Positions 1 to 64,000 are shown, numbered from the stretch's first letter. The stretch is 64,000 bases of DNA from Vicinamibacteria bacterium (GCA_963555995.3 OY821641.1:1344001-1408000); one strand, 5' to 3'. Numbers and translations: made by a program. Notes: generated by a model from the letters alone, not told the origin.

Positions 1-100
1 GGCGCCGCCTTCGCTGGTCGCGGAGGGGATGCGGGTGAGGGTTGCGGAGAGCGGTGCGACCCGGCCGGTCGGAGATGAGCCCCCGGGCGCGAATCCTTAG
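1..100 (+). CDS. 3' end of upstream gene, probably RND periplasmic adaptor (membrane fusion protein), partial
   Basis: Frame 2 reads APPSLVAEGMRVRV...GANP* to TAG at 98-100. 'EGMRVRV' resembles MFP C-termini and the ORF lies directly upstream of an RND permease. Confidence 0.4.
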   Translation, partial: APPSLVAEGMRVRVAESGATRPVGDEPPGANP

Positions 101-3100
101 GTCCGACCTCCGCTTGTCTCCCGCGTCTGCCGCCGACGAGGTTCGGTCCACCGGGCTGATTGCCTGGTTCGTCCGGAACCGGGTCGCCGCGAACCTCGTC
201 TTCTTCGGCGTTGCGCTGGGCGGCTACCTGGCCCTCGGCGGGATTCCGCGCGAACAACTTCCGAGGACCTCCTCGCCCGCGGTCGTGGTGCGCGTGGCGT
301 TCCCCGGGGCGGAGGCCGAGGTGGTCGAGTCCCGGGTGCTGCTCCCCCTCGAGGAAGCGCTGCGGGGTATCGAGGGCGTGCGGGAGATGACCGGGCTCGC
401 GACGGACGATGCGGGAGTGCTTTCGCTGGTCCTCGAGGCAGGAGCCGACATTCGCCGGATCGGAGACATCGTGCGCGAACGGGTGGGATCCCTCGCCTCG
501 CTTCCAGGCGCGGCGGAAGATCCCGTGGTCTCCGAGATCGTCCGACACCGCGAAATCTTCCGCATCGCCGTGCATGGAGCGGTGAGCGAGCGGGATTTGC
601 ACCGGGCGGCCCGGCTCGTCCACGACGCCGTGGCAGCAGTACCCGGGGTGGCCGCCGTGGAGCGGCTCACGGGGTGGGATCAGGAACTGACCATCGAGAT
701 CCCCACCCAGAACCTGACCCGGTTCGGGTTGACCTTCGACGGCGTAGCGCACGCCGTCCGGCTGGGCTCCGCGGACATTCCCGCGGGCGCCGTGCGTAGC
801 GGTGCCCGCGAACTCAGACTGCGCACCGAGGGGGCCGCGACGACGGCCGACGATTTTGGGCGCATCCCGGTCATCACGGCGCCGGAGGGCGACGTGGTGC
901 GTCTGGCGGACATTGCCATGGTCACCGACGGTTTCGCGGCGTCGGATCGGGATGCCTGGATGAACGGCGAGCCCGCGCTGTTCCTCGGCGTTCTGCTGCG
1001 AGACGGGGGGCGGTTGGCGGACACGACGGCGAGCGCCCGGGAGGCCATCCGGGCGATACGGCTCCCTGACGGGGTCCGGGCCACGCCCTGGTACTTCGCC
1101 TCCGAGGATTTTGAGGGTCGCGTTGACCTCATGGTCCGGAATGGACTGGCGGGTCTGGGACTTATCTTCCTGGTGCTCTTCTTCACGCTTTCCACCCGGC
1201 TCGCGGTCTGGACCGCTGCGGGACTGCCGTTCACGTTCTTCGGCGCCTTCCTGCTGATGCCGGGGCTCGGGATCACCGTCAACCTGATGAGCATGTTCGG
1301 GTTCATCGTGGCCCTTGGCATCGTCGTGGACGATGCGATCGTGGTGGGCGAGAACGTCCAGCGACGGATGGATCGTGGGGGGGAGAGCCGGGAGGAATCC
1401 GCGATTCGGGGCACCCGGAGGGTGCTCTTTCCGGCGGCCTTCGGCGTGCTGACCACGATGGCCGCCTTCGCCCCACTCCTCGGGATCCCGGGTGTGTACG
1501 GCGAACTCATCGGCGATGTGCCGCGGATGGTGATTCCGATCCTGGCGTTCTCGCTGATCGAGGCCGCCTGGATCCTGCCGCATCACCTGGCGCGCGGCGG
1601 CCTGTCCGTGCGTCCGAGCCGCCGCCTGGCGCGAATCCGAGGCAGGATCCAGTCAGGTTTCGACTGGACGGTGGAGACGGTTTACCGGCCCGCGCTCCGG
1701 TGGGCGCTCGACAATCGGCTGGCGACTCTGGCGCTCGGAGTCTTCGCTCTCAGTCTCGCGTTCGGGCTCACCGCCGGGGGTTTTGTGCAGGTGGTCACGA
1801 ATTCGCCGATGGACAACAACATCGCGCACGTCCAGATCACCCTGCCGCACGACGCGACTTCGGACACCACCCGCGCGGTGGTCGCTTCCCTCGATGCCGT
1901 GGTGGATGAAGTGCGCGAGGCGATTCGCGCTGAATCGGGAGTAGACGTCGAGCGTCACCGGGTCGTTCTGGTGGGACAGCGAATTCCGATCGGGGTGGGG
2001 GAGTCCTTCGGCGGACAACCCGCGGAGGTGGGCGCGACCGTCGGTCAGATCGTCTGGCGGCTCAGTCCTCAGGAGGACCGCGCGGGAATCCCTACGCGCG
2101 CCGTCGCGGACCGGGTCCGGGACCGGATTCGGTCGGAACCGGTGGACGCCCGGGTGTCCGTGATCAGCGATGCGTTCGGTCAGGCGGCGGATGTGTCGTT
2201 CCGGATTCGAGGTCCCGACTTCGAAGGCTTGCTGGCGGCCTCCGAGGCCCTCCAGACCGGGCTCCGAGAGCTTCCGGGAGTCACGTCCGTGTACGACGAC
2301 TTCGAGGGCGCCGCTCCAGGTCTGGTGGCTCGGGTCCGCCCCGGGGAGTCGGGCGCCGGGTTCAGCGCGGCCGCCGTGGGCCGCCAGCTCCGCCAGGTGT
2401 TCCACGGCGAGGAGGTCGCGCGCCTGCAGCGCGGCCGCGACGAGATTCGCGTGGTGCTGCGCGGTCCGCGCGCCGACTCGGGCGGGGCGCTGGGGGTCGC
2501 CGGGATGCTCGTGCGCGGCTCCGATGGGCGGGTGACCCCCTTGGGTGAGATTGCCGAGGTCTCCGCCGCCGCGGGACAGGCGGTCATTCGCCGGGTGGAC
2601 TCATTGCGGGCGGTCGCCGTCCTGGCCAGCGTGGACGGGCGGGTAACGACTCCGGATGCCGTCATCGCTACTGTCCGTGATCAAGTGCTGCCCGGGCTCC
2701 GCGAGCGCTTCCCGGGACACGACTTCGCGGTCGCGGGGCTGGCGGGTGAGACGGAGGAAAGCCAGGCGGCCCTGGCGCGCAGCGGGCTGCTCGCCGTGCT
2801 GCTCATCTTCGTCCTGCTCGCGATCCCGCTGGGTTCGTGGACCCAGCCCCTCCTCATCCTGGCCGCGATCCCGTTCGGACTCGCCGGGGCCGTGTACGGG
2901 CATCTCATCATGGGCATCAATCTCGATTCGATGAGCCTCTTCGGGTTGGTGCCGCTCATCGGGATCGTGGTGAACGATGCGCTGGTGATGCTCGACTTCA
3001 TGAACCGGCGCCAGGCGCGGGGGCTTCCGGCCCGGGAGGCGGCGCTTCAGTCCGGGCCGGCCCGCTTCCGGGCCGTGATCCTCACCTCGGTGACCACCTG

Positions 3101-3275
3101 CGCCGGGGTAACCCCGCTCCTGGCGGAGCGCAGCTACCAGGCCGCGCTGCTGATCCCGATGGCGGTCTCGCTGGCCTTCGGAGTCGCCTTCGCCACCCTG
3201 GTCACGCTCTTCGTGGTGCCCGTCCTCTACAGCCTCGCGAACGACCTGACGACCCTGCTCTCAGGCCGCCGCTAG
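75..3275 (+). CDS. RND efflux transporter permease (AcrB/AcrD/AcrF family)
   Basis: About 1066 aa. IAWFVRNRVAAN N-terminus, ALGIVVDDAIVVGENV proton-relay motif, GIVVNDA and RFRAVILTSVTT motifs. Start chosen at ATG 75 (ORF track uses 42). Confidence 0.93.
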   Translation: MSPRARILRSDLRLSPASAADEVRSTGLIAWFVRNRVAANLVFFGVALGGYLALGGIPREQLPRTSSPAVVVRVAFPGAEAEVVESRVLLPLEEALRGIEGVREMTGLATDDAGVLSLVLEAGADIRRIGDIVRERVGSLASLPGAAEDPVVSEIVRHREIFRIAVHGAVSERDLHRAARLVHDAVAAVPGVAAVERLTGWDQELTIEIPTQNLTRFGLTFDGVAHAVRLGSADIPAGAVRSGARELRLRTEGAATTADDFGRIPVITAPEGDVVRLADIAMVTDGFAASDRDAWMNGEPALFLGVLLRDGGRLADTTASAREAIRAIRLPDGVRATPWYFASEDFEGRVDLMVRNGLAGLGLIFLVLFFTLSTRLAVWTAAGLPFTFFGAFLLMPGLGITVNLMSMFGFIVALGIVVDDAIVVGENVQRRMDRGGESREESAIRGTRRVLFPAAFGVLTTMAAFAPLLGIPGVYGELIGDVPRMVIPILAFSLIEAAWILPHHLARGGLSVRPSRRLARIRGRIQSGFDWTVETVYRPALRWALDNRLATLALGVFALSLAFGLTAGGFVQVVTNSPMDNNIAHVQITLPHDATSDTTRAVVASLDAVVDEVREAIRAESGVDVERHRVVLVGQRIPIGVGESFGGQPAEVGATVGQIVWRLSPQEDRAGIPTRAVADRVRDRIRSEPVDARVSVISDAFGQAADVSFRIRGPDFEGLLAASEALQTGLRELPGVTSVYDDFEGAAPGLVARVRPGESGAGFSAAAVGRQLRQVFHGEEVARLQRGRDEIRVVLRGPRADSGGALGVAGMLVRGSDGRVTPLGEIAEVSAAAGQAVIRRVDSLRAVAVLASVDGRVTTPDAVIATVRDQVLPGLRERFPGHDFAVAGLAGETEESQAALARSGLLAVLLIFVLLAIPLGSWTQPLLILAAIPFGLAGAVYGHLIMGINLDSMSLFGLVPLIGIVVNDALVMLDFMNRRQARGLPAREAALQSGPARFRAVILTSVTTCAGVTPLLAERSYQAALLIPMAVSLAFGVAFATLVTLFVVPVLYSLANDLTTLLSGRR

Positions 3276-3295
3276 CAAGAACGGCGGAAACGGCC

Positions 3296-3453
3296 TGGAA
3301 CGCCGGCTTCAGCCGGCACCGCGGGCCGAAGGCCCGCGGATGTCGTGCCGCTATTCGCAGTAATGGACCGCGAGCTGGGGGCCATCGCGCGGGACAGCGT
3401 CGTGCAGTCCGCTGCGCTTCGCGCAGCGGGTGCCGGCTGAAGCCGGCGCTCCA
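3296..3453. repeat. REP-bounded MITE-like element, copy 1 (158 bp)
   Basis: 24-bp terminal inverted repeats TGGAACGCCGGCTTCAGCCGGCAC / GTGCCGGCTGAAGCCGGCGCTCCA (1 mismatch). Internal hairpins are shared with 28719-28878 and 61543-61705. Lies between convergent genes. Confidence 0.85.
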
Positions 3454-3505
3454 AGCCGGCGGCGCGATCACGGTTGCTGGCGGGGCGCTTGCGGAGCGGG
3501 GCGCG

Positions 3506-4776
3506 TCAGTAGAGCGCCGCGGGGCCGGAAGGGGTGGCGTCGAGGAGATGGGTGCCCTGCGGGGTAGCGATTCCCCGAGGGAGGTAGTACCGCTCGGTCA
3601 GTTGCGCCCCGATGGCCGCTGTCCGGCCCGGCGGCGCGAGGATCACGACCGAGCCCCCGAGTCCGGCGCCGGTGAGCCGGGCGCCGAGCGCGCCTGCCTC
3701 CCGCGCCGCCTCGACGAGTTCGTCGAGGTCCGGGGTGCTCACCTCATAGTCGCGTCGCAGGCTCTCGTGGGAGGCGTCCAGCGATTCGCCGAATGCGGTG
3801 GCGTCGCCGTCTTCGAGGTGCTCCGCGGCGGCGGCGGTGCGCCCCGCTTCCGTGACCACGTGGCGGAACCGTCCGGCCAGCGGCGCCGGCAGCCGGTCTG
3901 CCGCCGCGAGAAGTTCGCCAGCCGGGTGGTTGGCGCCGAGCGCCGGATAGCTGTCGGCGTGGGGCAGGAACTTCCGCGCGAGGCGAAGCGCCTCCCGCGT
4001 CTGCCGGACGCGTTCGTCGAAGATCACCCCGGCGGGGCCTCCCTTGTCGGCGCGCTCGCCGCTGTACGCGACCAGGAAGCGGAAGCGGTCGGAGTCCACC
4101 GGGACCGGTGTCCACCGCGCCGGCTCGAAGGCGATGTGGAGCGCGTGTCCGGGGACGGCGCCGAGGCAGATGGACTGGTCCATCGCGCCGCCCTGGATGG
4201 CGACGCCGTGTTCCGCCTCGGCGAGATCGAGAGCCAGACGCATCGCTTTCTCACGTGACAGCCCCGCGCCGGGCACAAGGCGACCGCGGACCGAGAGGAG
4301 CGCCAGGGCTCCCGCGATCACCACCGCCGATGAAGACGAAAGACCGGCGGCGACGGGAAGGTCGGTGGCGATCGCCCCGTCGAACCCGATGCGGGACGCC
4401 GGCGACCAGCGGCCCGCATCGAGTGCGGCCGCGGCGGCGGCCAGATAACGTTCGAATCCCGCCGGCGCCGGCGACTCGCCGATGGTGAAACCGGCTTCGT
4501 CGAATCCCGGTGCGGTCGTCCGGCACCGGACCCGCTTGTCCCGACGCGCCGCGAAGGCCAGCGCGACGCCGTGGGACAGGGCGGCCGGAAGGACGGGAAG
4601 GCCGCAGTAGTCCACGTGCTCCCCGATGAGGTTCACGCGCCCGGGAGCGAAGGCGACGCCTTCGGGAGCGCGACCGAAACGTTCGCGGAAGGCGCGCCGC
4701 GCGGCGTCCGCGGGAGGCGGTTCCGCCGCGCCGGCGTCCGTCCGGGAACGGCTCTGCGGCCCGGGTGCTGCGGCGC

Positions 4777-4780
<4 letters not shown>
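3506..4780 (-). CDS. galK: Galactokinase (GHMP kinase family)
   Basis: APGRVNLIGEHVDY galactokinase signature, PVAAGLSSS ATP loop, GARLTGAGLGG motif. Confidence 0.88.
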
Positions 4781-9039
<4,259 letters not shown>

Positions 9040-9124
9040 TGTAATGCGGAACGGCGGGGCGGAATAATCCCGTCATGGACCGCGACCCGCGGGTGGCCGC
9101 CCACCCGTCCGAAGGAGGATCGCG

Positions 9125-10384
9125 GTGACCGCTCCCGCCGCGGGGTTGCTCACCCGCGAGGACGTCCTCGAACGGGACCGGACCGACCCGCTGGCCTCCT
9201 TCCGGGACCGGTTCGAGCTCCCCGAGGGGGTGATCTACCTCGACGGGAACTCGCTCGGACCCCCGTCCGCGGGAATGCGCCCGCGGATCGAGTCGCTGCT
9301 CGCCGACGAGTGGGGCCGTGATCTCGTCGCGTCGTGGAACCGTCACGGCTGGTTCCGGCTGCCCGAGCGGGTGGGGGCGCGGATCGCGCCGCTGCTCGGC
9401 GCCGGCGAGGACGAGGTGATCGCCGCCGACTCGGTGTCCCTCAACCTCTTCAAGCTGCTGGCCTCCCTGCTGCGGCGTCCGGGCTCGCGGCGGGTAGTGC
9501 TGGCCGAAGAGACCAACTTCCCCACCGACCTCTACATGGCCGAGGGGCTCGTGGGTCTGCTCCGGGAGAGCGGCGCGGAGCTTCGGGTCGTGCCCTCGGA
9601 CGATTTCGAGGCCGCGCTCGGACCCGAGGTGGCCGTCGCGACGCTGACCCAGGTGGACTTCCGGACCGGCCGGAAACACGACCTCCGGTGGCTCACCGCG
9701 GCGGCGCGGGACGCGGGGGTTCCCATCGTCTGGGACCTGAGCCACAGCGCCGGGGCCTTCCCGCTGCACCTGAACGACGACGGGGTCGAGTTCGCGGTCG
9801 GCTGCGGCTACAAGTATCTGAACGGCGGTCCCGGGGCGCCGGGCTTTCTGTACGTGGCGCGCCGTGTCCAGCAGTCCCTCGACACGCCGCTGTCGGGGTG
9901 GATGGGGCACTGCAGCCCCTTCGAATTCGAAACGCGCTACCGGCCGGCGGCGGGGGTACGGCGGTTTCTGAGCGGGACCCCGGGAATCCTCTCGATGATC
10001 GCGCTCGAAGAGGGTCTTCGGACCTTCGACCGGGTGGACATGGCGGAGCTTCAGGCGAAGAGCGAGGCACTGGGCGACCTCTTTCTCCGTCTCGCCGACG
10101 AGCGGCTCGCGGAACTCGGCGTCGAGCCCGCGAGCCCCCGGAATGCCGGAGAGCGGGGAAGCCAGGTCTCGCTGCGGCACGCCGCGGGGTACCGGGTGAT
10201 GCAGGCCCTGATCGCGCGCGGCGTCGTCGGGGACTTCCGGGACCCGGACCTCCTCCGGTTCGGCTTCGCCCCTCTCTACGTGCGGTACGTGGACATTTGG
10301 GACGCAGTGGATGCGCTCCGCGAGGTCCTGATCCGCGCGGAGTACCAGACCGCCCGGTTCGGGCAGCGGCAGCCGGTGACCTGA
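9125..10384 (+). CDS. kynU: Kynureninase (PLP-dependent)
   Basis: GVIYLDGNSLG, FPTDLY, WDLSHSAG and GCGYKYLNGGPG motifs. GAAGGAGG RBS precedes the GTG start. Confidence 0.93.
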   Translation: MTAPAAGLLTREDVLERDRTDPLASFRDRFELPEGVIYLDGNSLGPPSAGMRPRIESLLADEWGRDLVASWNRHGWFRLPERVGARIAPLLGAGEDEVIAADSVSLNLFKLLASLLRRPGSRRVVLAEETNFPTDLYMAEGLVGLLRESGAELRVVPSDDFEAALGPEVAVATLTQVDFRTGRKHDLRWLTAAARDAGVPIVWDLSHSAGAFPLHLNDDGVEFAVGCGYKYLNGGPGAPGFLYVARRVQQSLDTPLSGWMGHCSPFEFETRYRPAAGVRRFLSGTPGILSMIALEEGLRTFDRVDMAELQAKSEALGDLFLRLADERLAELGVEPASPRNAGERGSQVSLRHAAGYRVMQALIARGVVGDFRDPDLLRFGFAPLYVRYVDIWDAVDALREVLIRAEYQTARFGQRQPVT

Positions 10385-10436
10385 CTGCGCCCGGCGCAAC
10401 GCAACCCAACGCACCCTCGCGTATCGCCGGGAACAC

Positions 10437-10442
10437 TAGAAT
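10437..10442 (+). promoter_or_regulatory. Putative -10 element (TAGAAT) for a leaderless PKS transcript
   Basis: TAGAAT ends 7 nt before ATG 10450 with no SD sequence in between. No clear -35 element. Confidence 0.4.
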
Positions 10443-10449
10443 GCCTCCC

Positions 10450-13400
10450 ATGGGTGATCTTCGTGCGGGTGCCGGGACAACGGAGGGACCAGTGGCGGCG
10501 TTCCCCGTAGCCATCGTGGGGTACAGCCACCGCCTGCCCGGCGGACTCCGCACCGACGAGGATTTCTGGCGCCTGCTCTGCGAGCGCGAGATCGTGCAGG
10601 AGCCGATCACGGACCGCTACGGTCGGGGCTATCGGCCCATCGGTGAGTTCTCCGGCCCCGGCCGGTTCGCGAGCCCCTGGGAGGGGCTCATCCGCGACGA
10701 CGGGGAGAAACTCTTCGACCGCAGTCTCTTCGGTCTGTCCCAGAACGAAACGCTGGTGATGGACCCGCAGATGAGGATGCTGCTGACCTGCGCCTGGGAG
10801 ACCTTCGAGCGCGCGGGCTGGGACCTCCATTCGCTGCGCAACAGTGCGACCGGTGTCTTCATCGGCGCCCAGACCCCGCCGGTGGCGAACTGGCGGCCCC
10901 TGCGCGGCGCCACCCCGTTCGACGTAACCGGGCTCAGCCTGGCCATGCTGGCCAATCGCGTTTCCTATCACTTCAACCTCACGGGGCCGTCCACCACCTA
11001 CTGCACGGCCTGTTCGGCGAGCCTGACCGCCCTCCACGCGGCGATGAACGCGCTCCGCTGCGGCGACTGCGACCAGGCCGTCGTCGGTTCCGTCAACTAC
11101 CTCGGCACCAACCGGCTCAGCGTGTGTTTCAACGCGCTCGGCGTCATCAGTCCAGACGGCAAGTGCCACTCCTTCGACGCGGAAGCGAACGGCTACCTGC
11201 GGTCCGAGGGCGCGTTCGCCTATGCGATCAAGCCGCTGCCGGCGGCCGAGCGCGACGGGGACCGCATCTGCGCCGTGATCGAGGCCACCGCGGTGAACGC
11301 GGCGGGCGCCGCCGACGACAGCGTCGGCCTCGCCCAGGGCCGGTACATCACCGCGCCCACGCGGCACGCGCAGGTGCAGCTCATGGAGCAGGCCGCCGCC
11401 CGGGCGGGCCGCGGCCCCGAGGACTTCGACTACATCGAGGCCCACGCGACCGGCACCGTCGTGGGCGACCGGATCGAGGGAAACGCCATCGCGACGGCCT
11501 TCGGGGGTGTCCCCCGCGACGTTCCCCTGCGGATTTCGAGCGTCAAGAGCAACGTCGGCCACATGGAGGCCGCCGCGTTCCACTGCGCCCTGCTCAAGGT
11601 CCTGCTGATGCTGGAGCGCCGCGTCTTCGCGCCGACTTCGAGGAACTTCCTGGTTCCGAATCCGGAGATTGACTTCGAGAGCTGTCCCATGCAGGTGCAG
11701 ACCGCCAGCGAACCGTTCCCCGAGCGCCCGGTGGTGATCGGGATCAACTCGTTCGGCTTCGGCGGCGCCAACGGCCACTGCGTGGTGCGGGAATACCGCC
11801 CGCCCCGGCCGTCCGTCCGCTCGGTGGCGCTGGCGCCGGAGGCCGGATTCATGATTCCGCTTTCGGCTCGTTCCCCTGCGGCCCTGGTCCAGAGCGCGGA
11901 GCGCCTGCGGGACACGCTGGGCGAGCGGGACGTGGACCTCTACACGCTGGCGGGCAATCTCGGCCGGCGGCGCACCCACTTCGCCACCCGCACGGCCTTC
12001 GCGGCGGACACTCGGGAGGACCTGATTGCGGCGCTGGATGCGTTCGTCCGGGACCCGGCGCCGGTGGCCAACGTGGAGGAAGGCGAGCGGCGCCTGGCGA
12101 TGGTGTTCTCCGGTCAGGGCACGCAGTGGGCGGGATGCGGCCGCGAGCTCTACGACACCGAGCCCGTCTTCCGGCGCGCCGTGGACGGCATCGAGGCGCA
12201 CTGGCGGGAGCACTCGGACATCTCGCTGCGCGACGCCGCCTTCTCCGCCCCGCAGGCGGCGCTCGACGAAGTCAGCCTGGCCCAGCCGGTCATCTTCATG
12301 ATCCAGTGCGCGCTGGTCGAGTTGCTCAAGACCTGGGGCGTCTATCCGGACTGCGTGGTGGGGCACAGCTCCGGCGAGGTCGCCGCCGCAACCGCATCCG
12401 GGGTCCTGTCCCTCGCGGAAGCGACCCGGCTGGTGTACCACCGCGCCACCGAGCAGCAGCCGACGGCCGGATCGGGGCGCATGCTGGCCATCGGCCTCGA
12501 CCGGCCGGGGGTGGAGGAACTGCTCCACTCGCTGGACGTCCGGTTCGGGGACGGCGGGGACGAGCGGCCGGCGCAGGTCGAGATCGCCTGCGAGAACTCG
12601 CCCGCCAACACCGTCGTCTGCGGAAAGGAGGCCGCCCTGCGGCCGGTCATGGCGGAGCTCGACCGCCGCCGGCTGCAGCATGCGCTGCTGCCCGGAAACA
12701 TCGCGTTCCACTCCACCGCCATGGACCCGATCCGGGAGCGCGCGCTCCGAGCCCTGTCGTTCCTGGATGCGTGCGGGTCGGATCCCGACGCGCCGTTCGT
12801 CTCCTCGGTCACCGGCGCGGTCACGACGAAGCTGGACAGCGCCTACTGGTGGTCGAACATCCGCCAGCCGGTGCGGTTCGCGGCGGCGATGGAGACCGTC
12901 CAGCGCGAGTTCCGCCCCGCTGCGGTGCTGGAAATCGCCCCGCACTGCGCCCTGCAGCCGACCATCGCGCAATGCCTCGAGGGCTCCCCCCGGGAGCCGG
13001 CCTGCCTTCCCACCCTGATGCGCGACACCGACGTCCGCCTCGGCTTTCGGCGGACCCTGGGGTCCCTGTTCCGTATCGGCGTCGCGCTCGACTTCGAGTC
13101 GCAGTTTCCGCGGCCCGAACCCATCAGCCACCTGCTGCCCGGGCACCCGAGGGAAGAGGAGGCGGCGATGGACATCATGTGCGACAACGAGATGTTTGTC
13201 CGGCAGGGCGAGTACTCGCGCGGTCCGCTGGTGGGACACCGGGTTCCCGCGGAACATCCGCGCTTCGAGGCCCGGCTGTCGGACCAGGATTTCCCCTGGC
13301 TGACGGACCACCGGGTCCACCACGCGGCGATCATGCCGGCGGCCGGCTACATCGAGCTGGTCCTGGAGGCTCTCGGCGGCGCTTCCGTTCACTTCGAGGT

Positions 13401-16400
13401 ACTGGAATTCCTGCAGCCCTGTCCCGTCCCCAAGACGCCGGTGCGGCTGCAGACGGCCCTGCATCCGATCGCTTCGCTACCGGACGCGTTCACCTTCACG
13501 ATCTCTTCCCGGTCGTACGACGTGGATTCGCGGAGCGAACTGCATTGCCGCGGCAAGGTACGTCTGGTGGCCGAAGACCACCGCACGGGCGCGCCCGAAC
13601 GCCTCGGCGAAATTGACCGGACGCACTTCAAGCCCTCGTTCCTCGCCGACGACAAGAACTTCTACGAGCGCCTGGAAGCCGTCCTCAGCGAGACCTTCCA
13701 GTACGGCCCGTACTTCCGGACCATCCAGCGCGTTCTGGTGGACAAGGTCTCGCGGGCCTATCTGTTCGACGTGGAGATGGACGGCGGCCTGTGGACGACG
13801 GGCCGCGAGGAGGGCTACGTCTCCTGTCCTCCGCTGTTCGACGGCGGTCTGCAGATATTCCTCTACCACCTGCTGACCGCCGCCGACCTCTTCGCCATCC
13901 CGCAGCGCGCGGAAGGCGTGACCTTCCTGCGGCCGCCGAGCGGTCCCCGCATCACCTGCCATGTCACTCCACCCCGCGACGACTGGATGGACGCGAACGA
14001 GCGGGGGCAGTACTCGGTGCGCCGCGGCGAGCGGTCCGGGGGAAGCATCAGCTTCTACGACGCCGAAACGGGCGACCTGGTCGCCCACATCGCCGATTAC
14101 ACCTATTTCACCTCCAATCCCCGCTGGAACGACCTGCCGAACAGCAAGCACCGGATCGTCTGGCAGCCGAAGTCGCTTCCCGCCGGTCCGGAGCTGGCCG
14201 GCCGCCTGCCCCCCGGCGAGATCGAGCCCGCCGCGTTGATCGCGGCGCTCGAGCGGCCGCCCGCGGGCGAGGGCCTCGCCGCTCACGTCGTCGAGCTGGC
14301 CGGCGACCGGGAGCCGGACCGCACCGCGCTCACTGGCTGCATCGACGTTCTGGCCGGCGTCCACAGCCGGAGCGAATACTGGCTGGTCACGGACAGCGAA
14401 GACGCGGCGCGCGCCTGCCACGACGCGTTCCACCAGCACGACGCCGCGCTCCGTTTCGCGAACATTGATCCGGCGGCGCGCCGGGAACCGGAGACCGGTC
14501 TGCTGCGCCGCGCGGCTGCCGAGATCGTCCTCCTGCACGGCGACGACGGGGCCCTGACGCCGGAGCGATGGGAGCTGGCCCGCCGATTGGCGGTGGCCGG
14601 CGGACTCGCCCTGGTCCGCCATGGGGAGGACAGCGCGGTCGAGCCCGGCGCCGGATGGACGATGTTGCGGGCGGGACGGCGTTCCACCCTGCTGCAGGCG
14701 CCGCCCGAGTACGCGGACGCGTCCGACGCCGGGGAACTTCCGGGCCCGCGATGGGTACTCGGTGAATCGGGAGGCTGGGCTCCCGACTGGGTGTCCCTGC
14801 TGGATCGGCCGGAATCGGTGTACCGGATCCCGGAGGCGGACTGGACCGGCGCCCGGCTGCATGCGATGCACGAGTGGCCGGAGGCGGTGGACCTGCAGGC
14901 GATCGACTTCTTTTGCGGCACGGACCCCGTGGACCCCACGGGCGAGAACCTGGCCGCCCGCTTCATCGCCTTCGTCCAGGCCCTGACGTCCCGGCGGATC
15001 GAGCACGGGGGCTCCCGGTGCCGCCTCACCGTGGTGACGCGGAGGGCCGCCCACGAGGTGGAGGATGCGCGGGGCGGCGTGCTCTGGGGCGCGGTCCGCA
15101 GCATGGCGTTCGAGGTCGGGGAAGAGGCCGGGATTGATTTCCGCCTCGTTGACCTGGGCGATTCCGGCGACCTGGAGACGCTCGCCTGGCTCGCCCGCTG
15201 CGACCTGCGCGAACGGGAACTGGCCGTGCGCGACGGGCGGCTGTGGGCGCCGCGGCTGGTCAGCATCCGCGAGCGGTATGCGTCCGTGCCACCCGGCGAG
15301 GCCTGTACCTACGGGCTGGTCCTCGACAATCCGGGACAGATCGCCGGCCTCCAGATGAAGACCCGCGAACTCCCGGCGCCGGGGCCCGAGGACGTGGAGA
15401 TCGAGGTGGCCGCGGCGGCGCTCAACTTCCGCGACGTCATGGTGACGCTGGGCCTGCTGCCGGCGCTGGCGTACGAACGCTCGGCGCTCGGGGAGGGGAT
15501 CGGCATGGAGGCCGGCGGGATCGTGCGTCGGGTCGGAGCCGACGTGCGGCAATACGGGGTCGGCGATGCGGTGGCCTTCATCGGGAGCGGCTCCATCGCC
15601 AACCGCGTGACGGTGCACCAGCACCTCGTCTTTCCCAAGCCGGGCCGTCTCACCATGGAGGAAGCCGCCTCGACGCTCTCGGTCTATGTGACCGCGTACT
15701 ACTCGCTCATTCACCTGGCCCGTCTCGGGAAGGGGCAGCGGGTGCTGATCCACTCGGCGATGGGCGGGGTCGGGCAGGCCGCCATCGCTCTGGCCCGGCA
15801 TGCGGGCGCGGAGATCTATGCCACCGCCGGCAGCGAGAGCAAGCGCGAACGATTGCTGGAGCTTGGGGTGCGCGCCGCTTTCGATTCCCACAGCTTCGAG
15901 TGGTACGACGGCCTGATGGCGGCAACCGGGGGGCGGGGCGTGGACGTGGTCCTGAATTCCCTCGCCGGGCACCACATCGAGCTCTGCCTCCAGGCCCTGC
16001 GGCCGGGCGGCTGGCACTGCGAGATCGGCAAGGTGGACATCTACGCGGACAACGAGCTCGGCCTGCGTATCTTCCGGAAGAACCTGCGCTTTGCGGCGAT
16101 TGATGTTGACCGCCTGATGCTCGACGATCCCAAGTTGGCGCGCGAGCTTTCCCGGACCTGCCTCGACCTGGTGGGTCGCGGGGACCTGCCGCCGTTGCCC
16201 GTCACGGTGTTCCCCTACGCGGACTACGCCACGGCGCTGCGCCGGATGACCGCCGGGCAGCACCAGGGAAAACTGGTTCTGAGGGCGCCCGAGGTTTCCG
16301 GGGACCCCGGATTCCCGATCGCCGACGTGCGGCCCCTGTTCGATCCCGAGGCGACCTACCTGGTGACCGGCGGGCTCGGCGGCTTCGGACTGCGGCTCCT

Positions 16401-17538
16401 GCCGTATCTGGTGGCCTCGGGGGCGCGCCATCTCACCCTGATGGACCGGGATCCGGAGCGCCGCCGGAACGCTGACTGGATCCGCCGGTCGAGCGCCCTG
16501 GCCTACCTGGACGCCCCGGTCGAGTTCGACATCGTCACCGGCGATGTCGCGGCGGAGGCGGATGTCCGGCGCTGCGTAGCGCAACTGAAGCGGCCGCTGA
16601 AGGGCGTTTTCCACCTGGCCGGCGTCCTCGACGACCGCCTGCTCGACGACCTGTCCGCGGAATCGGTGGCGCGTGTCTTCGCGCCCAAGGCCCGGGGCGC
16701 CCTCCATCTGCACGAGGCCACCCTCGATCACCCCCTTGACGCGTTCGTGCTGTTCTCGTCCACCGCCGCGGTGCTGGGCAACCCCGGACAGATCAACTAC
16801 AGCGCCGCCAACGCCTACCTCGACGGCCTCGCCGCCAGCCGCCGCCGGCAAGGGTTGCCGGGTCTGTCCTGTAACCTGGCCGCCGTCGCGGATGCCGGCA
16901 TGGCCGCCCGCAGCCTCCCGGTCCTGCGCATGATGCGGGCCGCGGGCCTGCCCCCGGTCAGCAGCGACTTCGCCATCGCCAACCTGGACTATGCGCTCCG
17001 CGCGATGCCCCACGCGGACCACCTGATCACCGCCCTGTTCGAACGTCCTTCCTGGACCGTGGATCTGCCGGACTACCTGCGCATCGGACGGCTGCTGCGC
17101 AACCGGGACGCCTTCGAGGCCGGCGCCGCAGGGGAACTGACAGTGGAGACCGTGGTTCAGGCGATCGCCGCCAAGGTCGCCGAACTCTGCGGTCACGACG
17201 AGTGCGGCGCCGAGGAGCCGCTTTCGAGTTTCGGCCTCACGTCCATCTCCGTCGCCGAACTCGGCACCTTCATCCAGACGGAGTTCAACTACCGGGTGAG
17301 CGCGCTGGAACTGATGACGACCGCATCCGCCCTCTCGCTGGCGCAGGGCATCGTCCATGGCCCGGATGAGGTCGCGGAGGACTCCGGGGACATGGGCGAC
17401 GCCCCGGTCGAGAAGGTGTCCCCCGCGGTCCGGCCGCGCGCCGCCCGCGCCCCGTCGGTTTTCGCGAACCCGCCGGAGAGCCATTTCCCGCACGGCCAGG
17501 ATGCCAGCCCGACCGTTTCCGCGATTCAGCGGGCCTGA
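10450..17538 (+). CDS. Mono-modular reducing type I PKS/FAS, SwfA-like (KS-AT-DH-pseudoMT-ER-KR-ACP, no TE)
   Basis: KS: CTACSAS, EAHATGT, KSNVGH. AT: FSGQGTQW, GHSSGE, AFHS. DH: LTDHRVHHAAIMP and LFDGGLQ. ER: LIHSAMGGVG. KR: YLVTGGLGGFG, YSAAN. ACP: FGLTSIS. Start may be 10441, 10450 or GTG 10492. Confidence 0.93.
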   Translation: MGDLRAGAGTTEGPVAAFPVAIVGYSHRLPGGLRTDEDFWRLLCEREIVQEPITDRYGRGYRPIGEFSGPGRFASPWEGLIRDDGEKLFDRSLFGLSQNETLVMDPQMRMLLTCAWETFERAGWDLHSLRNSATGVFIGAQTPPVANWRPLRGATPFDVTGLSLAMLANRVSYHFNLTGPSTTYCTACSASLTALHAAMNALRCGDCDQAVVGSVNYLGTNRLSVCFNALGVISPDGKCHSFDAEANGYLRSEGAFAYAIKPLPAAERDGDRICAVIEATAVNAAGAADDSVGLAQGRYITAPTRHAQVQLMEQAAARAGRGPEDFDYIEAHATGTVVGDRIEGNAIATAFGGVPRDVPLRISSVKSNVGHMEAAAFHCALLKVLLMLERRVFAPTSRNFLVPNPEIDFESCPMQVQTASEPFPERPVVIGINSFGFGGANGHCVVREYRPPRPSVRSVALAPEAGFMIPLSARSPAALVQSAERLRDTLGERDVDLYTLAGNLGRRRTHFATRTAFAADTREDLIAALDAFVRDPAPVANVEEGERRLAMVFSGQGTQWAGCGRELYDTEPVFRRAVDGIEAHWREHSDISLRDAAFSAPQAALDEVSLAQPVIFMIQCALVELLKTWGVYPDCVVGHSSGEVAAATASGVLSLAEATRLVYHRATEQQPTAGSGRMLAIGLDRPGVEELLHSLDVRFGDGGDERPAQVEIACENSPANTVVCGKEAALRPVMAELDRRRLQHALLPGNIAFHSTAMDPIRERALRALSFLDACGSDPDAPFVSSVTGAVTTKLDSAYWWSNIRQPVRFAAAMETVQREFRPAAVLEIAPHCALQPTIAQCLEGSPREPACLPTLMRDTDVRLGFRRTLGSLFRIGVALDFESQFPRPEPISHLLPGHPREEEAAMDIMCDNEMFVRQGEYSRGPLVGHRVPAEHPRFEARLSDQDFPWLTDHRVHHAAIMPAAGYIELVLEALGGASVHFEVLEFLQPCPVPKTPVRLQTALHPIASLPDAFTFTISSRSYDVDSRSELHCRGKVRLVAEDHRTGAPERLGEIDRTHFKPSFLADDKNFYERLEAVLSETFQYGPYFRTIQRVLVDKVSRAYLFDVEMDGGLWTTGREEGYVSCPPLFDGGLQIFLYHLLTAADLFAIPQRAEGVTFLRPPSGPRITCHVTPPRDDWMDANERGQYSVRRGERSGGSISFYDAETGDLVAHIADYTYFTSNPRWNDLPNSKHRIVWQPKSLPAGPELAGRLPPGEIEPAALIAALERPPAGEGLAAHVVELAGDREPDRTALTGCIDVLAGVHSRSEYWLVTDSEDAARACHDAFHQHDAALRFANIDPAARREPETGLLRRAAAEIVLLHGDDGALTPERWELARRLAVAGGLALVRHGEDSAVEPGAGWTMLRAGRRSTLLQAPPEYADASDAGELPGPRWVLGESGGWAPDWVSLLDRPESVYRIPEADWTGARLHAMHEWPEAVDLQAIDFFCGTDPVDPTGENLAARFIAFVQALTSRRIEHGGSRCRLTVVTRRAAHEVEDARGGVLWGAVRSMAFEVGEEAGIDFRLVDLGDSGDLETLAWLARCDLRERELAVRDGRLWAPRLVSIRERYASVPPGEACTYGLVLDNPGQIAGLQMKTRELPAPGPEDVEIEVAAAALNFRDVMVTLGLLPALAYERSALGEGIGMEAGGIVRRVGADVRQYGVGDAVAFIGSGSIANRVTVHQHLVFPKPGRLTMEEAASTLSVYVTAYYSLIHLARLGKGQRVLIHSAMGGVGQAAIALARHAGAEIYATAGSESKRERLLELGVRAAFDSHSFEWYDGLMAATGGRGVDVVLNSLAGHHIELCLQALRPGGWHCEIGKVDIYADNELGLRIFRKNLRFAAIDVDRLMLDDPKLARELSRTCLDLVGRGDLPPLPVTVFPYADYATALRRMTAGQHQGKLVLRAPEVSGDPGFPIADVRPLFDPEATYLVTGGLGGFGLRLLPYLVASGARHLTLMDRDPERRRNADWIRRSSALAYLDAPVEFDIVTGDVAAEADVRRCVAQLKRPLKGVFHLAGVLDDRLLDDLSAESVARVFAPKARGALHLHEATLDHPLDAFVLFSSTAAVLGNPGQINYSAANAYLDGLAASRRRQGLPGLSCNLAAVADAGMAARSLPVLRMMRAAGLPPVSSDFAIANLDYALRAMPHADHLITALFERPSWTVDLPDYLRIGRLLRNRDAFEAGAAGELTVETVVQAIAAKVAELCGHDECGAEEPLSSFGLTSISVAELGTFIQTEFNYRVSALELMTTASALSLAQGIVHGPDEVAEDSGDMGDAPVEKVSPAVRPRAARAPSVFANPPESHFPHGQDASPTVSAIQRA

Positions 17539-17540
17539 AC

Positions 17541-19283
17541 ATGACCAAGGCACTGCTGGTCTATCCCGCACAACCGCCGACCTACTGGGGCGCGAACTAC
17601 GCCCTGGAGATGGTGGGCATCAAGTCGGCCTTCCCGCCCTTGGGCCTGCTCACCATCGCCGCCATGTTTCCGCCGGAGTACGAGTTGCGGGTCATTGACA
17701 TGAACGTGGCGCCGCTCACGGACTCCGATCTGGAGTGGGCCGACCTGGTCTTCACCTCCACCATGATCGTCCAGCGGGTTTCCCTGCAGGCGGTCATCGA
17801 ACGCTGCAACCGCGCCGGCGTCCCCGTGATCGCCGGGGGCCCGCACCCCACCACGTTCCACGACGAGATCCCGGGCGTGGACCACTTCGTGCTGGACGAA
17901 GCGGAGGAGACCTTCCCCGGATTCCTGCGCGACCTCGAGAACGGGATCGCCCGGGCGATCTACCGGGAGCCGAGGAAGCCCGACGTCACCCGGACGCCCG
18001 TGCCCCGCTTCGACCTGATCAACCCGGACAACTACTACTCGATGGGTCTCCAGTTCTCCCGGGGCTGTCCGTTCAACTGCGAGTTCTGCGACATCACCAA
18101 GCTCTACGGCCGGGTGCCGCGGACCAAGTCGCCAGCGCAGATGGTGACCGAGTTCGAGGCGCTCTACCGGTTGGGCTGGCGGGGGCCCCTGTTCCTGGTG
18201 GACGACAACTTCATCGGCAACAAGCGGGAGGCGATGGAGCTGCTGCCGGTCCTCGCCGAGTGGCAGAAGGCCCACGGATACCCGTTTTCCCTTTCGACGG
18301 AAGCGAGCGTCAACCTGGCCCACCTGGACGAGTTGATGGACGCCATGGTCGCGTCCGGTTTCGACACCGTGTTCCTCGGCATCGAGACGCCCAACCCCAA
18401 GGCGCTGATCAAGACCAAGAAACAGCAGAACACCTCGAGGAGCGACGAGAACTTCCTGTTCAACGCGGTGCGCACGATCCAGCGGAAGGGCATCCAGGTC
18501 CAGGGCGGATTCATTCTGGGACTTGACAGCGACGACGACACGGTGTTCGACGCGCAGATCGAGTTCATCCAGCAGGCGGGAATCCCGGTCGCGCCGATCT
18601 ACCTGTTGACCGCGCTCCGCGGCACGGACATGTACCAGCGGCTGGATTCGGAGAACCGGCTGCTGGAAACGGCGATCGGCACCAATGCGATGACGCTCAA
18701 CTTCCAGCCCGAGCTGGACCCCGAGCTGCTGCTCGACGGGTATCGGCGGGTCACGGCCACCCTCTACGACGCCACCCTCGAGAACTACTTCGAGCGGTGT
18801 CTGACCCTGTTCGAGCACCTCGAACCGGTCCCGCACCTGAGGAAGCCGATGGGAGAGAACGCCATCGTCGTCGCGGCCATGCGCGTGCGCCGGCAACTAT
18901 CGCCGGAACAGATTCCCGCGTTTTCGAGGTTCATCGCCAGGGTCTCCCGCGATTTCCCGCGCCTGCTGCCCCTGGCGGTGCGGCTGGCCGGGCTCGGCTA
19001 CCACTTCGAACGGATCACCCGCCAGCAGATCCTGATCCATGACTTCAAGCTGTTTCTGGAGGCCGAGGCGGACCGGTTCCGGGAGGTGGTTGCGCCCCGC
19101 GCCGGGCGCTCGAACGACGTCCGCGGCCGCCGACAGGCCGTGTTCGCGCAGGCCGAGAAGCGCTACCGGGAGATCCCCGGCGATCTTCGCTACGACGAAG
19201 ACGGCGTTGATTTCGCCCTCGAAGCCTTCCGGTCCTCGGTGAACGCCCAGGCGGAGCGGTTCCTCCATCCGGGAAGCGCCTGA
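17541..19283 (+). CDS. B12-binding radical SAM protein (class B methyltransferase-like, SwfC-like)
   Basis: N-terminal cobalamin-binding domain (PPLGLLT, IAGGPHPT), CPFNCEFC CxxxCxxC motif, VDDNF. Starts 2 bp after the PKS stop. Confidence 0.9.
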   Translation: MTKALLVYPAQPPTYWGANYALEMVGIKSAFPPLGLLTIAAMFPPEYELRVIDMNVAPLTDSDLEWADLVFTSTMIVQRVSLQAVIERCNRAGVPVIAGGPHPTTFHDEIPGVDHFVLDEAEETFPGFLRDLENGIARAIYREPRKPDVTRTPVPRFDLINPDNYYSMGLQFSRGCPFNCEFCDITKLYGRVPRTKSPAQMVTEFEALYRLGWRGPLFLVDDNFIGNKREAMELLPVLAEWQKAHGYPFSLSTEASVNLAHLDELMDAMVASGFDTVFLGIETPNPKALIKTKKQQNTSRSDENFLFNAVRTIQRKGIQVQGGFILGLDSDDDTVFDAQIEFIQQAGIPVAPIYLLTALRGTDMYQRLDSENRLLETAIGTNAMTLNFQPELDPELLLDGYRRVTATLYDATLENYFERCLTLFEHLEPVPHLRKPMGENAIVVAAMRVRRQLSPEQIPAFSRFIARVSRDFPRLLPLAVRLAGLGYHFERITRQQILIHDFKLFLEAEADRFREVVAPRAGRSNDVRGRRQAVFAQAEKRYREIPGDLRYDEDGVDFALEAFRSSVNAQAERFLHPGSA

Positions 19284-19294
19284 ATGGCGCGTAC

Positions 19295-19500
19295 GGCTTG
19301 GAACGCCGGTCTCCAGACCGGCACGCGCGGTGCTCCGCACCGCGCACGGCGCAACTCTGACCCGCGCGGTGGCGCTCTTCTCCGTTTGCTTCTCAACGGA
19401 CTGGACGTTCCCCCGACCGAATCCCGCAACTGTGCCTGACGACTCGACATCCGCGGCCCTGCGGGCAGCTGTGCCGGCCGGGAGACCGGCGTTCCAAGCC
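19295..19500. repeat. Inverted REP pair (about 206 bp) inside the PKS cluster
   Basis: GGCTTGGAACGCCGGTCTCCAGACCGGCAC at 19295 and its near-perfect inverse ending at 19500 (2 mismatches in 30 bp). Confidence 0.85.
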
Positions 19501-19579
19501 GGTGCGCCATCGCGCGCACCGGCGGACCGTGAGGACTTCGGTGCTCACGACACTTCCACGAGAGGCTGCTGAGACCGTC

Positions 19580-22096
19580 ATGGCTGTTCCGGTGGCCGTG
19601 GACGACGCCATCGCACCGCTCGCCGGAAACCTGCCGGCGCACTGCCAGGCCGACGTCGAGACGCTGCGCCGGTTCGTTCATGCGACCGTCAGTGCGGAGT
19701 CGCCAGCTCCGGCAGTTTCTCCGAACGAGTTTCGGGACGTCCTGCTGACCGGGGCCACCGGTTTCATCGGCCGTTTCTTCCTGGCCGAGCTCCTGCGGCA
19801 GCGGACCGGGTTGCGGGTCCACTGCGTCGTCCGCTGCGACACCGCCGCCCACGGACGCGAGCGCGTTCGCGCCGCCCTCGAGCAGGCGGAAATCTGGGAC
19901 GACTCCTTCGAACCTCGCATCGAGGTGGTCGCGGGCGACATCGGCCGGCCCCGGTTCGGCCTTTCCGACGGGCAGTTCGACGTTCTCGGCCGGCGGATGG
20001 ATGCGGTCTATCACCTGGCGGCCGACATCCATCTCCAGTCTTCCTATCTCGCGATCCGCAAGATCAACACGTTCGGGGTGCGGAACGTGCTCGAACTATG
20101 CCTGCGCCAGCGCTTCAAGCATCTGTTCTACGCGTCCACCATGGGCGTGTTCCCGCAGTACTTCGGTTTTTTCGCGAACGAGTTCCGGGACGACGCGATC
20201 GGTCACCAGATGCAGCCGGACCTCGCGAAGATGAAGAAGACGTTTCCGCTGGGCCTGCTCGGCTATCCGTGGAGCAAATTGACCTCGGAACAGGCGCTCC
20301 TGTTTGCGCAGCGCGCCGGCATGCCGCTCGGGATCCTCCGGCTTCCGCAGACCAACCTGTCCAGCACGGGATACAGCCCGCCAGGCGATCCTGCCGTTCG
20401 GTTGTTCGCGGCCGCGATCCAGTGCGAAGTCCTGCCCGAGGGATTCACGTTTCGATCCAGCAACGAGGCGGTGGACACGCTGAGCCGGGTCGCGGTCGCC
20501 ATCTCCCTGAACCCGGACCGCCGGTTCACGATCTACCACTGCTGCAACCCACACCTGGATCCGTACGACCTCGAACCCGCCGATTTCGGGTTCTACTGGC
20601 CCACCGTGCCCTACGAGTCGTTCAAGCGGGCCTGCCAGGCGCGTGGCGAAGACTCACCGCTTCACGGTCACTGGGCCGTGCTCGATCACTTCGCCAAGTA
20701 CTGGTTCAGCAGGAACAAGCCGCAGCAACGGCTGCCGGTTTGCGACCGCGCCATTCGCGAAGACTGCCCCTTCCCGATCGAGTGGATGGGGACGTTGGGC
20801 AAGCTCAAGCGTTCCCACGCCTGGGTTGGGCGTCATCGTCAGGAGTGGCCGCACGCCGTCCCGCAAAGCCGCCTCGACTTCGACAGCCTCGTGGGCCAGG
20901 CCAAACGTTTTGCCGCGGAGTTGGACGTCCCCTTCGAGTCGGCCTGTCCCGGCTGGACACGCGAGGCCCTGAAGCGGCTGGTCCGGTCGCTGAGGGCGCC
21001 CGAGGCGAAGCTCCGCGAGGACAGGCTCGGCGATGTCGTGTTTGAGTTGAGCCGTTTTCTCCGCCGGCACGCCGAGCTCGCGCGGGAACGGCAACGCCAC
21101 CCGGAGATCGTGGGGGAGCGGATCGCCAGGCCGGTGTTCATCGTTGGAATGAACCGAAGCGGCACTACCTTTCTGCACCGCCTGATCGCGCGCGATCCGC
21201 GGTTCTGGGCGCTCCGGCTCTACGAACTCGTTGAGCCCGTCCTGCCGGCGGACGAGTATGCCGCCGTGGCGGGTACGCCGGACGACCCCCGGCGCGCCCG
21301 AATCGCGGAAGCGTCCCACTCCTTCGACATCTTCAAGGTGATGGAGGGTGTTCATCCCTTCGACATTGATGCGCCGGAAGAGGATTTCCCGATTTTCAAG
21401 AAGGCTTTTGTTTCCTGGAGCTTTACCGCGCAATTCAGGGTCCCGGACTACGCTCGCTGGCTCGCCGCGAACGGTTCCGGCGACGCCTATGCCTTTCATC
21501 GGCGCACGGTGCAGTACTACGCCTGGCAACGTCGTCAGGTTGGCCCCGGGCGTGTGGGGCAGTGGTTGTTCAAGATGCCCTTCCACCTGATGGAACTGGA
21601 AACCCTGCTCGAGACCTATCCCGACGCCTTCTTCATCCAGACCCATCGAGGGCCCACTCAGGTGATGGGGTCCTGGAACAGCCTGGTGGAACGGGCGCGC
21701 TCCGTTGCGATGAAACCGCTTCCCCGAGACGACCTCGGAGCCGAACAGCTGGCCTTCATGAGCGGAATGTTGAACGGGGCGGCGCGATTCCGTTCGGCCC
21801 ATCCGGAACTCGAGCACCGCTGGGCCGACGTGGCCTATGCCGATCTGATCCGCGACCCCATCGCGGTCGTCGGTGACCTCTATCGCCGGTTCGACTGGCC
21901 GCTACCGCAGACGGTGGTCGCCGCAATGAACGCGTGGCTGTCAGGGCAGGCGGAACGGCGGCGCCGCGAGGTCCGGCACCGCTACCGCCTGGAGGACTAC
22001 GGCCTCACGCCGAACGCGGTTGACGCCGCCTTCGCACCGTATCGGGAGTTCGCCGAGGCGCTGGAGATGCACGCCGCTCTTCCCGCGAAGGGCTGA
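19580..22096 (+). CDS. Thioester reductase (R) - sulfotransferase fusion, SwfB-like
   Basis: N-terminal extended SDR: VLLTGATGFIG, YHLAA, YPWSK (YxxxK). C-terminal sulfotransferase: PVFIVGMNRSGTTFLHRL (5'-PSB loop), FKMPFH, QTHRGP...VMGSW. Confidence 0.9.
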   Translation: MAVPVAVDDAIAPLAGNLPAHCQADVETLRRFVHATVSAESPAPAVSPNEFRDVLLTGATGFIGRFFLAELLRQRTGLRVHCVVRCDTAAHGRERVRAALEQAEIWDDSFEPRIEVVAGDIGRPRFGLSDGQFDVLGRRMDAVYHLAADIHLQSSYLAIRKINTFGVRNVLELCLRQRFKHLFYASTMGVFPQYFGFFANEFRDDAIGHQMQPDLAKMKKTFPLGLLGYPWSKLTSEQALLFAQRAGMPLGILRLPQTNLSSTGYSPPGDPAVRLFAAAIQCEVLPEGFTFRSSNEAVDTLSRVAVAISLNPDRRFTIYHCCNPHLDPYDLEPADFGFYWPTVPYESFKRACQARGEDSPLHGHWAVLDHFAKYWFSRNKPQQRLPVCDRAIREDCPFPIEWMGTLGKLKRSHAWVGRHRQEWPHAVPQSRLDFDSLVGQAKRFAAELDVPFESACPGWTREALKRLVRSLRAPEAKLREDRLGDVVFELSRFLRRHAELARERQRHPEIVGERIARPVFIVGMNRSGTTFLHRLIARDPRFWALRLYELVEPVLPADEYAAVAGTPDDPRRARIAEASHSFDIFKVMEGVHPFDIDAPEEDFPIFKKAFVSWSFTAQFRVPDYARWLAANGSGDAYAFHRRTVQYYAWQRRQVGPGRVGQWLFKMPFHLMELETLLETYPDAFFIQTHRGPTQVMGSWNSLVERARSVAMKPLPRDDLGAEQLAFMSGMLNGAARFRSAHPELEHRWADVAYADLIRDPIAVVGDLYRRFDWPLPQTVVAAMNAWLSGQAERRRREVRHRYRLEDYGLTPNAVDAAFAPYREFAEALEMHAALPAKG

Positions 22097-22266
22097 TTTC
22101 CGGGACCAGTTCCTGTGGGACGCCGCGGATCGTGAGCAACCCGGCCAGCGAGATCGCGAACAGGAGGAGGTTCGCCGCGACCCGGTTCCTGACGAACCAG
22201 GCGATCGCTCCGCCCGACGGAGGCCCGCCGGATCGTCCGCGCCGCCTTCCCCACCGGCGCGGTCAT
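22089..22266 (-). pseudogene. Truncated 5' remnant of an RND permease gene
   Basis: Minus strand 22211-22089 encodes GAIAWFVRNRVAANLLLFAISLAGLLTIRGVPQELVPEISP, paralogous to the N-terminus of 75-3275. GAGGAG RBS and ATG at 22266 are out of frame. Homology stops at the R-ST stop codon. Confidence 0.8.
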
Positions 22267-22350
22267 CTTCTCGCTCCTCATCCGGCGACCCGACCGCGGC
22301 CTCGGTGGCCGCTGCCGGTTCCGGCAGGCCGTTCCGGCGGAGCGCCGGGA

Positions 22351-24174
22351 CTATTCGAGAGAGTCCAGCACGCGCTGGACGCAGCGTTCCGCCGACTCGG
22401 CCCCGGCGTCGAGACGGAGGTCCGGCGCCTCGGGCGGCTCGTAGGGGCTGCCGATCCCGGTGAAGTTCTTCACCTCGCCGCGCCGCGCCCGGGCGTAGAG
22501 GCCCTTCGGGTCCCGGGCCTCGCAGGTGTCGAGCGGAGCGTCCACGAAGATCTCGTGGAAATCGCCGGGTTCGAAGCGGCCGCGCGCGAACTCGCGCTCC
22601 GCGCGATAGGGACTGATGAAGGCCACGATCACGATCAGTCCGGCGTCCACCATGAGGCGGGCGACCTCGGCTACGCGGCGGATGTTCTCGGCGCGGTCGG
22701 CCTCGGTGAACCCGAGGTCCCGGTTCAGGCCGTGGCGGACGTTGTCCCCGTCCAGGACAAACGTGTGGCGGCCCTCGGCGGCGAGCCGCTTTTCGAGCAG
22801 GTTGGCGATCGTGGACTTCCCCGACCCGGACAGTCCGGTCAGCCACAGGCAGCGCGGGCGCTGCGCCTTGGCGCGGGCGCGGAGTTCCGGGGTGACCTCG
22901 AACTCCTGCCAGCGGAGGTTGGCGGCCCGCATCAGCGGGAAGCGGATCATCCCGGCGCCCACCGTGGCTCCGGTCCGCCGTTCCAGCAGGATGAAACCGC
23001 CGAGGATGCGGTTCTCGTCATGACGGGCGAAGGGCAGGGATTGGTCGGTCGCCAGGTTGACGCAACCGATGTCGTTCAGCCCGAAAGTGGGCGCCGGACG
23101 GGTCCGTCCGTCCACCACGTCCAGCCGGTGCTTGATCCGGGTGACCGTGACACCGGTTTCCCGGGTGTGGAGCTTCAGCAGGTAGGGACGGCCGACGACC
23201 AGCGGTTCGTCGCCCATCCAGAGGAGATGCGTCTGGAACTGGTCCGCCACCTCGACGGGATCATCCGCCGCCGCGATCACGTCGCCGCGGCTCACGTCGC
23301 GCTCGTCCTTCAGCACCAGGGTGACCGAATCGCCGCGCCCGGCCCGTTTGCGTTCCCCTTTCCAGACGACGATCCGCTCGATTTCGGTTTCCGTGCCCGC
23401 GGGGAAGATCCGCACCCGGTCGCCGGTCGAGACCGCGCCCGACGCGATCCTGCCGCAGTAGCCGCGAAAGTCGGAACTCGGCCGGTTCACGTACTGGACC
23501 GGCATCCGGAAGGACTCGTTCGCGCCGGGAGGCGCGACTTCCACCGTTTCCAGGTGATCGAGGAGCGTCGGCCCGGAATACCAGGCAGTCTTCCTTCCCG
23601 CCTTCGTCACGTTTTCGCCGGTGAGCGCCGACAGCGGAATCGCCTGCGTGGCGGTGATTCCGGTGCTTTGCGCCACTGCCCGGTAGGCGTCGGTGACGGC
23701 CTCGAAACGGGCCGGGTCCCAGCCGACGCGGTCCATCTTGTTCACCGCGAGGACCACGTGACGGATGCCGAACATTCCCGCGATCCGGCTGTGCCGGGCG
23801 GTCTGGGGAAGCACGCCCTTCTCCGCGTCCACGAGGACGACGGCGACGTCAGCCACGGAGGCGCCGGTCGCCATGTTGCGGGTGTACTGCTCGTGGCCGG
23901 GCGCGTCCGCCACGAAGAACGCCCGGCTGGGCGTCTCGAAGCGGCGGTAGGCGACGTCGATGGTGATGCCCTGTTCCCTTTCGGCCATCAACCCGTCCAT
24001 GAGGAGCGCGAGGTCGGTGGCGTCGCCCTGGGTCCCGTAGCGGCGTGACGCTTCCTCGGCGGCCCGGAACTGGTCCTCGAAAACCGCCCCGCATTCGTGG
24101 AGCAGCCGGCCGATAAGGGTGCTCTTGCCGTCGTCCACACTCCCGCACAGGACGAGCCGGAGGGGAGGGAGCAT
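22351..24174 (-). CDS. cysNC: Bifunctional sulfate adenylyltransferase subunit 1 / adenylylsulfate kinase (CysNC/NodQ)
   Basis: GSVDDGKST, EREQGITIDVAYR, DAPGHEQYTRNM and NKMD GTPase motifs. C-terminal APS kinase WLTGLSGSGKST, LDGDNVRHGL. Confidence 0.95.
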   Translation of the reverse strand: MLPPLRLVLCGSVDDGKSTLIGRLLHECGAVFEDQFRAAEEASRRYGTQGDATDLALLMDGLMAEREQGITIDVAYRRFETPSRAFFVADAPGHEQYTRNMATGASVADVAVVLVDAEKGVLPQTARHSRIAGMFGIRHVVLAVNKMDRVGWDPARFEAVTDAYRAVAQSTGITATQAIPLSALTGENVTKAGRKTAWYSGPTLLDHLETVEVAPPGANESFRMPVQYVNRPSSDFRGYCGRIASGAVSTGDRVRIFPAGTETEIERIVVWKGERKRAGRGDSVTLVLKDERDVSRGDVIAAADDPVEVADQFQTHLLWMGDEPLVVGRPYLLKLHTRETGVTVTRIKHRLDVVDGRTRPAPTFGLNDIGCVNLATDQSLPFARHDENRILGGFILLERRTGATVGAGMIRFPLMRAANLRWQEFEVTPELRARAKAQRPRCLWLTGLSGSGKSTIANLLEKRLAAEGRHTFVLDGDNVRHGLNRDLGFTEADRAENIRRVAEVARLMVDAGLIVIVAFISPYRAEREFARGRFEPGDFHEIFVDAPLDTCEARDPKGLYARARRGEVKNFTGIGSPYEPPEAPDLRLDAGAESAERCVQRVLDSLE

Positions 24175-25097
24175 CAGAAATATCCCTCGCGTTTCTTGCG
24201 TTCCATGGACGCCTCGCCGTCGTGGTCGATCAGCCGGCCGTGGCGTTCCGAGCGGTTTGCCGCCAGCGTCTCAGCGAGGATCGCCTCCACGGTGTCGGCC
24301 TCGCTCTCGATCCCCGCGGTCAACGGATAGCAGCCCAACGTGCGGAACCGGACGCGGCGCATCTGCGGCGCTTCCCCCGGACGGAGGCGCAGACGCTCGT
24401 CGTCCACGAGGATCAAGCCTCCCTCGCGTTCCACGACGGGACGCTGTCTCGCGTAGTAGAGCGGGACGACGGGGATGTGCTCGGCGGCGACGTAGCGCCA
24501 GACGTCGGCCTCCGTCCAGTTGGAGAGCGGCGAGACGCGCAGCGACTCTCCCGGCCGCAGCCGCGTGTTGTAAAGGTTCCAGATCTCCGGACGCTGCGTC
24601 CTCGGTTCCCACTGGTGGGCGGAGTTCCGTAGCGAGAAGACGCGCTCCTTGGCGCGGGAACGCTCCTCGTCCCGGCGAACGCCGCCGAAGATGACGTCGT
24701 AGCGGCCGGCGTCGAGCGCCTGCCGGAGCGCCTGGGTCTTCATCACGTCCGTGTAGTGGGCGGATCCGTGATCGAAGGGGTTGATCCCGGCGTGGAGTCC
24801 TTCCTCGTTGATGTGGACGCTCAGGTCGAGCCCCAATTCCGAGGCCATCCGGTCCCGGAAGGCGATCATCTCCCGGAACTTCCAGGTCGTGTCGATGTGG
24901 AGGAGGGGGAAGGGAACCGGCGCCGGCCAGAACGCCTTGTGCGCGAGATGAAGCAGGGCCGACGAGTCCTTGCCGATGGAATACAGCATCACCGGCCGCT
25001 CGGCGGTCGCCACCCCCTCGCGGAGGATCTCGATGGCCTCGGCTTCAAGCGTTCCGAGGATCGGACCGCAGTCCGACCGGGTGCCGCCGGCCGTCAC
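24174..25097 (-). CDS. cysD: Sulfate adenylyltransferase subunit 2
   Basis: [39 protein letters not shown] and [10 protein letters not shown] motifs. GTG start at 25097 inferred (307 aa). Confidence 0.93.
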
Positions 25098-25111
25098 GCT
25101 GCGGCCTGCGG

Positions 25112-26230
25112 TCAGCAGTCGGCGCCGCAGTGAGCGGCGACGAGGCGGTCGAGGATCCCCCGGTAGTCGTCCCACGGCGTGGCGACCTGAGGCACGGTCT
25201 TGTGCGCGACGACCATGTCGAGCGACGGGATGACGGTGATGTACTGGCCCCAGGCGCCGCGTCCGGTGTAGGCGCCGCGGAACGCCTCCGGCACCGCCGG
25301 TCCGTCCCACACCCACCACATGGTCCCGTAGCCGAACTCGCCTCCCCGCCGGCTCTCCGGGTTCATCTCCTCCGATGGCGTGACCAGGCCCGAGATCCGC
25401 CCGGCCCATCCCTCCGGCAGCACGCGCTCCTCCCTCCAGACGCCGCCCCGCAGCATCAGGTAGCCGATCCGGGCCATGTCGCGGGTGGAGAGGTTCATGT
25501 GGTAGGCGAGGTTGCGCGACCGGGTCGCGTCTCCCGACTTGCGGTGGATCCACCGGTGCCAGTCCTCGAATCCGAGCGGGAGTGCGAGGTCGGTTCCGAG
25601 CGCGTCGTAGATGTTGCGCTCGGTGAGTTGTTCGAAGACCGCGCCCGCCGCGTTGAAGTCCCAGTTGCTGTACAGGTAGTAGGCGCCGGGCTCCTGCGAG
25701 CCGCGGGGCGGGGCGTCCGCGAGGTTGTCCCCGGAGTTCGAGGCCGGGTGATAGACCCCGGAGCGCGCGGTCACGAGATCGAGCACCCGCGCCTGCTTCT
25801 CGATCGGCAGGAGACCCTGGACATCGTCCATGCCCAGATCATCGAGGGTGCGTTCGAGATCGATCGTCCCGTCCGCCACGTAGCGGCCGTAGAGCATGGC
25901 GAGGATGCTCTTCCGGACCGAGGCGAGATAGCTGATCTCGTCCACGGGCCCGTGTTCGAAAACGACGCGCCCCCCGACGACGGCCATCACCGCGGTGGTG
26001 TTGATCCCGTCCACGTACGGGTGGATCGCGTCCAGCGCGGCGGCCGAGAATCCGGCCGCGGCGGGGTCCGCGACCCGTTCCCACGACGCGCCCGGATAGA
26101 CGGCCTCCGGCGCGGTTTCGACCGCCGGCGGCGAGCAGCCGATCCCCGCGGCGAGGGCGAAGAACAGCGCGGGCAGCAGCGCGACGAGTACTCGTGCAAC
26201 AGGGCCGGTTGCGGGTCTGCGGTTCATCAT
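25112..26230 (-). CDS. Serine hydrolase, beta-lactamase/class C-like family, probable lipoprotein
   Basis: SVRK (SxxK), [12 protein letters not shown] motifs; signal peptide with GIGC lipobox; GGAGAGG RBS. Confidence 0.82.
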
Positions 26231-26263
26231 GGTCACCTCTCCGGCGATCCCCGGGGACGAACT

Positions 26264-26458
26264 CCGGGAGCGCCGGTCTTCAGACCGGCATCGCTCCCCA
26301 ACGGGGAGCGAGACGCCCGTCGCCGATTCGCCGTATGGCGGAACGATACGCCGAATGGCGCAGCGCCACCCGGACTGGCCCCGCGTCATGCGGCAATGGA
26401 ACACCGGGAGTTTCGCCCGCTGCGCGGGCGATGCCGGTCTGAAGACCGGCGCTCCCGG
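26264..26458. repeat. Inverted REP pair with 31-bp perfect terminal inverted repeats
   Basis: CCGGGAGCGCCGGTCTTCAGACCGGCATCGC at 26264-26294 and its exact inverse at 26428-26458. Confidence 0.85.
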
Positions 26459-26572
26459 CCGGCGGTGCGCTAACTACCGGGAACATGACGCCCCGACATC
26501 AGCCGGCCGTCTCCCGTAAACTCGCCGGTTGGCGCGCCGACCGGTCGGCGCCACAGCAGCGGAGGTGTCCCG

Positions 26573-28612
26573 ATGCGGGTTCGCAATTTGAAAGGTTTGG
26601 TCGGGGCCGTCGCCGCGACCCTGTCGCTCGTCGTTTCCGCGGCGGCGCTCGCGCAGGAGGGGATGCGCCCGCTCGCGCTCGCCGACTACCTCTCGTGGGA
26701 GACGGTGCAGAGCCCCCGGATCGCTCCCGACGGTGAGAACGTCGTTTACGAACGCAGCTTCGTGGACGCCATGAAGGACCGTCTGAAGACCGAACTCTGG
26801 CTCATCGGCGCCGACGGTTCGAAGAACCGCTTCCTCACCGACGGCGGGAGTCCGCGCTGGTCGCCGGACGGCACCCGGGTCGCCTTCCTGCGGGACGGCC
26901 AGATCTTCGTGCGCTGGATGGACGCCGAGGGCGCCGAGAGCCAGGTGACCCGGCTCGAGAGTCCTCCGTCCCAGATCGTCTGGGCCCCCGATAGCGGCTC
27001 CATCGCGTTCCGGGCGGTGGTGGACCCGGGACCCGATCCGGCGTGGGCGATTGATATGCCGAAGGCGCCCGAAGGCGCCGAGTGGACGGGGCCGCCGCGG
27101 ATCGTCACCCGGTTGAACTACCGGCGCGACGGACTGGGGTACCACCCGCGGGGCTTCCGGCACATCTTCGTGGTGAGCGCCGACGGGGGCACCCCGCGGC
27201 AGCTCACGAGCGGCGACTACCACCACGACGGGCCGCGTTTCGTCGGTGACGGGTCGGGGATTGTCTTCACGTCCCTCCGGACCCCGGACGCCGAACACGC
27301 CTGGCGCGAATCGGAGATCTACCGGGTCGAGGTGGCCACGGGCCGGATCACCACCCTGACGAGCCGCACCGGTCCGGACTCGGGTCCGGCGCCCTCGCCG
27401 GACGGCAGCATGATCGCCTACACCGGGATGGACCACACGACGGACACCTACCGCGAGGAGGGCCTCTACGTCATGGACGCCGACGGGGGGAACCCGCGCG
27501 TGATCGCCACCGAGATGGGCCGCCGTCCGGGGATCGTGGGGTGGACGGCCGACGGGAGCGGCGTCTATTTCAACGCGCAGCTCCGGGGGACGAACAACCT
27601 CTACCTGGCGCCGCTCGACGGAGAGGTCCGTCCGGTGAGTTCCGGAAACCACATGCTCTCGGTGTCCACGGTGAGCGGCGACGGTACCGCGGTGGGCGTG
27701 GTCAGCGCGTACCACACCCCCGGGAACCTGGTCGCCTTCGACGTGGATTCGCCGGACACGGTGGCGACCCTGCACGTGACGAACGCGTCCATACTCGCCG
27801 AGGTCACCCTCGGGGAGGTCGAGGAGATCTGGTACGAGTCGCCGGACGGCCTCGACATCCAGGGCTGGATCGTGAAGCCGCCCGACTTCGATCCGTCGCG
27901 CAAGTACCCGCTGATCCTCCGGATCCACGGCGGACCCCACGCTATGTACAACAGCGGGTTCGACTTCAAGAACCAGGACCACGCGGCGAACGGCTACGTG
28001 CTCCTCTACACGAACCCGCGCGGCAGCAGCGGCTACGGCAGTTCCTTCGGCAACGAGATCAAGAACGCCTACCCCGGGAAGGATCTCGACGACCTGATGG
28101 CGGGCGTGGACGAGGTCATCGCGCGCGGCTACATTGATGAACGGAACCTGTTCGTCTACGGGGGCAGCGGGGGCGGCGTCCTCACCTCCTGGATCGTGGG
28201 GAACACCGACCGCTTCACCGCCGCGGTCTCGAAGGCGCCGGTGACGAACTGGTTCAGCTTCGTGGGCACGACGGACGGCGCGAGCTGGTACCGCAACTTC
28301 GAGAAGCTGCCCTGGGATGACCCGGAGGAGCACCTCCGCCGCTCGACGCTGATGTACGTCGGCAACGTCACCACGCCGACGATGCTGATGACCGGGGAGA
28401 AGGACCTCCGCACCCCGATGGAGCAGACCGAGCAGTACTACAAGGCGCTCAAGATGCGGAAGATCCCGACGGCCATGGTGCGCCTGACCGACAGTTGGCA
28501 CAGCCGCAGCCGCCCCCCGACGAACTTCATGCGGGTGCAGCTTCTGCTCCGCAACTGGTTCGAGCGCTTCGCGGTCACGGACGAGCTGACCACCGACAAC
28601 CAGCCGAACTAG
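26573..28612 (+). CDS. S9 family peptidase (dipeptidyl/acylaminoacyl peptidase), secreted
   Basis: Signal peptide, SPDG-type propeller repeats, IHGGPH, NPRGSSGYG, GGSGGG nucleophile elbow, DLRTP Asp, C-terminal His. Confidence 0.9.
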   Translation: MRVRNLKGLVGAVAATLSLVVSAAALAQEGMRPLALADYLSWETVQSPRIAPDGENVVYERSFVDAMKDRLKTELWLIGADGSKNRFLTDGGSPRWSPDGTRVAFLRDGQIFVRWMDAEGAESQVTRLESPPSQIVWAPDSGSIAFRAVVDPGPDPAWAIDMPKAPEGAEWTGPPRIVTRLNYRRDGLGYHPRGFRHIFVVSADGGTPRQLTSGDYHHDGPRFVGDGSGIVFTSLRTPDAEHAWRESEIYRVEVATGRITTLTSRTGPDSGPAPSPDGSMIAYTGMDHTTDTYREEGLYVMDADGGNPRVIATEMGRRPGIVGWTADGSGVYFNAQLRGTNNLYLAPLDGEVRPVSSGNHMLSVSTVSGDGTAVGVVSAYHTPGNLVAFDVDSPDTVATLHVTNASILAEVTLGEVEEIWYESPDGLDIQGWIVKPPDFDPSRKYPLILRIHGGPHAMYNSGFDFKNQDHAANGYVLLYTNPRGSSGYGSSFGNEIKNAYPGKDLDDLMAGVDEVIARGYIDERNLFVYGGSGGGVLTSWIVGNTDRFTAAVSKAPVTNWFSFVGTTDGASWYRNFEKLPWDDPEEHLRRSTLMYVGNVTTPTMLMTGEKDLRTPMEQTEQYYKALKMRKIPTAMVRLTDSWHSRSRPPTNFMRVQLLLRNWFERFAVTDELTTDNQPN

Positions 28613-28631
28613 CCGAAGGGTGCCGGGCAAA

Positions 28632-28688
28632 GGGACCGCCGGTCTTCAGACCGGCACGCGCGGCGCTCCGCGCCGCGCACGTCGCAAC
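28632..28688 (+). repeat. REP unit plus GCGCGGCGCTCCGCGCCGCGC hairpin
   Basis: Matches the ~60-bp units at 19295, 45166, 45249 and 55819 (minus strand). Confidence 0.8.
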
Positions 28689-28718
28689 GCTACCCATGCC
28701 CGCATGTCGCGCACCGGC

Positions 28719-28878
28719 TTGGAACGCCGGCTTCAGCCGGCACAGCGAGCCGAAGGCTCGCGGAGGTCGCGCCGCGGTGCGCGGTGATGGACGGAGAGCC
28801 GGACGCCGTCGGGCGCGCCAGCGTCGTGCAGTCCGCTGCGCTCCGCGCAGCGGGTGCCGGCTGAAGCCGGCGTTCCAA
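28719..28878. repeat. REP-bounded MITE-like element, copy 2 (160 bp)
   Basis: TTGGAACGCCGGCTTCAGCCGGCAC ... GTGCCGGCTGAAGCCGGCGTTCCAA. The interior aligns with 3296-3453. Confidence 0.85.
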
Positions 28879-29038
28879 ACGGTCCCCGCCACCCGGGGCC
28901 TCAGCGTCCCGGGCCCGCACTGTCACGCCCGGCGGGGTGTGTAGGCGGATCGAACATGACGGTGTCTTTCCGGCGGGTGCTCCAGTGCCCGTCGTCTGGT
29001 CGTCGTATCGCCCAAGTGCGTTCGACCATCCCTCACCG

Positions 29039-29067
29039 TTGCCTCCCCGCGCCGGGAGCCGCACAAT
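29039..29067 (+). promoter_or_regulatory. Putative sigma70 promoter (TTGCCT-N17-CACAAT) for leaderless ggt
   Basis: -35 and -10 elements with a 17-bp spacer; -10 ends 7 nt before ATG 29075; no SD. Confidence 0.5.
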
Positions 29068-29074
29068 CCCCTCC

Positions 29075-30997
29075 ATGAAACGAATTCCCTTTTCCGTCTC
29101 TCTCTGCCTGCTGGCGGCCCTGGCCGTCGCCGCCAGCGCCGCCGCCCGGCCGCAGAAACCCGTCCTGCACGGGAAGCACTGGATGGCGATCACCGGCAAG
29201 CCGCTGGGCGCGACCGCCGGCGCCATGATCTTCAACCAGGGTGGCAACGCCGTGGACGCCGCCTGCGCCATGCTGGGCGCCACCGCGACCATGTTCGACG
29301 CCCTGAGCTGGGGCGGCGAGACCCAGGCGCTGATCTGGCATCCCGAGCAGAAGAAGGTGATCGGGATCAACGCCCTCGGCGTCGCGCCCACCGGCGCCAC
29401 GCCGGCCTACTTCAGGGAGCAGGGGATGGACTACCCGCCCAGCGTCGGCCCGCTCGCCGCGGTGACTCCCGGGACTCCGGGCGGCCTCCTGACGATGCTC
29501 GCCGAGTACGGCACGATGTCCCTCGCGCAGGTGCTCGCGCCGTCCATCCAGATGGCCGACGGCTATCCCATCGAGGCCTCCGCGGCCCGCGGGATCCAGC
29601 GGGGCGCCGACCGGATCGCCGAGTGGCCGTATTCGCGCCGGACCCTGCTCCCGCACCGCGACGAACGCTCGGCGTCCTCGGGACCGCAGGACGAGACGGG
29701 GAACTACTGGGACCGCGAGGACTCCTCGACGCGCGCGTTCAGCGCCGGCGGCCCGCGCCCGGGCGAGGTCTTCCGGCAGCCCGAACTCGCCGACACCCTC
29801 AGCAAACTGGTGGACGCCGAGGCCGAGGCGCTCGCCGCCGGCAAGAGCCGGAAGGAGGCGATCTACGCCGCCTACGACCGCTTCTACAAGGGCGACATCG
29901 CCGAGGAGCTCGCCCGCGGCACCCAGGAGCAGGGCGGCCTCATCACCACCGAGGACCTCGCGAACTGGAAGGTCCACATCGAAGAGCCCGTTTCCACCAA
30001 CTACAAGGGCATCGAGGTCTACAAGCTGACCCACTGGGTGCAGGGGCCGGTGCTGCTCCAGGCGCTGAACATCCTGGAGCCCTTCGACCTGAAGGGGATG
30101 GGCTACAACAGCTCCCGCTACATCCACACCCTCTACCAGGCGATCAGCCTGTCGTTCGCCGACCGGGACTTCTACTACGGCGATCCCTATTTCCCGCCCG
30201 AGGAGCCGATCCGGGGCCTGCTCTCGAAGGACTACGCCCGGCACCGCGCCGAACGCATCCTGGAAGACCGGAACGACCCGACGATTGGTCCCGGAGACCC
30301 GTATCCGTTCCAGGGCGGGGAGAACCCGTTTGCCGAGTACCTGGACCAGTTCTCGGGAACCTCGGGGACACCCACCACCGAGGAAGAACGCGAGGAGTTC
30401 CTCGAGGGGTTCCTCGCCGGCACCACCTCGATCCAGGCCGCGGACGCCGAGGGCTGGGTGGTTTCGGTGACGCCGAGCGGCGGCTGGCTGCCGGCGGTGC
30501 TCGCCGGTGAGACCGGAATCGGGCTCAGCCAGCGGATGCAGAGCTTCGTGCTCGATGCGGCGATGAACCCGTACAACGTGCTGGAGCCCGGGAAGCGGCC
30601 GCGGGCCACCCTGACGCCGAGCCTCGCGCTCCGGGACGGGGAACCGTTCCTGTCGTTCGCGGTCCAGGGCGGCGACGGCCAGGACCAGAACCTGTTGCAG
30701 TTCTTCCTGAACGTGGTCGAGTTCGGCATGAACGTGCAGGAGGCCGCCGAGGCCGCCAATTTCAACAGCTACCAGCTCCGCAGTTCCTTCGGCGCCCACG
30801 AGTCGGAGCCGGGTTCGATGCTGCTGAACGACAGGGTCCCCGATTGGATCCGCGAGGAGCTGATCGGGATGGGCTATTCGCTCCGGTTCGCGCCGCGGAC
30901 CTCGGGGCCCATCAACGCCATCTGGTTCGACCGCGAGCACGGCACCTTCTGGGGCGGCTCGAGCCACCATGGCGACGACTACGGAGTGGCATGGTGA
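29075..30997 (+). CDS. ggt: Gamma-glutamyltransferase family protein, secreted
   Basis: GGNAVDAA, AVTPG, FYKGDIA, GTTS (Thr nucleophile), PGKRPRATLTP, GGDGQDQ motifs; signal peptide. Confidence 0.9.
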   Translation: MKRIPFSVSLCLLAALAVAASAAARPQKPVLHGKHWMAITGKPLGATAGAMIFNQGGNAVDAACAMLGATATMFDALSWGGETQALIWHPEQKKVIGINALGVAPTGATPAYFREQGMDYPPSVGPLAAVTPGTPGGLLTMLAEYGTMSLAQVLAPSIQMADGYPIEASAARGIQRGADRIAEWPYSRRTLLPHRDERSASSGPQDETGNYWDREDSSTRAFSAGGPRPGEVFRQPELADTLSKLVDAEAEALAAGKSRKEAIYAAYDRFYKGDIAEELARGTQEQGGLITTEDLANWKVHIEEPVSTNYKGIEVYKLTHWVQGPVLLQALNILEPFDLKGMGYNSSRYIHTLYQAISLSFADRDFYYGDPYFPPEEPIRGLLSKDYARHRAERILEDRNDPTIGPGDPYPFQGGENPFAEYLDQFSGTSGTPTTEEEREEFLEGFLAGTTSIQAADAEGWVVSVTPSGGWLPAVLAGETGIGLSQRMQSFVLDAAMNPYNVLEPGKRPRATLTPSLALRDGEPFLSFAVQGGDGQDQNLLQFFLNVVEFGMNVQEAAEAANFNSYQLRSSFGAHESEPGSMLLNDRVPDWIREELIGMGYSLRFAPRTSGPINAIWFDREHGTFWGGSSHHGDDYGVAW

Positions 30998-33156
30998 TGA
31001 CTGATCGAGCCTTTTCACGCCGCGCGGCGGCGCTCTTCGCCGCCTTCCTGATCGTTCCGGCGATCGCGTTCGCCCAGGCCGGGAGCGAGGAGGGGGCGCC
31101 CGCTTCGCTCACCGTCTCGCCCGAGGAGATCACCCTCACCGCCGGAGAAACCGCGCAGATCAAGGCGACCGTGCTGGACGAGGACGGCAACGAGATGGAG
31201 GCGGAGTTCCTCTACCTGCCGCTCTACGGCCAGTTCTGGAACCTCGAGATGCGCACCTGGGGGTTCAACATCTTCAAGGTGTCGCGGGAGGGGGAGGTAT
31301 CAACCCGGCGGCCCGGCGAGTACTCCGTCATGGTGCGGGTCGTGGGCTCCGGCCCGGATCCGTCGGCGCGGAATTCGGACGCCGAGGGGTACCTGGAGCA
31401 GCGGATCCCGCTGACCATCCTGCCGCGTCCCGTTGCCACGCTGAACGTCACCGCCGAAGGGCCCCTGTATGCCGGCACCGAGGTGGCGGTGCGCGCGGAG
31501 CCCGTGGATGACACGGGGACGCTCGTGGAAGGGCTGGACGTCACCTGGGCGTCCTCCGACGACGGGGTCGCCATGCCGATCGCGCGCCCGCCCACGATCG
31601 AGCGGACCCGAACCCGGGGGATGCTCGCGCTGGGTGCGGCGGGACCGGTGACCGTCACCGCGACGGCCGCGGCCGCCACCGCCGAAATGGCGCTCCAGGT
31701 GGCTCCGAACCCGGTTGCGAACCTGAAGTTGATCCCGGACCGGAGCACGGCCCGGACCGGAGACGTGACCCACCTGAACGTGACCATGACCGACGCGTCT
31801 GGCGAGACGCTCGAAGACGTCCCCGTCGGCTTCAGCGTTTCGGCGATGACCGACGCGATGGGCATGGGCGGTCCCTCCTCGGGGCTCATCACCCAGGACG
31901 GCCGCTTTGTCGCCGATCTGCCGGGCGTCTATACGGTGGTGGCCCGCACCGGGCAGGTGTCCGCCTCGACCGTGATCCGGGTCGCCGAGCGCGGCGTCCG
32001 CCGGCCCATCGAGCTGGTCGGCCACGGCCGGGTGAAGGACCGGGCGACCTCGGATCTCTGGGTCTGGGAGGCCCCGAACGGCCGCGACTACGCGATGACC
32101 GGCACTCACAGCGCTGCCGGCCACGCCTACATCTGGGACGTGACCGATCCCGAGAACCTCGACATCGTGGACGTGGTGCGGGTGGACGCCCGCACCGTGA
32201 ACGACGTCAAGATCTCGGAGGACGGCGCGACCGCGGTCATCTCCCGCGAAGGGGCGTCCAACCGGCGGAACGGGCTGGTGATCCTCGACGTCTCCGACCC
32301 CTCGACCGGAGTCCGAAAGCTCGCCGAGTACGACGACCAGCTCACCGGCGGGGTCCACAACACCTTCATTCACGCCGGACACGTCTACGCGCTGTCGGGC
32401 GGCCGGCGCTTCGACATCGTCAACATCGAAGATCCCTCGGTGCCCCACCGGGTGGGCAGCTTCGCGCTCGACAACCCGGCGCGCTCGATCCACGACGTGT
32501 GGGTGGTGGACGGCATCGCCTATTCGGCGAACTGGAGCGACGGGGTGGCGGTGATTGATGTGGGCGGCGCGGGCAAGGGCGGGACGCCCCAGGACCCGAA
32601 GCTCGTGGGTCAGTTCCCGTTCCCGACCGGCTGGAACCACGCCGTCTATCCCTACCGGAGCGTCTCGACCGGCAAGTTCTACATCTTCGCCGGGGACGAG
32701 GCGGCCCGCACCGGCCGCTACAGCCCGCTCGCCGAGATCGGCACCGGAACGCCGGGCTACGACGACGAGCCCACCCGCTGGCGCGGCTGGATCCACATCC
32801 TCGAGTGGGACGAGAACTTCGAGGCGCCGCCCCGGCTGGTCGGCCGCTACGAGGTCCCCGAGGCCGGCAGTCACAACATCTGGATCGAGGACGACGTGAT
32901 GTACGTGGCGTTCTACAACGGGGGGCTGCGCGTGGTGGACGTCTCGGGCGAGCTGCTCGGGAATCTCTACCGGCAGGGCAGGGAGATCGCCCGTTTCCTG
33001 CCGCTCGATCCCGAGGGCTTCCTTCCCAATGCGCCGCAGGTGTGGGGCGCCCAGCCCCACAAGGGCGTCATCTACTTCTCGGACCGGAACTCGGGGCTCT
33101 GGGCGGTGCGCCTCGGCGACCTGCCGGAGGAGGCCACCACCGACGCCCAGCAGTAG
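30991..33156 (+). CDS. Secreted Ig-like domain plus LVIVD-repeat beta-propeller protein
   Basis: Signal peptide; Ig-like segments (SLTVSPEEITL, VTWASSDDGVA); repeated LVILDVSDP/LRVVDVS and HN/HD motifs. Confidence 0.7.
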   Translation: MVMTDRAFSRRAAALFAAFLIVPAIAFAQAGSEEGAPASLTVSPEEITLTAGETAQIKATVLDEDGNEMEAEFLYLPLYGQFWNLEMRTWGFNIFKVSREGEVSTRRPGEYSVMVRVVGSGPDPSARNSDAEGYLEQRIPLTILPRPVATLNVTAEGPLYAGTEVAVRAEPVDDTGTLVEGLDVTWASSDDGVAMPIARPPTIERTRTRGMLALGAAGPVTVTATAAAATAEMALQVAPNPVANLKLIPDRSTARTGDVTHLNVTMTDASGETLEDVPVGFSVSAMTDAMGMGGPSSGLITQDGRFVADLPGVYTVVARTGQVSASTVIRVAERGVRRPIELVGHGRVKDRATSDLWVWEAPNGRDYAMTGTHSAAGHAYIWDVTDPENLDIVDVVRVDARTVNDVKISEDGATAVISREGASNRRNGLVILDVSDPSTGVRKLAEYDDQLTGGVHNTFIHAGHVYALSGGRRFDIVNIEDPSVPHRVGSFALDNPARSIHDVWVVDGIAYSANWSDGVAVIDVGGAGKGGTPQDPKLVGQFPFPTGWNHAVYPYRSVSTGKFYIFAGDEAARTGRYSPLAEIGTGTPGYDDEPTRWRGWIHILEWDENFEAPPRLVGRYEVPEAGSHNIWIEDDVMYVAFYNGGLRVVDVSGELLGNLYRQGREIARFLPLDPEGFLPNAPQVWGAQPHKGVIYFSDRNSGLWAVRLGDLPEEATTDAQQ

Positions 33157-33168
33157 GGGAGCGCCGCC

Positions 33169-33314
33169 GGCTTGGAGCGCCGGCCTCCGGCCGGCGCCCG
33201 CTGCGCGGAGCGCAGTGGAACCACGCTCCTACCCGGCCCCACCACCGTAGCGACCTGGAACGCCGACCTCCGGTGGCGGCGAGGATGCCTCGGAGCGCCG
33301 GCGTCCGGCTGGCA
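33169..33314 (+). repeat. Cluster of three degenerate REP units
   Basis: GGCTTGGAGCGCCGGCCTCCGGCCGGC, TGGAACGCCGACCTCCGGTGGCGGC and GGAGCGCCGGCGTCCGGCTGGCA in tandem. Confidence 0.65.
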
Positions 33315-33478
33315 TGGACCGCCGAGAGGCGGTCGAGACCGCGTGCGGTTGCGTACCCGGATAGCACCCCGGCTTCCTCTGGCGCCTTTCCGTCGGTTTC
33401 TTTGAGAACGCCAACCATCGGGCACCCTGGCGGTCCCGGTGGGGAAAATGTCGCTCCAATTACGTATCGTGTGCAAAA

Positions 33479-35989
33479 ATGGATTGTTCATCGGCAGCTA
33501 TGGACGGTCCGCAAGTTTCTGATTCACAAATAAGGAACGTATCTGGTCGTGAAGGGTCCCTGAAGGAACTATCCCCGTCCTTCCGGAACGCGGCTCCCCA
33601 CTTCCTGCCCCTCGCCGTCTTCCCGCTCCTGGTGAGCGCAGCGCTCTACGGCGGCTGGTGGATCCTGGGCCCCTTCGTCTTTCTCTTCGTGAACGGTTTT
33701 GACGGCGCGTCGGGAAGGGAGGAGCGCAACATGGATCCGGACCGGGACCCGGATGCAGGGTTGTTCTGGTACAAGCTGTCCGCCTGGACCTGGGCCGCGC
33801 TCTGGCCGGCGACGCTTGCCTTCGCGCTGTGGCAGATCTTCGCGCGCGGTCACCTCGCCACCTGGGAGGCGGTCCTCGTGGTGGCCGGTTTCGCGGGCAA
33901 CGCCACCTCCGTCTTCACTGTCGGACATGAATTCATCCATCGGCGCGCGGTCTGGGAGCGCCGCGTCGGGGAGTTCCTGCTGGCATCCGTCTCCTATCCG
34001 CTCTACGCCACCGAACACGTCTATATCCATCACTCGCTGGTGTGCACGCCGGGCGACCCCGAGTCCGTGGCGCGCGGGGTCAGCTTCTGGCGGTTCCTTG
34101 CGAAGAACCTGCCCCGGAGTGTCATGAGTTGCTGGCGCTTCGAGCGCCAGCGACTGGCTCGCCGCCGCCTTCCGGTATGGCACTACTCGAATGCCTTCTG
34201 GCGGTATGCGATCGAGACCGCGGCGTGGTACGTCCTCGCCTGGTGGCTGGGCGGCGTTTGGGGCATCGTTGTCGTCGCGGTCCTGGGCGGCTCCGTGGTC
34301 TTTCAGATCCGGGTTTCGGACTACGTTCAGCACTACGGACTGCGCCGCGTCCGGCTCCCCGGCGGCAGGTTCGAGCGCGTCCAGCGACACCACACCTGGA
34401 GCGCCGCTTACCGGCTCTCCAACTGGCTCTTCTACAACGGCCAGCGGCATCCGGACCACCACGCCGCCTCCAACCGGCGCTACCCGCTGCTGCAGCACTG
34501 CGGTGACGACCTCTCGCCGCAGCTTCCGGCGACGTACGGAGTCATGAACGGACTGGCTCTGTTTCCCGAGCGCTGGTTCCGCACGATGGATCCCCTCCTC
34601 GATGAGGCGCGAGCGCGGTTCTATCCCGAGATTCAGGACTGGAGCGCCTACGACAGTGCGGCGTTCGCCGCCCGCCCCGGAGCGCTCGACGCCATTGCGG
34701 AGGTATTGGGCTCCGCGCCGGGACTCGCCGAGTGGATGAACCGGGCTCCCGAATTACTGGACAGCCTCCGGACGCGGGAGTTCACGGATCTGGACCTGCC
34801 GCCGGGCTTCGGACCGGACCCGGAATACGAAAGGATCGCCCGCCGCGGCCTGGCCCGCCTCTACTGGACCCGCGAACTCGGCGTGCGGGAGATGGCGGAG
34901 CAACTCGCCGAAGCCCCGACGCAGGACGCCGGCGAGGCGGTGGACGTGGCCCGGGAGTGGGCGAACGGAAAAGTGTTCCAACTCGCGGTGCACACGATGC
35001 GCGGCAACCTGACTCCGAGTGAGGCGGCGACGGTCGCCGGACGGGTTGCCGAAGCCGCCTTGGCGGGCGTCCTGTCCGGGGTATGGCAGGACTTCCGCGA
35101 CCGGCGTTCGCCGGGACCGGGAAGCGGGATCTGCGCCGTCGTGTTCGGGGAGCTGGCGAGTGGGGAAGTGCTGCTCGGCGGCCGGCTCGAGGTGCAGTTC
35201 GTTTTCGAGGGCGGGTCCCCGGAGTACTACGAGTTGCTGTGCCGGCGGTTTCGAACGGCGCTCAGGTCGTTGTCGCGCGACAACCTGTGGCTCGCCCCGT
35301 TGGCGCGCGCGTGGGCGCCGCAACCGCTGCGCTCGCTGGAAGATTTTGTCGGGGAGCGCGGATCGGGTATTCCGGTGGCGGACCTGCGGCGACTCCTGGA
35401 GGCGCGCTGTGTCTTCGCGGAGGGGAAGTCGGGGCTGGCGGAGCGGTTCGAGGCGGCGCGGCGCGATCTCCTGAGTCGCCGCGCCGTTCGTAAGGCGCTC
35501 CTCATCAAACTCCCACCCGCCGCGTCCGAACCGGGTCTGCTGTTGTATCGGGAGATGTCCGGTGGCTGGGAGGATGTGAGGCGGGCCGCCCGGTTCCTGC
35601 AACTGCAACATTCCGCCGAGTTCCCGGATTTGCTGGCGTCGGACCGAGCCGGCGTCTTCCAGGCAGCGGGTGGGAGCGGCCTGGTTCCCGAGGCGGCCGC
35701 GGAGCGGCTGGTGGAAGCCACCACCCTGTGGGAAAACCTCGGCGGCATCCTCCAGGTGGTTGGGGAAGGGGTGTTCGTGGCGGGGGCGACCACCGACCAG
35801 GTCAAGGCCGTGGTAGCGCAGGCCGCCGGTGAGGACGACTTCGAGGCGCTGACCGGACGGATTCACCGGGTAGCGGCGCGGACCGCGCGCGACCTCCAGG
35901 CGATCGACCCCAGGTTGGGCGCGAAGCTGGCTTCGTCTGCCTCCGGATTGCACGGCGGGGCCGCTTCCGGGATCCTGGACCCGCCATAG
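33479..35989 (+). CDS. AlkB-type membrane diiron hydroxylase/desaturase fused to a degenerate GlnE-like nucleotidyltransferase domain
   Basis: His boxes GHEFIHR, TEHVYIHH, DYVQHYGL, QRHPDHHA and HTWS with TM helices. C-terminal half resembles the GlnE AT domain (AVVFGELASGEVLLGGRLEVQFVF, EARCV, GGWEDVRRAARFLQL). Start uncertain (33479 to ~33560). Confidence 0.8.
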   Translation: MDCSSAAMDGPQVSDSQIRNVSGREGSLKELSPSFRNAAPHFLPLAVFPLLVSAALYGGWWILGPFVFLFVNGFDGASGREERNMDPDRDPDAGLFWYKLSAWTWAALWPATLAFALWQIFARGHLATWEAVLVVAGFAGNATSVFTVGHEFIHRRAVWERRVGEFLLASVSYPLYATEHVYIHHSLVCTPGDPESVARGVSFWRFLAKNLPRSVMSCWRFERQRLARRRLPVWHYSNAFWRYAIETAAWYVLAWWLGGVWGIVVVAVLGGSVVFQIRVSDYVQHYGLRRVRLPGGRFERVQRHHTWSAAYRLSNWLFYNGQRHPDHHAASNRRYPLLQHCGDDLSPQLPATYGVMNGLALFPERWFRTMDPLLDEARARFYPEIQDWSAYDSAAFAARPGALDAIAEVLGSAPGLAEWMNRAPELLDSLRTREFTDLDLPPGFGPDPEYERIARRGLARLYWTRELGVREMAEQLAEAPTQDAGEAVDVAREWANGKVFQLAVHTMRGNLTPSEAATVAGRVAEAALAGVLSGVWQDFRDRRSPGPGSGICAVVFGELASGEVLLGGRLEVQFVFEGGSPEYYELLCRRFRTALRSLSRDNLWLAPLARAWAPQPLRSLEDFVGERGSGIPVADLRRLLEARCVFAEGKSGLAERFEAARRDLLSRRAVRKALLIKLPPAASEPGLLLYREMSGGWEDVRRAARFLQLQHSAEFPDLLASDRAGVFQAAGGSGLVPEAAAERLVEATTLWENLGGILQVVGEGVFVAGATTDQVKAVVAQAAGEDDFEALTGRIHRVAARTARDLQAIDPRLGAKLASSASGLHGGAASGILDPP

Positions 35990-36023
35990 CGCCATCCTTC
36001 CTTCGCAATCGCCGAAGCGGCTG

Positions 36024-36054
36024 CACGCGGCGTTCGGCGGGCGATGCATCCCGG
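36024..36054. repeat. 31-bp exact direct repeat, copy 1
   Basis: CACGCGGCGTTCGGCGGGCGATGCATCCCGG is identical to 38904-38934. Confidence 0.8.
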
Positions 36055-36082
36055 CGGGGCGGGCGCAAGGAAGGACGAACTC

Positions 36083-37288
36083 CTACAACTCCGCGTGTTG
36101 TGGGGTCGCGTCGGGGCCGAGGAAGGCCTCCACATACTTGGTGCCGGTGCCGGTGTTGAAGAGGACCACGGTGTCGTCTTCCGAAACGTCGCCCGCTTTG
36201 CGGAGCCGGCGCAGCGCGCTGAGACAGGCGCCGCCTTCGGGGGCGGCGAAGATGCCCTCGGCGGCGCCGATCCGGCGGGCGTCCCGCATGAGCTCCTCGT
36301 CGCTGACCGCGAGCGCGGAGCCACCGCTCGTCCGGACGGCCGCCAGGATGAGGAAGTCGCCGAGCGCCTTGGGGACCCGAAGTCCGGACGCGACGGTGTG
36401 GGCGTTCTCCCACATCGTGGACGCCTCCGTTCCGTCCTCGAACGCCTTCGGGATGGGGGCGCAGCCCTCGGCCTGCACCGCGATCATGCGGGGCCGCTCC
36501 GAACCGATCCAGCCGAGCCGCTCCATCTCGTCGAACGCCTTCCACATTCCGATGAGGCCGGTGCCGCCGCCGGTCGGGTAGAGGATCACGTCGGGCAGGC
36601 GTCCGAGTTGTTCGAACACCTCGTAGCCCATCGTCTTCTTGCCCTCGATGCGATAGGGCTCCTTCAGGGTGGCCACGTCGAACAGTCCCCGTCCCGGAGC
36701 CAGGTCGGCGATCAGCCGGCCCGCGTCGGAGATCAGGCCGTCAATGGGGTGGATCTCGGCGCCGTACACCGAAGCCTCGATCCGGTTCACCTCGGGACAG
36801 TCGCGGGGCACCGCGACGACGCACTGGATCCCGGCGCGGGCGGCGTAGGCCGCGGCCGCGCCCCCGGCGTTCCCCGCGGAGGGGAGCGCGATCCCTCGCG
36901 CGCCGAACTGGTAGGCGGCTGAAACGGCCATGCAGAGGCCCCGGTCCTTGAAGCTGCCGGTGGGATTCGTTCCTTCGTGCTTGATGAAGAGTTCCCGGAT
37001 CCCGAGTTCGGCCCCGAGGCTGGGGGCCGGGAGGAGCGGAGTCCCGCCTTCGCCCAGTTTCAGACAGTGTCGTTCTGCCTGGATCGGCAGGACCTCGTGG
37101 TAGCGCCAGAGGTCGAAGGGCCGGTCCCTGATGGCTGCGGGAGTGAATGTCGGGGCCGCCGCTTCGAGGTCGTACCGGGCCAGCAGGGGGTGTTTCTCGT
37201 TCGAGAGGTTCTGGGACGCGAAGGCGTCGTGGCGGTGCCCGGTCTTCGAGCACTCGAGGTGGGTGAGGTAGGAATACCGCGTGGCCAC
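36083..37288 (-). CDS. thrC: Threonine synthase (PLP, fold type II)
   Basis: LGEGGTPL, NPTGSFKDRG (PLP Lys), SAGNAG, EGKKTMGYE, YPTGGGTG, FNTGTGTKY motifs. Confidence 0.85.
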   Translation of the reverse strand: MATRYSYLTHLECSKTGHRHDAFASQNLSNEKHPLLARYDLEAAAPTFTPAAIRDRPFDLWRYHEVLPIQAERHCLKLGEGGTPLLPAPSLGAELGIRELFIKHEGTNPTGSFKDRGLCMAVSAAYQFGARGIALPSAGNAGGAAAAYAARAGIQCVVAVPRDCPEVNRIEASVYGAEIHPIDGLISDAGRLIADLAPGRGLFDVATLKEPYRIEGKKTMGYEVFEQLGRLPDVILYPTGGGTGLIGMWKAFDEMERLGWIGSERPRMIAVQAEGCAPIPKAFEDGTEASTMWENAHTVASGLRVPKALGDFLILAAVRTSGGSALAVSDEELMRDARRIGAAEGIFAAPEGGACLSALRRLRKAGDVSEDDTVVLFNTGTGTKYVEAFLGPDATPQHAEL

Positions 37289-37301
37289 TTCGGACAGGCT
37301 G

Positions 37302-37858
37302 CTAGACCGAGAGGATGCTGGCTTCCTTGCGGGACGCGATCTCGACGACCCGCTTCACGTGCGCGTCGGTCGCCTTCTGCACTTCCGCCTCGAGGTCGTG
37401 CTCGAGGTCCTCCGAAAGCTCCTTGCTCTTGACCAGCTTCTTGGCGCGCTGGTTGGCGTCGCGCCGCACCTGCCGGAGCGCGTTCTTGTGCTCCTCGGCC
37501 ATCCGGTTGATGCTCTTCGCGAGTTGCTTCCGCCGTTCCTGGCTGAGCGGCGGGATCGGAATCCGGAGCATCGTCCCGTCCGAGGCGGGTTCAGGTCGAG
37601 ATCGGCGGCCCGGATCGCCCGGTCGATCGCCGGCAGCAGGTTCCGCTCCCAGGGCTGGACGGTGATGGTGCTGGCGTCGGGGGTCTTCAGGGTGGCGACC
37701 TGGTTCAGCGGCATCAGCTGTCCGTAGTAGTCCACCCGGACCGAGTCCAGCAGGGCCACCGACGCCCGGCCGGTGCGCACGGAAGCCAGTTCGTGCTCGA
37801 ACACCTCGACGGTTTTGTCCATCCGGCGGTTCAGGTCGTCCAGAATCTGGTGATTCAT
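37302..37858 (-). CDS. frr: Ribosome recycling factor, with an apparent 1-bp frameshift near 37587
   Basis: N-half (VRTGRAS, VDYYG, PLNQVA, DLDLNP) is in one frame and C-half (ASDGTMLRIPIPPLSQERR...RRDAN) in another. Span of 557 bp is one base short of a 185-aa gene. Confidence 0.9.
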
Positions 37859-37879
37859 CGCTTCCGCTCCCCCGCGGCC

Positions 37880-38611
37880 CTACTCCTCGTGGGCCGGCGT
37901 TTCGACCCGGGTGCCGACGTCGTCGCCCCGGGCTGCCTGTTGAATGTCGTCCTGGTGGCACACCACGATCGGGAGGTCGTTCTCCATGCAGAGCGAGATC
38001 GCGGTGGTGTCCATGAAGCGAAGCTCCTGCCGGATCGCTTCCAGGTGGGTGAGTCGGCGGATCGGGCGGGCCTCGGGATCCTTCTCCGGGTCGCCGGTGA
38101 AGACTCCCGGAACCCGGGTGGCCTTGATGAGCACGTCCGCGCGGATCTCGTTCGCCCGGAGCGCGGCGGCGGTATCCGTCGAGAAGTAGGGGTTTCCGGT
38201 GCCCGCCGCGAAGAGGGCGATCCGTCCCTTTTCGAGGTGCCGGAGGGCCCGGCGGCGAATGAAGGGTTCGGCGACCTGCCGGACGGTGATGGCGGACATC
38301 ACCCGGGTGTGGCAACCGAGCTTCTCGAGCGCCTCCTGGACGGCGAGGGCGTTGATCAGGGTGGCGAGCATCCCCATCGAATCCGCGGTGACCCGGTCCA
38401 TCCCCCGGGTCTCGGCGCCGAGGCCCCGGAAGATGTTCCCGCCGCCGATCACGCAGGCGGTCTCGACGCCGTCCCCGTGGACCGCGGCGATGAGCCGGGC
38501 CATCCGCTCCACCTCGCCCGGAGAGATGCCGGCGTGTTCCTCGCCCTTGAGCGCCTGGCCCGACAGCTTGAGCAGAACCCGGCGCGGTGGGTTCGGCCGG
38601 CTCCCGCTCAT
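37880..38611 (-). CDS. pyrH: UMP kinase
   Basis: RVLLKLSG, VIGGGNIFRG, DSMGMLAT, GTGNPYFSTDTAAALRA motifs. Confidence 0.96.
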   Translation of the reverse strand: MSGSRPNPPRRVLLKLSGQALKGEEHAGISPGEVERMARLIAAVHGDGVETACVIGGGNIFRGLGAETRGMDRVTADSMGMLATLINALAVQEALEKLGCHTRVMSAITVRQVAEPFIRRRALRHLEKGRIALFAAGTGNPYFSTDTAAALRANEIRADVLIKATRVPGVFTGDPEKDPEARPIRRLTHLEAIRQELRFMDTTAISLCMENDLPIVVCHQDDIQQAARGDDVGTRVETPAHEE

Positions 38612-38773
38612 ACGGTCATGGTACGCGGCTTTCGCCGCGACCGGGCGCGAAAAGAGGGCCAGCGGTCAGCATCGTGCCCTGCGCGTCGCTTCTCGCCCTC
38701 ATGGGCCGGTATGCGGGAACGTCCCGCCGGGTCAGGTGGACGCCGAAGAAAGAACCATCCCGCCGGCCGGCGT

Positions 38774-38819
38774 CGCGCTGTCGCGCAGCGCGTGCCGGTC
38801 AGGGACCGGCGTTCCAAGC
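38774..38819 (-). repeat. REP unit plus hairpin
   Basis: Reverse complement reads GCTTGGAACGCCGGTCCCTGACCGGCACGCGCTGCGCGACAGCGCG. Confidence 0.75.
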
Positions 38820-38903
38820 TGGCGGCGCAATCCGGGCTGTGCAGTTCCGAGCCGTGGCGGCGTCGACTCCTGCGACACGCCGCTAGCAGCCGGTGGCAAG
38901 ACC

Positions 38904-38934
38904 CACGCGGCGTTCGGCGGGCGATGCATCCCGG
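38904..38934. repeat. 31-bp exact direct repeat, copy 2
   Basis: Identical to 36024-36054. Confidence 0.8.
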
Positions 38935-38973
38935 TGGGGGCCTCGGCGCTCACGTGCGTTTCACCACAGGCTG

Positions 38974-39600
38974 CTAGAGCTGTTCGCCGCGCTCGAAGCG
39001 GACGAAGCGCCGCACCTGGATGTTCTCCTTGATCGCCTGCGCGGCTTCGAGGACCCGGTCCTGGACCCGCAGCTTCTTGGAGTCGTCGAGGGCGTACGGC
39101 TGCTCGAGGAGCACCCGCTCGGAGAGGAACCGGTCGAGCTTCCCGGACACGATGCGGTCCACCACCGCGGGCGGCTTGTTGGCATTCTTCGGATCCTGCG
39201 CCAACTGCGACCGGATGAGGCCGGTCTCGTCCTGGATCACGTCTTCGGGAACGTCCTCGCGCCGGACCCAGCGCGCCGGGGCGGGGTAGGCGCAGGCGAT
39301 GTGGATCGCCACGTCGTTCGCGAGGTCGCGGAACGTCTGGTTCCGGGCGACGAAATCGGTCTCGCAGGAGAGCTCCACCATCACGCCGATCCGGTGGTCG
39401 TGGATGTACGAGTGAATGAGTCCCTCGCTGGTGGCGCGTCCCCGACGGCGCTCGGCCGCCGCGGCGCCCTTCTCGCGCAGCAGGCGGATGGCCTTGTCGA
39501 AATCTCCGTCCGCATCCACGAGTGCTTTCTTGCAGTCGGCGAAGCCCGCTCCGGTCTGGTCCCGGAGTTTCTTGACGTCCTGGGCGCTGATGGCGGCCAT
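38974..39600 (-). CDS. tsf: Elongation factor Ts (short form)
   Basis: VKKLRDQTGAG..DCKKAL, ELSCETDFVA, RRFVRFERGE motifs; 208 aa. Confidence 0.96.
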   Translation of the reverse strand: MAAISAQDVKKLRDQTGAGFADCKKALVDADGDFDKAIRLLREKGAAAAERRRGRATSEGLIHSYIHDHRIGVMVELSCETDFVARNQTFRDLANDVAIHIACAYPAPARWVRREDVPEDVIQDETGLIRSQLAQDPKNANKPPAVVDRIVSGKLDRFLSERVLLEQPYALDDSKKLRVQDRVLEAAQAIKENIQVRRFVRFERGEQL

Positions 39601-39666
39601 TGGGGAATCTCCTGTTGCAGCCGCCGGAACGGCGACTCTTCCTGAGGGTTGCTCGACGGCGCCCGG

Positions 39667-40653
39667 TCAGCCGGTGGTGGTCGGCGCCGGAGGGTCCGCT
39701 TCCGCGCCGGGGGCTTCCGAACTGGCGGCGGCGCCCGCGGCTTCGCCGGTGCCCGGGTCGAAAGCCGCGGAGTCGCTCGCCGCAGACGCCTCGCCGGAGG
39801 CCGCCGAGTTGCCCGCGTCAGGACCGCTTGCGGCCGCGCTGGCCGAATCGGAGCCGTCCGACCCCGCTCTCGCCGGACCCGGGGTGGCGGCTTCGGAGGC
39901 AGGAGTGGCATCGGCCGCCCCGTCCGGCGCCGCCCCGTCCCCATCGGCCCCGAAGGCCGTCAACCCGCGAAGCTGCCGGCCATCCTCGAACGCGCTGGCA
40001 ACGCGCTCGGCGAACAGGCGGATCGCCCGGAGCGCGTCGTCGTTCCCCGGGATCACGTAGTCGATGAGGTCGGGGTCGCAGTCGGTGTCCACGATGGCCA
40101 CGATCGGGATTCCGAGTTTTTTCGCTTCCTGAACCGCGATCATCTCGTTCTTGGGATCCACGATACAGACGGCGTCGGGCAGCCGATCCATCTTTTCGAT
40201 GCCGCTCAGTGTCTTTTCCATCCGCCGCCGGCGCTTGTCGAGACGCGACCACGCCTTGTTCGAGAAGCCGCCCTGATCGGCGTTCTCGGTGATCTCCCGA
40301 AGCTCCTGGAACTTGGCGATGCTCTTGCGGATGGTCTGGAAGTTGGTGAGCAGTCCCCCGAGCCACCGGTGGTTCACGTAGAACGCCTCCACCCGGGCGG
40401 CTTCCGAGGCGATGACCTCCTGCGCCTGGCGTTTGGTGCCGACGAAGAGGATCGTCTTGCCCTCGGCCCCGAGCTTCGAGATGAAGTGGAGCGCATCCCG
40501 GAAGAGCGGCAGCGTCTGGTTGAGGTCCACGATGTGGATCCCGCTCCGCGATCCATAGATGTACGGCCGCATCCGCGGGTTCCACCACTTCGTCTCGTGT
40601 CCGAAGTGGAGCCCTGCTTCCAGCAGGTCCCGCATCGTTACGGTCGTGGACAT
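39667..40653 (-). CDS. rpsB: 30S ribosomal protein S2 with low-complexity C-terminal extension
   Basis: LLEAGLHFGH, WNPRM, RWLGGLLTN, IPGNDDA motifs. Confidence 0.97.
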   Translation of the reverse strand: MSTTVTMRDLLEAGLHFGHETKWWNPRMRPYIYGSRSGIHIVDLNQTLPLFRDALHFISKLGAEGKTILFVGTKRQAQEVIASEAARVEAFYVNHRWLGGLLTNFQTIRKSIAKFQELREITENADQGGFSNKAWSRLDKRRRRMEKTLSGIEKMDRLPDAVCIVDPKNEMIAVQEAKKLGIPIVAIVDTDCDPDLIDYVIPGNDDALRAIRLFAERVASAFEDGRQLRGLTAFGADGDGAAPDGAADATPASEAATPGPARAGSDGSDSASAAASGPDAGNSAASGEASAASDSAAFDPGTGEAAGAAASSEAPGAEADPPAPTTTG

Positions 40654-40713
40654 CGGACTAGCGGCAGGCGGAGGCCCGCCAGCGGAGGCTCGGAAGCAGC
40701 GGGGGGGCCATCG

Positions 40714-41106
40714 TCAGCGCTTGGAGTACTGGAAGCGCTTCCGGGCGCCCGGCTGTCCGTATTTCTTGCGCTCCTTGCGCCGCGCGTCCCGGGTGAGGAA
40801 ACCCCGGCGCTTGAGCTCCGGCCGCAGCCGTCCGTCGCCCGCGCTCAGAGCCCGGGCGATGCCGAGCCGCACTGCCGCCGCCTGTCCGGACAATCCGCCG
40901 CCCTTGACGCGGGCGTCCACGTCCACCGCGGTGCCGCGGTCGGTGGCGAGCAGCGGCTGGGTAACCCAGTTCTGGTATGCCTCTCGCGGGAAGTAGTCGG
41001 CGAGGGGCCGCTGGTTCACCAGGATCTCGCCGGAGCCGCTCCGGAGGTACACCCGGGCGATGGAACTCTTCCGCTTGCCGGTCCCGTAGGCGAGGGGTTC
41101 GGGCAT
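40714..41106 (-). CDS. rpsI: 30S ribosomal protein S9
   Basis: GTGKRK, GGGLSGQA, ERKKYGQPGARKRFQYSKR motifs. Confidence 0.97.
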   Translation of the reverse strand: MPEPLAYGTGKRKSSIARVYLRSGSGEILVNQRPLADYFPREAYQNWVTQPLLATDRGTAVDVDARVKGGGLSGQAAAVRLGIARALSAGDGRLRPELKRRGFLTRDARRKERKKYGQPGARKRFQYSKR

Positions 41107-41564
41107 CAGGATGACGGGCCGAGGTGGGCGGGGAGGGCTTCCGGCTGCTGGGCCTCGTGCGGGTGCTCGCCGCCCGAATAGACCTTCAGCTTCGTGAACT
41201 GCGAACGCCCCAGACTGCCCTTGGGCAACATCCCCCGTACCGCGCTCTCGACGAGGCGCTCGGGATGGGCGCCGCGGACCTGGGCGGCGGTCCTCGATTT
41301 CAGACCGCCGGGCCGTCCGCTGGTCCGGTAGTACACCTTCTGCTCTTCCTTGCGGCCGGTGAGGCGGACCCGGGCGGCGTTCAGCACGATCACATGGTCA
41401 CCGCAGTCGAGAAAAGGGGTCCAGGACGGCTTGTGCTTGCCGGTCAGCACCCGGGCGACCCGGCTCGCGAGGCGGCCGAGAGGCTGATCGTCCGCATCCA
41501 CCACGAACCAGCGGCGCCTGATTTCACTGGCGCGCGCGAACGTTGTGCCTGCCGAACGGGACAA
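41106..41564 (-). CDS. rplM: 50S ribosomal protein L13
   Basis: WFVVDA...[37 protein letters not shown] motifs. TTG start at 41564 inferred. Confidence 0.95.
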
Positions 41565-41706
41565 AACGATGAGGATGGGTGCGGATGCGATTGCGGTGCG
41601 CTGAGGTGTTCCAGAGTAAAAAAATTTCGGGCGCGTCGCTTCCCGGCAGGTCCCGGTCCGAATGCCGCCGGAACGTGCGGAGGTCGCGGAGTCGCCCGAA
41701 GCGGGC

Positions 41707-41715
41707 AGTATAACA
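41707..41715 (-). promoter_or_regulatory. Putative extended -10 promoter (TGTTATACT) for the rplM operon
   Basis: TGnTATACT on the minus strand about 140 bp upstream of rplM; the same bases read TATAAC on the plus strand. Confidence 0.4.
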
Positions 41716-41785
41716 GCCGATGGGCGCTGTACCGCGTTCCGCTTTTCGCGGCTTTGCGGTGAAAAGGCAGTCCCGCCGGTCCGCC

Positions 41786-41808
41786 GGAGCGCCAGCCTCC
41801 GGCCGGCA
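41786..41808 (+). repeat. Single degenerate REP unit
   Basis: GGAGCGCCAGCCTCCGGCCGGCA. Confidence 0.5.
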
Positions 41809-41850
41809 TCGCGGGGTGTCCCGGTAGAGTTGGCAGGGAGGTTTGGCGAG

Positions 41851-42693
41851 ATGCAGGACAGCCGCCCCACGGTTCGTGACGAACGGGCGTTCAGGGACCC
41901 GGCCGAAATGTTGTCGCACCCGGCGGCGCTCCGCGCCGCCTGCCGGGACGGACGGTTTTCCGGGACGACCTCCGGAGCGTGTCCCGGTTTCGCCCAGGCC
42001 AACCTGGTCGTGTTGCCACGTTCGCTCGCCGGCGACTTCCAGACCTTCTGCGAGTGGAATCCAAAGCCCTGTCCGCTTTTGCTGATGAGCGAGAGCCCGG
42101 CGCTGACCTCCCTGGCTCCGGGTGCGGACCTCCGGACCGACGTGCCGCGGTACCGGGTGACCAGGCGCGGCGTCCCGCCCGTCGAGGTCACCGATGTCCG
42201 GGAGGCGTGGAATGCAGATCTCACCGCGTTCCTGCTCGGATGCAGCTTCGGTTTCGAGGCGGGACTCGTGGAGGCCGGAATCCGGCTCCGGCACCAGGAC
42301 GAGGGCCGCGTCGTCCCGATGTACCTCAGCGGGCGGGAGTGCGAACCGGCGGGGTCGTTCCACGGCCGCCTCGTGGTCACCCTGCGGCCGATTCCGGAGT
42401 CCCGGGTGGAGGACGCGGTGCGGATCAGCGGGGAGCAACCCCTCGCCCACGGGGCGCCGGTGCACATCGGCGATCCGGCGGCGCTCGGGATCCACGATCT
42501 CTCCCGGCCCGACTGGGGCGAGGACGGAGGACTGCTGCCGGGGGAAGTACCGGTCTTCTGGGCCTGCGGGGTGACCTCGCAGGTCGCCTGCCGCAACGCG
42601 CAGCCGGACCTCCTGATTACTCACGCACCGGGCCACATGTTCGTCACCGATGTCCCGGTGGAAGAGCAGAAGCGGCCCCTGCAGGCGGCATAG
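41851..42693 (+). CDS. D-glutamate cyclase family / DUF1445 putative hydro-lyase
   Basis: [59 protein letters not shown] motifs. Confidence 0.85.
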
Positions 42694-42715
42694 TCCGGAC
42701 CGCCGAGGTGATCCG

Positions 42716-45154
42716 ATGCGACTGATTGCCCTTTCAGCCCTCCTGGCCCTCGTTCCCGGGACTCTTTCCGCCCAGTGGACGAACCGTTACCCGAAACTCG
42801 ACGGGTATTCCCACCACGTCTACGTGGAGGGATTCGAACTGCCGATGCTGGTGGCGGGACCCACCGACCCGGCGCCCTCGCCGGACGGCAAGAGCATCGC
42901 GATCGCCGCGCGCGGCTGGCTCTGGCTGCTGGACCCGGCGACGGGGGTCGCGCGACGGGTGACCAGCGGCCCGGCGGTGGACAGCCGGCCCGCGTGGCAC
43001 CCGGACGGCGGACGGCTGGCGTTCCTGCGCGACGACAGCGAGCGGCTCACCATCTGGTCGTTCGATGTCGGGACCGGGGAGGAGACGCTGCTCTTCGAGG
43101 ATGACTCCATCGTCCTCGACCCCGCGTGGTCGTCCGACGGGGAAACGCTCTACTTCAGCGCCTCCACCGAGGGCGATCTGGATATCTGGCGGCTTTCGCT
43201 GGAGACGGGAGAGCCGGCGCGGGTCACCGAGCGGCGGGGCCTGGAGGTGCGCCCGCAGCCGCTGCCGGACGGGGGCCTCGCCTACCTGTCGAAGGGGCGT
43301 TCCTCTCCCGATGCGGTCATCGTCCGGGACGCTTCCGGGGCGGAAACCTCACTGCGGGCCGAGTCCATCGCCTCGCAGGCCCGGCCCGGCGCCGCGCCGG
43401 GAAAGGCCGTCCTGGCGCTGAACTGGCCGGCGGGGGACGGGGGCGACGGCTACCGGCTGATGCTGCTGGACCCCGAGAAGGTGGATCCGATGGAGCTGGT
43501 GGCCGCGCGGGGGCTGCCGCTGACGCCGGCGTTCACGGCAGACGGCGAGTCGGTGATCTATACGGAGGCGGACGAGAACGAGGAGTTCCGGCTGCGGAAG
43601 ATCAGCACGCGCGGCGGCCCGGTGACGGACGTTCCGATCCGCGGCTGGGACTTCGGGGCGCCGCTGGCCCGGGTGCGGATCACCACGCGAAAAGCTGGGG
43701 ACGACGCACCCGTGCCGGCGCGGCTCGCGGTATTGGATCCGGTCGGGCATCCGGCGGTGGTGCCGGGCGTGTTCCCCCGGTTCGACGGGACCCACGGCCG
43801 GATCTACTTCTACTCGTCCGGGGTCGTCGAGGTCGAGGTGCCGGCATCCCCGGCGGGAGAGGTGCGCATCACCGCCACCCACGGATTCAGCAGTCTCCCC
43901 GCCACGGCATCGGTCCCCGTGTCTCCCGGAGAGACGGCCGAGGCCGATCTGGTCTTCGAACCGCTCTGGGACGCGCGGGCGGCCGGCTACCGCTCCGCCG
44001 ATCACCACTTCCACCTCAACTACGGAGGGGTGACACGGCTTTCGCCGGACGACCTGGAGCTGTTGCAGGCGGGGGAGGATCTGGATCTCAGCACCCCGCT
44101 GATGGCCAACCTGCATCACCGGCGGAACGACACCGAGTTCTTCATGGACCGCCGGGTGGACGACGTCCCGGCCATCCTGTTCGGCCAGGAGGTCCGTTCC
44201 CACTTCCTGGGCCACCTCGGCCTGATCGGCATCGAGAGCGCGTTCTGGCCCTGGTTCTGGGGGCCGGGCTATCCGGTGTACGAGGCGGACGACCGTCCCA
44301 ATCGGGACGCGCTGGTCCATTCGCGGAGCCAGGGCGGGGTGAGCGCCTACATGCACCCGGTGTCGCGCCCGGATCCGTTCGGGAGCGAGGCGGGGCTGGG
44401 CGCGATTCCGATCATGGTGATCCCCGACGCCCTCCTCGGCGACCTCGACACCCTCGAGGTGGCCTGCCTCTGGACCAACGAGTTCGGCACGGCGGACCTC
44501 TGGCACCGGTTCCTGAACCTGGGAGTGCCGCTCGCCGCCTCCGCCGGTACCGACGTGATGCTCGACTACCACCGGACCATGGCGGTGGGAACCACCCGGA
44601 TCTACGTCCACGTGCCGGGGCCGTTCCGGATCGGGCCGTATCTGGAGGCTCTGAAGGCGGGGAAGAGCTTCGTCACGACGGGTCCGCTCCTGGATTTCCG
44701 CGTGGAGGGCGCCCGGCCCGGCGAGGCGCTCGGGCAGGGCGGGGAAGCCGCCTGGAAGCTGACGCTCGCCCACACCGGTCCCGTGGCGCAGGTGGACCTG
44801 CTCGTGAACGGGGCGACGGTGGAGACCCTTTCAGGACTCGCCGGCCCGGGAGTCCGCGAATTGAGCGGCGCCCTGACGCTTCCCGCCGGGGGATGGGTCG
44901 CGGCCCGAGTCCACGGCGGCGAGGAGAGCTGGCCCGGGATGAACGGTTCGGTCTTCGCCCAGACGTCACCCGTCTGGATCGGTCAGGTGGGAAGCCTCGA
45001 CCCGGCGGCGGCGGACGCGGCGGCCCGCGATCTGCTCCGCGCCCTCGACCACTCCGAAGCCGAGGTGCGCGAACGCTACGGCGATCTCCCGGTCCCCCGC
45101 ATCCTCGAACGCTTCACGCTCGCCCGCGAACGCCTCCAGGAATTCCTGCGCTAG
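42716..45154 (+). CDS. Secreted TolB-like propeller plus CehA/McbA-type (PHP-like) metallohydrolase
   Basis: Signal peptide; PAPSPDG/PAWHPDG/PAWSSDG repeats; ADHHFH, GQEVRS..GH, YMHP, AGTD, SFVTTGP motifs. Confidence 0.75.
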   Translation: MRLIALSALLALVPGTLSAQWTNRYPKLDGYSHHVYVEGFELPMLVAGPTDPAPSPDGKSIAIAARGWLWLLDPATGVARRVTSGPAVDSRPAWHPDGGRLAFLRDDSERLTIWSFDVGTGEETLLFEDDSIVLDPAWSSDGETLYFSASTEGDLDIWRLSLETGEPARVTERRGLEVRPQPLPDGGLAYLSKGRSSPDAVIVRDASGAETSLRAESIASQARPGAAPGKAVLALNWPAGDGGDGYRLMLLDPEKVDPMELVAARGLPLTPAFTADGESVIYTEADENEEFRLRKISTRGGPVTDVPIRGWDFGAPLARVRITTRKAGDDAPVPARLAVLDPVGHPAVVPGVFPRFDGTHGRIYFYSSGVVEVEVPASPAGEVRITATHGFSSLPATASVPVSPGETAEADLVFEPLWDARAAGYRSADHHFHLNYGGVTRLSPDDLELLQAGEDLDLSTPLMANLHHRRNDTEFFMDRRVDDVPAILFGQEVRSHFLGHLGLIGIESAFWPWFWGPGYPVYEADDRPNRDALVHSRSQGGVSAYMHPVSRPDPFGSEAGLGAIPIMVIPDALLGDLDTLEVACLWTNEFGTADLWHRFLNLGVPLAASAGTDVMLDYHRTMAVGTTRIYVHVPGPFRIGPYLEALKAGKSFVTTGPLLDFRVEGARPGEALGQGGEAAWKLTLAHTGPVAQVDLLVNGATVETLSGLAGPGVRELSGALTLPAGGWVAARVHGGEESWPGMNGSVFAQTSPVWIGQVGSLDPAAADAAARDLLRALDHSEAEVRERYGDLPVPRILERFTLARERLQEFLR

Positions 45155-45165
45155 CGACGCGTACC

Positions 45166-45308
45166 GCTTGGAACGCCGGTCTTCAGACCGGCACGCGCGA
45201 TGCTCCGCACCAAGCACGTCGCAACGCCCTCGCCTCGCAGCACCCACGGCTTGGAACGCCGGTCTCCAGACCGGCACGCGCGATGCTCCGCACCGCGCAC
45301 GGCGCAAC
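45166..45308 (+). repeat. Tandem pair of ~60-bp REP-plus-hairpin units (83-bp period)
   Basis: GCTTGGAACGCCGGTCTYCAGACCGGCACGCGCGATGCTCCGCACC... at 45166-45225 and 45249-45308. Confidence 0.85.
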
Positions 45309-45531
45309 CCCATCCCCCTCACTCCACCGACGCCCATTCCCGCGCATACCGGCACGGCGGTGAGTGACGTACCCTGATAGCCATGACGACGCTTGTCGAG
45401 GGTTCGGGCCGTGCCCACAGCCGCGGGCGATGCGTGCCGGCGCGTTCCCTCGGGCGCACGGGCGGTGTCGAGGTCAGTCTGCTCCGCTCCCACTGCCACC
45501 CCATCCATGACCTGACCCCCGGGAGTTCGCG

Positions 45532-46968
45532 ATGAGTTCGATCGACCGCCGTCGTTTCCTCCAGCGGCTCGCCGTATCTGCGCCGTCCCTGATCGGGCTG
45601 GTCCGTCGCAGCGATGCACAGGGACTGGCCCCGCCGGCGCTAGCCGCCCAATCGCCCGCACCCGCCGTACCGGTAGAGCCGCCGCACGCGCCCGACTACG
45701 GGCGACTGGTAACCAGCTCGGACAGTCCCCAGTTCGAGACTCCCGAGGGCTTCCGCTGCGTACCCCTGAGTTCGGGCGGCGTGGCTTCGTCGGTACGATC
45801 CGGTCTCGAAGTGCCCAATGCCTTTGACGGCATGGCGGCCTTCCCGTTGCCGAACGGCAACGTCCGCCTGATCCGCAACCACGAAATGGTTGACAGCGCG
45901 AGCAGTCCGCAGGCGCGACCCATCGGCGAGCCCTACTACGATGCACTGGCGACCGGAGGAACCACGTCGCTGGAGGTCCGGATCGCGGAGTCGGCAGGTG
46001 ACCTGACCGTCGAGCTGGTGGATGAATTCGTGTCCCTGGCGGGCACTTGCGTGAACTGTGCGGGCGGGCCAACGCCCTGGGGAAGCTGGCTGTCCTGCGA
46101 GGAGACCGTACGAGGTCTGGAGGCCGGCTACCTGCGGCCGCACGGGTACGTCTTCGAGGTTCCGGCGAGCGCCACGGGTCCGGTGGATCCAGTGCCGCTA
46201 CGCGCGATGGGGCGCTTCGAGCACGAGGCCGCGGCGGTGGACCCGGCCACCGGGATCGTTTACGAGACCGAAGATCAGGACTACGAGCCGGACGAGGACG
46301 CGGGCGCGGGCTTTTACCGCTTCATCCCCGATCAGGTGGGAGTGCTGTCCGCAGGAGGCCGTCTGCAGATGCTGGCGATCACGGGCCGACCCGGAACCGC
46401 GCTGGCGCTCGGACAGACGGTTGGCGCCGTGTTCCCGGTCCACTGGGTTGACATCGCCGATCCCGATCCTGCGGATGCCGAAGCGAATCCACTGGCGGTC
46501 TTCAGGCAGGGTCGGGCACAGGGCGCCGCGAGCTTCGACCGGCTCGAAGGCGCCTGGTACGGAGACGGTGGCATCTACATCGTGTCCACCAGCGGCGGCG
46601 CCGCCCGATGCGGCCAGGTCTTCCACTACCGTCCCACGTCCGCTGGCGCCGGCGAACTGACGGTGGTCTTCGAGTCCTTGTCCAGCCGGATGCTGGATGC
46701 CCCGGACAACGTCGTAGTCAGCCCGCGGGGCGGGGTCGTGCTCTGTGAAGACGGGACCGACGATCACTACATCCGGGGTCTGAATCGCGAGGGGCAGATC
46801 TTCGACCTCGTGCATGCACCCAACCCGGTCGGTGAGTACGCGGGAACGTGTTTCAGCCCTGACGGAAAGGTGATGTTCTTCAACGTGCAGGGGTCGTCGT
46901 CCGTTGGCGGTTCCCGGTCGAGTACGACGTACGCGATGTGGGGGCCCTGGGAGGCGGGACCGGTCTAG
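45532..46968 (+). CDS. phoX: PhoX-family alkaline phosphatase (DUF839), Tat-exported
   Basis: IDRRRFL Tat signal; FDGM, RNHE, NCAGGPTPWGSWLSCEE, MGRFEHEA, RLEG, PDN, CED motifs. Confidence 0.85.
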   Translation: MSSIDRRRFLQRLAVSAPSLIGLVRRSDAQGLAPPALAAQSPAPAVPVEPPHAPDYGRLVTSSDSPQFETPEGFRCVPLSSGGVASSVRSGLEVPNAFDGMAAFPLPNGNVRLIRNHEMVDSASSPQARPIGEPYYDALATGGTTSLEVRIAESAGDLTVELVDEFVSLAGTCVNCAGGPTPWGSWLSCEETVRGLEAGYLRPHGYVFEVPASATGPVDPVPLRAMGRFEHEAAAVDPATGIVYETEDQDYEPDEDAGAGFYRFIPDQVGVLSAGGRLQMLAITGRPGTALALGQTVGAVFPVHWVDIADPDPADAEANPLAVFRQGRAQGAASFDRLEGAWYGDGGIYIVSTSGGAARCGQVFHYRPTSAGAGELTVVFESLSSRMLDAPDNVVVSPRGGVVLCEDGTDDHYIRGLNREGQIFDLVHAPNPVGEYAGTCFSPDGKVMFFNVQGSSSVGGSRSSTTYAMWGPWEAGPV

Positions 46969-46980
46969 CACCGGGCCGTT

Positions 46981-48320
46981 CTACTCCCCCAGGTCCACCA
47001 CCCGGAGGTTCCGCCAGCGCACCTTGATCCCGCCGCCGTCGTGGATCTGGAGTGCGATCGAGCCCTCGGCCGCCCCGATCTGCGCGCGAAGTCCACCATC
47101 CGGGTCCCGTTCAGCCAGGTGGTTACCCGGTCGCCCACCGCTCGGACGCGCAGGGTGTTCCACGCGCCCATGTTCAGGGCCTCGTCGAGCGCCGGATCGG
47201 GCTGCACCAGCCAGCCGCGGCCGTACGACTCGTAGATGCCGCCGGTGAAAAGGCCGGGAGGCGCCACCTCCGCCTGCCAGCCGCTCACGATGGTCCCTTC
47301 CACGCCGGCGCGGAAGAACACCCCGCTGTTGCCGTCGGCCTCCTGCAGGAACTCGACGGCGAGATCGAAGTCGCGAAACGTCCGGTCGGTCTTCAGGTAG
47401 CCGTATTCCGCGTCAGGGCCGCTTTCGCAAACGAGTTCCCCGTTTTCGACGTACCAGCGCTCGGTGCCGTGCACCTGCCAGCCGTCGAGGTCCTCGCCGT
47501 TGAACAGGGACACGGGTGCGAGGGGCAGGATCCTGATGCTCCGGTACCAGACGTTCCGGCCGTGGTCCTGGAGGCCGATGGGCCCTGACGCCGCGCGGCC
47601 GTAGCGCGGATACGGAGCGAACTTGCTGGCCGCGACGAGCTCCTCCCATTCCGGCGAGCCGAACTTGTACTCCACCGTCTTCGTCCCGTTCAGCCAGTGC
47701 TCCACGTGGTCGTTCAGCACGCGGATGCGGCCCTCGTTCCATTCGCCGGGTCCGTGCAGGGTCTTCTCGCCCGCGGCGTGCAGGTCGTAGTTGTCGCCGG
47801 TGAGGTGTTTGTGCATGTCCATCGTGCCCATCTCGATGTAGGCGTCGTCGTCGAGCACCTGGTACTCGGGCGCGCCCCACCAGATCTCAGCGCCCTCTTC
47901 CTCGATCACCCGGTACAAGACGCCGCTGTTGGCCACCTCGGAGAGCCGGAACTCGAACTTGAGGTCGAAGTCGCTGAAGGACTCGGTGGTGACGATGTCC
48001 CCGCCGACCGGGACGTCCGGGTCCGTGGCGGTGGCGCCCACGACCAGCATGCCGTCCATCACGCCCCAGCCAGTGTCGGGGAATTCCTCCCGGTTGTAGC
48101 CCCGCCATCCGTTCGCCGTCTCTCCGTCGAAGAGGAGGCGCCAGCCCGCGGCGCGCTCGGCCTCGGTAAGGGTGTTGGGCGGAGTGGATCGCTCCTCGGC
48201 GGGAGTGGCCGTCCCGGATGCGGCGACTCCGCCGTCCGGAGACTCACCGCCACAGGCTGCGGTGAGAGCCACCGCCAGGAGCGCTTTCCCGAGGGTCTGC
48301 ATTTCGTTTCTCACGTTCAT
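46981..48320 (-). CDS. Tandem DUF1080 (3-keto-disaccharide hydrolase family) lipoprotein, apparent frameshift near 47085
   Basis: Lipobox TAAC; two domains (LLFDG/NSGV/GLQDHG/YRSIRI and LFNG/NSGV). The C-terminal IALQIHDGGGIKVRWRNLRV lies in a shifted frame ending at 46981. Confidence 0.82.
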
Positions 48321-49729
48321 CAGGCGAGCCTCATCGCGTCGGGGTCCCAGCGGACCGCGCGGTCCTGGAAGTAGGCGAGGTTGCAGGCCAGGGCGGGAGC
48401 GGCGGCCCGGAGGCCGAAGGCCGCGTCCTGAACCACCGGCGGCCCGCCGCGGACCGCCTCGAAGAAGCCCACGTAGTGGTCCACCAGCGCGCCGCGGTAG
48501 CCGCGTTCGACCGCGTGGTGGATCTCCACCGGGGGCTGCATCCGGACCCGGGCGGGCAGGCCCTCCGGGTCCGCCGCCGCGTCGGCCATCTTCTCCCGGG
48601 AGAAGGCGTCCATCGGATCCACCGCCACGTTCTTGCGCAGCACCACCTCGGTCCAGGTGACGTCCATCGAACCCTCGCTCCCGACCAGGCGCAGGAACGT
48701 GCTGCCGGACGTTCCGTCCACGAAGTTGACGCGCAGCGACAGGTTGAAGCCGGGGTGCGTGTCGGTCGCGGGATAGTCGAACATGCCGAGGAGCACGTCC
48801 GGCACCTCGCGGCCGTCCTCCCAGTAGCGCAGCCCGCCCGTCGCCTGGATGCGCGTCGGCCCGCGCGAGCTCACGATGAAGTGCAGGCTCGAAAAGAGGT
48901 GGACGAAGAGGTCGCCGGCGACCCCGGTGCCGTAGTCGCGGTAGTTCCGCCAGCGGAAGACGCGCAGCGGGTCGTAGGGGACCTCGGGCGCCGGACCCAG
49001 GAAACGCTTCCAGTCAACGGTCGCTCCGGACGCGCCGGCGGGAATCGGATACTGCCAGGCGCCGAGGGGATCGTTGCGCGCCCAGAAGCCCTCGGCGTAG
49101 TTGAGTTCGCCGATGGCCCCGGCCTCGTAGAGCTCCTTCGCCTTCTCGTTGCCGAGCGAACTCATCCCCTGGCTGCCCACCTGGAACACCCTCCCGGATT
49201 CCTGCTGCGCCTGGATCAGGCCGTGCCCCTCGGCAATGTCGTGGACCATCGGCTTTTCGCAGTACGCGGCCTTGCCCGCCCCGAGCGCGTCCACCGAGAT
49301 CGGCTGATGCCAGTGGTCGGGTGTCCCGACGATGACCGCGTCCACATCGTCGCGGGCGAGCACTTCCCGGTAGTCGCGGGTGGTGAAGATGGCCCCGTGC
49401 CGATCGCGGGCGGCGTCGAGGCGGCCGTCGAAGATGTCGCAGGCCGCCACGAGTTCGACCCCGGGGATGCGGAGCGCGGTGTCCACGCCGGCCATCCCCA
49501 TCCCGCCCGCACCGATGACGGCCAAGCCGATCCGGTCGGAAGGGGCGACGCGGCCGCCGGGAGCCCCACCGGCGAGCGCGCGGGTCTCCCGGCGAACCAT
49601 GGTGCGGCGTTCGCCCGCGAGCAGGGACGGCAGACCGGCGGCCAGCGCCGGTCCGGCCGTGACGGTCCTGATGAACTGCCGCCGGCTGCGGGCCGGGGTC
49701 CGGGGACTGGGGCTTCGTGTTTCGCTCAT
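48320..49729 (-). CDS. Gfo/Idh/MocA family oxidoreductase, Tat-exported
   Basis: SRRQFI Tat motif, IGAGGMG, TPDHWH, CEKP, QVGSQ, WRNYRDYGTGVAGDLFVH motifs. Confidence 0.9.
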   Translation of the reverse strand: MSETRSPSPRTPARSRRQFIRTVTAGPALAAGLPSLLAGERRTMVRRETRALAGGAPGGRVAPSDRIGLAVIGAGGMGMAGVDTALRIPGVELVAACDIFDGRLDAARDRHGAIFTTRDYREVLARDDVDAVIVGTPDHWHQPISVDALGAGKAAYCEKPMVHDIAEGHGLIQAQQESGRVFQVGSQGMSSLGNEKAKELYEAGAIGELNYAEGFWARNDPLGAWQYPIPAGASGATVDWKRFLGPAPEVPYDPLRVFRWRNYRDYGTGVAGDLFVHLFSSLHFIVSSRGPTRIQATGGLRYWEDGREVPDVLLGMFDYPATDTHPGFNLSLRVNFVDGTSGSTFLRLVGSEGSMDVTWTEVVLRKNVAVDPMDAFSREKMADAAADPEGLPARVRMQPPVEIHHAVERGYRGALVDHYVGFFEAVRGGPPVVQDAAFGLRAAAPALACNLAYFQDRAVRWDPDAMRLA

Positions 49730-49792
49730 GAGTGGGTCCGTCTTGCGCTCGGAGGGGGTGGGTCGCCGAGCCGGGCGAGCATACGTGCCCGG

Positions 49793-51148
49793 TCAGACGA
49801 GCGGGAACAGGGTGGCGAGGAGCAGGACCTGCAGCACCCCGAAGACTCCGACCGCGGCGGCGACCGCCGTCCAGGTGCGGAAGGTTTCCCCTTCGCTGAA
49901 CCCGGACATCCGGCCGACCACCCAGAAGCCGCTGTCGTTCATCCAGGAGGCCGCCATCGAGCCGAACCCCACCGCCGCGAAGAGGTAGGCGGGGTGGAAG
50001 GAAAGCGCGGTGGAATCCGGAACCAGCGACGCCACGATCGCCGATCCGGTGAGGATGGCGACCGTTCCCGATCCCTGCGCCAGCTTGAGGAGGGAGGCGA
50101 TCCCGGCCGCGAGGAGCAGGAGAAGGACGCCGTCGGCGGCGGCGGAGACCCGCGCCAGGTCCTCCGTGATGCCCGCTCCCGCGAGGGCGCGCCCGAACGC
50201 GCCGCCGGCCGCCGTGATCAGGATGATGGGACCGGCTTCGCCGATGGCGCCGCCGAAGGAGCCGAGAAGCTGTCTCACCGGAGACCGCTGCGTCTTCCAG
50301 AGCACGAAGGCCGCGGCGAACGCCGCCAGGAAGAGCGCCGCGTTCCGGTGGCCCAGGACGGCCGCCCAAGCCGCCCCCGGAACGGTCCCTTCGGCGCCGG
50401 CGGCGACCGCGGAGGCCCCGCTCATGAGGACGACCGGGAGCGCGATCGGGAACACCGAGGCGACGAGCCCCGGGCGGCTCCCGCCGGTGGCTCCCCGATC
50501 CGGAACGGGGGTTTCACGGCTGTCGGGTTCGACGTTCAGGCCTCGTGCGAACCTGGGTGCGGTGAGGAGGGCCGCGGTCACCGGCAGCAGCCCGAGCAGC
50601 AGCCCGAACCCGATGGCGGTCCCCAGGTCGAGCCGCAGCGTGTCCGCCATGCCGAGCGGGCCAGGAGTCGGCGGCACGAGGGAATGGGTCGCGATGGCGC
50701 CGGCGCAGATCGCCATCACGAACATGGGGTAGCGGCCCGGCGCCCGGCGGGCCAGCGCGCGGGCCAGGGGAATCAGCAGGAAGAACACCGTGTCGAAGAA
50801 GACCGGGATGGAGAGCACGTAGGCTGCGGCGGCGAGCGCCCAGACCGCGCGGCGCTCCCCGAAGAGGCCGAGCAGCGACCCCGCGATCCGGTCCGCCGCG
50901 CCGCTCCGCAGCAGGCAGTCGCCGATCACCGCCGCGAGCGCGATGGCGATCCCGATGGCTCCAACCAAGTCGCCGAAGGCGGTGGCCGTCGTTTCGAGGG
51001 CCTCGAAGACACGCTCGGGGGCCGAGACCTCCCGAGAACCCAGCGAACCCGCCAGGATCGCGCCCAGCGTCAGCGCCAGGAACGGGTGGAGACGCAGAAC
51101 GCCGATGGACAGCGCGACGAACAGCGTGCCGAGGAGGACGGCGGTCAT
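49793..51148 (-). CDS. GntP family permease
   Basis: LHPFLAL, IPVFFD, HSLVPPTPGP, QGSGTVA, SWMNDSGFW motifs. Confidence 0.9.
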   Translation of the reverse strand: MTAVLLGTLFVALSIGVLRLHPFLALTLGAILAGSLGSREVSAPERVFEALETTATAFGDLVGAIGIAIALAAVIGDCLLRSGAADRIAGSLLGLFGERRAVWALAAAAYVLSIPVFFDTVFFLLIPLARALARRAPGRYPMFVMAICAGAIATHSLVPPTPGPLGMADTLRLDLGTAIGFGLLLGLLPVTAALLTAPRFARGLNVEPDSRETPVPDRGATGGSRPGLVASVFPIALPVVLMSGASAVAAGAEGTVPGAAWAAVLGHRNAALFLAAFAAAFVLWKTQRSPVRQLLGSFGGAIGEAGPIILITAAGGAFGRALAGAGITEDLARVSAAADGVLLLLLAAGIASLLKLAQGSGTVAILTGSAIVASLVPDSTALSFHPAYLFAAVGFGSMAASWMNDSGFWVVGRMSGFSEGETFRTWTAVAAAVGVFGVLQVLLLATLFPLV

Positions 51149-51189
51149 GGGTCCGAGAGGATGTCACGCGCCCCCGGCCGGCGGCGCGC

Positions 51190-52554
51190 TCAGCGCGGGC
51201 GCGGGACCAGCAGCAGGCGCTCCATCCGGGGATCAATGTAGGTCGTCGTCTCGCCGTCGAAGATGGCGTCCTCCTCGAGGGCGATCCGGACTTCCTGGCC
51301 GTCCCACTCGGGCACCGCGACCCGGGCGTTCAGTTCGATGGAATGAGCGGTCATCGGAAAGAGCTCGTAGTCGCCCTTGCCGGGAACGCCCTCTTGCCGG
51401 TCCCAGAGGCCGATGGTGGGACCCGCCGCGTGGCCGTGGAAGCCGATCGGATGCGTGTAGATCGAGGCCTTGATCCCCTCGCTCTCCGCCTGGGCCAGGG
51501 CCGCCGCCAGGATTTCGTTGCCGGTCCGTCCGGCCACGAACTCGTCCGTCAGGATGTCCTGGAGCCGGTTTCCGGTGGAGAACGCTTCGCCGAGCCCGGC
51601 CGGGGCCGCCGTTTCGCCGTGCCGCAGCACGTAGGCGTGCATCTGGGTGTCCGTGTTGAGCCGGAGATAGGTGATCCCGAAGTCCACGTGGATCAGGTCG
51701 CCCGGCAGGATGGTGTTCGGCGGGGGGCGGGAGGAGAAGTCGCCCTGCTCCCCGGAATTGCCGCCGAACATCGCGCCCTCCCGGCGCTGCACCGAAACCC
51801 CCGGTTGGAACCAGGTCTGGAGCTTCAGTTCCCGGATCCGCTCGCGGTACCACCAGGATAGGTCCTGCGTCGTGGTGACCCCCGGCTGGATGGCCTTTTC
51901 CGACAGTCCCTCGGAGATGATCGAGCGCGCCAGCCTGACGACCGCCGGATAGACGGCCATCTCCTCCGGGGTCCGGGTTTCGAGCCAGGCGATGGCGAGC
52001 CGCTCGGCGTCGTGGAGCCGTCCCGCGAGGTCGAGTCCGAGCGCCGCCCGGAGCGCCTCGTACTCCGTGGACGTGATTCCGTCGGCGAGTCCGAAGTCCG
52101 TCGAGCGGTTCACGCCGATCACCCGGGGGTTCCGCTCCCGGACGAGTTCGGCTACCCGCGCCCACTGGTCGGGTTCGGTTTCCGGGTCCCAGGCGCCGGG
52201 GATGCCCCCGATGTCGTAGCGCGCCACCGCGAAACGCTCCACGCCCTCCTCCGCGCCGCGGTCGTGGAACACCAGCACGGTCCGCCGCCGCGCCGCCAGC
52301 CAGGTGTAGGGCAGCATGGTGCGGATGACCGGGTCCTCGTTGTACTCCCGCGCCGCGACGATCCACAGGTCCACGCCCTCGCGCCGCATGATCTCCGGCA
52401 GGACGGTCTCGAAACGGATCTCCAGCCAGCGGTCCACGAGCGCCGCGCGTTCCCGCAGCGGGAGGACCGTGGGAGCGGACTGTCCGGCCGCGATCACCGG
52501 CAGTAAGAGGGCCGCGAGCAGAGCGGGAATGACCAGGTTCCGGTTCCAGCGCAT
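51190..52554 (-). CDS. M24 family metallopeptidase (Xaa-Pro aminopeptidase-like), secreted
   Basis: Signal peptide; HVDFG, NTDTQ, THPIGFHGH, SIE, LEED metal ligands. Confidence 0.85.
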   Translation of the reverse strand: MRWNRNLVIPALLAALLLPVIAAGQSAPTVLPLRERAALVDRWLEIRFETVLPEIMRREGVDLWIVAAREYNEDPVIRTMLPYTWLAARRRTVLVFHDRGAEEGVERFAVARYDIGGIPGAWDPETEPDQWARVAELVRERNPRVIGVNRSTDFGLADGITSTEYEALRAALGLDLAGRLHDAERLAIAWLETRTPEEMAVYPAVVRLARSIISEGLSEKAIQPGVTTTQDLSWWYRERIRELKLQTWFQPGVSVQRREGAMFGGNSGEQGDFSSRPPPNTILPGDLIHVDFGITYLRLNTDTQMHAYVLRHGETAAPAGLGEAFSTGNRLQDILTDEFVAGRTGNEILAAALAQAESEGIKASIYTHPIGFHGHAAGPTIGLWDRQEGVPGKGDYELFPMTAHSIELNARVAVPEWDGQEVRIALEEDAIFDGETTTYIDPRMERLLLVPRPR

Positions 52555-52670
52555 GCGAGTTCTCCTTTGTCCGTCCGGGCGGACCGCGCGGGCAGCATAC
52601 CGATAGACTCGGCGGCCGCCCGTTCCGGCGGACCCGGTGCCCGAGCGGAGCGGCCCGCGGAGGAAGACAC

Positions 52671-54251
52671 ATGGCCCGACGTTTTCTGCGACTCGCGCTC
52701 CTGCCCGCGGCGGCGTTGGCCGTCGGCTGTGGCGAGCCCTACGATGTGGTGCTCGCCGGCGGGGACGTGCACGACGGCCGGGGCGGGGCCGCCCGGGTCG
52801 CCGACGTGGGCATCCGGGACGGCCGGGTGGCGACGGTGGGTGCCCTGTCGGGCGCCCGCGCCGAGACGCGAACCGACGTCTCGGGGCTCGCCGTGGTGCC
52901 CGGCTTCGTGGACCTCCACAGCCACGCGGTGCGCGGCGTGCTCCGCCATCCGCTCGCCGAGAACTACCTCCGGCAGGGGGTGACGACCGCCATGGGCGGC
53001 CCGGACGGCGGCTCGCCGCTGCCCATCGGCGAGTGGCTCGCGGAGTTCGAGGCCGAGGGCTCCGCGATCAACATGGGGCTGATGGTCGGCCACGGCACCG
53101 TCCGCCGGGAAGTGATCGGCATGGAAGACCGGGTGCCCACCGAGGCGGAGCTCGACGCGATGCGGGCGCTGGTGGAGCAGGCGATGCAGGAGGGCGCCTA
53201 CGGGCTCTCGACCGGACTGAAGTACGCGCCGGGCACCTTCGCCGAGACCGAGGAGGTCATCGAGCTCGCGAAGGTCGCCGGACGCTACGGCGGCATCCAC
53301 GTCAGCCACATGCGCGAAGAGGGGTTGACGCTGATGGACTCCGTCCGGGAAACCATCCGGATCGGCGAGGAGGGGGGCCTGCCGACCCAGCTCACGCACC
53401 ACAAGGTGGTGGGCGCCCCGATGTGGGGCCAGAGCGTCGAGAGCCTCCGCCTCGTGGACGAGGCCGTCGCGCGCGGGGTGGACGTGACGATTGACCAGTA
53501 CCCCTACACCGCGTCATCCACCGGGCTCACCATCCTGTTCCCCGGATGGAGCCTCGCCGGCGGGAACGACGCGCTGTTGGAGCGCCTTCAGGACCCGGAG
53601 ACGCGCGAGCGGATCCGCCAGGAGGTCAAGCGCAACATCGAGGTGGACCGGGGCGGCGGGAGTCCCGACAACGTGCAGATCTCCCGGTGCGCGTGGGACC
53701 CCTCGCTCGAAGGAAAGACCATGGGGGACATCCTGCGGGAGCGGGGACTGGAATCGAACCCCGACAACGGCGCGACGCTGGCGCTGGAGCTCCAGGAGAA
53801 CGGCGGTTTCGGCGGCGTCTTCCACGCCATGCATGAGGACGACGTCCGCCGGATCATGGCGCATCCCCGCACGATGATCTCTTCGGACGGGGGCGTGGTG
53901 GCGCCCGGCGAAGGGGTGCCGCACCCGCGCAACTACGGCACCTTCTCCCGGGTGCTGAGCCTCTACGTCCGGGAGGCGGGCCTGCTGTCCTTCGAGGAGG
54001 CCATCCGGAAGATGGCGTCCTTCCCGGCGGAGAGGCTCGGTCTCGGCGGCCGGGGCGTCATCGAGGAAGGAGCCATCGCCGACATCGCCGTTCTGGACCC
54101 GGCGACCGTAGAGGAACACGGCGAGTTCGGGGATCCGCACCACTACTCGACCGGAGTGCAGCACGTGCTGGTCTCCGGGGTCTTCGTTCTCCAGGACGGC
54201 GAGGTGACGGGGGCGAGGCCCGGCAAGGCGCTCCGATTGAACGCTCCGTGA
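52671..54251 (+). CDS. N-acyl-D-amino-acid deacylase (D-aminoacylase), lipoprotein
   Basis: Lipobox AVGC; PGFVDLHSH, STGLKY, SHMR, DQYPYTASST, SSDG, HPRNYGTF motifs. Confidence 0.88.
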   Translation: MARRFLRLALLPAAALAVGCGEPYDVVLAGGDVHDGRGGAARVADVGIRDGRVATVGALSGARAETRTDVSGLAVVPGFVDLHSHAVRGVLRHPLAENYLRQGVTTAMGGPDGGSPLPIGEWLAEFEAEGSAINMGLMVGHGTVRREVIGMEDRVPTEAELDAMRALVEQAMQEGAYGLSTGLKYAPGTFAETEEVIELAKVAGRYGGIHVSHMREEGLTLMDSVRETIRIGEEGGLPTQLTHHKVVGAPMWGQSVESLRLVDEAVARGVDVTIDQYPYTASSTGLTILFPGWSLAGGNDALLERLQDPETRERIRQEVKRNIEVDRGGGSPDNVQISRCAWDPSLEGKTMGDILRERGLESNPDNGATLALELQENGGFGGVFHAMHEDDVRRIMAHPRTMISSDGGVVAPGEGVPHPRNYGTFSRVLSLYVREAGLLSFEEAIRKMASFPAERLGLGGRGVIEEGAIADIAVLDPATVEEHGEFGDPHHYSTGVQHVLVSGVFVLQDGEVTGARPGKALRLNAP

Positions 54252-55771
54252 CGCCCGCGGCAGGCGGGGGATCGCGCCCCCGGGTGGTCGCGGCGATCGA
54301 CCAGGGGACCACGAGCAGCCGCTGCCTCCTCTTCGCCCGCGATGGCGCCATCGTCGGATCGGCGCAACGGGAGCACCGCCAGCTCACGCCGCGTCCCGGC
54401 TGGGTGGAACACGACGCGGTGGAGATCTGGGAGCGGACCGGCGAGGTGGTCGCCGGCGCGCTCCGAAACGGGGGGCTCGACGGGAAGGACATCGCCGCGG
54501 TCGGAATCACGAATCAGCGCGAGACCACGGTGGTCTGGGACCCGGCCACGGGCGAGCCGCTCGCCCCGGCGATCGTGTGGCAGGACACCCGGACCGCCGG
54601 GCTCGCTGCCGAGCTCGACGCCGCGGTCGGCGCCGAGCGCCTCCGGGAGCTGACCGGGCTCCCCGCTGCCACCTATTTCTCGGGGCCGAAACTGCGCTGG
54701 CTGCTCGATCACGACGAGGGCCTTCGGGACCGCGCGCTCGCGGGCCGCGCGCTGTTCGGCACCGTGGAGTCCTGGCTCGCCTGGAAGCTCACCGGCGGTG
54801 CGGTTCATCGCACCGACGCGACCAACGCCAGCCGCACCCTGATGATGGATCTCGGAAAGCTCCGCTGGAGCGGCGAGCTGATCGAGGCGCTGGAAGTGCC
54901 CGCTTCCATGCTTCCCGAGATCGCGCCCTCGTCCCACCCGGAAGCCTGGGGCCGGACGCTCAAAGACGGCCCCTTCGGCGCCGCGGTGCCGATCACCGGC
55001 GTGATCGGGGACCAGCAGGCGGCGCTGCTCGGCCAGTTGCGCCGCCGCCCCGGGGAGGCGAAGTGCACCTATGGGACCGGGGCCTTCCTGTTGATGCACA
55101 CCGGACCCGAAGCGGTGGCGTCGAAAGCGGGGCTCCTGACCACGGTCGCCTACAGCGATGCGGCGGGAGTGGACTACGCGCTGGAGGGTTCGGTGGCGGT
55201 CGCCGGATCGCTCGTCCAGTGGCTCCGCGACCAGTTGGGATTCGGACAGTCGGCGGCCGAGGTGGAGCGGCTGGCGCTCGAGGTGGAGGACTCCGGCGGC
55301 GCGGTCATCGTTCCGGCGTTTTCCGGGCTGTTCGCTCCCTGGTGGCGTTCCGACGCCCGCGGGGTGATCTGTGGACTGACGCGCCACACCGACCGCCGCC
55401 ACTTGGCGCGCGCCGCGATCGAGGCCTCGGCGTTCCAGGTCCGCGAGGTGATCGAAGCGATGCGCGCCGACGCCGGGCATGCGCCCCGCGAACTGCGGGT
55501 GGACGGCGGCATGACCGTGAGCGGACTCCTGCTCGCCTTCCAGGCCGACATTCTCGGAATACCGGTGGTGCGTCCGCGGTGCGTCGAGACCACGGCGCTC
55601 GGAGCGGCGGTCGCGGCCGGCCTCACCACGGGGTTCTGGGAGTCCGAGACCGAACTGGCGAAGGCTCTCGAAGAGGACGCCCGCTTCGAGCCCGGGATGT
55701 CCGGCGCCGAGCGGGACGAGCGGCTCGCCGCCTGGAGCAAGGCGGTGGAGCGCAGTTTCGGCTGGGTGTAG
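54248..55771 (+). CDS. glpK: Glycerol kinase
   Basis: IDQGTTSSR, GITNQRET, IVWQD, TDATNASRT, GDQQAAL, KCTYGTG, ETTALGAA motifs. Confidence 0.94.
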   Translation: MTPAAGGGSRPRVVAAIDQGTTSSRCLLFARDGAIVGSAQREHRQLTPRPGWVEHDAVEIWERTGEVVAGALRNGGLDGKDIAAVGITNQRETTVVWDPATGEPLAPAIVWQDTRTAGLAAELDAAVGAERLRELTGLPAATYFSGPKLRWLLDHDEGLRDRALAGRALFGTVESWLAWKLTGGAVHRTDATNASRTLMMDLGKLRWSGELIEALEVPASMLPEIAPSSHPEAWGRTLKDGPFGAAVPITGVIGDQQAALLGQLRRRPGEAKCTYGTGAFLLMHTGPEAVASKAGLLTTVAYSDAAGVDYALEGSVAVAGSLVQWLRDQLGFGQSAAEVERLALEVEDSGGAVIVPAFSGLFAPWWRSDARGVICGLTRHTDRRHLARAAIEASAFQVREVIEAMRADAGHAPRELRVDGGMTVSGLLLAFQADILGIPVVRPRCVETTALGAAVAAGLTTGFWESETELAKALEEDARFEPGMSGAERDERLAAWSKAVERSFGWV

Positions 55772-55818
55772 CGGGGGACGGAGCAGGCCCGGAAGGCGGT
55801 GTTCCCAGGCGGGGTGGG

Positions 55819-55879
55819 GTGACGACGTGCGCGGCGCGGAGCGCCGCGCGTGCCGGTCTGGAGACCGGCGTTCCAAGCC
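55819..55879 (-). repeat. REP unit plus hairpin between convergent genes
   Basis: Reverse complement reads GGCTTGGAACGCCGGTCTCCAGACCGGCACGCGCGGCGCTCCGCGCCGCGCACGTCG. Confidence 0.85.
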
Positions 55880-55907
55880 GGTGGGCCGTCACGGCGGCCG
55901 GCGTGGT

Positions 55908-57008
55908 TCACGGGGCCAGGATGCGGGTGTCGGCGACGGGCCAGTAGAGGCGGACGGCGTCGCCTTCGCGGGCGAGGCTCTCGAACAGGGTGTTGCCGCG
56001 CGCGAGCAGCCGGGTTCCCCCCTCGAGTTCGAGTTCGATCTCCAGGCGGTCCCCGAGGAAGGAGATGCGCCGGACGGTGGCGCCGATCCGGTTGAAGCCG
56101 GGCGCCGCCGGCGGATGTCCGATCTGGACCACCTCGGGCCGCATCGCGAGCAGCATCCCGCCGTCGCCGCCGGAACTCGCGGGAGCGGCCGGTGGGCCGC
56201 CGTCCCGCTCCGCGCGCAACACCGGACCGCCGGGTAGCCGGAACGTGTCCGCCTTGTCCTTCTCGGGGACGGCGCGCAGCAGGTTCATCTTGCCGACGAA
56301 ACTGGCCACGAAGGTGTTGGCCGGCCGGGTGTGGAGCTCCAGGGGAGTCCCGACCTGCTGGAGCCGGCCCTGGTTCAGGACGGCCACCCGGTCGGCGACG
56401 GTCAGCGCTTCTTCCTGGTCGTGGGTGACCCACACCGTCGTCGCCTCGAAGGACCGTTGCAGGCTGCGCAGGAGCGACCGCAGTTCGCGCCGCAGCGTCT
56501 GATCGAGGCTCGAGAGCGGTTCGTCGAGGAGCAGCACCTCCGGGCGGATGGCGAGCGCCCGGGCGACGGCCACCCGCTGCGCTTCCCCTCCCGAAATCTC
56601 ACGGGGATAGCGGTCCGCGAGTTCGAGGAGGCCCACCCGTTCCAGCATCTCGTCGGCGAGGTCCGCCGCCTCGCCGCGGGACGCTCCGCGCCGTTCGGGG
56701 CCGAACGCGACGTTCCTCCGGAGGCTCAGGTGCGGGAAGAGGGCATAGCTCTGGAAGACCATTCCCACGTTCCGGTTTTCGGGCGGCGCCTGATCCATCA
56801 GCTCGCCTCCGATCCAGACCTCCCCCGCGTCCGGTTCGAGGTGCCCGGCGATGCAACGGAGGATGGTGGACTTGCCGGCGCCGCTGGAGCCGAGCAGGGC
56901 CATCAGCTCTCCGCGTCCCACCCGCAGCGTTACGTCCGACACCGATTCGGTCTCGCCGAATCGTTTGCCGAGCCCTTCGAGGGCGAGCCCGGCCTCGCGT
57001 GGATTCAT
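55908..57008 (-). CDS. ABC transporter ATP-binding protein (PotA/FbpC type)
   Basis: GSSGAGKS Walker A, VFQSYALFPH, ISGGEAQR, LLLDEP, THDQEEA motifs, C-terminal TOBE-like region. Confidence 0.92.
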   Translation of the reverse strand: MNPREAGLALEGLGKRFGETESVSDVTLRVGRGELMALLGSSGAGKSTILRCIAGHLEPDAGEVWIGGELMDQAPPENRNVGMVFQSYALFPHLSLRRNVAFGPERRGASRGEAADLADEMLERVGLLELADRYPREISGGEAQRVAVARALAIRPEVLLLDEPLSSLDQTLRRELRSLLRSLQRSFEATTVWVTHDQEEALTVADRVAVLNQGRLQQVGTPLELHTRPANTFVASFVGKMNLLRAVPEKDKADTFRLPGGPVLRAERDGGPPAAPASSGGDGGMLLAMRPEVVQIGHPPAAPGFNRIGATVRRISFLGDRLEIELELEGGTRLLARGNTLFESLAREGDAVRLYWPVADTRILAP

Positions 57009-58657
57009 GATCGTCCGAAGAGCCACTTGGCTCCCGAGCCCGACCCGCCGGCCGCATCGCCGGAATCCGTGGGCTTCACGGCGGGAAGGACCGTCGTCGC
57101 CGGCTTCGGGGGCGTGGCCGGCGGTTCCTTGCCCAGGAAGCTGCGAACGGGCGCCGAATAGGGGAACTGATGCGGGTCGCGCACGGCCGCGCCGCGGGTC
57201 AGGTTCGCGAAGCGGTCGCGGATGGCCCCCGGTGGCGGGGGTGCGAAGGGAGGGCCGGAAGAGGCCGTCAGGGTCGGACCGGCCCGGGACCGAATCGTCA
57301 CCTTCGCCCACCGGATGCGGCGGCTCGAAGGTGCGCCCGCTTCGCCGAACTCGTGCGCCTTGACGGTGACCCGCTCGGCGAGCGTGATCGTGGCCGGGGC
57401 TCGAAACCGTGGATACCGGTCGGCGCCGAAGGGAACCCGCCGGTAGCGGGCTTCGAGCCACAGCGCGACCGCCGTGGGAATATGGCTCTGCATGGCGATC
57501 GGCCCGGTGTCCGGGCGGGCCCAGCCGGATACCGTCGCCGAGAAGGGGTAGGTCTCGACCGTGATCGCCTCGACGGTCTCCGGGTCCACCCGGGGCAGCT
57601 TTTCGATGGCGGCCAGCGCGGACTGCACCGCCCGGGAACCGGGAAACTTCTTGAGCGCAATCGTGTGGATCGCCCTCGTCGCGGTGCGGGCATCGAACGA
57701 GGTAAGCCCTGGACGGCGCGACCGGCGGGAAAGTGACGGCGTGGGGAGAAGCCCGATGGGATTCTTGATTTTCAGCGCGCTGGCCGCTCCGAGAAGTTGA
57801 CCGAAGGCGCCAAAGAGCAGCTTCGCGCTCGCACCGTCGCTGAACGCCCGGTAGGGATGCAGCGGGGTCAGCGCACTGGCGCGCCGGATGCTCTGCGCCA
57901 GTTTCCGCGCGCCGACCCCCTCGAGACGACCGACCGCGGCCGCGGTGGCCACGGGGGCGAGCGCGCCGGGGGAGTGGATGCCGGCCTCCTCCATCGCCGT
58001 CCCGACCGCGTCCCGGTGCCAGCTTCCGATGCCGCAGCCGACGATGATCGCGTCGAGGAGTTCGCCCAGGGTGCGGTCGCGCGCCTCGGCCGCCGCCACC
58101 GCGGCCGCGATGCATTCCGGTCCGGCATGCAGTTCGTGCGAATCTCCGACGAGGCGATTCCACACGATCGCGGACCAGAGGCCCGCCGAGCTGCGACCCG
58201 CCGCGGGCCGCCAGAGCGTTACGGGAGGGACGGACCCGCCCCGGAAGGAGTCGAGGATGCTCTCCGCCTCGCCGCCCGTCAGGAAGGCGGGCAACGGCTC
58301 CGCCGCGCCGATGGCCAGGGTGTCGGTGAGCAGCATCTGGGCCACGCGCCGCTCCGTGCTCAGAAATCGCGTGCTCGCCGCCCACTCCGCCGCGTCGCGA
58401 ACGTCGTCCAGATGGGTTGCCCGGACAAGGTTGACGGCGTCGGGGTCCACGTCCGCCGGGTCCGGCGGCCCTGCCCATCCCTCCGGCACGGGCCGCTGCG
58501 GCCCGGTGATCCCGGCCCGGACCCACCCCTCGGCGAGCCCCTCCAGCCAGCCGCGAAACCCGGCGGCCCGGGATCCCAGCGCCGCGGGATGCGGCATGAG
58601 ACAGCGGACGAGCGCATCCACGCTCTCCCGGGAAACGGGTGGGTCTTCGGGCTTCAT
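57005..58657 (-). CDS. Divergent MmgE/PrpD-family protein
   Basis: LLTDTLAIG, WNRLVGDSHELHAG..IAAAVAAAE..LLDAIIVG, GIHSPG..ATAAAVGRL, KKFPGS, ITVETY and QSHIPTAVA follow the PrpD pattern loosely. Confidence 0.6.
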   Translation of the reverse strand: MKPEDPPVSRESVDALVRCLMPHPAALGSRAAGFRGWLEGLAEGWVRAGITGPQRPVPEGWAGPPDPADVDPDAVNLVRATHLDDVRDAAEWAASTRFLSTERRVAQMLLTDTLAIGAAEPLPAFLTGGEAESILDSFRGGSVPPVTLWRPAAGRSSAGLWSAIVWNRLVGDSHELHAGPECIAAAVAAAEARDRTLGELLDAIIVGCGIGSWHRDAVGTAMEEAGIHSPGALAPVATAAAVGRLEGVGARKLAQSIRRASALTPLHPYRAFSDGASAKLLFGAFGQLLGAASALKIKNPIGLLPTPSLSRRSRRPGLTSFDARTATRAIHTIALKKFPGSRAVQSALAAIEKLPRVDPETVEAITVETYPFSATVSGWARPDTGPIAMQSHIPTAVALWLEARYRRVPFGADRYPRFRAPATITLAERVTVKAHEFGEAGAPSSRRIRWAKVTIRSRAGPTLTASSGPPFAPPPPGAIRDRFANLTRGAAVRDPHQFPYSAPVRSFLGKEPPATPPKPATTVLPAVKPTDSGDAAGGSGSGAKWLFGRS

Positions 58658-59703
58658 CAGGGAATGATCTCGCGACGGAAACGGGTTGCCCACGATGGAC
58701 GCAGGTCGCCCAGGGTCACCATGTCGAGCCGCATGAGCGTGTCGGAAGGCGGCAGGCCGGGGGGGATCGGGGTATCGCTCCGCGACGGGACCAGTTGGAG
58801 TTCCCGGGCCGCGAGTTGCTGCGCCTCGAGGGAGAACATGTAGTCCGCGAACGCCCGCGCGAGTTCGGGGCGCCGGGTCCCGGACACGATCTGGATCCCC
58901 TGCGGCAGGGCGATGGCGCCTTCGGCAGGCGCAGTCCACCCCACGGGAGCGCCTCCGGCGGCGAGGTGTCGCGCCTGCGAGGGCAGTCCCAGCGTGAGCC
59001 ACGCTTCGCCCTGGGCGACCAACTGGTTGTTGGCGGGTCCGCTGGTGCCGTACACCAGGACGTTGTTGCCGAGCCGGCCGAGTCTTTGGAATCCCGCGTC
59101 CGCGTCGGTCTCGTTCCCGGTAGCGATGCGCGCCAGGGCGGCCACCGTGAGCGGGCCGAGCGTGCTCCCGAACCCGAACAGCGCGAGCCGCCCCTCGAGC
59201 GCGGGATCTTCCAGCGCGGTCCAGGAGGCAGGCGGAGAGGGGAGATGCTCCGCGTTGTAGAGAAACCCGATGGCGGAGGCGAACGTGGCCGGAAGAGCTC
59301 GCCGGCTGAACCAGGCATCCGGGTCGGCCCACGCGGCATTGGGCACCCGCAGTTCCCCCTCCCGCGAGGTCTCCGGGTCGAAGGGAGTTTCGACGAGCCC
59401 TTCGCGCGCGAGCAGCGCCGCCTCTCCCGCGTCGATCCACAGGACATCGAGGGACGGATTTCCTCTCTCGACGCGCACGCGGGCGGCCTGGTCGGCGGAT
59501 CGGAGTCCCACCGGGATGAGGTTGGCGCCCGTGGCCGCCTCGAACGGTCCGGCGAAGTGGTCCTCGAGGTCGGCGATGCGGCCCGGTGGGACCGCGATCA
59601 CCAGGTCCTCGCCCGCGCGGCCGGCGCATCCGGCGGACAGGCTCGCCGCCAGCAGCAGGAAGCACGCTGAACGCGGCCTCGGGGGGCGCCGCCCGGAGGT
59701 CAT
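58657..59703 (-). CDS. ABC transporter substrate-binding lipoprotein (PotD/iron/thiamine cluster)
   Basis: Lipobox SAGC; FEAATGA, LYN, PASWTAL, APAEGA, ARAFADY motifs. Confidence 0.85.
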   Translation of the reverse strand: MTSGRRPPRPRSACFLLLAASLSAGCAGRAGEDLVIAVPPGRIADLEDHFAGPFEAATGANLIPVGLRSADQAARVRVERGNPSLDVLWIDAGEAALLAREGLVETPFDPETSREGELRVPNAAWADPDAWFSRRALPATFASAIGFLYNAEHLPSPPASWTALEDPALEGRLALFGFGSTLGPLTVAALARIATGNETDADAGFQRLGRLGNNVLVYGTSGPANNQLVAQGEAWLTLGLPSQARHLAAGGAPVGWTAPAEGAIALPQGIQIVSGTRRPELARAFADYMFSLEAQQLAARELQLVPSRSDTPIPPGLPPSDTLMRLDMVTLGDLRPSWATRFRREIIP

Positions 59704-60551
59704 CGGTTTGGTTCGAGAGCGGCCGGATCCGCTGGCCGGCCGCTTCCGGAGGCCGAATCCCGGGTCCTGAGCGGCCCGGAGATCCGATCCGTCAGCACCG
59801 CGGCGGCCACCGCGGCGGCGATGGTGAGGGTGCTCACCGCGGCGACGGTGGGGTCCTGGTAGCGGTCCACGGTCTCGTAGATGGCCACCGGCAGGGTGAC
59901 GGTTCGGCCGCTGGCCAGGAGCAGCGACAGCGCGAAGTTGCCGAAGGAGATCACGAAGGCGGACACCGCGCCGGCAACGATACCCGCGCGGGCGCTGGGC
60001 AGGGTCACGAGGAAGAGGGTCGCGAAGGGGCCGGCGCCCAGGCTGCGCGCCTGGTCTTCGAGCGCCGGATCGGTGGACTCGAGGGACGCCGCCACGCTGC
60101 GGACGACCCAGGGGATCGTGATGAGGAGGTGGGCGGCGACCAGCGGCAGCAGCGTCCCCGCGGTCCGGATGCCGGTGGCGTTCGCGAGCACCGCGGCGCT
60201 CGTCAGCACGCCGAGACCGAGGACGAGACCGGGGAGGCTCAGCGGGGAAAGGAGAACGGCGAGGAAGGCCTCGCGTCCCGGGAGCGAGCCGCGGGTGAGC
60301 GCGAGCGCCGCCGGGATGCCGGTGACGAGAGCCGCTCCCGTCGCGACCGCTCCCAGCAGCAGGCTCGTGAAGAGGCCGGAAATGAGCCGCGGCTGGTCGG
60401 CGAGGCCCGCGTACCAGCGAAGACTCATGCCCGACGGTGGGATCTCGAGCGCCGCCCCCGGACTCACGGAATAGACGATCACGGCGAGGGGCGCGAGGAG
60501 GAGTACGGCGTAGGCGACCGCCGCGGCCGCTCCCAGCGCGATGCGCGGCAC
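59700..60551 (-). CDS. ABC transporter permease (PotC-like)
   Basis: SLRWY, LEDQARSLGA (EAA loop), TLPVAIY motifs. Confidence 0.88.
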   Translation of the reverse strand: MPRIALGAAAAVAYAVLLLAPLAVIVYSVSPGAALEIPPSGMSLRWYAGLADQPRLISGLFTSLLLGAVATGAALVTGIPAALALTRGSLPGREAFLAVLLSPLSLPGLVLGLGVLTSAAVLANATGIRTAGTLLPLVAAHLLITIPWVVRSVAASLESTDPALEDQARSLGAGPFATLFLVTLPSARAGIVAGAVSAFVISFGNFALSLLLASGRTVTLPVAIYETVDRYQDPTVAAVSTLTIAAAVAAAVLTDRISGPLRTRDSASGSGRPADPAALEPNR

Positions 60552-60560
60552 TACCGGCCC

Positions 60561-61415
60561 CTAAGTCCCGAAAGTGCGCGCCGATCGGCGGCGGCTCAGG
60601 AGCGCCGCCCCGCCGAGCAGCGCCGAAGCGAAGAGGAGCAACGCGATGGAGGCGGCGGCCGCGGTGGGCCAGTCGAAGCTGATGGTCACCAGCTCGTAGA
60701 TCTCCATCACGAAGGTTCGGGCCGCCGATCCGCCGAGCAGGGCGGGGATGGCGTAGGCCGAGAGGCTTCCCACCAGGACGAAACTCGCTCCGGCCACGAA
60801 GCCGGGCAGGGTGAGGGGCGCCACCACCGCGAAGAAGGTGCGCGCCGGCGACGCTCCCAGGCCGCGGGCGGCGGCCAGGAGGTCGGGATCAATCCGGTCG
60901 AGGCTGGCCGCCAGCGCGAGGATCATGAACGGGAGGAAGGACTCGGTCAGGGCGAGGAGCACGGCCGCCTCGGTGTGCAGGAGACCGGCGCGGGGCAGCG
61001 AGAGCGCCGCGAGCGTTTCCCCGACGAATCCCTGGCGGCCCAGGATCAGCATCCAGCCGTAGGCGCGCACCACGACCGACATCAGCAACGGGGAGACGAT
61101 CAGCAGCGTCTGGATCCGGCGGGACAGCCCCCGCGAGCGGGAGAGGAACAGGGCGACCGGAAAGCCGAGGAGCGTGACCAGGACCGTCGTGAGGAGTGAG
61201 AGGCGGAGCGTCCGCAGGGCGACCGACGGATAGGGAGCGCTCAGCAGTCCGGCGAAGGAATCGAGTTCCGGGCCCCCGCTGAGCGGCGCGACCGGGCCGG
61301 GGGGATAGAGCGCCACGCGGAACAGCAGACCGATGGGCGCCGCGGCCACCACCGCAACCACGAGGAGAGCCGGCAGGAGCAGCAGGCCAGCGACCCGTCG
61401 CCTGCTCCGGTCCAT
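60561..61415 (-). CDS. ABC transporter permease (PotB-like)
   Basis: LGFPVA, VVRAYGW, LPFMIL, AARGLGA, PALLGG motifs. Confidence 0.88.
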   Translation of the reverse strand: MDRSRRRVAGLLLLPALLVVAVVAAAPIGLLFRVALYPPGPVAPLSGGPELDSFAGLLSAPYPSVALRTLRLSLLTTVLVTLLGFPVALFLSRSRGLSRRIQTLLIVSPLLMSVVVRAYGWMLILGRQGFVGETLAALSLPRAGLLHTEAAVLLALTESFLPFMILALAASLDRIDPDLLAAARGLGASPARTFFAVVAPLTLPGFVAGASFVLVGSLSAYAIPALLGGSAARTFVMEIYELVTISFDWPTAAAASIALLLFASALLGGAALLSRRRSARTFGT

Positions 61416-61542
61416 GTCCGGGAGGGATTCTATGGGGCGGGGGAAGACGGCCGGTGGCAAACCCCGCGGCGCTCGATGTTGCATTTCGGTCGGGACACAC
61501 CCGGCATTCCTCCCTCACGCACCGCCGGGAACGAAAACGGCA

Positions 61543-61705
61543 GGGAGCGCCGCTCTTCAGAGCGGCACAGCGGGCCGAAGGCCCGCGGATGTCGTGTCGC
61601 TGTCTGCGGTGATGAACCGGGAGCCGCGCGCCGCCGCGCCAGTCAGCGTCGCGCCGTGCGCTGCGCTATTGCGCAGCGCGTGCCGGTCTGAAGACCGGCG
61701 CTCCC
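61543..61705. repeat. REP-bounded MITE-like element, copy 3 (163 bp)
   Basis: GGGAGCGCCGCTCTTCAGAGCGGCAC ... GTGCCGGTCTGAAGACCGGCGCTCCC with the same internal GCGGGCCGAAGGCCCGC and GCTGCGC..GCGCAGC hairpins. Confidence 0.85.
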
Positions 61706-61784
61706 AGCCGGCGGCGCCGCGCCCGGGGCTTTAGACTCCGGGGGAGTGTGGCGCTCCCCGAGGCGCCAGCGATTGGTCAGACTG

Positions 61785-62144
61785 ATGAATCTCCGGAAGC
61801 TGGCGATACGGGCGGCGGTGCTGGCGCCGCTGGTCGCGGTGGCGGCGACGTTCTTCCTGAACGTCTGCCACCTGATCTACGACTGCGGCTGCGTCTCCAT
61901 CTGGAACGGCGGGGCGGCGTTTTGCAACATCCAGACGGCCGGCCCGCCGGACTGCCCCTTCTGCGCCCAGCCGAACGTGGCCTACGGCGCCCTCTACGGG
62001 ACGTTCCTGGTGCAGGGCGTCCTCGTGTTCGCTCCGGGCGCCCTCGGCCTCGGAATCCGGGCATTGCTCGGACTGGCCGCGTTCCCCCTGGTGGTGGGAG
62101 CCACCGGGATCGTTCTCGGGCTCCAGGCGGGCTACTGGGGCTGA
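61785..62144 (+). CDS. Small Cys-rich membrane protein of unknown function
   Basis: 119 aa, about 3 hydrophobic segments, CHLIYDCGC...CNI...CPFC; host-like codon usage. Confidence 0.7.
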   Translation: MNLRKLAIRAAVLAPLVAVAATFFLNVCHLIYDCGCVSIWNGGAAFCNIQTAGPPDCPFCAQPNVAYGALYGTFLVQGVLVFAPGALGLGIRALLGLAAFPLVVGATGIVLGLQAGYWG

Positions 62145-62205
62145 TCCGTCGGGGATCGGCGGGTATCATCGGAACCCGCCCCCGGGGGCGGCAAGGGGAG
62201 GTCCC

Positions 62206-62589
62206 GTGTCAGCGAGAGATCAAGTACGTCACATCCAGTGGGAAGCCATGGAGAAGGAGCGCCTGAGCGACCAGCTCAGCCGCCGGATCATCACCGCGGA
62301 TCGGGCCATGCTCACCCACGTCTATCTCGACAAGGGCGCCGTGGTTCCGATGCACTCGCACGAAAACGAACAGATCACCTACGTGATCAACGGAGTGCTC
62401 CGCTTCTGGATCGAAGACGAGGATTCGGAGCCGATCGACGTGAAGGCCGGAGAGGTGCTGGTCCTTCCCTCCTGGGTGCCGCACAAGGCGATCGCGCTGG
62501 AAGACACCCTTGACGTGGACATCTTCACGCCGCCGCGGCAGGACTGGTTGGACGGAACCGACGATTACCTTCGCGGCGGAGGCGATTGA
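62206..62589 (+). CDS. Cupin domain protein
   Basis: PMHSHENEQ and PSWVPH cupin metal motifs, DIFTPPRQDW; GGGGAGG RBS. Confidence 0.88.
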   Translation: MSARDQVRHIQWEAMEKERLSDQLSRRIITADRAMLTHVYLDKGAVVPMHSHENEQITYVINGVLRFWIEDEDSEPIDVKAGEVLVLPSWVPHKAIALEDTLDVDIFTPPRQDWLDGTDDYLRGGGD

Positions 62590-62615
62590 CCGATTCCAGA
62601 GAGCGAGTCTGAAAA

Positions 62616-64000
62616 GTGCGACGCTCCGACTACGCCCCGGTGATCCGGCGCTATTTCGTGGCCGGCGCGGCCACGAGCGCCCTGGGCGTGGTGATCCTGC
62701 ACGCGCTGGCCGCGGTTTCGTTCGGGGCCATTCCGGGGTGGCTGCTGGCGTCGGTCACGGGAGTCCTCGCGGGCGTGGCTTCGCTCGTGGTCTTCGTCGG
62801 GTTGAGCCGGGTTGCCGAGCGCCTCGTCGAGTGGCTCTCCACGGACGCCTTCCTGCTGCTGGCGGCGGCGGGAGCGAGCCTCTGGCTGCTGCGGAGCACC
62901 ATCTTCCGCTGGCCGGAGGCGCTCCTTCCGGGACTGCTGGTGGTGGTCTTCCTCGGACCGTTCCTCGTCGGTTCCGGTCTCGCCATGATGTTTCGCCCGC
63001 ACGACCCGGCCTACCGCCGGGGCGGGGTGCTGCTCACCCTGGCGGGGGCCGGGTGCATCGCCTACGGGGTGACCTGGTTCTTCGCTCCTGGACAGGACCC
63101 CTACGTCCGGCCGGCGCAGGCCCAGCCCAATCCGCCGCCCGCGCTCGCGGAAGACCCGGCGGCGCGCGGCCCCCATCCGGTGCGCCTCCTGACCTACGGC
63201 AGCGGACGGGACCCGCACCGGCCGGAGTACGGGGACGTGGTGACCATCCGCTCGCCCTCCGTGGACCTCAGCCGCGTGCTCCCGGAGTGGCGCGGTTTCC
63301 GCGCGACGCACCGGGAGTGGTGGTGGGGATTCGGCCTGGAGGACGCTCCCCGGAACGGCCGGCTGCACCTGCCCGATACGGAGCGGGGCGACCGGCGTCC
63401 GGTAGCGCTGATCGTCCACGGCAACCACCGGATGGAAGACTTCTCCGACGCCGGCTACGACTACCTCGCGGACCTGCTGGCAAGCCACGGGATCGCGGCC
63501 GCGTCCGTGGACGCCAACTTCCTCAACGGGACCTGGTCGGGTGATTTCGGCGGGCGCGAGATGCCGGCGCGCGCGATCCTGCTGCTGGAGCACCTCCGGC
63601 TGTTGCGGACCTGGAACCGGGACCCGCGCTCACCGATCTACAACCGCCTCGACCTCGACCGGGTAGCCCTGCTCGGGCACTCGCGCGGCGGAGAGGCGGC
63701 GGCGATCGCCGCGGCCTTCAACGACCTGCCCTCGTTCCCGGATGACGCGGACTATCGGTTCGACTACGGCTTCGGAATCGAATCCGTCGTGGCGATCGCC
63801 CAGATTGACCGCCGCTATTCGCGGCGCATCGAGCTGCGCGACGTCAACTTCCTGGCTATCCAGGGCTCCTACGACACCGACGAGCCCAGTTTCCACGGCC
63901 TCCGCCAGTTCCACCGGACCCGCCTCGACGGCGCCGCCGAGCGCCCCGCGGGGGCTCTCGGCTTCCGTCTGAAGGCGGGGGTCGTCGCGCATCGCGGCAA
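62616..64000 (+). CDS. Membrane-anchored alpha/beta hydrolase (partial, runs off the window)
   Basis: Frame from GTG 62616 gives N-terminal TM helices, then LIVHGNH, GYDYLADLLASHG and GHSRGGEA (GxSxG). Absent from the ORF track because it has no stop in the window. Confidence 0.8.
   Translation, partial: MRRSDYAPVIRRYFVAGAATSALGVVILHALAAVSFGAIPGWLLASVTGVLAGVASLVVFVGLSRVAERLVEWLSTDAFLLLAAAGASLWLLRSTIFRWPEALLPGLLVVVFLGPFLVGSGLAMMFRPHDPAYRRGGVLLTLAGAGCIAYGVTWFFAPGQDPYVRPAQAQPNPPPALAEDPAARGPHPVRLLTYGSGRDPHRPEYGDVVTIRSPSVDLSRVLPEWRGFRATHREWWWGFGLEDAPRNGRLHLPDTERGDRRPVALIVHGNHRMEDFSDAGYDYLADLLASHGIAAASVDANFLNGTWSGDFGGREMPARAILLLEHLRLLRTWNRDPRSPIYNRLDLDRVALLGHSRGGEAAAIAAAFNDLPSFPDDADYRFDYGFGIESVVAIAQIDRRYSRRIELRDVNFLAIQGSYDTDEPSFHGLRQFHRTRLDGAAERPAGALGFRLKAGVVAHRG

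Follow-up and report, generated by a model that had tools for sequence, protein, structure and literature searches.

Comparative genomics of a swf-type synthase locus in a Vicinamibacteria bacterium: evidence for insertion beside resident PAPS genes and a predicted route to alkyl sulfates

Introduction

What does a swf-type locus make, and do the PAPS-synthesis genes that face it belong to the same pathway? Both questions are raised by a 64,000-bp stretch of the genome of a Vicinamibacteria bacterium (GCA_963555995.3 OY821641.1:1344001-1408000; hereafter the window), in which a synthase, a B12 radical SAM protein and a reductase-sulfotransferase meet cysD-cysNC head-on, and which a sequence-only reading took to hold a candidate, self-sufficient pathway to methyl-branched alkyl sulfates. 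The swf cluster is one of two polyketide/fatty acid synthase (PKS/FAS) clusters present throughout sponge microbiomes. Della Sala et al. proposed in 2013 that it forms an alkyl sulfate through reductive release and O-sulfation, with SwfC as a possible radical methylase; in that work the whole cluster gave no new metabolite in E. coli BAP1, the ACP of another SwfA was activated by Svp, and alkyl sulfates of this kind were not known as widespread in sponges (PMC3908369). In the passages of later papers that bear on it, swf is assigned to hosts among the Acidobacteriota, Nitrospirota, Latescibacterota and Tectomicrobia (including PMC9426513 and PMC10227082).

Results

An intact swf locus

Five genes make up the locus, and an ORF list and family scans showed all five to be open and present, with swfA, swfC and swfB co-oriented and faced by cysD-cysNC, as the sequence-only reading had described. 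On the plus strand, swfA (2365 aa; 10441..17538) encodes a mono-modular, fully reducing PKS/FAS, swfC (580 aa; 17541..19283), which starts two bases past the swfA stop, encodes an HpnP-like cobalamin-dependent radical SAM protein, and swfB (838 aa; 19580..22096, in a frame open from a GTG at 19502) encodes a reductase-sulfotransferase (R-ST) fusion. On the minus strand, cysNC (607 aa; 22351..24174) encodes the GTPase subunit of ATP sulfurylase fused to APS kinase, with its motifs intact, and cysD (307 aa; 24174..25097) encodes the catalytic subunit. We prefer 10441 as the start of swfA; position 10450, given earlier, is the next in-frame ATG and stands as an alternative start. The left flank is kynU (kynureninase; 9125..10384, plus strand), which lies outside the pathway.

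Three features of this stretch had been overlooked: a methyltransferase-like fold between the DH and ER domains of SwfA; a REP-like repeat in the swfC-swfB gap (19285..19360, no strand assigned, with longer copies extending to about 19510) that has 273 matches genome-wide of at least 50 nt and at least 85% identity; and, between swfB and cysNC, the 5' remnant of an AcrB-type RND gene (about 38 codons, 146 bp; 22086..22231, minus strand).

The host genome is assembled in two contigs (3.8 Mb, 93% complete), and the junctions of the locus are probably not misassembled. Contigs bridging the kynU-swfA junction were present in three of four sequencing runs, one of them from another study and about 93% identical, and the swfB-cysNC stretch was tiled by identical overlapping contigs in two of four runs, which share a study with the best-matching run and so are not fully independent. 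A run labelled as sponge metagenome carries a relative, about 93% identical over kynU-swfA.

SwfA and the swf clade

Pfam searches of SwfA matched KS (about 10504-11638), AT (12103-13086), DH (from 13225), ER (15382-16281), KR (16351-16890) and ACP (17158-17346) domains, all on the plus strand, and found no TE in SwfA or SwfB, which agrees with the earlier description of a reducing mono-modular PKS without TE. All four published swf AT/primer-site motifs (QCALVEL, GHSSGE, IAFH and FSGQGTQW) are identical in SwfA; the AT motif points to malonyl, the conserved motifs of DH and ER are intact, and further motifs include KS TACSAS, the DH His/Asp, KR YSAAN and ACP GLTS. In the KS, HATGT (within EAHATGT at 11437) replaces HGTGT, as it does in 20/20 other swf KS rows, and the second Q of DPQQR has become M (DPQMR), a position held by V, L or I at other swf loci. 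In a KS tree in which swfB-linked KS served as a proxy for the founding sequences (JX946307/JX946308), and WcbR and animal FAS were left out, the SwfA KS and 20 swfB-linked KS formed a single long-branch clade (support 100/99) that stands apart from 23 other KS rows of the host genome. Domains, sizes and motifs uphold the swf assignment: a published family gains one more intact representative, with no new enzyme, and the hypothesis about its chemistry is already in print.

Residues 1225-1625 of SwfA (14113..15315, plus strand) gave a good structure model (pLDDT 82) comprising the methyltransferase-like fold and a structural KR subdomain. Foldseek ranked PsoA, LovB, Pks16 and animal FAS highest and stand-alone methyltransferases lower; a profile search of PDB sequences with this region matched its KR-structural part alone, and no methyltransferase domain was found in SwfA by Pfam. 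Compared with the canonical glycine-rich SAM motif, that of SwfA looks degenerate. The fold is there, yet given the lack of a Pfam match and the degenerate motif we rejected a hidden active methyltransferase, and we infer from the model an inactive pseudo-methyltransferase. This would fit, but does not show, that methylation is left to SwfC.

SwfC and SwfB

SwfC carries B12-binding, radical SAM (CPFNCEFC; CX3CX2C) and DUF4070 domains, in keeping with its identification as a B12 radical SAM enzyme, and occurs in 4 of the 28 genomes of the host's family, exactly those with swfB. It has the three-domain plan of HpnP, which uncharacterised HpnP-like proteins share; the relevant passages of the literature confirm methyltransferase activity inside the true HpnP clade only and not for HpnP-like proteins. 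Squalene-hopene cyclase (TIGR01507) had no match in the host genome, which is 93% complete, in a search where no control rose above the cut-off, and SwfC is thus unlikely to be a hopanoid methylase acting on the host's own lipids. Because no cobS was found in the host genome, B12 must be taken up, and the B12-dependent mutase genes found there imply such uptake.

Family scans of SwfB matched NAD_binding_4/thioester reductase (about 19739-20551) and Sulfotransfer_3 (about 21131-21907), both on the plus strand, so that the R-ST fusion called from sequence holds. The nearest solved R domain is that of MxaA (4U7W, E 6e-41), which presumably reduces to the primary alcohol, and the nearest solved ST chains are 2ZQ5 and 2Z6V, which we take to be mycobacterial STF1 and STF9; no PKS-embedded ST chain among solved structures matched the SwfB ST at E 0.001. 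In an alignment of the 120 best of 540 homologues, the residues of the 5'-phosphosulfate loop (G523, N525, R526, G528, T529 and T530) were kept in 120/120, as were E601, K665, H669 and T688-H689-R690, with S698 in 119/120. Both 2ZQ5 and 2Z6V have a glutamate opposite E601 in the alignment, at what we assume to be the position of the catalytic base. The R domain retains its NADPH motif and S186, and Y229 and K233 were conserved in 119/120 and 120/120, respectively, of the same 120 best homologues. A model of whole SwfB (pLDDT 42) was left unused.

PAPS supply and demand in the host

Both cys products exceed their NCBIfam cut-offs (CysNC, 890 vs 715 bits; CysD, 492 vs 413 bits). cysD is present in a single copy, cysNC encodes the only APS kinase detected in the host genome, and no sat was found there; cysD-cysNC is the genome's only detected PAPS source. 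On the side of demand, SwfB is the sole Sulfotransfer_3 match in the host genome, and Sulfotransfer_1 gave no match there in a search with positive controls in 2 of 14; PF09037, PF03567 and PF19798 were likewise without a match in the host, but the control genomes were silent too. In congeners, dinB and DUF1801 enclose an SDR-ERG24-DUF1214-ST-SDR-SRPBCC operon; its ST and the SwfB ST share 32% identity. In the host the dinB and DUF1801 flanks are 208 bp apart, indicating that this operon is absent rather than unassembled. Given the sole sulfotransferase match and the missing operon, SwfB is the one detected consumer of PAPS, a statement that covers the Sulfotransfer_3 and Sulfotransfer_1 searches and leaves out PF17784.

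The absence of cysH and cysIJ, remarked on earlier for the window, extends to the whole genome. No sulfite reductase (NIR_SIR) was found in the host genome (93% complete, two contigs; control positive in 11/14), nor in any of the 10 family genomes searched, and the one other PAPS_reduct match in the host is weak and lies within a DUF4007 operon, presumably an Ssp-like one. With neither an APS/PAPS reductase nor a sulfite reductase detected, an assimilatory role for cysD-cysNC was discarded.

Sulfotransferase and APS kinase also go together across the family. Sulfotransfer_3 was found in 10 of the 28 genomes, and a full-length APS kinase in all 10 of these; among the 18 genomes lacking Sulfotransfer_3, an APS kinase was found in five and none in 13 (Fisher p 2.5e-4, a value overstated by kinship). 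Three of those five kinases are partial or broken (G336, G342 and G445, the G342 copy being counted as such without inspection) and two are intact. cysD-cysNC is truncated or frameshifted in the ST-less congeners G336 and G445 and intact in the host. Genome-wide and comparative data thus support the earlier suggestion that CysD/CysNC supply PAPS to SwfB.

PAPS genes at other swf loci

Outside Nitrospira, PAPS genes lay near swf at 1 of 19 informative loci (18 without), some of which had short upstream flanks. This count excludes L006 (a 4-kb contig), L045 and G270 (swf remnants), L011 and four ST-only matches, and merges the duplicates G098=G002, G180=G009 and G210=G008. Sixteen of the 19 loci are in genomes that were searched for APS kinase, all 16 of which were positive; the other three are metagenome contigs judged by their flanks alone. 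The one locus with PAPS genes, G120, is from the host's class; its genome carries sat-cysC twice (89% identity between the copies), and the second copy lies upstream of swf in a same-strand run of sat-cysC, MFP, RND, swfA, swfC, swfB and RND.

Of 115 genomes of the Nitrospira family (that of record L001), 15 have swfB, each together with a full-length APS kinase, and in 12 of the 15 the kinase lies on the same strand no more than 2 kb downstream of swfB. In the other three it lies 6 kb away, 13 kb from a swf remnant, and on another contig (swfB being at a contig end). The swfB-linked CysNC has deletions in its CysN part and is reduced in two genomes to the kinase part, and the second copy in swfB-bearing genomes is a partial kinase match only. 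Metagenome locus L041 resembles these loci in arrangement and lineage. A full or near-full APS kinase was also found in 10 of the 20 swf-less Nitrospira relatives searched, with 80 more outside the search.

A binomial estimate of chance given with the adjacency count (p about 0.001-0.02) uses assumed rates and is indicative only, and the adjacency counts are overstated since kin are not independent. The adjacency seen in the window thus recurs in Nitrospira (12/15) and in G120 and is wanting at 18 of the 19 other loci. Judged by gene neighborhoods, the pairing of swf with PAPS genes is lineage-specific rather than general, and involves three lineages whose PAPS genes differ in origin. We found no paper stating such a link; supplementary figures of PMC9426513 and PMC10227082 could show it.

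Insertion of swf beside resident cys genes

In four congeners (G340, G348, G376 and G421) the stop codons of kynU and cysNC are no more than about 40 bases apart, and lhr and the wider gene order are, where inspected, as in the host. The direct contact of kynU with cysNC in these genomes indicates that the swf block (about 10385 to 22322, 11.9 kb) was inserted. At its right end is the RND remnant, which is 89.7% identical over 146 nt to the host's own RND gene (C1:277843-277988) and 92% identical at the amino acid level to the swf-adjacent RND of congeners G326 and G340. The intact copy sits in an MFP-RND-RND trio (C1:274.8-282.8 kb), and the host's RND exporter of the kind that flanks swf in relatives is 1.1 Mb from swf. 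RND genes stand beside swf in all seven other swf-bearing genomes among 401 of the class, and three swf-bearing congeners have swf beside the MFP-RND-RND trio and away from cysNC.

The host CysNC is 77-87% identical to the congeners' same-site copies vs 47-50% to the swf-linked Nitrospira copies, which rules out a self-contained island of swf and cys genes transferred together. What synteny and identities point to is that swf is an insertion next to a resident cysD-cysNC, and that the cys genes were not brought along. Self-sufficiency, as a statement about the history of the locus, fails: the cys genes are resident in congeners and swf was inserted beside them. Being convergent, the two gene groups do not form one transcript. 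The only PPTase in the host genome is 13 kb upstream of swfA; in two class members a PPTase directly follows swfB. The congeners' swfC is 89% identical to that of the host, their swfA and swfB are just 61-67% identical, and in trees the latter two fall within a group from another acidobacterial family, which shows that swf genes are exchanged piecemeal.

Discussion

Our data lead us to favor, with moderate confidence, a reading in which the swfA, swfC and swfB products build a saturated chain, release it as a primary alcohol and sulfate this alcohol, using PAPS that CysD/CysNC make. The predicted outcome is an alkyl sulfate, with optional methylation by SwfC and possible export by an RND pump. 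Whereas genes, motifs, copy numbers and synteny are observed, each chemical step is predicted from them. The single detected PPTase would load the ACP, and SwfA would extend malonyl units with full reduction, presumably acting iteratively on a starter and to a chain length that are matters of conjecture. The R domain of SwfB may then reduce acyl-ACP by way of the aldehyde to the alcohol, as its intact SDR motifs and likeness to MxaA suggest, and the ST domain would transfer the sulfonate of PAPS to the C1 hydroxyl, a step for which comparative genomics backs the demand for PAPS. SwfC might add a methyl branch in place of the degenerate methyltransferase of SwfA; this is the weakest step, and an optional one given that many swf loci are without swfC. 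The neighbor genes in relatives, finally, suggest that an RND pump could export the product.

Rather unlikely, in our estimate, is that sulfation is transient, with the alkyl sulfate serving as an activated donor or leaving group on the way to a sulfur-free end product such as an ether lipid, an N-alkyl compound or an alkene. Such a role would explain the demand for PAPS equally well and would explain why a widespread alkyl sulfate is not known from sponges; sulfation as activation has a precedent in curacin (PMC3908369), and a STAS protein and a 90-aa protein flank most swf loci. However, the scanned flanks of swf contain no conserved acceptor-transferring enzyme, a curacin-type elimination would lack its TE, and the RND pumps of relatives fit the export of a finished amphiphile. 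We consider it improbable that the ST acts within the ACP-bound chain, for example at a 3-hydroxy group, before release by R, to give a secondary sulfate or diol monosulfate. The intact, conserved DH and ER motifs of SwfA argue against in-chain sulfation, as does the restriction of solved ST matches to 2ZQ5 and 2Z6V, even though iterative PKSs are able to skip DH and ER in a last cycle (PMC3908369) and the sequence gives no order of R and ST action. Very unlikely is an incidental adjacency in which the ST lacks activity or uses unrelated (e.g., host steroid) substrates, swf yields a fatty alcohol or aldehyde, and cysD-cysNC is a relic of a lost sterol-type ST operon: cysD-cysNC is indeed resident and older than the insertion, congeners have it together with the ERG24-containing ST operon, and the host may have lost that operon recently, but the ST motifs are invariant in the 120 best homologues, cysD-cysNC is intact here and broken in ST-less congeners, and PAPS genes came separately to lie beside swf in Nitrospira and G120.

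The alkyl sulfate pathway that we favor may be part of a wider pattern. We put forward tentatively, as a possibility just short of an even call, that swf is a PAPS-consuming route to exported alkyl sulfates like the aliphatic sulfates of marine invertebrates, and that three lineages independently joined it to different PAPS genes: cysD-cysNC in the host, a duplicated sat-cysC in G120 and, as a fourth operon gene, a decaying CysNC in Nitrospira. If exported alkyl sulfates are indeed the product, a shortage of PAPS and B12 would explain the failed heterologous expression of 2013. Evidence that the ST is used comes from a genome with no other detected PAPS outlet and from the repeated pairing with PAPS genes. 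What is new here, and supported by genome comparison, is the evidence for PAPS use by swf and the correction of the self-sufficiency claim. Published passages on aliphatic sulfates report them, as rare compounds, from sponges, ascidians and echinoderms, and tie none of them to swf (PMC6780655).

The locus is closest to the founding swf clusters (PS11G3, PSA11D7 and POR_0547-0550), with which it shares its three genes, domains and motifs, the gene order A-C-B of POR_0547-0550 and similar product sizes (2365/580/838 aa vs 2349-2361/585/832-839). It differs in its KS motif (DPQMR vs I or V at that Q), in its adjoining cysD-cysNC, a pair absent from the gene tables of the two fosmids, and in lacking the STAS and POR_0546-like small genes found at the side of the founding clusters (PMC3908369). 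Its host is a member of the Acidobacteriota, and it resembles the swf-like clusters of metagenome-assembled genomes (Loureiro 2022, PMC9426513; 'Ca. Thalassonella', PMC10227082) in hosts and in patchy spread across phyla; the passages that describe those clusters mention neither PAPS genes nor RND pumps. The sup cluster (SupA) is likewise a type I PKS/FAS of sponge symbionts, tied in the passages of the literature that bear on it to methyl-branched fatty acids, and has no R-ST partner, unlike swf; a sup-like PKS elsewhere in the host genome (DPQQR/HGTGT), to which the sup label is assigned by inference, falls outside the swf KS clade. CurM and the olefin synthases also place a sulfotransferase at the end of a PKS, but there the ST is followed by a TE, whereas the host swf has no TE, and its ST forms one protein with a reductase, separate from the synthase.

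In PDB and NCBIfam, SwfA scored best against mycobacterial Mas and Pks2, but its 908 bits fall well short of the 2400 bits set as the Pks2 cut-off. Sulfolipid-1 carries its sulfate on trehalose, and its chains are transferred rather than reductively released. Mycobacteria offer a parallel for the PAPS supply: there, CysD-CysNC feeds PAPS to sulfotransferases (sulfolipid-1; the Stf family), as we propose for SwfB.

Apparent exchange and decay of swf genes in other genomes

Three congeneric genomes (G326, G348 and G340; loci L069, L071 and L072-L073) have kept their own swfC, encoding the B12 radical SAM enzyme, and carry swfA-swfB, encoding the PKS and the reductase-sulfotransferase, on the far side of an MFP-RND-RND gene trio. 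This swfA-swfB pair was apparently acquired from another acidobacterial family. Decaying swf remnants occur in several genomes (L048:14441-16333 in G270, and loci L045, L094 and L104), with damage that includes deletion of swfA and frameshifting or truncation of swfB.

Genomic surroundings of the swf locus

Just left of the window, genes for an alpha/beta hydrolase, an Sfp-type PPTase (the only one detected in G000, the genome that contains the window) and a metallophosphoesterase occupy positions 1,340,239-1,343,900 of its contig C1 (L080), adjoined by an MFP-RND pair whose RND member lies at window 42-3275. Within the window, a REP-like repeat (19285-19360, extending to ~19510) has 273 matches of at least 50 nt in G000, and a plus-strand gene (33479-35989) fuses a fatty acid desaturase domain to a GlnE-like adenylyltransferase region, the latter weakly matched.

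Beyond the window, G000 carries further PKS genes. A pair of open frames of ~19,600 and ~15,900 aa (C1:3,320,786-3,427,259, minus strand), adjoined by an RND gene, contains 16 KS motifs of the HGTGT type, with several of the KSs identical to one another, and a single AT motif; together they would constitute a giant, trans-AT-like PKS. A 3,457-aa frame (C1:3,252,371-3,262,741, plus strand) that encodes KS-AT, an ER domain and one more KS is probably sup-like.

Other possibly sulfur-related operons and candidate swf components

A LysE-SDR-ERG4/ERG24-DUF1214-sulfotransferase-SDR-SRPBCC operon in congeners (L081:4772-11131 in G340; L082 in G376), possibly for sterol modification and sulfation, is missing from G000 at the syntenic site. 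A G000 operon encoding DUF4007, 1151-aa and PAPS-reductase-like proteins (C1:3,198,647-3,203,869; L088), which we take to be an Ssp-type DNA modification system, is a possible further user of sulfur.

A 90-aa protein flanks most swf loci, across phyla, usually beside or fused to a STAS domain (among others, L001:393-674, a Nitrospira record; L002:12553-13149; L003:176-852; L043:763-1430); it was not found in G000. By size and position it resembles POR_0546, next to the published swf cluster POR_0547-0550, and these POR_0546-like and STAS proteins are candidates for additional swf components.
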